A stretch of DNA of 32,000 nucleotides from Gemmata obscuriglobus (GCF_008065095.1 NZ_CP042911.1:1500001-1532000), one strand, 5' to 3'; counted from the first letter of the stretch, positions 1 to 32,000 are shown. Notes: generated by a model from the sequence alone, not told the origin. Numbers and translations: made by a program.

Positions 1-1
1 A

Positions 2-769
2 GACGTTCTGCCGGACGAATCGTGCCTGCTCTACCGGGCTCTGATTGTTCAGTCGGCCCGCTGGCCGGGGTGGACCAGGAACGCCACGCCCGCGGAACAG
101 GGCAACATCATCCGATGGATCGGGTACGGCGTGCCCGACATCGAGCGGGCTTCATCGAACACCGAGCACCGCACAACGCTTGTGACCAGCGGCGACCGAA
201 CGATTAAGGCCCGCGGGTGCCACATCTACCAAGTTCCCATCGACGCCGAGATTCGTCGGCCGGGCAGCGACTACGACGTACTCGTTGAAGTCACCCTCTC
301 GTATTCGGCCGAGCCGCGCCGAACGCGGAGGAACCGCCGCCGTTACCTGTCAACGTGGCTCGACTGGAAGAGCAGCAATCAGGGCGAACCGCTCGAAGCG
401 TTTCGTCGCCGGGCCATCAAAACGGAAACGGAAGATGAGGGCGCGGGCGCCCCGTTCGCCTGGGTGGTCGGAAGCAGCGCCAATCACGGAACCGTCCGCG
501 GTGTGTCGCGAAGCGCCGGGACGGTCCAGAAAGATTGGGCAATCGTCAAGTCGAATGCCCTACCCGAGGACTTTTGCATCGCTGTTGTGGGCCACGAGGG
601 GTGGAGTAAAGACCCCGACTCCGCAGCGACGTACACGCTTGCCGTCAGCGTGGAAATGGTGGGGAAAGAGATTCCGATTTACGAACGTCTTCGGGTCTCC
701 GTGGATAACCTGCGAGCAGAGGTCGAGGTCGAAACCGAAGTCGAAGCAGAGATCGAAGCCCTCGGATAG
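2..769 (+). CDS. S8-family (subtilisin-like) serine peptidase, C-terminal portion; the 5' end lies upstream of the window
   Basis: The frame is open from base 2 to TAG at 767-769. Translated strings such as LYRALIVQSARW, GYGVPDIERA and VEVTLSYSAEPRRTRRNRRRYLSTWLDWKSS match my recollection of the conserved C-terminal region of stand-alone S8 peptidases. The catalytic triad is not in the window, so the call rests on tail similarity only. Confidence 0.5.
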   Translation, partial: DVLPDESCLLYRALIVQSARWPGWTRNATPAEQGNIIRWIGYGVPDIERASSNTEHRTTLVTSGDRTIKARGCHIYQVPIDAEIRRPGSDYDVLVEVTLSYSAEPRRTRRNRRRYLSTWLDWKSSNQGEPLEAFRRRAIKTETEDEGAGAPFAWVVGSSANHGTVRGVSRSAGTVQKDWAIVKSNALPEDFCIAVVGHEGWSKDPDSAATYTLAVSVEMVGKEIPIYERLRVSVDNLRAEVEVETEVEAEIEALG

Positions 770-788
770 GACGATCGAGCCACTCACG

Positions 789-1525
789 CCTGGGAACATT
801 TTGAAGGGACGGCAATTTGCCAGTCATCGAGTTCGGGCCGTTCCAGCAACTGAAAAGGCCCGAACCCGCCGTTCAGCTACCGGTGGGAGCCGGACGGGGC
901 GATGAGCGAGGACCCGCGGTTCAAGGCCCACGGCGTGGCCCCGAAGAGCGCGGCCGACTTCGCGTTCCTGCTGCACGGGCTGCACGACCTGAAGGACGAC
1001 GGGGTGATGGCGATCATCCTGCCGCACGGGGTGCTGTTCCGCGGCGGCGCGGAAGAGCGCATCCGCACGAAGCTGCTGACCGACGGGCACATCGACACCG
1101 TCATCGGGCTGCCGCCGAACCTGTTCTACTCGACGGGCATTCCGGTCTGCGTGCTGGTGCTGAAGAAGTGTAAGAAGCCGGAGGACGTGCTGTTCATCAA
1201 CGCGGCCGAGCACTTCGCGAAGGGGAAGCGGCAGAACCGTCTGGAGCCCGAGCACATCGCGCGGATCATTGCGACGTACCAGGACCGCCCGGAGAAGGTC
1301 GAGCGCTACGCCCGTCGGGTGGGGATGAAGGAGATCGAGGCGAACGAGTACAACCTGAACATCTCGCGCTACGTCAGCACCGCCGAGCAGGAGGGGGAAG
1401 TGAAGCTGGATGAGGTCCATTCCGAACTGGTCGCGATCGAGAACGCCCTCCGGGCCGCGACCGAGAAGCACAACCGCTTCCTCAAGGAGCTGGGGCTGTC
1501 GCTGCTCCCGTCGGGGGACCAGTGA
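789..1525 (+). pseudogene. hsdM: Type I R-M methyltransferase subunit (HsdM) remnant: only the C-terminal half is present, with a truncated and frameshifted 5' end
   Basis: ORF 902-1525 reads ...ILPHGVLFRGGAEERIRTKLL...VIGLPPNLFYSTGIPVCVLVL...NEYNLNISRYV, and the same frame gives KGPNPPFS (motif IV) at 854-877 directly after an in-frame TGA (851-853). GNIL at 792-803 lies ~23 codons upstream of NPPF but in another frame. There is no room for the AdoMet-binding N-terminal half, because the preceding gene ends at 769. Confidence 0.8.
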
Positions 1526-1527
1526 TA

Positions 1528-1552
1528 CCGAATCCAGTAGTTTCAAGTTGGG
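1528..1552. repeat. Left terminal inverted repeat of the ISH3/IS4-like element
   Basis: CCGAATCCAGTAGTTTCAAGTTGG. The reverse complement of 2775-2799 is CCGGATTCCAGTAGTTTCAAGTTGG. The inner 19 nt are identical and there is one indel near the tip. Confidence 0.8.
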
Positions 1553-1574
1553 CGATTTATGAGTAGCGGGCCGC

Positions 1575-2783
1575 ATGGGTTTACCGGTCAATGGTGGTTA
1601 CCACGCCTCCACTGTCGGAGCCCCCATGCGACCCAAACGTCAGTCTATCCGAGCCACCCCGGCCCACGCCACCCGGCACCTCCGTCCGGTCCTGACCGAC
1701 TGGCTCGGCCGTGCGGTCCAACTGCCCAAGCGTCGCCGCACCTGTACACCCGAGGTGGTGTGGCGGGTGGTGCTGTTCGCCGCGGCGTTCGCCCGCTCGG
1801 TGGCCGCGGCCTGTGCCGCGATCGCCGACGCCCCGTCCGGGCAGGCCATCTGGGATTGCTTGTACCTCACGCTGCCCAAGCGGCGCCGCACCCTCGAGCG
1901 GCGGTTGCGGCCGGCCCTCCACGCCCCGCTCGGCAAGCGGAAGCGGGCGGCTCGGGTCGCGATCGACTACCACCGGATCGGGTACTTCGGGACGCCGAAC
2001 CGGGACACCACCCGGTCCAAGGGGGCCGGCGGCACCCACACGTTCCACACGTACGCCACCGCGTGCCTCGTCGGGGGACCGGACCGGTACACGCTCGGGT
2101 TGACGGCCGTGGGCGAGAAGGAGCCGATGACCGCGGTGCTCACCCGGCTGTTGGATCAGGTGACGGCGGCACGGGTTACGGTCCGGGTCGCGCTGCTGGA
2201 CAAGGCGTTCTTCTCGATCGCGGTGATGCGGTTGCTCCAGGCGCGGGGTGTGCCGTTCGTGATCCCGGCCGTGGTCCGGGGCCGCAAGCCCCGGCCCGGG
2301 GTGAAGGGGGTCGGGTTGCGGGCCGTGCGGCGGCGGGGCGCGGGTCGATATGCGTACACCCACGCGGATCGGGGCACCTCGGTGCGGGTGCACGTGGTGA
2401 TCGCTCACAAGAGCTACCGGTACCGGCGGACCGGGGGCCGGCGGAGCAAGAAGTTACTGTACGCGGCGTGGCGGGTGAGCGGGAGCCCGGTGGCGATTCG
2501 GGACCTGTACCGGACCCGATTCGGGATCGAGAGCAGCTACCGCCAGTTGGGGCAGGTTCGGCCCCGGACCTCGACCACCGATGGGGTCGTGCGACTCCTG
2601 TGGGTGGCCGTCGGGCTGATCCTGCGTAACGCCTGGTTGTGGTCCCGCTCAGCCCGCGGCCTCGGGTGGACACTGGCGGCGGTATGCCTGATACTGTTGG
2701 CCGATGGGCTGGCACCTACAGATGGCGAAAATAAGTCCATTACTACTGCACGATCGGCCAACAAAACCAAGCCGCCAACTTGA
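1575..2783 (+). CDS. DDE transposase (IS4 superfamily, ISH3-like)
   Basis: 402-aa ORF with candidate DDE residues in VAIDYHRIGYFG, ALLDKAFFS and YRTRFGIESSYRQLGQ (an IS4-type Y-R-E signature). The start could instead be the ATG at 1626. Confidence 0.8.
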   Translation: MGLPVNGGYHASTVGAPMRPKRQSIRATPAHATRHLRPVLTDWLGRAVQLPKRRRTCTPEVVWRVVLFAAAFARSVAAACAAIADAPSGQAIWDCLYLTLPKRRRTLERRLRPALHAPLGKRKRAARVAIDYHRIGYFGTPNRDTTRSKGAGGTHTFHTYATACLVGGPDRYTLGLTAVGEKEPMTAVLTRLLDQVTAARVTVRVALLDKAFFSIAVMRLLQARGVPFVIPAVVRGRKPRPGVKGVGLRAVRRRGAGRYAYTHADRGTSVRVHVVIAHKSYRYRRTGGRRSKKLLYAAWRVSGSPVAIRDLYRTRFGIESSYRQLGQVRPRTSTTDGVVRLLWVAVGLILRNAWLWSRSARGLGWTLAAVCLILLADGLAPTDGENKSITTARSANKTKPPT

Positions 2784-2799
2784 AACTACTGGAATCCGG
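2775..2799. repeat. Right terminal inverted repeat of the ISH3/IS4-like element
   Basis: CCAACTTGAAACTACTGGAATCCGG is the reverse complement of the left IR. Confidence 0.8.
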
Positions 2800-3203
2800 T
2801 TGAAGAGTAACGGTCTTCTGTAGCCGGCCTCGGTGAGGCCGGTGCGACACCACCCGTCTACCACCGGCCAGCCCCTCTGAGTCATTCCCAACTTACGACA
2901 CAAACGCGTTACCGCCGCATCGGTGATGCGGCGCCTGCAGACGACGAGGGCACGCCCGAGTGTCGCCATGCTGGTCACTGTGCGCACAACACCGTCTTTT
3001 AGACCTCGACTCGCGGCTCGGACCGCGGTCAAGCCTTACCGCGGCTGATGTTCGGCTGCGGACAACGTTATTGCACAGGACGGAAATTGCCCACCGCGCG
3101 ATTGGGTCGCCGGCCCCAAGTTCATTGCAGACGATTTCTTTGACGCCGTTCCCGGTCGGGCGCAAATGATTCAGACGGGAGCCGCGTTCTTCGGAGAGCA
3201 GAC

Positions 3204-6101
3204 ATGGTAAAGGAGCTCGCACGAATTCGTCGCGCTCTCGACCACGCACCACACGAAGTCGCGGATTGCGAGCTCCTGCGGCGGTACGCCCGCGAAGGCG
3301 ACCAGGCCGCGTTCGGCGTACTGATCCAGCGGTACTCGCGGCTCGTCATGGGCGTGTGCCGACACGCCGGGCTGTCCGGGTCGGACGCCGAGGACGTGTG
3401 CCAGGCGGTGTTCCTGGTGCTCCTGCGGAAGGCGCGGGCCGGGCGGTGGCGCCACTCGATCGCCAACTGGCTGTACGCGACCGCCCGCAACCTCGCTCAC
3501 AACGCCCGCACCGCCGCGTCCCGGCGGGCGGCGCGCGAAAGTAAGGCCGCCGTCCCCGAGGCCGTCGCCCCGCTCGACGCGATGACCGGGCGCGAACTCC
3601 TCGACGCGCTCGCCGAGGAACTCGACCGGCTCCCCGCCACCTACCGCGAGCCGCTCGTCCTCGCCTTCCTCGACGGGCTGACGCGGGACGAGATCGCGGC
3701 GCGCCTCGCCGCGCCGGCCGCGACCGTGAAGACGCGCCTGGAGCGCGGGAAGAAGCGGCTCGGGGCCGCGCTCACGAAGCGCGGCGTGGCAGACGGGTTC
3801 GCGCTCCTCGCGCTCGCGGCGACCGCGCAAGTCGGGCGCACATCCCCGACGTTGATCGATTCCATACTGGCCGCATCGTCGGGGCACCCGTCCCCGGCCG
3901 CGGTCGCTCTCGCACAAGGAGCCCTTGTGAACGGAACAGTCAAGCGGGCGCTCGCGCTGATCCTGGCGCTCGGAGCGGCGACCGCCGGGTTCGTTGCACT
4001 GGCGGTCGAGCCCGTGGCGCAACCGCCGGCCGAGCGAATGGCCAAGGCGCCCGGCACGCCGGCGGCGCCCGCCGACCAACCGAAGGCGACCGAGCGCACG
4101 TTAGCGGTCACGGTCCTGGGGGCCGACGGCACGCCGGTGCAGGCGGAGGTGTTCACGGTGTGGCTCAGGGACAAACCCGTCGCCCTGGGGCGGACGAAGC
4201 CGGACGGCACGCTCCGCGTCACGGTCCCACTGAAGGTGAAGGGCGCCGGCGGGTGGCTGGTCGCCCGCGCGAAGGGCCATGCCACGGACTTCACACCGAC
4301 CGGCATGGATTACATCAAGAACGCGATGACGCCAACCGCGGACGTGGTGCTGCGGCTGCCGAAGGTGCGCCCAGTCAAGGGGCGCGTGATCGATTCCCAG
4401 GGCGCGCCGGTGGGCGGGGCGTCGGTCGTGGCCAGCAGCTTCTCGGCGTTCGACTCGGACGCCTCGGCCGACGCGCACATGAAGAAGTGGGCGGAGGAAC
4501 TGTTCCTCCGCGGCGTCCCGCCGGACGGCGACCGCGCGCTGTGGTACTCGGACGGGTACCGGGAGGGTAGCAACCCCGACGGCCGGTCGCCGCACGTCGT
4601 AACGACCGACGCCGACGGGCGGTTCACCCTCAACGGGCTCGGTGCCGGGCACCTGATCCACCTGCGAGTCCGCGGGCCGGGCGTCGCCGACACGGACGTG
4701 ATCACGCTGAACCGCGACGGGTTCGACCCCGCCCCGTTCAACAAGACCGCGCGGAGCCACAAGTACAAAGAGTTCGGTGGTCACTGGTGGCTGAGCGGGC
4801 CGGACCCGGTGGTCGTCGTCGAGCCCGAAAAGGTCATCCGCGGCACCGTGACCGGTCCGGACGGCAAGCCCCGGGCCGGGGTGCGGGTGACGTTCACCCG
4901 CACCGGGCAGGCCGCCGCGGGGGCGCACGACGGGAACGGTGCCCACAACGCCGCAGTGACGGACGCGAACGGGAAGTACGAGATCCGCGGCGCGAAGAAG
5001 CACAAAGGGTACATGGTGGAGTGCCCGCCCGACCCGGCCGCCGGACTGCTCCCGCGCCAGGAGTACGCGGCGGACACCCCGGGGTACGAACCCGTCACCA
5101 TCGACCTGAAGTGCGCGAGGGGCGTGGTGGTGGCGGGCACGGTGCGGAACAAGGCGACGGGCCAGCCGGTCGTCTCCCACATGTACGTCGACGTCCTCGC
5201 GAACAACCCGTTCGTGGAGAAGTACCCGCGCTTCATGGATGCGGCGGGATCTTTCTCCGACCTGTACCGGACCGACGCGGCCGGGCGGTTCCGGGTCGTC
5301 ACGATCCCCGGCCCGGTTCTGCTGACGGCCGCGCCCGACCGAGAGGAGCGCGGGGACTTCAAGCCGCCCGTACCGGACCCGAAGTACCCCGCACACTTCC
5401 ACCGTGAAGGGGGGGGGCTCTTGTTCGACGAGTACCGCGGCGGGCGCGGCTTCGTACAGGGGAACTGGTGCCGGGTGATCGATGCCAAGGCGACCGACAC
5501 CGAAGTGAGGGCGGACGCGGAACTGGAACCCGCGACGAAGCTGGGCGTGAAGGTGATCGACGCCGACGGGAAGCCGGTGGTCGGGTGCAGCGCGGCCGGC
5601 GTGACGCACATCGAGTTCGATTCACCCGTCGAGTTCCCCGGCACGGACACGCTGAGCGTGGCGAACGTGGGGCGGGGTGAGGAGCGGTTCCTGGCCGTGT
5701 TCCACCCGACGCGGATGTTGCTGGGCACCGGGAGCGTGAAATCGGACGACACGAACGCCGCCGTGAAACTGGGCGCAGGCGGGAGCGTGACGGGGCGCGT
5801 CCTCGACGGGACCGGGAAGCCGGTGGCGGGGCTGGTCGTTCAGCTCATGTACGCCCGGCGTGAGGTGGAAGTGGCGACGCAAGCGATGGAGAAGGCGAAC
5901 GGCGTGACGACCGCGGCGAACGGCGAGTTCCGCTTCGACCGGGTGTTCCCCGGCCAGGAGTTCGGCCTGTTCTTCGCGCGGGGGACGACGCTGTACGGCC
6001 CGATGTTCGATAAGCGGCCGCGCTACTCGGTGACGGGTCACGGCGAGGTGCGGAAGCTCGGCGACCTGCCGCTGGGCGAGCCGCGGAACCGAGGGGATTA
6101 G
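3204..6101 (+). CDS. ECF sigma-70 domain fused to hydrophobic segments and six CarboxypepD_reg-like modules (paralog 1 of 4), 965 aa
   Basis: Region 2-like ELLRRYAREGDQAAFGVLIQRYSRLVMGVCRH...ANWLYATARNLAHN and region 4-like YREPLVLAFLDGLTRDEIAARLAAPAATVKTRLERGKKRL are followed by the hydrophobic stretch ALALILALGAATAGFVALAV. Repeats then follow, such as VKGRVIDSQGAPVGGASV, IRGTVTGPDGKPRAGVRV and VTGRVLDGTGKPVAGLVV. GGAGAG lies 6 nt before the ATG. Confidence 0.85.
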   Translation: MVKELARIRRALDHAPHEVADCELLRRYAREGDQAAFGVLIQRYSRLVMGVCRHAGLSGSDAEDVCQAVFLVLLRKARAGRWRHSIANWLYATARNLAHNARTAASRRAARESKAAVPEAVAPLDAMTGRELLDALAEELDRLPATYREPLVLAFLDGLTRDEIAARLAAPAATVKTRLERGKKRLGAALTKRGVADGFALLALAATAQVGRTSPTLIDSILAASSGHPSPAAVALAQGALVNGTVKRALALILALGAATAGFVALAVEPVAQPPAERMAKAPGTPAAPADQPKATERTLAVTVLGADGTPVQAEVFTVWLRDKPVALGRTKPDGTLRVTVPLKVKGAGGWLVARAKGHATDFTPTGMDYIKNAMTPTADVVLRLPKVRPVKGRVIDSQGAPVGGASVVASSFSAFDSDASADAHMKKWAEELFLRGVPPDGDRALWYSDGYREGSNPDGRSPHVVTTDADGRFTLNGLGAGHLIHLRVRGPGVADTDVITLNRDGFDPAPFNKTARSHKYKEFGGHWWLSGPDPVVVVEPEKVIRGTVTGPDGKPRAGVRVTFTRTGQAAAGAHDGNGAHNAAVTDANGKYEIRGAKKHKGYMVECPPDPAAGLLPRQEYAADTPGYEPVTIDLKCARGVVVAGTVRNKATGQPVVSHMYVDVLANNPFVEKYPRFMDAAGSFSDLYRTDAAGRFRVVTIPGPVLLTAAPDREERGDFKPPVPDPKYPAHFHREGGGLLFDEYRGGRGFVQGNWCRVIDAKATDTEVRADAELEPATKLGVKVIDADGKPVVGCSAAGVTHIEFDSPVEFPGTDTLSVANVGRGEERFLAVFHPTRMLLGTGSVKSDDTNAAVKLGAGGSVTGRVLDGTGKPVAGLVVQLMYARREVEVATQAMEKANGVTTAANGEFRFDRVFPGQEFGLFFARGTTLYGPMFDKRPRYSVTGHGEVRKLGDLPLGEPRNRGD

Positions 6102-6335
6102 CTGAAAAGAACTCGGCGCCGCGCGTCGCGTGAGTGAAGATGCGGTGCCGCCTCGGGGGACGCGGCCGGAGGCGCACGAAGGCGAGCGGCGCGAAGCGGC
6201 GAACGGCCGCCCGGTCCGGCGGGCTCGTTGCCGGCCTCTCCGACCGGCCCTCCGGCTCGCTCGAAAATTCCGCGCGCCGCGCGGCCCGCGCCGCGGCAGT
6301 GTGGGTGGAGTTTCCCACCCGCCGAGGTGACCGCC

Positions 6336-9212
6336 GTGCCCCGACCCGCACTCGCCGTGATCGCGTCCACGCTGCGACAGTCGGCCCGCCCGCCGGCCGA
6401 ACCCGCGCAGAGCGACCACGAACTGCTCGCCGCGTTCGTGGCGGACCGGGACGAGGACGCGTTCCGCGCACTCGTCGCCCGGCACGGCAAGACGGTGCTC
6501 GCGGCGTGCCGGCAGGTGCTGGTGGACCCGGCCGACGCCGACGACGCGTTCCAGGCCACGTTCCTCGTTCTGCTCAAGAAGGCGAAGAAACTGGACGGCG
6601 CGGCCCCGCTCGGGGGCTGGCTGTTCGGGGTCGCGCACCGGATCGCGGTGCGGTGCCGGGCCGACGCGCACCGCCGGCGGGTGCGCGAGGGCGAGGCCGC
6701 GACCCGCGCCCGCACGGCGGCCGAGGGGCCGGACCTGAGCTGGCGCGAGGCCGCCGCCGTGCTGCACGAGGAGCTGAACGCCCTGGCCGACAAGTACCGG
6801 TTGCCGCTGCTGCTGTGCAGCGTCCAGGGGCTGACCCGCGACGAGGCGGCGGAGCAACTCGGGACGACGGTCGGGGCGATCCGCGGGCAGCTCGAGCGCG
6901 GGCGCGTGCTGCTCGAACGGCGGCTGAAGCGGCGCGGCGTCGTGCTGTCGGCCGGGCTACTAGCGGTGCTGGTGGGGGGCTCTCGGGCGGCGGGAACGTT
7001 CCCGTCGCAAGGTCTGGTTAACGCGACGGTGCGGGCGGCCGGCGGGCACGCGGGCGCGGGCGTCGTCGCACTGACCCACGGAGCGTTCCGCATGACAGCC
7101 GTTCTGAAATACGCGGCTCTGTCCGCGGCCCTGATCCTCGGGCTACTCGGCACCCCCTTCGCGCTCGGGTGGGGCCGGTCGACCGCGAGCGCGGACGAAA
7201 AGCCGGCGGCGAGCAAGGCGCCGCCCGCGGCCCCACCGAAGTCTGATGCGGCCAGGATCAGCGTCAAGGGCACGGTGGTCGGGCCGGACGGCAAGCCGGT
7301 CGCAGGGGCGGTCATTCGGACGATGGCCCCCGGCGGGTGGGACTCCCCGACCGCCGTCGAGTTGACAACGACGGACGCGAACGGCGCGTTCGCCGCGACC
7401 CTCGACCCGGCGCCCGGCCGACCGGACTTCCGGCAGGTGGTTGCGGCGAAGGCCGGGTTCGGCCCGGACTGGGTCTGGGTCCGCGACCTCACCGCCGCGG
7501 CGATCACCCTGAAGTTGGTGGCCGACGTGCCGGTGAAGGGGCGGGTGACCGACCTCCAGGGCAAGCCCGTAGCCGGGACGAAGGTCCAGGTGAGGTCGCT
7601 CTCCGTCGCGCCCCCCGATTACTTGAAGAAAGTGTGGGAGGCGTGGCCCCGCGGGCCGGAGCTCGCCATGCGGCACGCTGAGAAGAAGGAGCTGATCGCA
7701 CCGGTCTCGGCCGGACTCCCGCATGTCACGACCACCGGCGCGGACGGAACGTTCGAGTTCCGCGGCATCGGCCGCGACCGCCTCGTGTCGCTGAGATTCG
7801 AGGAGAGCGCGATCGAGACCGTGGGGTGCCGGGTGGTGACCGACCCGGCGTTCGACCCGAAAACCGTGAGCCAGCCGACGCCCGCGACCATGCCCGGCGG
7901 GGCGTACACGCCGGGGCCGGAACTGTACGGCCCGTCGTTCACCCACACGGCGAAGCCGTCGCAGCCGGTCGTCGGCACCGTCACCGACGCCGCGACGGGC
8001 GAGCCGCTCGCCGGCGTGCAGGTGAACGGAAACGTCCGGGGGCCGCGCTGGTGCGAGAACGGCGCGATGACGAGAACAGACGCGAAGGGCGCGTTCCGCC
8101 TGACGGGCGTGGCAAAGGCGGGGGCGGTCGAGGTGGTCGTGTTGCCCTCACCGGGACGGTCGTATCTCGCGGCCAGTACGACCGCGACCGGTAAGGCGGG
8201 GCTGACCGAGATCCGGGCGGACGTAAAACTCGTCCGCGGCGTGGTGGTGAAAGGGCGGGTGGTGGAGAAGGCGACCGGCGAGCCGGTGCGCGGGGCTGCC
8301 GTCCGGTACACGCCGCTGTCGGGCAACACGTTCTTCACCGCCAACAAATTCGAGCGGTACGTTGAGAGCGGCGGGTCCCACATCACCGACGCCGACGGTC
8401 GGTTCCAATTGGACGCGCTGCCGGGCACCGGCATCCTGTTCGCGCAGGGAGAGACGCGAGGGCGGACGCTCCGCATCCCGTACACCCAGCTGCGGGTAGC
8501 GAAGGAGGACTTACCGCGCGCGAACTTGTCCAGCCTCGATGTCCTGGGGCCGACGTTCCTTGCCGCCGACCGGCACCTCGTCACCCTGCACAGCCAGTCG
8601 GCGTACAAGCTCATCGATCCGAAGGAGACCGAGCCGTCGGTCGAGGTGACGCTCACGTTCGACCGGGGGCTGACGGTATCGGGCACGGTGGTCGGGCCGG
8701 ACGGGGAGCCCGCAGCCGGCGTGACGGCGTACGAACTGAGCGCTTGCTACGACACCCCGCAGAAGCTGGCAGACGGCTCGTTCACGGCCCTGGCCCTCGA
8801 GCCCGAGCACCCGCGGACGCTGCTGTTCGCGGACTCCGCGAAGAAGCTGTCCGCCGTGCTGAAGTTGAACGGAACCGAGAAAAAACCAGTGGCGAAGTTG
8901 CAGCCGTGGGGCGGCGTGAGTGGTCGGCTGCTGGACGCCGACGGGAAGCCAGTGGTCGGGGCAACGGCGCACGTTTACGTCAAGAATCAGATCGAGCACA
9001 TGGCCTTCGGCACGATCGCACGCGGGACTACCGCGACGACTGATGCGGCGGGCACGTTTACACTCGAACTGCCGAGTGGGCCGGCGGGGTACATCGTCTT
9101 CTTCACGGAGAAGAACAAGCCCGTGAGGACCGAGTCGCGGGCCGCCCCCGGCGGCACCGTGGTGCGGCCCGGTGCGGTGAGCGATATCGGCGACGTGGTG
9201 AAACCGGAATGA
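6336..9212 (+). CDS. ECF sigma-70 fusion with six CarboxypepD_reg-like modules (paralog 2 of 4)
   Basis: Same architecture: HELLAAFVADRDEDAFRALVARHGKTVLAACRQVL...GGWLFGVAHRIAV, then YRLPLLLCSVQGLTRDEAAEQLGTTVGAIRGQLERGRVLLERRL, then VKGTVVGPDGKPVAGAVI, VKGRVTDLQGKPVAGTKV and so on. The start is uncertain. GTG 6336 has GAGG 8 nt upstream. GTG 6327 and GTG 6357 are also in frame, and 6357 best matches the N-terminal length of the paralogs. The ATG at 6228 looks like over-extension. Confidence 0.8.
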   Translation: MPRPALAVIASTLRQSARPPAEPAQSDHELLAAFVADRDEDAFRALVARHGKTVLAACRQVLVDPADADDAFQATFLVLLKKAKKLDGAAPLGGWLFGVAHRIAVRCRADAHRRRVREGEAATRARTAAEGPDLSWREAAAVLHEELNALADKYRLPLLLCSVQGLTRDEAAEQLGTTVGAIRGQLERGRVLLERRLKRRGVVLSAGLLAVLVGGSRAAGTFPSQGLVNATVRAAGGHAGAGVVALTHGAFRMTAVLKYAALSAALILGLLGTPFALGWGRSTASADEKPAASKAPPAAPPKSDAARISVKGTVVGPDGKPVAGAVIRTMAPGGWDSPTAVELTTTDANGAFAATLDPAPGRPDFRQVVAAKAGFGPDWVWVRDLTAAAITLKLVADVPVKGRVTDLQGKPVAGTKVQVRSLSVAPPDYLKKVWEAWPRGPELAMRHAEKKELIAPVSAGLPHVTTTGADGTFEFRGIGRDRLVSLRFEESAIETVGCRVVTDPAFDPKTVSQPTPATMPGGAYTPGPELYGPSFTHTAKPSQPVVGTVTDAATGEPLAGVQVNGNVRGPRWCENGAMTRTDAKGAFRLTGVAKAGAVEVVVLPSPGRSYLAASTTATGKAGLTEIRADVKLVRGVVVKGRVVEKATGEPVRGAAVRYTPLSGNTFFTANKFERYVESGGSHITDADGRFQLDALPGTGILFAQGETRGRTLRIPYTQLRVAKEDLPRANLSSLDVLGPTFLAADRHLVTLHSQSAYKLIDPKETEPSVEVTLTFDRGLTVSGTVVGPDGEPAAGVTAYELSACYDTPQKLADGSFTALALEPEHPRTLLFADSAKKLSAVLKLNGTEKKPVAKLQPWGGVSGRLLDADGKPVVGATAHVYVKNQIEHMAFGTIARGTTATTDAAGTFTLELPSGPAGYIVFFTEKNKPVRTESRAAPGGTVVRPGAVSDIGDVVKPE

Positions 9213-9334
9213 GAGCGGCGCGGCGCGACGCGGACTGTGAGGCGATTCGCGCGCCCCGCCTTTATGCTTGCGTCCGTTTCCCGCCCGGCGGGGATGACCT
9301 TCGCGGAGGTTCTGCGACGGCCGGAGGAGCACAC

Positions 9335-12175
9335 ATGGCGACGCGCGGGGGGCGGGCGGCCCCGGCAGTTCTGATGGCGGCGCGGCGCGCCACCGAGACG
9401 GATCGAGAGCTGCTGGACCGCTTCACCGCGGGCGACGACGCGGCGTTCGCGGCGCTCGTCGCCCGGCACACCGGGATGGTCCTGGGCGTGGGCCGGCGGG
9501 TGCTGCCGACGGTGCAGGACGCGGAGGACGCCTGCCAGGCCACGTTCCTGATCCTGGCCCAGAAAGCCGGTACGGTCAAGTGGCAGGCGTCGGTCGCCAA
9601 CTGGCTGTACGGCACGGCCCGCCGGATCGCGGCGCGGGCCAACCGCGCGGCGCGCCGGCGGGTCCGGCGTGAGGCGCGCCCGGCCCCGCCGGACGTGCCC
9701 TCCGCCCTCGACCAGATGACCGGGCGGGAGGCGTTCGCCGCGCTCGACGCCGAACTGGACCGGCTGCCGCCGATCTACCGCGAGCCGCTCGTGCTGTGCC
9801 ACCTTGAGGGGCTGGCGCGGGACGAGGCGGCGGCCCGCCTGGGTGTGCCGCCGGCCACGCTCAAGAGCCGCCTGGACCGCGGGCGCAAGCGGCTCGCCGA
9901 CGCCCTCGGCAAGAGGGGCATCGGGCTGGGCGCCGGACTGCTGGCCGTCGCCGCCACCTCCCCGGCGGGGGCGTCCCCGCCGCGACTGACCGAATCCGTG
10001 CTGGCCGCGGTCCGCGGTTCGCCGCCGGACGCCGTGGCCGCTCTCGCGAGGGAGGTTGCCGTGACCAGTTGGAAACTCAGGGGGCTGCTGGCTGTAGCAG
10101 CGGCCGCGGCGGGGCTCGGGCTCGCGCTCGCGGCGGGCACGAACCCCGACCCGCAAAAGCAGACCGATAAGGCGGAGAAATCGGCGACGAAGGCGGACGC
10201 GCCGCCGGCCAAGGCCGGCGAGCGAACGGTCCGGGGCACAGTTCTCGGCGTCGACGGGAAGCCGGTCGCAGGCGCCAAGATCTTCCGCCCGGCACTGAAA
10301 GGGCCGCGCCTCACGTCGCCGTCCGACATCGTCATGACCGAGGTCGCACGGACGGACGCCGCGGGCCAGTTCCACGCCACCCTGACTGACAAGTCCCCCT
10401 ACGACTACCTGATCGCCCAGGCGCCGGGGGCGGGCATTGACTGGGTCGAAAGCCCGGCCGGAGAGGTCACGCTCCGGCTGGTACCGGACGTGCCGATCCG
10501 CGGCCGCGTCATCACCACGGAGGGCAAACCCGCCCCCGGCGTCAGCGTCACGGCGGTGGGCGTGTACGTCCCGCTGAACGAGAAGCTCGACGACTACCTC
10601 ACGGGCTGGAAGGCGAGCCTGCACGAGGCCATGTCGTCCCCGACAAAGCGGGTGTACGTTCCGCCCACAGCGATCACCGGGGCCGCCACGACCGACGCCG
10701 ACGGGCGGTTCACGCTGAGCGGGCTCGGCGGCGAGCGCATCGTCCACCTGGTCGTCGAGGGCGGCGGGACGGCGCGGCAGAACCCGATGGTCATCACCCG
10801 CTCCGGATTCGACCCCAAGCCCTACAACGACGTGCTGCTCCGGAAGGAGCACCAGGATCTCCGCGAGCTGAACCACTTCCGCGGGCTGAACGGGCCGGAC
10901 CCGACGCTCGTGGCCGAGCGCGGCAAGACGATCGAAGGCACCGTCCTCGACGCCGCCACCGGCAAGCCCGTGGCCGGGGCCGCGGTCAGCACCCCGACGG
11001 GCTTCGGGGACGCGCTGGCGGCCGTGACCGGGGCGGACGGCAAGTACAAGCTGGTCGGCGTGGCCAAGCGCCCGAAGGGGTACGGGGTCCACGTCCAAAT
11101 GCCGGGCGGGGGCGGGTACATGAGCTCGTCCGGGACGGCCGCGGACACCGACGGGTTCGCGCCCGTCGCCCTCGACATCAAGCTGGCGCGGGGCGTGGTC
11201 GTCACCGGGCGGGTGATCGACAAGCAGACGGGCAAGGGCGTGCGGGCGGGCGTGCGGCTCGCCCCGCTGCCGGGGAACGCGTTCTTCGGTAAGGGGCCGG
11301 GTTCCGACTCCTACCGCTCTGACAAAACGATGCGCTCGACCGACAAGGACGGCAAGTTCCGCCTGACCACGATTCCGGGCCAGTCGCTGCTGATGGTGCA
11401 GGTATTCGGCGACGAGACGTTCAACGGCGCGCACCTGAACCCGTACCGCGGGGCCGAACCCGACCCGGCGCACAAGGAACTGTTCCGCTACGACCCGGAC
11501 GATGACACCTGGATGGTGACGGCCGCGGGCGGTTCCGTCGAGTTCCTCGGCACTGAACACGCGGTGCGAGTGGTCGACCTGAAGGAGACCGGTGAGACGG
11601 ACGTTGAGGTGACGGTCGACCGCGGGCGGACGGGGCGCATTGAGGTGCAGGACGCCGACGGCAAGCCGCTGACCGGGGCGTTCGTCGCGGGAGTGACGGC
11701 GTCGTGGCCGATCACCTACAAGCTGCCCGAATCCAGCGCCACGATCTACGCCCTGAGCCCGGACAAGCCGCGGACGATCGCCGTGTACCACCCGGCAAAG
11801 AACCTCGGGGCGGTGGCGACGATCCGCGGCGACGAGAAGGAGCCGGTCGTGGTGAAACTGGCGGCGGCGGGCACCGTGACCGGGCGGTTCGTCGACGCCG
11901 ACGGGGTGGCCCTGGCCGGGGCCGAGGTCACCGTGAACGCCCGGCAGAGGGTGTTCTCCGAACTGTACCGCTTCGCCGTGAAGGAGCGGCCGCAAACGGT
12001 GACCGACGCGAAGGGGGGCTTCACCCTGCCGGCAGTCGTGCCCGGGATGGCGTTCTACCTCCAGATTCGCAAGGGCGAGCAGTACTTCGGCGGCAAGCCG
12101 AAGCTCGGCCCGGTCACCCTGAAGCCCGGCGAGACGAACGCGTTCGGCGACCGCACGCTGGAAGTATTGCGATAA
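9335..12175 (+). CDS. ECF sigma-70 fusion with six CarboxypepD_reg-like modules (paralog 3 of 4), ~946 aa
   Basis: The ATG at 9335 is preceded by GGAGGAG. Sequence reads RELLDRFTAGDDAAFAALVARHTGMVLGVGRRVL...ANWLYGTARRIAARA; YREPLVLCHLEGLARDEAAARLGVPPATLKSRLDRGRKRL; VRGTVLGVDGKPVAGAKI, IEGTVLDAATGKPVAGAAV, VTGRFVDADGVALAGAEV. The listed ORF start at 9209 overlaps the end of paralog 2 and lacks support. Confidence 0.85.
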   Translation: MATRGGRAAPAVLMAARRATETDRELLDRFTAGDDAAFAALVARHTGMVLGVGRRVLPTVQDAEDACQATFLILAQKAGTVKWQASVANWLYGTARRIAARANRAARRRVRREARPAPPDVPSALDQMTGREAFAALDAELDRLPPIYREPLVLCHLEGLARDEAAARLGVPPATLKSRLDRGRKRLADALGKRGIGLGAGLLAVAATSPAGASPPRLTESVLAAVRGSPPDAVAALAREVAVTSWKLRGLLAVAAAAAGLGLALAAGTNPDPQKQTDKAEKSATKADAPPAKAGERTVRGTVLGVDGKPVAGAKIFRPALKGPRLTSPSDIVMTEVARTDAAGQFHATLTDKSPYDYLIAQAPGAGIDWVESPAGEVTLRLVPDVPIRGRVITTEGKPAPGVSVTAVGVYVPLNEKLDDYLTGWKASLHEAMSSPTKRVYVPPTAITGAATTDADGRFTLSGLGGERIVHLVVEGGGTARQNPMVITRSGFDPKPYNDVLLRKEHQDLRELNHFRGLNGPDPTLVAERGKTIEGTVLDAATGKPVAGAAVSTPTGFGDALAAVTGADGKYKLVGVAKRPKGYGVHVQMPGGGGYMSSSGTAADTDGFAPVALDIKLARGVVVTGRVIDKQTGKGVRAGVRLAPLPGNAFFGKGPGSDSYRSDKTMRSTDKDGKFRLTTIPGQSLLMVQVFGDETFNGAHLNPYRGAEPDPAHKELFRYDPDDDTWMVTAAGGSVEFLGTEHAVRVVDLKETGETDVEVTVDRGRTGRIEVQDADGKPLTGAFVAGVTASWPITYKLPESSATIYALSPDKPRTIAVYHPAKNLGAVATIRGDEKEPVVVKLAAAGTVTGRFVDADGVALAGAEVTVNARQRVFSELYRFAVKERPQTVTDAKGGFTLPAVVPGMAFYLQIRKGEQYFGGKPKLGPVTLKPGETNAFGDRTLEVLR

Positions 12176-12345
12176 CCCTACGCGAAACGACCTTCCGAGT
12201 GCGCGCAGCGAACTGCGGCGACACCGCGGTGCGGCCCGGTGCGGTGAGCGGCGCCGGAGCCGCGGTGGGGAAACCGGAGTGCGCGCTGCGGCCGACCGCG
12301 GCCCGGCGCACATGACACGGGTGAGGTCGGTTCGAGGGGCGTGTC

Positions 12346-15153
12346 ATGGCGAAGCAAGGGGCGGCGCTGCTGAAGGCGGCGCGGTCGGCGGAACGCGACG
12401 CACCGGCCAGCGACAAGGAGTTGCTGCGGCGGTTCGCGGAGGCCGGCGACCAGGCGGCGTTCGCGGCGGTGGCGGAGCGGCACGCGGGCATGGTGTTCGG
12501 CGTGTGCAAGCGGGTGCTCCACTCGCCGGCGGACGCCGAGGACGCGTGCCAGGCGGTGTTCCTGGTCCTGTCGAAGAGGGCCGGAGCGATCCGCTGGCAG
12601 GCGTCGGTGGCCAACTGGCTGTACGCCACCGCCCGCAAGGTCGCCCGGAACGCCCGCGTCGCGGCCGCGCGCCGGACCCGGCGCGAGGCGGCCGCGGCGG
12701 TGACCGAAGCGGTGCCGCCGGCGGACGCCCGGACCGGTCCGGAACTGCTGGCGGCGCTGGACGAGGAGCTGGAGCGGCTGCCGCCGCGGTACCGCGAGCC
12801 GCTGATCCTGTGCTACCTGGAAGGGCTGACGCGGGACGAGGCCGCGACCCGCCTGGGGGTGCCGGTCGCGACGCTCAAGAGCCAACTCGAACGCGGTCGG
12901 AAGAAGCTGGCCGACGCGCTCACCGCCCGCGGGTGCGCGCTCGGCGTGGCCCTGCTGCTGACCACGACCTCCTCGGCGGGGGCGTCCCCGCCGCGACTGA
13001 CCAAGTCCGTGATGGCCGCGGCGAACGGTTCGCCGTCTCCCGCCGCGGCCGCACTCGCACAGGGGGTTGCCGTGACCGGAACACTCGCGCGGACAAAGTT
13101 GGCGATACTGGCGGCGGTCGGGGCCGCGGCGCTCGGGTTCGGGGTCGCGTCGGTGCCGGTCGCGGCCGGCCCGCACACACCCGCCGGGACGCGCGGCGAG
13201 CCGCCGGCGAGAGCATTGGCCCCTGTATCACCGCAGCAGCCGGTGCGGAGGATCAAGGGGACCGTGACGGGGCCGGACGGCAAGCCGGTGGCGGGGGCGA
13301 AAGTGTGGGTGGGCGAGGCCGGGGATCTGATCGCAGCGAACCGCCCGGCCCCGGAGCACGTCGCCACGACCGACGAGGGCGGCCAGTTCGTCATCACCCG
13401 GAGGGCGAACGGCGGGCGCGTCTGGGCGATGATCGCGGCGACGAAGGACGGGTTCGGCCCCGGCTTTGATTACACGACCGAAGTGCCCGGCGACGGCACC
13501 GCGCTCCGCTGTTCGCTCACGCTGGTGAAGGGCGACGTGAACCTCGACGGCCGCGTCATCGATCTCCAGGGCAAGCCGGTCGTCGGGGCCACCGTCCGGC
13601 CGGTCACCCTGTACCGCACCGACGGTTCGACACTCGACGCCTGGGAGGCGGCCGCGCGGCGGAGCACGGCGCAGGCGGGGAGCGGGTTCAATACCTTCTT
13701 CCCGCAGTCCTTGCGACTCCAGGACGGCCCGCTCGCGGGGATCAACGCGGTGAAGACGGACAAGGACGGGCGGTTCACGATCACCGGCCTCGGCCGCGAC
13801 CGGCTGGTCACGCTCCGGGTGTCCGGAGCGGGCATCGCCACGAGCGAGTTCGACGCCGTGACGCGGGCCATGACCACGATCCGGTCGCCGCGGGACCAGT
13901 TGGAGTCGCAATACACCCCGCGGACGTACTACGGGGCGAAGTTCGACTACACCGTCGAGCCGAGCCAACCTTTCGTCGGCGTCGTGACGGACGCGGCGAC
14001 CGGGAAACCGGTGCCGGGTGTAGTCGTCCGCCGGCGGCTGGGCTGGCTAGACGCGACACAGGCCGTCACCGGCGCGGACGGCAAGTACACGCTGGACGGG
14101 CTGCCGACCGGCGAGCAAGAGTTGCTCGCCGTCCCGCCGCTCGACATCCCGTACCACCTGCGGGTGTTCAAAGCCGGGCGGTCGGCGAACGACCAGCCGG
14201 TGACGGCGAACGTCGAACTGTACCGCGGGGTGTGGGTGTGCGGAACCGTGACCGACCGAGCGACGGGCAAGCCCGTGGAGGGGGTGATCAGTTACCGACC
14301 GGGGGACACCCCGGAGACCCCCGGATACTCCCCCCGCGGGTTCGACGACGCGACGTGGTACGGCACCGACAAGGACGGCAAGTTCCGGGTGTTAGCCGTG
14401 CCGGGCGAGGGGTACGTGTTCGTCCGGACGTACGGCCGCTACCTCACCGCCGACCAGTTCGACTGGCAGGGGGATCTGAAGGACACGACCCCGCGCACGC
14501 TCACCGACTCCGCGCCCGTGGAGATCGCTTCCAACTGGAACGCCATCGCCGTGGTGACGGTCGCCGAGGGCAAGCCGGTGAAAGAGTACGCCGTGACGGT
14601 CGACCCGGGGACGACAGTGAAGGCCCGGATCGCGGACCCGGACGGCAACCCACTGGCCGGGGCGAAAGTGACGCAGCGGACGAACTTCAGCCCGTTCGAG
14701 GTCGGCCGGGTCGACACCGCCGACGTGGCGTTCGAGCGTGTGAACGCCAAGCGCCCGCGAGAGGTGCTGGTGCTGCACGCCGAGAAGCGGCTCGGCGTGC
14801 GGGCGACCACGACGCCCGCGGCAAAGGGGGCGACGGAGATCCGGCTGCAACCGACCGCGACGGCGACGGGGCGACTGCTGAGCGACGACGGCAAACCACT
14901 GGCGAACGTGCCGGTCGAAATCCGGTACACGCTGAGCGACGGGTTCGGGTGGAAGGCGACCGAGTTGCACCCCCAGGCGACGACCGACAAGGACGGCAAG
15001 TTCGTCGCCACGAACCTGATCGCCGGGGTGAGCTACGAACTCCGGTGGCCCCGCCCGGCCCCGAAGAAGGCGAACGCCTACCACCCGTTCGCGGTGAAAA
15101 GCGGCGAGCAGAAAGACCTGGGCGACCTGGGCAAAAAATCCGACGGGGAGTGA
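12346..15153 (+). CDS. ECF sigma-70 fusion with six CarboxypepD_reg-like modules (paralog 4 of 4), 935 aa
   Basis: KELLRRFAEAGDQAAFAAVAERHAGMVFGVCKRVL...ANWLYATARKVARNA; YREPLILCYLEGLTRDEAATRLGVPVATLKSQLERGRKKL; IKGTVTGPDGKPVAGAKV, LDGRVIDLQGKPVVGATV, ATGRLLSDDGKPLANVPV. GAGGGG lies upstream of the ATG. Confidence 0.85.
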   Translation: MAKQGAALLKAARSAERDAPASDKELLRRFAEAGDQAAFAAVAERHAGMVFGVCKRVLHSPADAEDACQAVFLVLSKRAGAIRWQASVANWLYATARKVARNARVAAARRTRREAAAAVTEAVPPADARTGPELLAALDEELERLPPRYREPLILCYLEGLTRDEAATRLGVPVATLKSQLERGRKKLADALTARGCALGVALLLTTTSSAGASPPRLTKSVMAAANGSPSPAAAALAQGVAVTGTLARTKLAILAAVGAAALGFGVASVPVAAGPHTPAGTRGEPPARALAPVSPQQPVRRIKGTVTGPDGKPVAGAKVWVGEAGDLIAANRPAPEHVATTDEGGQFVITRRANGGRVWAMIAATKDGFGPGFDYTTEVPGDGTALRCSLTLVKGDVNLDGRVIDLQGKPVVGATVRPVTLYRTDGSTLDAWEAAARRSTAQAGSGFNTFFPQSLRLQDGPLAGINAVKTDKDGRFTITGLGRDRLVTLRVSGAGIATSEFDAVTRAMTTIRSPRDQLESQYTPRTYYGAKFDYTVEPSQPFVGVVTDAATGKPVPGVVVRRRLGWLDATQAVTGADGKYTLDGLPTGEQELLAVPPLDIPYHLRVFKAGRSANDQPVTANVELYRGVWVCGTVTDRATGKPVEGVISYRPGDTPETPGYSPRGFDDATWYGTDKDGKFRVLAVPGEGYVFVRTYGRYLTADQFDWQGDLKDTTPRTLTDSAPVEIASNWNAIAVVTVAEGKPVKEYAVTVDPGTTVKARIADPDGNPLAGAKVTQRTNFSPFEVGRVDTADVAFERVNAKRPREVLVLHAEKRLGVRATTTPAAKGATEIRLQPTATATGRLLSDDGKPLANVPVEIRYTLSDGFGWKATELHPQATTDKDGKFVATNLIAGVSYELRWPRPAPKKANAYHPFAVKSGEQKDLGDLGKKSDGE

Positions 15154-15156
15154 CCT

Positions 15157-16482
15157 ATGTCAGAGAACCCTTGGGCACCCTATGTGCCCGACGGCAAGCA
15201 CCCGTGGGACCTGGCGCGGGTGGTCCACCTGCACCGCCGGGCTGCGTTCGCCGGGACCTGGGGCGAGTTGCAGCGCGACCTGAAGGACGGCCCCGAGAAG
15301 GCCGTCCGCCGGCTGCTCGACGGCACCGCGAACGCTCGGCCCGCGGCCGACTACGACCACACGGCCCGGCTGCTGTTCGACGCGGCCGAGTCACAGGGCG
15401 ACATCGGGCGGCTGAAGGCGGGGTGGTTCTACCGCTTCCTCTTCGGACCGCACCCGCTCCGCGAGAAGCTCACCCTGCTGTGGCACGACCACTTCGCCAC
15501 GGCGAACAGCAAGGTGGCGGACGCGGGGCTGATGCGGCGGCAGAACGAGGCCCTGCGTCAGCACGCGGCCGGCCCGTTCGCGGCGCTGCTGAACGCGGCC
15601 GTCCGCGAGCCGGCCCTGCTGCTGTACCTCGACGCACCGACGAACCGCAAGGGGCACGCGAACGAGAACCTCGGGCGCGAGCTGCTGGAACTGTTCACGC
15701 TCGGCGTCGGGAACTACTCCGAGGCGGACGTCAAGGAGGCCGCCCGTGCGCTCACCGGCTGGAGCGTGGACGAGGGCCGGTTCGTCGAGGTCCCGGAGCG
15801 GCACGACGGTGGCGTGAAGACCGTCCTGGGGCGCACCGCGGAGTTCGACGGCGCGGCCCTCGTGAACCTGTTGCTGAAGCACCCGGCGGTCGCGGACCGC
15901 ATCGTCGCAAAGCTCGTTCGCCAGTTCTTCGGCGAGGGGGGCGTCCCGACGGACGCCGCGAAGCAGCTCGCCGCGGGGCTGCGCGAGCGCGAGCTAGATG
16001 TCGGCTGGGCGGTCGAGACGGTACTGAGGTCGCGGCTCTTCTCCGCTGAAGCGAACATCCGAACGCGGGTGCTGATGCCGGTCGAGTTCGTCGTCGGCGC
16101 GGCCCGGGCGCTGGAGCTGTTCGACCCGCCCCCGAGTACGCTGGCGATGGCCGACTGGTCCGCGCGCATGGGGCAGGACGTGTTCGACCCGCCGAACGTG
16201 GGCGGGTGGCCGGTCGGTCGGAAGTGGGTCCACGCCCGCAGCCTGATCGCCCGGTCGAACTACGCCGCCGCGCTCGTGACCGGGCCGCATAGCGGGCGGA
16301 GCGAGCCCTACGACCCCGCCGCCGGCGCGAAGGCCCGCGGGTTCGACGACGTGCTGACGTTCCACCACCGCCTGCTGTTCGGCACCGACCCGTCGGCCGA
16401 GATGCGCGCGCGGCTGGGCAAGCTCGCCCCGCCGAAGCTGGTCATCGCTCTTCTGTCGTCGCCGGAAGCCCAACTGGGCTGA
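15157..16482 (+). CDS. DUF1800 domain protein
   Basis: Hallmark string ANENLGRELLELFTLGVGNYSEADVKEAARALTGWSV, plus LTLLWHDHFATA. The ATG lies 3 nt after the stop of paralog 4, and GGGGAG sits 6 nt upstream, inside the end of that gene. Confidence 0.85.
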   Translation: MSENPWAPYVPDGKHPWDLARVVHLHRRAAFAGTWGELQRDLKDGPEKAVRRLLDGTANARPAADYDHTARLLFDAAESQGDIGRLKAGWFYRFLFGPHPLREKLTLLWHDHFATANSKVADAGLMRRQNEALRQHAAGPFAALLNAAVREPALLLYLDAPTNRKGHANENLGRELLELFTLGVGNYSEADVKEAARALTGWSVDEGRFVEVPERHDGGVKTVLGRTAEFDGAALVNLLLKHPAVADRIVAKLVRQFFGEGGVPTDAAKQLAAGLRERELDVGWAVETVLRSRLFSAEANIRTRVLMPVEFVVGAARALELFDPPPSTLAMADWSARMGQDVFDPPNVGGWPVGRKWVHARSLIARSNYAAALVTGPHSGRSEPYDPAAGAKARGFDDVLTFHHRLLFGTDPSAEMRARLGKLAPPKLVIALLSSPEAQLG

Positions 16483-16556
16483 AGTGCGTCTCTCGACCGG
16501 GGCCGACGGTTCGGCCCGCGGTCGCCCCCTCGACCGATCCCGAACCTGAGGCCGCT

Positions 16557-17717
16557 ATGCACACCCGACGCTCGTTTTTGCAGTCGTCCGCAGTTCTTGC
16601 TCTCGCTCCTACGGTTCCGCTGTTCGTCTCGCGGTCGCTCGCATCCGCGCCCGCGGACAGGGACGCGCGCGTCCTCGTCGTGGTCGAACTCGACGGGGGG
16701 AACGACGCGTTGAACACCGTCGTCCCGCTCGCCGACGAGACCTACGCCCGCCTCCGCCCGAAGCTGAAGCACGACCCGAAACGGCTGCGAAAGCTCACCG
16801 ACTCGATCGGCCTGCACCCGGCTCTCAAGCCGCTCGACAAGTTGCTCGACGCGGGGCGGCTGGCGGTGCTGCCCGGCGTGGGGTATCCGAACCCGAACCG
16901 CTCGCACTTCGAGAGCATGGCGCGGTGGCACACTGCCAGCCTCGACCCGGAGGAGCTGACGGGGTACGGGTGGCTCGGCCGGGCGCTGGACCCGAGCGGC
17001 GGGAGCCTGTTCGCGGTCGGCGGCGAGGTGTCGCCGGCGCTCCGCGGGCGGCGCAGCTCGGCGGTCGCGTTCAAGCGGCTCGAAGAGTTGCACCTCGCAG
17101 ACGCGGCGGCGCGGCAGGGCGTGGGGCGGGACACGTCCGAAGACCTGCTGGGCTTCGTGCGGCGGCAGGCGGTGGACGCACACACCGCCGCCGACAAGCT
17201 CGCGCGGCTCGCGAGTACCACCAGCGGGCCGTCGTACCCGCAATCGGAACTCGCGAACCGGCTCCAACTGACGGCCCGGCTGATGAAGAGCGGCGTCGGG
17301 GCGCGGGTGTTCTACACCCAACAGAGCGGCTACGACACGCACTCGCAACAACAGTTCACGCACGCGAACCTGCTGAGCGAGTTCGCCGAGGCGGTGGCGG
17401 CGTTCTTCGCCGACCTGAGCGAATCGAAACTCGCCGACCGGGTGGCCCTGCTCGCGTTCAGCGAGTTCGGGCGGACGATCAAGGAGAACGGCTCGGTCGG
17501 GACCGACCACGGGACGGCCGGGGCGTGCTTCGTCGCCGCCCCGAACGTGAAAGCGCCCGTGGCCGGGGCCATGCCGAACCTGACCGACCTGGACGGGGGC
17601 GAGCCGAAGATGACGACCGACTTCCGCGCGGTGTACGCGGCTCTGCTCCGCGACTGGCTCGGGCTCGGGGAGAGGCTGGGACAAGGAATTGCTCCCGTCT
17701 CGCTTGGGGCGTGGTGA
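16557..17717 (+). CDS. DUF1501 domain protein (sulfatase-like fold) with a twin-arginine-type signal
   Basis: N-terminus MHTRRSFLQSSAVLALAPT, then VVELDGGNDALNTVVP, GYPNPNRSHFESM, GYDTHSQQ, GTDHGTAG. This is the classic partner of DUF1800 in Planctomycetota/Verrucomicrobiota. GAGG lies 5 nt upstream. Confidence 0.85.
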   Translation: MHTRRSFLQSSAVLALAPTVPLFVSRSLASAPADRDARVLVVVELDGGNDALNTVVPLADETYARLRPKLKHDPKRLRKLTDSIGLHPALKPLDKLLDAGRLAVLPGVGYPNPNRSHFESMARWHTASLDPEELTGYGWLGRALDPSGGSLFAVGGEVSPALRGRRSSAVAFKRLEELHLADAAARQGVGRDTSEDLLGFVRRQAVDAHTAADKLARLASTTSGPSYPQSELANRLQLTARLMKSGVGARVFYTQQSGYDTHSQQQFTHANLLSEFAEAVAAFFADLSESKLADRVALLAFSEFGRTIKENGSVGTDHGTAGACFVAAPNVKAPVAGAMPNLTDLDGGEPKMTTDFRAVYAALLRDWLGLGERLGQGIAPVSLGAW

Positions 17718-18531
17718 CGGGCGGGGGGGCGAAATTGACTCCGGTCTGGCGTCCGGTTGTGTCCTGCACGCGTTGCACGGCCGGGAATGCCAACCATTCG
17801 GCGAGCGACCACACGTGATCGGTGAACCCGGCGACCATCGCCGGGGTTTGTGCCCGATAGCGGCCGTCCTCGCATTTGGCGCGTAGGGTCCGCATGTGCC
17901 AGCAGAAGTTGTCGCTGAAGTAGCGGAACGCGGTGGCGGCCCGGTGCGTGTCCCAGTCCTTGGAGAACCCGTAACCCTTGCGAACCTTGCGGCTACAGCG
18001 GTTCCGGTCGGTCCCGTTGTGCCGCTCCACGAAGCACGTGTTCACCACGGTGCTCACGGCCGGGGCCGCCAGCCCGGCGGCCCCGGTCCCGAACACCACC
18101 CGCGTGCTCACCCGCACCACCCGATTGTTCTTCTTCTCCTTGTGGACGGTGGCGTACGTCACCGCCGGTGGGACCACCGTGTATGGGTTCCGAGGGCGAC
18201 CCGGGCGACCGGTCCGCGGCGGGACGACCACGTGCCCGTAGGCGTCCCGGATGGCCTCCTCGTACACGGGGTACTCGTCGGATGTCATCAGCCGCATCAC
18301 CCGCCCCCCGGTCCGCCGGCGGAAGTCCCGGACCAGCGCGTGGGTCGCGTCGGCGGTCCGCTTGCCCACCACCACGCTCACCACCAGTCAGCTCTCCGGG
18401 TCCAGAGCCACGTGGTCCCAACAGTCCCCCCGTCGGGCGTTCTCGGGGTCGCAACTCTTCTGCTTCTGGCCGACGAAGGCCCACTTCTCGTCGAACGGGA
18501 CCTCATGGGTCTTGGGGGGAAAAAGCGACTC
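17479..18531 (-). pseudogene. IS1-like transposase catalytic part (InsB-like), interrupted
   Basis: This frame is +1 relative to the InsA-like ORF. It reads ...EVPFDEKWAFVGQKQKSCDPENARRGDCWDHVALDPES, then an in-frame TGA (18390-18388), then LVVSVVVGKRTADATH...TSDEYPVYEEAI...CFVERHNGTDRNRC...TPAMVAGFTDHVWSLAEWL. The frame stays open ~90 codons past the conserved end, running antisense into the DUF1501 gene until 17479. Confidence 0.65.
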
Positions 18532-18956
18532 ACTCGTCGTGCCGTTGGGTCGCGTGGTCGCCGGTCAGTCGGATGCACCAAGTGACGGTGTCGGGGTGCA
18601 CCCCGGTGAACCGAGCGGTCTTGCGGGTGCCGATCCCTTCGGCCACGTGGGCCAGGACCGCGACCGCCGTCGTCGGGGTGCGCCGTGTCCCGAATAGGGG
18701 CGTGCCCTTGCGCTCCGAGAACCGGGCCTTGCAGGTCGAGCACCGGAGCATCCGACGGGACTTATTCGGTCCATACCGCGAGGTCGCCGTCAGATTCCCG
18801 TGCCCCCGCTTCCCGACGTCGGCACAGCCCGGGTTCTGACAACAGAACGGCCCCAACTCGTCCATGATCCGTACCCTCGGTTCGCACCCCGCCCGAATTG
18901 ACCGAAATCGTTCTACGCCACGAGGACGCGGTTGTGCAGCGCAAGTAGGTCACCAC
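17711..18956 (-). mobile_element. IS1-family-like insertion sequence, apparently degenerate; boundaries approximate
   Basis: It contains zinc-finger/HTH-like and DDE-like transposase segments on the minus strand. Candidate ends are an 8-bp inverted pair GTGGTGAC (17711-17718) / GTCACCAC (18949-18956), or an imperfect 16-17-bp GC-rich inverted pair at 17718-17734 / 18880-18895. Neither pair is flanked by a clear target duplication. Confidence 0.55.
18530..18865 (-). CDS. IS1-like transposase N-terminal part (InsA-like: Cys-rich zinc finger + HTH)
   Basis: MDELGPFCCQNPGCADVGKRGHGNL...RMLRCSTCKARFSERKGTPLF...GIGTRKTARFTGVHPDTVTW. It ends at TGA 18532-18530, immediately before a T5C6 run on the coding strand. 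Confidence 0.7.
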   Translation of the reverse strand: MDELGPFCCQNPGCADVGKRGHGNLTATSRYGPNKSRRMLRCSTCKARFSERKGTPLFGTRRTPTTAVAVLAHVAEGIGTRKTARFTGVHPDTVTWCIRLTGDHATQRHDE

Positions 18957-19246
18957 CGAAGTATTGGTCTTCGACAGAAAGCCGGCGAAATGATATGGAA
19001 GGGTGGGTGTCGTTGTCGCTGACGGCAGTCGCAGCACTTGCATGGGACCGCGGCCTGCGGTTCCGGGTGGAGAGCGACTACCTCCCGTGGTCGTGGGTGA
19101 CCGGTGAGCTGTTCCAGGCGCCCGCCGCATCGTAACCGCATCCCTTCCGGCTGGATGATAACGAAGCTGTCGCCTACGGAATCTCAGGTTGCGAGCGTAA
19201 TCGGAGGTTCCGTAGACGTTGACACCAGGGAGCCGCTGAACGCGGT

Positions 19247-19423
19247 TCAGGTTGCCGCTTTAACCAGCGCCAAGATGCCGGCCTTAATTGCCTCGGGCAG
19301 CTTCGGCCAATTGGCGACGAGTGTGGCAAGTTCGGGGTCCATCGCCTCGTGCGCCGCTTTCTGCGCCGCCTCGCTTGTGAATTGCTGGTTTTCCGGCAGT
19401 TTCTGCGAAGGTTCGATTCCCAT
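19247..19423 (-). CDS. Small hypothetical ORF (58 aa)
   Basis: MGIEPSQKLPENQQFTSEAAQKAAHEAMDPELATLVANWPKLPEAIKAGILALVKAAT. GGGAG lies just upstream, an in-frame stop sits 5 codons before the ATG, and third-position GC is moderately high. The ORF is below the ORF-track size cutoff and I assign no function. Confidence 0.25.
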   Translation of the reverse strand: MGIEPSQKLPENQQFTSEAAQKAAHEAMDPELATLVANWPKLPEAIKAGILALVKAAT

Positions 19424-20163
19424 CCGCTCCCGCTGAAATCATGTCGCGTCCCCTGGTTCGCGTTCGAGCGCGGGGAAGGGCGGGGGGCCGGCTCCGTTCG
19501 GCACACCCCGCACATTCCGATCGCATTCCCCTCAAAACGCACATCCGGCAGTTTTCCCGGCCCGCGTGGGGCCGTCGGTCCCGGTTCGCGTCCCACAGCA
19601 GCAACCCACGCCCTGACACATCTCCGCCACAACTAGCGACCTGTTCACACGTTGCGACGCTTTCACTAATCGAAGCCGACAACCCTTCTGCGTTCACCGG
19701 GAGCGTTCTCCGGGTTTTGCGGGCACGATTCGGTGGTAGCGGCGACCAGCGAGCGGGTAGCGAATCGGCAGTCCGAAGCCCCGCAGATGTCCAGTCGTGG
19801 CCCCATCGCGTCTTTCTCGTGCCTTGTAACCCCCGTTACAGCTCTGCTCACGAGACGCGCCCGAATGGGGCGGTCGCGGTGCCCGCGCGGACCGTCCCCC
19901 TATTCACCTGATGGCACCGCGCGCGACCCGACGGCGGAAGAGTGTCGGTAGTGGGGAAGGGCGGTCTGGAGTGTGGCCCGCTCAGACCGAATCCAGTCGT
20001 TTCCCGTTCGGGCCGGTTCGGTCTGAAACTCATTGCAACCCGCACCCCCGCTCCGCGGGCGGCCCGGCGATTCGACCCCGCGGCTGTTCGGCGGTTGCGG
20101 CCCCGGGTAGACTCCACAGCACAACCAGCACGGCTCGTGCGCGCAGCTCCGAGGGTTCCGCCA

Positions 20164-21729
20164 GTGGCTCTGAAGAAGTCCGAACTGTACTCCTCGCTCT
20201 GGTCGAGCTGCGACGCGCTCCGCGGCGGCATGGACGCCAGCCAGTACAAGGACTACGTCCTGTTCATGCTGTTCATCAAGTATGTGAGCGACAAATACGC
20301 CGACAACCCGTTCCCGCCGATCAAGATCCCCGAAGGCGCCCGGTTCAAGGACATGGTCGCGCTCAAGGGCAAGCCCGACATCGGCGACCAGATCAACAAG
20401 AACGTGCTCGGCCCGATCGGCAAAGAGAACGGCATCGACTTCGGCGACCTGGACTTTAACGACGCCGCGAAGCTCGGCAGCGGCAAGGAGATGGTGGACC
20501 GGCTCACCACCCTCGTCGCCATCTTCGAGGACAAGCGGCTCGACTTCTCCAAGAACCGCGCCGACGGCGATGACATCCTCGGCGACGCCTACGAATACCT
20601 GATGCGGCACTTCGCCACCGAGAGCGGCAAGAGCAAGGGGCAGTTCTACACCCCGGCCGAGGTCAGCCGGATCATCGCGCAGGTGCTCGGCATCCGGGAC
20701 GCGAAAACAAGCGCGAATACGACCGTCTACGACCCGACGTGCGGGTCCGGCTCGCTGCTGCTGAAGGTGGCCGACGAGGCCCGAACGAAGCCCACGCTGT
20801 ACGGGCAGGAGAAGGACGCCGCCACCAGCGGCCTCGCCCGCATGAACATGATCCTGCACGACAACGCCGGCGCCCTCATCGTGCAGGGGAACACCCTCAC
20901 CGACCCCAAATTCAAGGACGGCGACGCGCTCAAGACCTTTGATTACGTCGTCGCCAACCCGCCGTTCTCCGACAAGCGGTGGAGCACCGGGCTCGACCCG
21001 CTCAAGGACACCTACGAGCGGTTCCAGCACTTCGGCGCCCCGCCGGCCAAACAGGGCGATTACGCGTACCTGCTCCACATCGTCCGCTCGCTCAAGAGCA
21101 CCGGCCGGGGCGCGTGCATCCTCCCCCACGGCGTGCTGTTCCGCGGCAACGCCGAAGCCGAGATCCGCAAGAAGCTCGTCGCCAAGCGGTACATTAAGGG
21201 CATCATCGGGCTGCCCGCGAACCTGTTCTACGGCACCGGCATCCCGGCCTGCATCATCGTCATCGACAAGCAGGACGCCGCCGCCCGCGCCGGCGTCTTC
21301 ATGATCGACGCCAGCGCCGGGTTCATGAAGGACGGCCCCAAGAACCGGCTCCGCGCCCGCGACATTCACAAGATCGTGGACGCCTTCACCCAGGGGCGGA
21401 CGATCCCGAAGTTCTCCCGGCTGGTGCCGTTCGAGGAGATCGAGAAGAACGATTTCAACCTGAACCTGCCGCGGTACATCGACAGCCAGGAGGCCGAAGA
21501 CCTTCAGAACATTGAGGGGCACCTGAAGGGCGGCGTCCCCGAGGCCGACGTCGCCGCGCTCCAGCGCTATTGGGACGTGTGCCCGAACCTGCGCAACGCG
21601 CTCTTCAAACCGAACCGGCCCGGGTTCGTCGATCTCGCGGTCGATAAGTCGGAATCCATCAGCTGTGCAGAAATGGAACTCTCCGCGTCTTGTGCTGCTT
21701 TATCGCGAAGTGCGGCTAGCGCGTATTAA
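20164..21729 (+). CDS. hsdM: Type I R-M methyltransferase subunit HsdM, with the 3' end replaced by foreign low-GC sequence (probably non-native C-terminus)
   Basis: GTG 20164 has GAGGG 8 nt upstream. Sequence reads ALKKSELYSSLWSSCDALRGGMDASQYKDYVLFMLFIKYVSDKY; motif I DPTCGSGSLLL; motif IV NPPFSDKRW; LPHGVLFRGNAEAEIRKKL; NDFNLNLPRYI. HsdM-like text stops near 21650 (…LAVDKSE), where GC falls, and the last ~26 codons (SISCAEMELSASCAALSRSAASAY) look unrelated. Confidence 0.85.
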   Translation: MALKKSELYSSLWSSCDALRGGMDASQYKDYVLFMLFIKYVSDKYADNPFPPIKIPEGARFKDMVALKGKPDIGDQINKNVLGPIGKENGIDFGDLDFNDAAKLGSGKEMVDRLTTLVAIFEDKRLDFSKNRADGDDILGDAYEYLMRHFATESGKSKGQFYTPAEVSRIIAQVLGIRDAKTSANTTVYDPTCGSGSLLLKVADEARTKPTLYGQEKDAATSGLARMNMILHDNAGALIVQGNTLTDPKFKDGDALKTFDYVVANPPFSDKRWSTGLDPLKDTYERFQHFGAPPAKQGDYAYLLHIVRSLKSTGRGACILPHGVLFRGNAEAEIRKKLVAKRYIKGIIGLPANLFYGTGIPACIIVIDKQDAAARAGVFMIDASAGFMKDGPKNRLRARDIHKIVDAFTQGRTIPKFSRLVPFEEIEKNDFNLNLPRYIDSQEAEDLQNIEGHLKGGVPEADVAALQRYWDVCPNLRNALFKPNRPGFVDLAVDKSESISCAEMELSASCAALSRSAASAY

Positions 21730-21730
21730 T

Positions 21731-21756
21731 CTGCAAGAGGCCTTAGCCTCTTGCAG
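21731..21756. terminator. Perfect 11-bp stem / 4-nt loop hairpin between convergent ORFs
   Basis: CTGCAAGAGGC-CTTA-GCCTCTTGCAG lies immediately after the hsdM-tail stop (21727-21729) and downstream of the minus-strand DUF262 gene. It is followed by only a short T run (GCTTTG), so this is a weak intrinsic terminator call. Confidence 0.4.
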
Positions 21757-21872
21757 GCTTTGAAACGATCGCCAGTGTAAGTGGTAGTTGCTGCCTCGGG
21801 GAAAATCATGGAAAATAAGGGATTTAATGTACTTTGGCACGCCATGAGAGACAGAGTTGTCGCTCCTCAGAA

Positions 21873-23480
21873 TTAAATCAATCGCTCGATGGATCGTGTA
21901 ATATGCTCAGATCGAGCCTTCAGGAAACCTGCAAAGTCGTCCGATTTGAGAAACGGAATAGCTGCTTCCGGGATCAGATTGCTCTCCATAACATTGAGGA
22001 ACTCTGCCCCGAGATCGGCCTCCATCTGCGCGACGTAATCGCTTGGCCTGCGATCGGAGATAACCTTATTGTGTTCCGCGCTCAACATGCAGATGTTAGC
22101 GAGTGAGTTCGTCAGCTCGGAAGAAATGCCGAGGTTTTTTAGGAACGCTTGCGGGAAGATGTGGTGAAACTCTTTCCGATTGTACGCTGACAGTGCTCGT
22201 GCCGTGTCGATGGCGGTACCATTCGTCAGGTTCCGCGGGTGCGCCGAGGCGAGGAGCGCGACGTAACCGTTTGCGATTGCTGCTCCCTTTCGGAATTCGG
22301 TCTTCTGAATAGCCGCCGCGGACGGTGCGTTCCCAAAGCCAGTCAGTAGTGCAATGTCTTCAAATGAGTCGATAACGGTTTTTAAATCGTCATCGAACAA
22401 ACCCTCGCCTCCGCGGCGATATCGCTCGGCGAATGACGTTCGCCAGAACCACTTCCGGAGCACGTCGCGAGCAGCGACGGACAGGCGTGGGCGTTTGCAG
22501 AATACATGAGACATGACGACTAGTTGCCGTTCGTAGGGTAGAAATCCTACCGAACGTACGTGAAGCTCATTCGTGAGAAAGTCGACCGCTCGTTTCATTG
22601 CCTCCCGCACTTCGGTCATGTTCGCTTGCAATTCTCTATCGGTCTTGCTTCGAAGTTTAAGAATCGTGTCGCGTTTTGCGCTCCCAGAGATATGGGCCGA
22701 TAATACTTGGAGCATTGCCACCGGGGAAACGTCTCCGTAATCTTTGATAGCAAGGTCTTGAATGCACCCATCAAACTCACTACGCAGGTTGAAATTAGCG
22801 CTCCAAGTTGCGGCGATCATTAGGTCGAACACTGTGAGCTTCGTGCCGGTGCTGTTGATCCGCTCGAAGATTAGGGCTACCTGTTCGACGGTCGGTTCCG
22901 TGACAGTTACAATTGGGATCGAGTACTCACGGAATGTTTCCAAGAGAACGTCTGCTTTTCCCATCAGATCATCGGCATCATGTCTTTGCAGTAAGGATAG
23001 TTGGAAGTTTCGGAACTTTTTTGTGTCAAACAGAATATTCATTCGCAGGTGCGTCGGAAGCGGCGATTCTGGTGTTGGGATGAATGCCTTGTCAGGCGTC
23101 GCGTGGCACAGGTCGAAGCAGATGTCGAACACACTGTCGTCGTCTGGGTCACCTTGCCACATCAGAACTCCGTAGATGGTCGTGATCCGTTGTTGACCAT
23201 CGAGTACATAGTTCTGCGGGTATTGATCCTTTGTGTCAGGCAGCTTGAATCCCCCAATGTCGCGGGCCGCGCTGAGCCGCTCTTTGGTCAGCCAGAATAG
23301 CAGGCTGCCGATGGGGTAGCCACGGTACACGCTTTCCAGCAGTTCGATCACCTGACGCTGGTTCCATACGTACTGACGCTGGAAAACGGGGATCTTGATG
23401 TCGCCGTCTTCGAGCCGGGTTATCAGCCGGGAGATCCGTTCCGGTTTGGCGTCCGGCGGATTCTTGATGTGGATGGGCAC
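21873..23480 (-). CDS. DUF262 + DUF1524 protein (GmrSD / BrxU / SspE-like, candidate type IV modification-dependent nuclease), 535 aa
   Basis: N-terminal IPVFQRQYVWNQRQVIELLESVYRGYPIGSLLFW and VLDGQQRITTIYGV (the DGQQR motif of DUF262). C-terminal FHHIFPQAFL...NSLANICMLSAEHNKVISDRRPSDY (His-Me finger-like, DUF1524). It starts at a GTG. Its GC content is visibly much lower than the flanks. Confidence 0.85.
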   Translation of the reverse strand: MPIHIKNPPDAKPERISRLITRLEDGDIKIPVFQRQYVWNQRQVIELLESVYRGYPIGSLLFWLTKERLSAARDIGGFKLPDTKDQYPQNYVLDGQQRITTIYGVLMWQGDPDDDSVFDICFDLCHATPDKAFIPTPESPLPTHLRMNILFDTKKFRNFQLSLLQRHDADDLMGKADVLLETFREYSIPIVTVTEPTVEQVALIFERINSTGTKLTVFDLMIAATWSANFNLRSEFDGCIQDLAIKDYGDVSPVAMLQVLSAHISGSAKRDTILKLRSKTDRELQANMTEVREAMKRAVDFLTNELHVRSVGFLPYERQLVVMSHVFCKRPRLSVAARDVLRKWFWRTSFAERYRRGGEGLFDDDLKTVIDSFEDIALLTGFGNAPSAAAIQKTEFRKGAAIANGYVALLASAHPRNLTNGTAIDTARALSAYNRKEFHHIFPQAFLKNLGISSELTNSLANICMLSAEHNKVISDRRPSDYVAQMEADLGAEFLNVMESNLIPEAAIPFLKSDDFAGFLKARSEHITRSIERLI

Positions 23481-23586
23481 GTTATTTCCCGAAAGGGTAC
23501 GGTTTTGATGGTGCTATGATCCAGCGCGGGAGTCGCGGCGCCAAGGTTGGAGTGGAGAAGAAGGACTCTGAAAGCTCTGAATCCTG

Positions 23587-26034
23587 GTGACGGTGACGCG
23601 CTTGGTCCGGTGGCAAGAATTGCTCGGACCGTTTGGTCGGCTGACCGAGCTGATGCGCGACTTCGTGCTGTTCGACGGCGGGGTGAAGAAGGTGCCGCGG
23701 GTCCACCAGTACTTCGGCATCAAGGAGGCGCAGGCGCGCGTGCGCCAGAAGCAGGGCGGCATCATCTGGCACACGCAGGGGAGCGGGAAGAGCATCGTGA
23801 TGGTGCTCCTCGCCAAGTGGATTCTGGAAGCCAACTCGAACGCCCGGGTCGCGATCGTCACCGACCGCGACGAACTGGACAAGCAGATCGAGGGCGTTTT
23901 CACGGACGCCGGGGAGACGATCCACCGCACCGGCAGCGGGCGCGAGCTGCTGCGGCAACTCGGGCAGGCGACCCCGCGGCTCCTGTGCTCGCTGGTCCAC
24001 AAGTTCGGCAAGAAGGGGGAGAAGGGAAAGCGGCTGAGCGACGCCCAATTTAAGCAGTTCATTACCGAGCTGGGAAACCAGCCGTGCCAGACCGTCGGCG
24101 TGCTGTTCGTCTTCGTCGACGAATGCCACCGCACGGAAAGCGGTCGGCTCAACGAGGTCATGAAAGCCGTCATGAGGGACGCGGTTTTCATCGGCTTCAC
24201 GGGCACGCCGTTGCTCAAAGAGGATCAGAAAAAGAGCGTCGAGGTCTTCGGCAGCTACATCCACACGTACAAGTTCAGCGAGGCGGTCGAGGACGACGTG
24301 GTGCTGGACCTCGTGTACGAGGCCCGCGACATCGACCAGGCCCTCGGCTCGCAAGAGCGGATCGACGCGTGGTTCGACGCCAAGACGAAGGGGCTCAACG
24401 ACTGGCAGAGGGACGAGCTGAAGAACAAGTGGGGCACGATGCAAAGCGTGCTCAGCTCCAAGGGGCGCATGGGCCGCGTGGTCGACGACATCGTGTTCGA
24501 CTTCAGCGTGAAGCCCCGGCTCTCCAGCGAGCGCGGCAACGCGATCCTGGTGGCGTCGAGCATCTACGAGGCGTGCAAGTACTTCACGCTGTTCCGGGAG
24601 ACGCCGCTGCGGGGCAAGTGCGCGGTGGTCACGTCGTACAACCCGCAGACGCAGGACGTGACGCTGGAAGAGACCGGCGCGAACACCCGGACCGACAAGC
24701 AGTTCATTTACGACACCTACACGGAACTGCTCAAGGACGTCGTCGCCGAGCCCGGTATGAGCAAGACCGAGACCTACGAGGAGGTCGCCAAACAGCGGTT
24801 CATGGAGGAGCCGGCGCAGATGAAGCTCCTGATCGTGGTGGACAAGCTGCTCACCGGGTTCGACGCGCCGTCCTGCACGTACCTGTACATCGACAAGTCG
24901 ATGCGGGACCACGGGCTGTTTCAGGCGATCTGCCGGACCAACCGCCTCGACGGCGAGGACAAGGATTTCGGCTACATCGTGGACTACAAAGACCTGTTCA
25001 AGCGGCTCATCAACGAGAAGGGGACGGGCGCGCTCCAGGTGTACAGTTCCGAACTCGACAACAGCGCCGGCGGGACCGACCCGAAGGTGCTGATGCAGGA
25101 CCGGCTGAAGAAGGGGAAGGAGCGCCTGGACACCGCCGCCGAGATGCTGGCGCTGCTGTGCGAGCCGGTGGCGCTGCCGAAGGGCGAGCTGGAGCACATT
25201 CACTACTTCTGCGGCAACACCGAGGTGCCCACCGATCTGAAGGCCCGCGAGCCGCAGCGGGTCATGCTCTACAAGGCGACCGCCGGGTTCGTTCGCGCCT
25301 ACGCCAACATCGCGGACGAACTGGCCCCGGCCGGCTACAGCGACGCGGACGTGTCCCGGCTCAAGGGGCACCTCGACCACTACCTGAAGGTCCGCGAGGT
25401 GGTCCGGAAGGCGAGCGGGGAGTTCCTCGACCTGAAGCCGTTCGAGGCCGACATGCGGCACCTCATCGACAAGTACATTGAGGCGTCCGGGCCGCGCAAG
25501 ATTTCGCCGTTCGACGGCGTGGGGTTGCTGGACCTGATCGCGACGACCGGCGCGGCGGACGCGATCGACGCGCAGCTCGGCGACATCAAGGGGAACGGCG
25601 AGGCGGTGGCCGAAACGATCGAGAACAACGTCCGCCGCAAGATCATCAAGGAGGAACTGACGGACCCGGCGTACTACGCGAAGATGTCGGCGCTGCTGGA
25701 CGAGATCATCGCGGCGCGCAAGGCCAAGGCGATCGAGTACGAGGAGTATTTGAAGCAGATCGCGGAGCTGGCGAAGCTGGTGCGGGCGGGCCACGGCGCC
25801 GAGACCCCGGCGGCGCTGGACACGCCGGGCAAGCGGGCGCTGTTCAGCAACCTGGGCCAGAACGAGACCCTGGCGCTGCAACTCGACGGCGCGGTACGGG
25901 CGGCCCGGCAGGACGCCTGGCGCGGCGTTCAGGCCCGCGAGCAGGCGGTGAAGGCGGCGCTGTACGGCGTGCTGAAGGACGTGGCCGAGGTGGAGCGGGT
26001 GTTCCTCATCATCAAGGCGCAGGCGGAGTACTGA
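23587..26034 (+). CDS. hsdR: Type I restriction enzyme HsdR, motor/helicase and C-terminal parts only (N-terminal endonuclease domain absent)
   Basis: Motif I HTQGSGKS sits at residue ~65, then VFVDECHRTESG (DEAH-type motif II), GFTGTPL, LTGFDAP, QAICRTNR and a DUF3387-like tail. An in-frame TGA at 23578-23580 limits upstream extension. Full-length HsdR normally has ~200+ aa of PD-(D/E)xK domain before motif I. Confidence 0.85.
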   Translation: MTVTRLVRWQELLGPFGRLTELMRDFVLFDGGVKKVPRVHQYFGIKEAQARVRQKQGGIIWHTQGSGKSIVMVLLAKWILEANSNARVAIVTDRDELDKQIEGVFTDAGETIHRTGSGRELLRQLGQATPRLLCSLVHKFGKKGEKGKRLSDAQFKQFITELGNQPCQTVGVLFVFVDECHRTESGRLNEVMKAVMRDAVFIGFTGTPLLKEDQKKSVEVFGSYIHTYKFSEAVEDDVVLDLVYEARDIDQALGSQERIDAWFDAKTKGLNDWQRDELKNKWGTMQSVLSSKGRMGRVVDDIVFDFSVKPRLSSERGNAILVASSIYEACKYFTLFRETPLRGKCAVVTSYNPQTQDVTLEETGANTRTDKQFIYDTYTELLKDVVAEPGMSKTETYEEVAKQRFMEEPAQMKLLIVVDKLLTGFDAPSCTYLYIDKSMRDHGLFQAICRTNRLDGEDKDFGYIVDYKDLFKRLINEKGTGALQVYSSELDNSAGGTDPKVLMQDRLKKGKERLDTAAEMLALLCEPVALPKGELEHIHYFCGNTEVPTDLKAREPQRVMLYKATAGFVRAYANIADELAPAGYSDADVSRLKGHLDHYLKVREVVRKASGEFLDLKPFEADMRHLIDKYIEASGPRKISPFDGVGLLDLIATTGAADAIDAQLGDIKGNGEAVAETIENNVRRKIIKEELTDPAYYAKMSALLDEIIAARKAKAIEYEEYLKQIAELAKLVRAGHGAETPAALDTPGKRALFSNLGQNETLALQLDGAVRAARQDAWRGVQAREQAVKAALYGVLKDVAEVERVFLIIKAQAEY

Positions 26035-26750
26035 TGGGCACGCAGATCCAGCTCGGCGCCTGCACCGCCGACGTGTCGTTCAAGAGCATCAAGAACGTCC
26101 ACCTGAGCGTCCACCCGCCGGCCGGGCGGGTGAGCATTTCCGCGCCCGCCCGCATGAGCCTGGACACCGTCCGCGTCTTCGCCCTTTCCAAGCTGCCGTG
26201 GATCAAGCAGCAACAGAACCGGCTGCGCGCGCAAGAGCGCGAGCCCCCGCGCGAGTACATCGACCGCGAGAGCCATTACGTCTGGGGCCGGCGGTACCTG
26301 ATGGAGGTGAGCGAACACGAGCAGCCGCCGGTCGTCGCTTTGCGGCACAAAAAGTTGGTGCTTCAGGTGCGCCCGGGAACGGACGAAGCCCGGCGCCGCG
26401 AACTGCTGGACGGCTGGTACCGGGAGCGGGTGCGGGCCGCGGCGTCGGAACTGATCGCCCGGTGGGAGCCGGTGCTAGGGGTGAAGGTGGGGCGGGTGTT
26501 CGTGCAGCGGATGAAGACCCGGTGGGGCAGTTGCAGCCCCGCGCGGGGCAACATCCGGCTGAACACCGAACTCGCGAAGAAGCCGCGGCCGTGCCTGGAG
26601 TACATCATCGTTCACGAGATGGTTCACCTGCTGGAGCCGACCCACAACGCCCGGTTCGTGGCGCTGATGGACCGGTTCATGCCGCACTGGCAGGCCCGCC
26701 GCGAGGCGCTCAACCGCCTGCCCGTGCGGCACGAGACCTGGAGCCATTAA
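26034..26750 (+). CDS. YgjP-like metal-dependent hydrolase (DUF45 / M48-type HExxH peptidase)
   Basis: RWGSCSPARGNIRLNTELAKKPRPCLEYIIVHEMVHLLEPTHNARF contains HEMVH. The ATG overlaps the hsdR stop (cTGATGg at 26031-26036). This is a common passenger downstream of hsdR. Confidence 0.85.
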   Translation: MGTQIQLGACTADVSFKSIKNVHLSVHPPAGRVSISAPARMSLDTVRVFALSKLPWIKQQQNRLRAQEREPPREYIDRESHYVWGRRYLMEVSEHEQPPVVALRHKKLVLQVRPGTDEARRRELLDGWYRERVRAAASELIARWEPVLGVKVGRVFVQRMKTRWGSCSPARGNIRLNTELAKKPRPCLEYIIVHEMVHLLEPTHNARFVALMDRFMPHWQARREALNRLPVRHETWSH

Positions 26751-26770
26751 CCGCGGCCACGGTTTCGGGC

Positions 26771-27796
26771 GTGCCGCGCCGCCGGGAGGTTGAAGAGACC
26801 CGCCGGGCGGCGGGGTCGGCGCACGTCAGTGTCGGTCGGAGGGGCTGGTTGCTCCCGGCGCGGACACACTGGAACCGCTCCGGAGCCGCGGCCCTCGAAT
26901 TACTCCGCGGGCCGCTCGGGCTCGCGCCGGGAACGGGCGCCGTGGTGAACCTGCGCGACGGCTTCCCGTCCGGCCCGGGGCGCTCGGCCGCTCGGGCGGC
27001 GGCCACCCTTGCGGAGCTGCGGCGGGTCGTCGGCCGCGCCCCCGGCGCCCCGCACCTCATCGACGGGGCGGTTCTGGCCGGAACGGTGGGCGGCTGCACC
27101 GCCCACTTCGAGGCGGACATGCTCACGGCCCGCGAGCCCGACGTGCTGATCCGCGTGGCCGAAGTGAAGTCGTTCCCCAAGGTGGACGACCGCGTCGACC
27201 CCGAGCAGCTCGGGGCGGCGCTCGACCAGATCGCGGTGTACGTGCTGCTGGCGCGCGACGCGGTCGGTGCGGTCGGTGCCGATCCCGAGTTGGTGAGCGA
27301 CCGCGGGTTACTCATCACCCCGCACAACGTGGGGCTCACACCGACCCTTTCGGAGGCGTGCGTCGGCCCGCGGGTTGTCCGCATCCGGCGGGTGCTCGCC
27401 GCGCTTCCGGACGCGGATGAGGTGGTTGCGGCGACGCCGGCCGGGGTCTCGTTCGGCCCGATTGCGGACACGGGAGCGGAAGAAGCGAGTCGCCTCGACG
27501 CCCTGCACCAGATCGCCGATACGGTCGGGACCGCGTACGCGCCGAACTGCCTCACCACCTGCGGGAGCGCCCGCTTCTGCCGCGCCCGGGCCGTCGCCGC
27601 CGGCGCCCCGTGCGTCACCGGCCCCGCGGCGGTGCGCCTGCTGCCGGAGGTGCTCGACCTCGGGCGGGCCGAATCACTCACCCGCGGCGCCCCGCCGACG
27701 CCCCAGGAAGCGCCCGCCGCCGCGCTGCTCGCGAGCGCCGGCCGGCTGATCGACGAGGCCGTGCCCGCCCCGCTCCCGACCCGGAGGACCGCATGA
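26771..27796 (+). CDS. RecB/Cas4-like PD-(D/E)xK nuclease with a 4-Cys cluster
   Basis: In order: GGCTAHFEAD, EPDVLIRVAEVKSF (D...E-x-K), LDQIAVYVLL (QxxxY), then NCLTTCGSARFC (C-x3-C-x5-C). The start is uncertain. GTG 26771 is the first start after the upstream gene. TTG 26849 has a strong GGAGGGG upstream. The listed ATG at 26198 overlaps the peptidase gene by 550 nt and is rejected. Confidence 0.6.
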   Translation: MPRRREVEETRRAAGSAHVSVGRRGWLLPARTHWNRSGAAALELLRGPLGLAPGTGAVVNLRDGFPSGPGRSAARAAATLAELRRVVGRAPGAPHLIDGAVLAGTVGGCTAHFEADMLTAREPDVLIRVAEVKSFPKVDDRVDPEQLGAALDQIAVYVLLARDAVGAVGADPELVSDRGLLITPHNVGLTPTLSEACVGPRVVRIRRVLAALPDADEVVAATPAGVSFGPIADTGAEEASRLDALHQIADTVGTAYAPNCLTTCGSARFCRARAVAAGAPCVTGPAAVRLLPEVLDLGRAESLTRGAPPTPQEAPAAALLASAGRLIDEAVPAPLPTRRTA

Positions 27797-29259
27797 ACCC
27801 CATCGATGTCGCACTCGCCGCCCGCGCTTTTGCGGCCCGCCGGGGAGTACCCAGCGCCACCGTTCGGCACCGCCGGCTGAGCGCGAAGCCGCTGGCGGTC
27901 GTCGCCTGGCAGCTCGGGGGCGAGCCGTTTTCGGTCGCCGCCCTCGGCTGGGGCGACCGCGCGAACCAGCTCCATACGACCGTCCCCGGCGAGTCGCGGA
28001 ACCGCACGCTGCTGTTCGCCGCGCTGCTACCGTTCGCGCACTGGTTCAACGCACGCTTCGACGCGCCGGCCCTTGATCGGGAAACGATCACCCGCGGCGA
28101 GCACCGGTTCACGATCGCCCGCACCGCCCCCCAGGTGATGGTCCCGAACCGCGCGACGGTCGAACTGCTCGGCCGCCTGGGGCGCCGGCTGGCGTACCTG
28201 CCGACCGAGGGGCCGAACGCCGCCGATCCGGCGCTCGTGCGCCTCGGGCGCCACCTGCGGTTCCTCTGGGACCACGCCTCGTTCCCGGGGCCGCAACTGC
28301 TGGTCGCACTGACCGACCTGATGAACGCGCACTGGATGACGCCCCAATCCGGCAGCGAGCGCCAGTCCCTCCCGGCGCTGGAGGCGTTCATCGACCCGCC
28401 GCCGGGGCTGGACGGGTTCGCGGCGGCCGAACGGGCCGAGTTCTGCCCGGTCGGCCCGGCGCCGGACGGGGGCGATGACGACCGGCTCATACCGCTCGTC
28501 GAACGGTTCAACGCGGCCCGCGGTCGGAGCACCGACCCGGCGGTGGTCGGTCCGCTGCGGGCACCGATCGAAGATCACTACCGTCCGCTGCTGGGCCGAT
28601 CGTGGGGGCTGTTGTGGCGCTGTCGCGACCGGGAGCTGTCGCGCCCCGAAGCCCCCTCGGTGGGCCGCCGGTGGGACGCCGACCGGCAGGACTACACCCG
28701 ACATATGGATTGGCTGAACCAGAACGGCCTGCGGCGCACGCGCCAGACCCCGCGCCAGGCCGCAACGGCGTTCCGCAACACCGAAGAGGCCGGGCGCCTG
28801 CTCGAGGCCGAAGAGGCGTGCGACGATCCGCTGAAGATGGCCGCGTACGTACTGGCCGGCAAAGCCGTTCGCGGTCGGGTGGTGGCGCTCGACCCGAACC
28901 ACAAGGAGCCCGGCCCCAAGCGCACGGTTCGCCGCCCACTGGTCACGGTGCGGTCGCCGGAGCCGTGCCGGATCCCGATCGGCCGGGAGCTGTGGTGGAC
29001 CGGCCACGCCGACGGAACCGAGTACGTGGTCGAAGACGTCGTGCCCGCGCCGGGCGGCGGGTCCGATGTGGTGCTGAAGCTCACGACCTCGACGGCGACC
29101 AACCCGCTGCCGTCGGTCGGCGCGACCGTCTGCTTTTCGGTCCACTCGACGAAGCCGAGATGGCTCGGGCAGTTACCCGATACGCACCCCTGGACGCACG
29201 TCCCGCCGGCCCCGGCCGCGCCGCCGTCACCGCTGGAATTCCTTACCCCGGAGGCTTGA
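27793..29259 (+). CDS. Hypothetical protein, 488 aa, no recognisable motif
   Basis: The ATG overlaps the stop of the upstream nuclease gene (ATGA at 27793-27796), and GGAGGA lies 4 nt upstream. Third-position GC is high throughout. The listed ORF start at 27610 is an upstream over-extension. Confidence 0.7.
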   Translation: MNPIDVALAARAFAARRGVPSATVRHRRLSAKPLAVVAWQLGGEPFSVAALGWGDRANQLHTTVPGESRNRTLLFAALLPFAHWFNARFDAPALDRETITRGEHRFTIARTAPQVMVPNRATVELLGRLGRRLAYLPTEGPNAADPALVRLGRHLRFLWDHASFPGPQLLVALTDLMNAHWMTPQSGSERQSLPALEAFIDPPPGLDGFAAAERAEFCPVGPAPDGGDDDRLIPLVERFNAARGRSTDPAVVGPLRAPIEDHYRPLLGRSWGLLWRCRDRELSRPEAPSVGRRWDADRQDYTRHMDWLNQNGLRRTRQTPRQAATAFRNTEEAGRLLEAEEACDDPLKMAAYVLAGKAVRGRVVALDPNHKEPGPKRTVRRPLVTVRSPEPCRIPIGRELWWTGHADGTEYVVEDVVPAPGGGSDVVLKLTTSTATNPLPSVGATVCFSVHSTKPRWLGQLPDTHPWTHVPPAPAAPPSPLEFLTPEA

Positions 29260-29262
29260 GAG

Positions 29263-30633
29263 ATGGCGACCGCCGCGCCCCTGTTCGATACTTCTGTGGT
29301 CGCCGCCGCCGAGGCGACCGTGACTGCTGCGATCGGCGCCGCGCTGAACGGTCGCGGTGCCCACCGCGCGGTCGTCGTGCCCGCTCCGGCCGGTGCGGGA
29401 AAGAGCCACCTGACCGTCACGGCGGTGAACGAAGCCCGACAGCAAGGGCTGCGGGTGGTGGTCGCGGCCCCGACCAACGAGCAGGCGTTCGGGCTGGTGG
29501 GCGCGATCGCGGCGCGGCACTGCGCGGGCCACCCGGACCGGGCCGTAACGTTCGTTCCCGCCAGCGACGTCACGCTCCCGCCACGGGTGTCGGCCCTGGC
29601 TGGCGTGCGTGTGGCGAAAGCCAAGGACGCCAGCGGGCACGAGCTGATCGTGGGAACGCTCAGCAAGCTGGGCGACGCGTTCGCCCGCGGCGACCTGGAG
29701 CCGTTCGACCTGCTGCTGGTGGACGAGGCGTACCAGGCCGATTCGGCGAAGTACTTCGCGGTCGGCGATCTCGCTCCGGTCCACCTGCTCGTGGGCGACG
29801 CGGGCCAGATCAACCCGTTCGCCACGGTCGCGGGCCCGGGCCGGTGGCGCGGGCTCCCCGAAGACCCACTCCAGACGGCCGTGGGGGTTCTGTTGCGCAA
29901 CCATCCGCACACGCCGGTATATCGGCTACCGATCACCCGGAGGCTCGACCCGCGAGCGGCGTCGGTGGCGCGGCTGTTCTACCCCGATTTGGCGTTTAAT
30001 GCTGCGGTGCTCCCCGGTGTGCGCGAACTGCGGCTGACACGGGGCGGCGCATCGCACCGACTCGACGCGGCCCTCGACACCGCTGCGCGAGACGGATGGG
30101 CGCACGTGGAGCTACCGCGCGGGGCGGTGCTTCAGGCGGACCCGGAAGCCGTCACCCTGATTGCGGACCTTGTGGAGCGCCTGTTCGAGCGCGGCCCGCG
30201 GACCCGGTGCGAACGGCAGACGGTTCTAAGTGCCCTCGCGCCGAAGCAGGTTGCGGTCGGGGTCAGTCACAACGACCAGAAGGACCACCTGCGCGCCGCG
30301 CTGGACGCACGCGGGCTCTCCGCGGTGACCGTCGAGACCGCGAACAAGTTGCAAGGGCTGGAGTTCGAGGTCACGTTCGTCTGGCACCCACTGTCCGGGT
30401 TACCCGAGGCGGACGAGTTCCACCTGGACCCGGGGCGGATGTGCGTGCTGCTGACCCGGCACCGGCACGCGTGCGTGGTGGTCGGCCGGGCGGGCGACCG
30501 CGAGCTGGTGGACGATTGCCCGCCGCCCCCGACCGCCGCGTACCTGGGGCACGACCCGGACCCGGTCCTCGACGGCTGGGAGGTTCACCGCGAGGTGTTC
30601 GCGGCGCTCGAGCCGTGGCGTGTGAGTGCATAG
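29263..30633 (+). CDS. SF1 helicase-like ATPase (RecD/Dda-like, AAA_30 + UvrD_C_2-type), 456 aa
   Basis: Walker A APAGAGKS, Walker B FDLLLVDEAYQ, motif III LLVGDAGQINPF, motif V TANKLQGLEFEVTFV, motif VI MCVLLTRHRHACVVVG. The ATG lies 3 nt after the upstream stop, and GGAGG is 8 nt upstream. Confidence 0.8.
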   Translation: MATAAPLFDTSVVAAAEATVTAAIGAALNGRGAHRAVVVPAPAGAGKSHLTVTAVNEARQQGLRVVVAAPTNEQAFGLVGAIAARHCAGHPDRAVTFVPASDVTLPPRVSALAGVRVAKAKDASGHELIVGTLSKLGDAFARGDLEPFDLLLVDEAYQADSAKYFAVGDLAPVHLLVGDAGQINPFATVAGPGRWRGLPEDPLQTAVGVLLRNHPHTPVYRLPITRRLDPRAASVARLFYPDLAFNAAVLPGVRELRLTRGGASHRLDAALDTAARDGWAHVELPRGAVLQADPEAVTLIADLVERLFERGPRTRCERQTVLSALAPKQVAVGVSHNDQKDHLRAALDARGLSAVTVETANKLQGLEFEVTFVWHPLSGLPEADEFHLDPGRMCVLLTRHRHACVVVGRAGDRELVDDCPPPPTAAYLGHDPDPVLDGWEVHREVFAALEPWRVSA

Positions 30634-30901
30634 CGCCCGGTACGGGTCGCCTGGTCCGAACGGAGTACGCGTGATGCTTCTGTCACAGCAGATGCTGTAA
30701 AACTAAAACTGGGAAGTATGTAATGCCTATTCGCCGCTGTCCGTCAGATACTGTGACGGCCGGCAGCAGGGCCAACGAAACTAGCCGCCACAAAGGCGGT
30801 CTAGCGGCGTCCGGTTCTGACCGCCTGCAGCGTCTCGCTTAGTCGAGGCCTTATTCGCAACGTGGCGGTGGCATGAAAGAAGACGAAACACAACGGGGGG
30901 A

Positions 30902-31708
30902 GTGACCCGCGCGCGTCCGGCGTCCGCGGAAGCTCGAGCCGCCCGAAGTCCCGGCGAGAGGAGCCACGCGAGCGCCATGCCCCACCCGATTGCCCCACAA
31001 CCACTGCCGGACGACCATGACGGTTGGGCCGAATTGGCAGCCGACGCAAGAGCCCCAGAGAAGAACCGGCGCGGGGCATTCGAGCGGCTCACCACATGCA
31101 TCGAAGGCGTCGCGCGCCGGGTGTCGGTCCGATTCGCAGGGCGGCGAGAGGACTTCTGTGCCGGGGTGTTGGGGGACGTCTGGGAGGTCATCGGCCGCTT
31201 CCCTGCGGGCGCCAACTTCGAGGCCTGGTGTTATATCGTGCTCCACAACCGTTGGACCGACTTGACGCGGTGGGAACAGTGCCGGGAGAGCCAGAGTTTA
31301 CTCGGACATCCGGAGCCGTCCGCCCCGGACATCCGCGCCGCGTTGGAGCGGGGACTCGATTCCGCGGCGATCTTCGGCGACGACGACCTCCGCGAGATCC
31401 GCGCATGGCCGCTGCGGGACCGCGTCGTCCTGCTCTGCCTCGCGTCCCTTTGGAGGAAAGTCCCTGACGACGAGTGGCAAGGCTGGGTGCGCGACCACCG
31501 CGCCGCCCACGGCACGCCGGCGTCTGACCCGTTCCCACCCGACTCCCTCGACCGGGGTAACGGAATCGCGGACCAGAATGCGCTGTTGGCCCGGGAACTC
31601 GACCTGCGGCGCAACACTCTTTCTGTGATCCTTCACCGCGGCAAGGTCCGTCTTGGGGTGCTCCGCTACGTGCGAGACCTGATGGGACCGGACGGGGGGC
31701 GACCGTGA
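30902..31708 (+). CDS. Atypical sigma-70/ECF-like protein (weak call)
   Basis: Region 2-like FEAWCYIVLHNRWTDLTRWEQ and region 4-like WPLRDRVVLLCL ... LARELDLRRNTLSVILHRGKVRL are separated by a ~50-aa insertion. Codon third positions are GC-rich. The start is either GTG 30902 or ATG 30977. Confidence 0.45.
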   Translation: MTRARPASAEARAARSPGERSHASAMPHPIAPQPLPDDHDGWAELAADARAPEKNRRGAFERLTTCIEGVARRVSVRFAGRREDFCAGVLGDVWEVIGRFPAGANFEAWCYIVLHNRWTDLTRWEQCRESQSLLGHPEPSAPDIRAALERGLDSAAIFGDDDLREIRAWPLRDRVVLLCLASLWRKVPDDEWQGWVRDHRAAHGTPASDPFPPDSLDRGNGIADQNALLARELDLRRNTLSVILHRGKVRLGVLRYVRDLMGPDGGRP

Positions 31709-32000
31709 CAACGTGGACCAACGTACCCGACCCGCGCGACGACGCGGCCCCCTGCGCCGGCCCGTGCGCGGTGCAGGTCGAGGAGCACCGGTGGCGGCAC
31801 ATAACTGAGGAGCACGTGTCGAACGTGCGGGAGCCGTGGGACGAATGGCTTACCCCGGCGTTGGCGGATGGGCTCCGCGCGGCGTGGGCACCGGGTTCGA
31901 CCGAGGAGGGGCGGCGGGCGTGCATCGCCCGGGTGGCAGAAATGGTCGAGCGGGATTTGCGGCGGTGCCTCACCGCGCCACTCGCAGTCCTCTACGACGA
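31705..32000 (+). CDS. Hypothetical protein, 5' part only (runs off the window)
   Basis: The GTG at 31705 overlaps the upstream stop (GTGA). The frame is open to the window end and reads VTTWTNVPDPRDDAAPCAGPCAVQVEEHRWRHITEEHVSNVREPWDEWL... I recognise no family. Confidence 0.3.
   Translation, partial: MTTWTNVPDPRDDAAPCAGPCAVQVEEHRWRHITEEHVSNVREPWDEWLTPALADGLRAAWAPGSTEEGRRACIARVAEMVERDLRRCLTAPLAVLYD

What the first reader, a model, noticed from the sequence alone, without database searches (positions are those of the whole stretch)
26771..30633. Unassigned three-gene operon: Cas4-like 4-Cys nuclease, 489-aa orphan, RecD/Dda-like SF1 helicase
Seen in sequence: three co-directional ORFs are translationally coupled, with an ATGA overlap at 27793-27796 and a 3-nt gap at 29260-29262. 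GGAGG-type sites precede genes 2 and 3. Gene 1 carries the full RecB-family signature in order: an upstream Cys, D, E-x-K, QxxxY and a C-terminal C-x3-C-x5-C. Gene 3 carries SF1 motifs I, II, III, V and VI but is short (456 aa), with no obvious accessory domains. Established knowledge: D..ExK + QxxxY + 4 Cys defines Cas4/AddB-type Fe-S nucleases, and QG-E-F / TR motifs define RecD/Dda-like helicases. Inference: the nuclease + unknown + helicase combination does not match the gene content I remember for any named system, including Hachiman, Gabija, Mokosh, Nhi, Shango, DISARM, Druantia, Zorya and Dnd/Ssp. It sits directly downstream of an R-M remnant and a GmrSD-like gene, which is a defence-island context. 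It could be a new anti-phage nuclease-helicase system, or a minimal RecBCD/AddAB-like end-processing machine.
Basis: partly seen in the sequence, partly recalled or inferred. Interest (0 to 1): 0.85.

Follow-up and report, generated by a model that had tools for sequence, protein, structure and literature searches.

The report
Decayed copy, unnamed nuclease-helicase cassette
The three genes are a real, widely scattered and so far unnamed gene cassette (an iron-sulfur nuclease, a protein of unknown fold and a helicase) that sits among anti-phage genes in many bacteria, but the copy in this Gemmata window has lost the front end of its nuclease gene.

Summary
The ORFs, the ATGA overlap, the 3-nt gap and the GGAGG sites are as described. 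The window is Gemmata obscuriglobus. The trio is a conserved unit: same order in 36 of 36 genome loci long enough to show it, across at least seven phyla. In 24 loci a fourth gene (g0, about 260 aa) precedes it. Gene 1 has no Pfam, NCBIfam or PADLOC hit, but a confident model of a full-length homologue matches EXO5, RecE, MGME1, AdnAB and Cas4 nucleases. Gene 2 (pLDDT 89.6) matches nothing in PDB or BFVD. Gene 3 is a Upf1/IGHMBP2/Dna2-like SF1B helicase rather than RecD/Dda.

The first ~82 codons of gene 1 are replaced, removing the family's invariant N-terminal Cys and motif I (RGxxFE). The "upstream Cys" it cited is not conserved. So this copy probably lacks a working nuclease.

Neighbours elsewhere include type I and II R-M, Kiwa, Wadjet, Pgl/BREX, Bil, integrases and an RtcR-like regulator. 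I read it as an uncharacterised candidate anti-MGE system resembling a split Dna2. Defence itself is inferred from context only.

The parts
26885..27796 (+). Gene 1 (g1), retained 3' part: 303 codons of a family that is normally about 390 aa. It is a PD-(D/E)XK nuclease with the EXO5/Cas4/RecB fold. It keeps motif II D, E-V-K, Q-x3-Y and C-x3-C-x5-C, and lacks the N-terminal Cys and motif I.
   Evidence: Family HMM hit covers 26885-27790, profile positions 86-388, E 2e-134. Family alignments are. tblastn finds no N-terminal part in the window. A fold search with the full-length homologue model gives EXO5, RecE, MGME1, AdnAB and Cas4.
26849..26884 (+). Non-homologous new 5' end of g1. It starts at TTG 26849, preceded by GGAGG at 26838-26842. 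This is the start used in NCBI's 315-aa annotation (GobsT_13020).
   Evidence: Sequence reading. P0001 is 315 aa and 100% identical.
26884..26885 (.). Rearrangement breakpoint. To the right, the window is 96% identical to Gemmata algarum JC673 through to the window end. To the left there is no similarity, and G. algarum has the intact g1 5' end, a sigma-54-like promoter and an RtcR-like regulator instead.
   Evidence: blastn aligns window 26885-32000 to L005 9093-14211 at 96.0%.
27793..29259 (+). Gene 2 (g2), 488 aa. It is the signature protein of the cassette. It has a confident predicted structure with no detectable relative. The C-terminal part is a small beta-barrel (about residues 358-449) followed by a conserved PW-x-H tail.
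   Evidence: Homologues are 54-96% identical. The family comprises 685 clusters at 50% identity. The model has pLDDT 89.6 and pTM 0.86. There is no PDB or BFVD match below E 0.01, no PDB sequence-profile hit and no Pfam, NCBIfam, PADLOC or PHROGs hit.
29263..30633 (+). Gene 3 (g3), 456 aa. It is a minimal SF1B helicase core of the Upf1-like group (AAA_11/AAA_12/AAA_30), with all motifs intact.
   Evidence: Pfam hits. Family alignment with invariant G44-x-G-K47, D154-E-x-x-Q158, G178-D-x-G-Q182 and Q364-G. Profile against PDB gives IGHMBP2, Upf1 and Dna2, with RecD2 weaker.
19942..26750 (.). Upstream context, not part of the cassette. It holds hsdM (19942-21729, +), a GmrSD_N gene (21873-23480, -, GC about 0.53), an hsdR without its HSDR_N nuclease domain (23587-26034, +) and a YgjP-like metallopeptidase gene (26034-26750, +). 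No hsdS is present. This block abuts the breakpoint that truncates g1.
   Evidence: Pfam hits. Composition dip to 0.53-0.65 GC at 19-25 kb.

Best explanation
The three ORFs are one copy of a conserved, horizontally mobile cassette that has no name in the libraries and literature I could search. The Planctomycete form has three genes, g1-g2-g3. Most other lineages add a fourth gene, g0, upstream.

Shown:
- g1 belongs to a family with the fold of the Fe-S-containing RecB/Cas4/EXO5 nucleases. It has an invariant motif I E, a motif II D, E-x-K, Q-x3-Y and four invariant Cys (one N-terminal plus C-x3-C-x5-C).
- g3 is a bare Upf1/Dna2-like SF1B helicase core.
- g2 (and g0) are well conserved and have no detectable relatives.
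- The genes are translationally coupled and always colinear.

Inferred: the proteins form one complex that works like a split Dna2. The 5'-3' helicase g3 would translocate on single-stranded DNA from an end or nick. It would feed that DNA to the g1 nuclease. g2 (plus g0) would act as scaffold or sensor and decide which DNA is attacked. The purpose would be to restrict phages or plasmids.

In this window the cassette is damaged. A rearrangement at 26884/26885 joined it to a decayed type I R-M and GmrSD block. It removed the first ~82 codons of g1 (the Fe-S ligand Cys and the motif I helix). It also removed the ancestral upstream region. In the sister species that region carries a sigma-54-like promoter and a divergent RtcR-like (CARF/AAA+) activator. 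The Gemmata obscuriglobus copy therefore most likely lacks nuclease activity and its native regulation.
For: Unit conservation. g1-g2-g3 occur in the same order and tightly packed in 36 of 36 genome loci whose contigs extend far enough. The loci come from Planctomycetota, Myxococcota, Geobacter, Accumulibacter, Verrucomicrobiota, Acidobacteriota and Actinomycetota. The same holds in Zavarzinella, other MAGs, Paraburkholderia atlantica and Streptomyces chromosomes and linear plasmids. g0 lies directly upstream in 24 loci. Rare g1-g2 and g2-g3 fusion proteins exist.

Folds. The g1 model has pLDDT 91.1. Foldseek gives EXO5 (probability 1.00, E 4e-4), RecE, MGME1, AdnAB, lambda exonuclease and Cas4. 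The g3 profile matches IGHMBP2 (6e-12), Upf1 (7e-9) and Dna2 (2e-8).

Context. Neighbours include type I R-M (window), Bil and UvrD-PDDEXK, Wadjet and SbcCD, Kiwa with Vsr and a C5 methylase, and SNF2, a dynamin-like GTPase and UvrD. Integrases occur nearby. PglW, REase_I, RtcR-CARF, BrxH and MTase_II are among 116 nearest neighbours.

Truncation.

Decayed copies also exist elsewhere: L010 has a truncated g1 and a split g3, and L050 has a 205-aa g2. That turnover is typical of accessory genes.
Against: - No experiment links the cassette to defence. The argument is guilt by association plus domain logic.
- g1 is not recognised by any RecB/Cas4/EXO5 sequence profile. Foldseek TM-scores are low (0.21-0.28 on the query).
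- I could not inspect model coordinates to confirm that the four Cys cluster in space.
- The C-x3-C spacing differs from the C-x2-C I recall for Cas4/AddB.
- Complex formation and DNA (rather than RNA) as substrate are inferred. Upf1-like helicases often act on RNA.
- The retained part of the window's g1 shows strong purifying selection against G. algarum (pN/pS 0.08). It also has a plausible new SD and TTG start. So the truncation may be recent, or the shortened protein may still do something.
- DefenseFinder and post-2023 PADLOC models were not available, so the system may already have a name.
Confidence: 0.55

Rival explanations
1. The cassette serves a mobile element rather than the host. 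It might be a replication, recombination or end-maintenance module, or an anti-defence or inter-element competition module. It would be carried by integrative elements and Streptomyces linear replicons.
For: Serine or tyrosine recombinases and prophage-like genes lie within 10 kb in several loci. In Streptomyces the four-gene form sits a few kb from replicon ends, in a fixed arrangement of SbcCD, then g0-g3, then Wadjet, on two plasmids and one chromosome arm. A Sak4-like ATPase gene is near it in Accumulibacter. Cas4-like exonuclease plus SF1B helicase pairs are, from general knowledge, common in phage replication modules.
Against: There is no hit in 50,697 phage records or in PHROGs for g0-g2. 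Only 4 of 72,556 plasmid records carry it, and all are predicted non-mobilizable. No constant partner such as an integrase, replication initiator or relaxase travels with it, and its flanks differ from locus to locus. Being cargo on a mobile element is also what defence systems look like.
Confidence: 0.2
2. The cassette is a housekeeping DNA end-processing or repair machine. This is the first reader's alternative of a minimal RecBCD/AddAB/AdnAB or bacterial Dna2 analogue.
For: The domain pairing (Fe-S RecB-family nuclease plus SF1B helicase) is that of Dna2. AdnAB nuclease domains appear among the fold hits. Adjacency to SbcCD in Streptomyces could point to break processing.
Against: The distribution is patchy across phyla, at 40-96% identity. 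It is absent from most genomes of the same taxa. It sits in low-GC or variable islands. Copies are frequently truncated or split (this window), so the function is not essential. One MAG carries two or three diverged copies. There is no SF1A motor and no nuclease-helicase fusion as in AddAB, AdnAB or RecBCD.
Confidence: 0.1
3. In this particular genome the three ORFs are a dead remnant with no function at all. g2 and g3 would be drifting pseudogene-like ORFs kept open by high GC.
For: g1 is 5'-truncated, and the native promoter and regulator region is gone. The adjacent R-M is itself a remnant.
Against: g2 and g3 are full length with every invariant residue intact. pN/pS against G. algarum is 0.17-0.19, and 0.08 for the retained g1 part. 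Translational coupling signals are intact.
Confidence: 0.15

Closest known systems
Dna2 (eukaryotic/archaeal nuclease-helicase)
   Same: Dna2 pairs a RecB/Cas4-type PD-(D/E)XK nuclease carrying a 4-Cys Fe-S cluster with a Upf1-like SF1B helicase. The Dna2 helicase domain is among the best PDB profile hits of g3 (E 2.4e-8).
   Different: Dna2 is a single polypeptide with OB, barrel and stalk domains, and it has a housekeeping role. Here the nuclease and helicase are separate proteins, and a 488-aa protein of unknown fold is encoded between them. The distribution is island-borne. No sequence-level homology of g1 to Dna2 was detected.
EXO5 / Cas4 / AddB-type Fe-S nucleases (RecB family)
   Same: They are the top fold matches of the g1 family model (EXO5 probability 1.00; Cas4 at rank 32). 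The motif order is the same: N-terminal Cys, motif I E, D, E-x-K, Q-x3-Y, then three C-terminal Cys.
   Different: No Pfam, NCBIfam or PDB sequence-profile match was found. The spacing is C-x3-C-x5-C, and about 100 residues separate Q-x3-Y from the Cys triad. There is also a C-terminal helical extension of about 70 aa. The window copy lacks the first Cys and motif I.
Nuclease-plus-helicase anti-phage systems (Nhi, Hachiman HamAB, Gabija GajAB, Mokosh)
   Same: The general logic is the same: a nuclease coupled to a helicase, encoded in defence islands. g3 shares only generic helicase motifs with MkoA, MkoC and GajB models.
   Different: Neither g1 nor g2 hits any of these models. The g3 hits cover only 40-90 residues around the Walker or motif II regions, at E 1e-5 to 1e-9. 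From general knowledge, those systems use different helicase classes (SF2 in Hachiman, UvrD-like SF1A in Gabija) and different nuclease folds (OLD/Toprim, DUF1837, PLD).
AddAB / AdnAB / RecBCD end-resection machines
   Same: The RecB-family nuclease fold is shared. AdnAB nuclease domains appear among the fold hits.
   Different: Those machines use SF1A UvrD-like motors fused to the nuclease and are core repair genes. Here the motor is a 456-aa SF1B core with no fusion, and the genes are accessory.

Membership tests
RecB/Cas4/EXO5-type Fe-S PD-(D/E)XK nucleases | Catalytic motifs in order: motif I (helix with conserved E), motif II D, motif III E-x-K, motif IV Q-x3-Y | tested here: inconclusive
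   The family meets this: E82, D168, E183-x-K185 and Q205-x3-Y209 are invariant in 94 sequences. The window copy keeps D, E-V-K and Q-x3-Y but has lost motif I.
RecB/Cas4/EXO5-type Fe-S PD-(D/E)XK nucleases | Four Cys ligands for a 4Fe-4S cluster (one N-terminal, three C-terminal) | tested here: not met
In full-length homologues C42, C313, C317 and C323 are invariant. The window copy has only the three C-terminal Cys. Spatial clustering in the model could not be checked, and metal content cannot be tested here.
RecB/Cas4/EXO5-type Fe-S PD-(D/E)XK nucleases | Match to the family's sequence profiles (Pfam PDDEXK_1, Cas_Cas4, Exo5 and similar) | tested here: not met
   No Pfam, NCBIfam or PADLOC hit at E up to 1 for the window protein, and none at E up to 0.1 for four full-length homologues. 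The family profile against PDB sequences gave only a chance SepF hit.
RecB/Cas4/EXO5-type Fe-S PD-(D/E)XK nucleases | Three-dimensional fold | tested here: met
   The AlphaFold2 model of P0009 has pLDDT 91.1. Foldseek against PDB returns EXO5, RecE, MGME1, AdnAB, lambda exonuclease and Cas4, with probability 0.72-1.00 and best E 3.9e-4. TM-scores are low, at 0.21-0.28 on the query.
SF1B helicases, Upf1-like versus RecD/Dda-like | Helicase motifs I, II, III, V and VI, and profile match | tested here: met
   The motifs are invariant in 15 sequences. Pfam hits are AAA_30 8.5e-9, AAA_12 1.1e-8 and AAA_11. The nearest solved relatives are IGHMBP2, Upf1 and Dna2. RecD2 scores only E 2.8e-4, and the PHROGs Dda-like model only 0.009. 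So the protein is SF1B, and closer to the Upf1-like group than to RecD/Dda.
Named anti-phage systems in PADLOC-DB v2.0.0 (Hachiman, Gabija, Mokosh, Nhi, Shango, DISARM, Druantia, Zorya, Dnd/Ssp, PDC candidates and others) | Profile hits to the system's signature proteins | tested here: not met
   g0, g1 and g2 from four lineages gave no hit at E up to 0.1-1. g3 gave only short motif-level hits to MkoA, MkoC, GajB and DpdJ. DefenseFinder and later model sets were not available.
AddAB / AdnAB / RecBCD | SF1A (UvrD-like) motor fused to or paired with a RecB nuclease, and a core-genome repair role | tested here: not met
   g3 is SF1B, and UvrD-helicase Pfam models do not hit its N-terminal half. 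g1 has no helicase domain. The distribution is accessory and patchy.
Anti-phage defence system (functional class) | Demonstrated protection against phage or plasmid | not testable with these tools
   Only context is available: R-M, Kiwa, Wadjet, Pgl/BREX, Bil and GmrSD neighbours.

The most novel reading that the evidence does not exclude
The (g0)-g1-g2-g3 cassette is a previously unnamed, phylogenetically widespread anti-phage or anti-plasmid system. It would be built as a split Dna2-like machine: an Fe-S nuclease plus a Upf1-like helicase, held together or targeted by two proteins of new fold. In the Gemmata lineage it would be switched on by a CARF-domain, sigma-54-dependent RtcR-like activator. 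That would link a nucleic-acid-damage or cyclic-nucleotide signal to induced DNA degradation.
Probability: 0.35. Interest if true: 0.75.

Novelty: new variant of a known kind. Interest (0 to 1): 0.58.

Why it matters
If the cassette does defend cells, it adds a new multi-gene system to the catalogue. It occurs in Streptomyces, Paraburkholderia, Geobacter, Accumulibacter, Gemmataceae and many soil MAGs. Its two signature proteins are invisible to current annotation, so it is being missed by defence-finding pipelines.

Mechanistically, it would be a natural experiment in which the Dna2 nuclease-helicase partnership is split into separate subunits. It would also give a handle on what g2 and g0 contribute.

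For this window specifically, the value is as a cautionary case. A motif-complete-looking nuclease is in fact a truncated remnant at a rearrangement junction.

Tried and rejected
- Sequence-profile assignment of g1 and g2 found nothing. I tried Pfam, NCBIfam, PADLOC and PHROGs, plus PDB phmmer/hmmsearch with family profiles.
- g2 fold searches against PDB and BFVD gave only insignificant small-barrel hits to Upf1, Sen1, HerA and phage neck proteins. I do not build on them.
- hhalign of g2 against g1 and g3 showed no relation, so g2 is not a degenerate copy of either.
- I looked for the missing g1 5' end elsewhere in the window, in case an island had split the gene. It is absent.
- I tested whether type I R-M is an obligatory partner. 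It is adjacent in most Gemmataceae loci, but those R-M systems are unrelated to one another (HsdM about 26% identical). It is absent from actinobacterial loci. I rejected it as a component.
- Multi-copy 12.9-kb segments in one MAG could indicate a transposable unit. I found no ends or transposase, and they may be strain variants. Not pursued.
- A strict sigma-54 promoter pattern upstream of the cassette was found only in G. algarum, with a near-match in L012. It is therefore not a general feature.
- Six literature searches found no paper naming this gene set.
- My home-made GC3 gene caller missed some genes. Neighbour statistics are therefore qualitative.

Full report
**1. Observation**

The window is Gemmata obscuriglobus. 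The 315-aa protein GobsT_13020 is 100% identical to the gene 1 ORF.

The three ORFs exist as described:
- The gene 1 stop and the gene 2 start overlap as ATGA at 27793-27796, with GGAGG just upstream.
- Gene 2 stops at 29257-29259. GAG follows, then ATG at 29263, with GGAGG at about 29250.
- Upstream lie an HsdM gene, a minus-strand GmrSD_N gene in a GC trough, an HsdR gene without its HSDR_N nuclease domain, and a YgjP-like gene. There is no hsdS, so 'R-M remnant plus GmrSD' is correct.

**2.

Homologues of gene 1 (g1) are about 390 aa long. Aligned to them, the window ORF is homologous only from about residue 86 of the family profile.

The missing segment carries an invariant Cys (C42 in P0009). 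It also carries an invariant S-P-F...R-G-x-x-F-E motif in a long first helix (model). These correspond to the first Fe-S ligand and motif I of RecB-family nucleases.

tblastn finds the missing part nowhere in the window. Against Gemmata algarum JC673 (locus L005), the window is 96% identical from exactly 26885 to its end and unrelated to the left. L005 has the intact g1. So 26884/26885 is a rearrangement junction.

NCBI's annotated start, TTG 26849, has a GGAGG 6-7 nt upstream. A 315-aa product may therefore be made. The retained part shows pN/pS 0.08 against G. algarum, and g2 and g3 show 0.17 and 0.19. The event may be recent, or the remainder may still be under constraint.

**3. The cassette elsewhere**

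A scan of one genome per species with the g2 profile returned 43 loci. HMMs for g1, g2 and g3 show the three genes in the same order and tightly spaced in all 36 loci that extend far enough. Five more loci are cut by contig ends after g1-g2, and two are fragments.

Hosts span Gemmataceae, Polyangiaceae and other 'delta' MAGs, Geobacter, Accumulibacter, Verrucomicrobiota, Acidobacteriota and many Actinomycetota.

Clustering of flanking ORFs revealed a fourth gene, g0. It is about 260 aa, with invariant RRDE and S-x-W...S-x-R-x-D-H-L motifs. It lies directly upstream of g1 in 24 loci. It is absent from most Planctomycete and 'delta' loci.

Family sizes:
- g0 has 1,715 clusters at 90% identity, all labelled 'hypothetical'. 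They include Paraburkholderia atlantica and many Streptomyces.
- g2 has 685 clusters at 50% identity with E up to 1e-3.

A few proteins fuse g1-g2 or g2-g3. That is consistent with a physical complex, although assembly artefacts are possible.

Distant four-gene versions (g2 about 29% identical) lie near the ends of Streptomyces linear plasmids and of one chromosome. The fixed arrangement there is SbcCD (divergent), then g0-g3, then JetABCD.

**4. The proteins**

- **g1.** No Pfam, NCBIfam, PADLOC or PHROGs hit, for five members tested. The family profile finds nothing real in PDB sequences. An AlphaFold2 model of full-length P0009 (pLDDT 91.1) matches human EXO5 (E 3.9e-4, probability 1.00). 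It also matches RecE, MGME1, AdnAB nuclease domains, lambda exonuclease and Cas4. Together with the invariant E...D...ExK...QxxxY and four Cys, this supports a Cas4/EXO5-like Fe-S nuclease at the fold and motif level. Sequence-profile support is absent.
- **g2.** The model is confident (pLDDT 89.6, pTM 0.86). It has an N-terminal alpha/beta domain, a long helical middle and a C-terminal small barrel. Nothing in PDB or BFVD scores below E 0.01. It is unrelated to g1 or g3 by hhalign.
- **g3.** AAA_30, AAA_12 and AAA_11 hits. All SF1 motifs are invariant. The nearest solved relatives are IGHMBP2, Upf1 and Dna2, with RecD2 weak. It is a bare Upf1-like SF1B core.

**5. Context**

Defence and mobility genes recur next to the cassette:
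- Type I R-M in the window and in most Gemmataceae loci. At least two unrelated R-M lineages are involved, so it is not an obligatory partner.
- Bil and UvrD-PDDEXK.
- SNF2, a dynamin-like GTPase and UvrD.
- Kiwa, with Vsr and a C5 methylase.
- Wadjet.
- Among 116 nearest neighbours: PglW, type I REase, BrxH, type II methylases, RtcR-CARF regulators and integrases.
- Recombinases and prophage genes.

There is no hit among phage genomes.

In G. algarum, L008 and L012, a divergent sigma-54 activator lies just upstream. This group matches PADLOC's RtcR-CARF models (three neighbour proteins, best E 3e-160). G. algarum has TGGCAC-N5-GTGC about 165 nt before g1, and L012 has a near-match. That regulatory block is what the window lost.

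**6. Interpretation**

The best-supported reading is an uncharacterised accessory cassette, most likely an anti-MGE system. Its enzymatic core resembles Dna2 split into two proteins. The window holds a damaged copy.

Shown: unit conservation, folds, motifs, truncation and context.

Inferred: complex formation, DNA substrate, the role of g2 and g0, and defence itself.

The rivals are an MGE-serving module, a housekeeping repair machine, and a dead remnant. They are weighed in their own section.

**7. Novelty**

No named system matched in PADLOC-DB v2.0.0, and six literature searches found none. Newer DefenseFinder models could not be checked.

I rate it a new variant of a known kind (nuclease-helicase defence-type modules). 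It has two signature proteins of unknown fold. The specific locus in the window is a decayed example, which lowers its own value.

Noticed in passing
window 3204-15153 (+): Four tandem paralogous ORFs of 935-994 aa. Each has an N-terminal ECF-type sigma factor (Sigma70_r2 plus r4_2) fused to a long C-terminal region with CarboxypepD_reg and Big_1-like repeats. DUF1800 and DUF1501 genes follow at 15157-17717. This is an unusual sigma-factor architecture repeated four times.
   Followed up: partly
window 902-2783 (+): An isolated C-terminal fragment of an N6_Mtase (HsdM-like, 207 aa; 42% identical to the window's other HsdM) is followed directly by a DDE_Tnp_1 transposase gene. This is a second R-M remnant about 18 kb from the first.
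   Followed up: partly
L005 6948-8850 (Gemmata algarum JC673); also L008 and L012: A divergent RtcR-like regulator (Sigma54_activat plus HTH_8) lies upstream of the intact cassette. The PADLOC RtcR-CARF models match three neighbour proteins (best E 3e-160). A TGGCAC-N5-GTGC sigma-54-type promoter lies about 165 nt before g1. L012 has TGGCAC-N5-TTGT. This suggests signal-induced expression, and the region is missing from the window.
   Followed up: partly
L048 (Streptomyces sp. NBC_01244 plasmid), L049 (S. genisteinicus plasmid), L054 (Streptomyces sp. 5.8 chromosome, 7-28 kb from the contig end): The arrangement is fixed: SbcD-SbcC (divergent), then g0-g1-g2-g3, then Wadjet JetABCD in L048 and L054. 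It lies close to the ends of linear replicons. Whether SbcCD is a functional partner in Streptomyces is open.
   Followed up: no
P0241, P0353, P0383, P0265 (metagenomic proteins): Single polypeptides cover g1+g2 (882 and 713 aa) or g2+g3 (933 and 638 aa). They could be true gene fusions that support a complex, or frameshift or assembly artefacts at the overlapping stop/start.
   Followed up: partly
L026, L028 and L041 (one Actinomycetota MAG, MFD03399.bin.1.15): One MAG holds two or three copies of the cassette. L026 and L028 share an 88%-identical 12.9-kb segment with sharp ends (6846-19745). L041 is 99% identical to L026. These could be paralogous islands or co-binned strains.
   Followed up: no
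window 21873-23480 (-): The GmrSD_N gene sits in the GC minimum of the window (0.53, against about 0.70). It replaces the expected hsdS and the 5' nuclease-domain part of hsdR. It looks like a recent insertion that disabled the type I R-M.
   Followed up: no
L010 7892-12310; L050 11179-11796: Other decayed copies of the cassette exist. L010 has g1 reduced to profile positions 237-379 and g3 split by a roughly 1.1-kb insert. L050 has g2 reduced to 205 aa.
   Followed up: no
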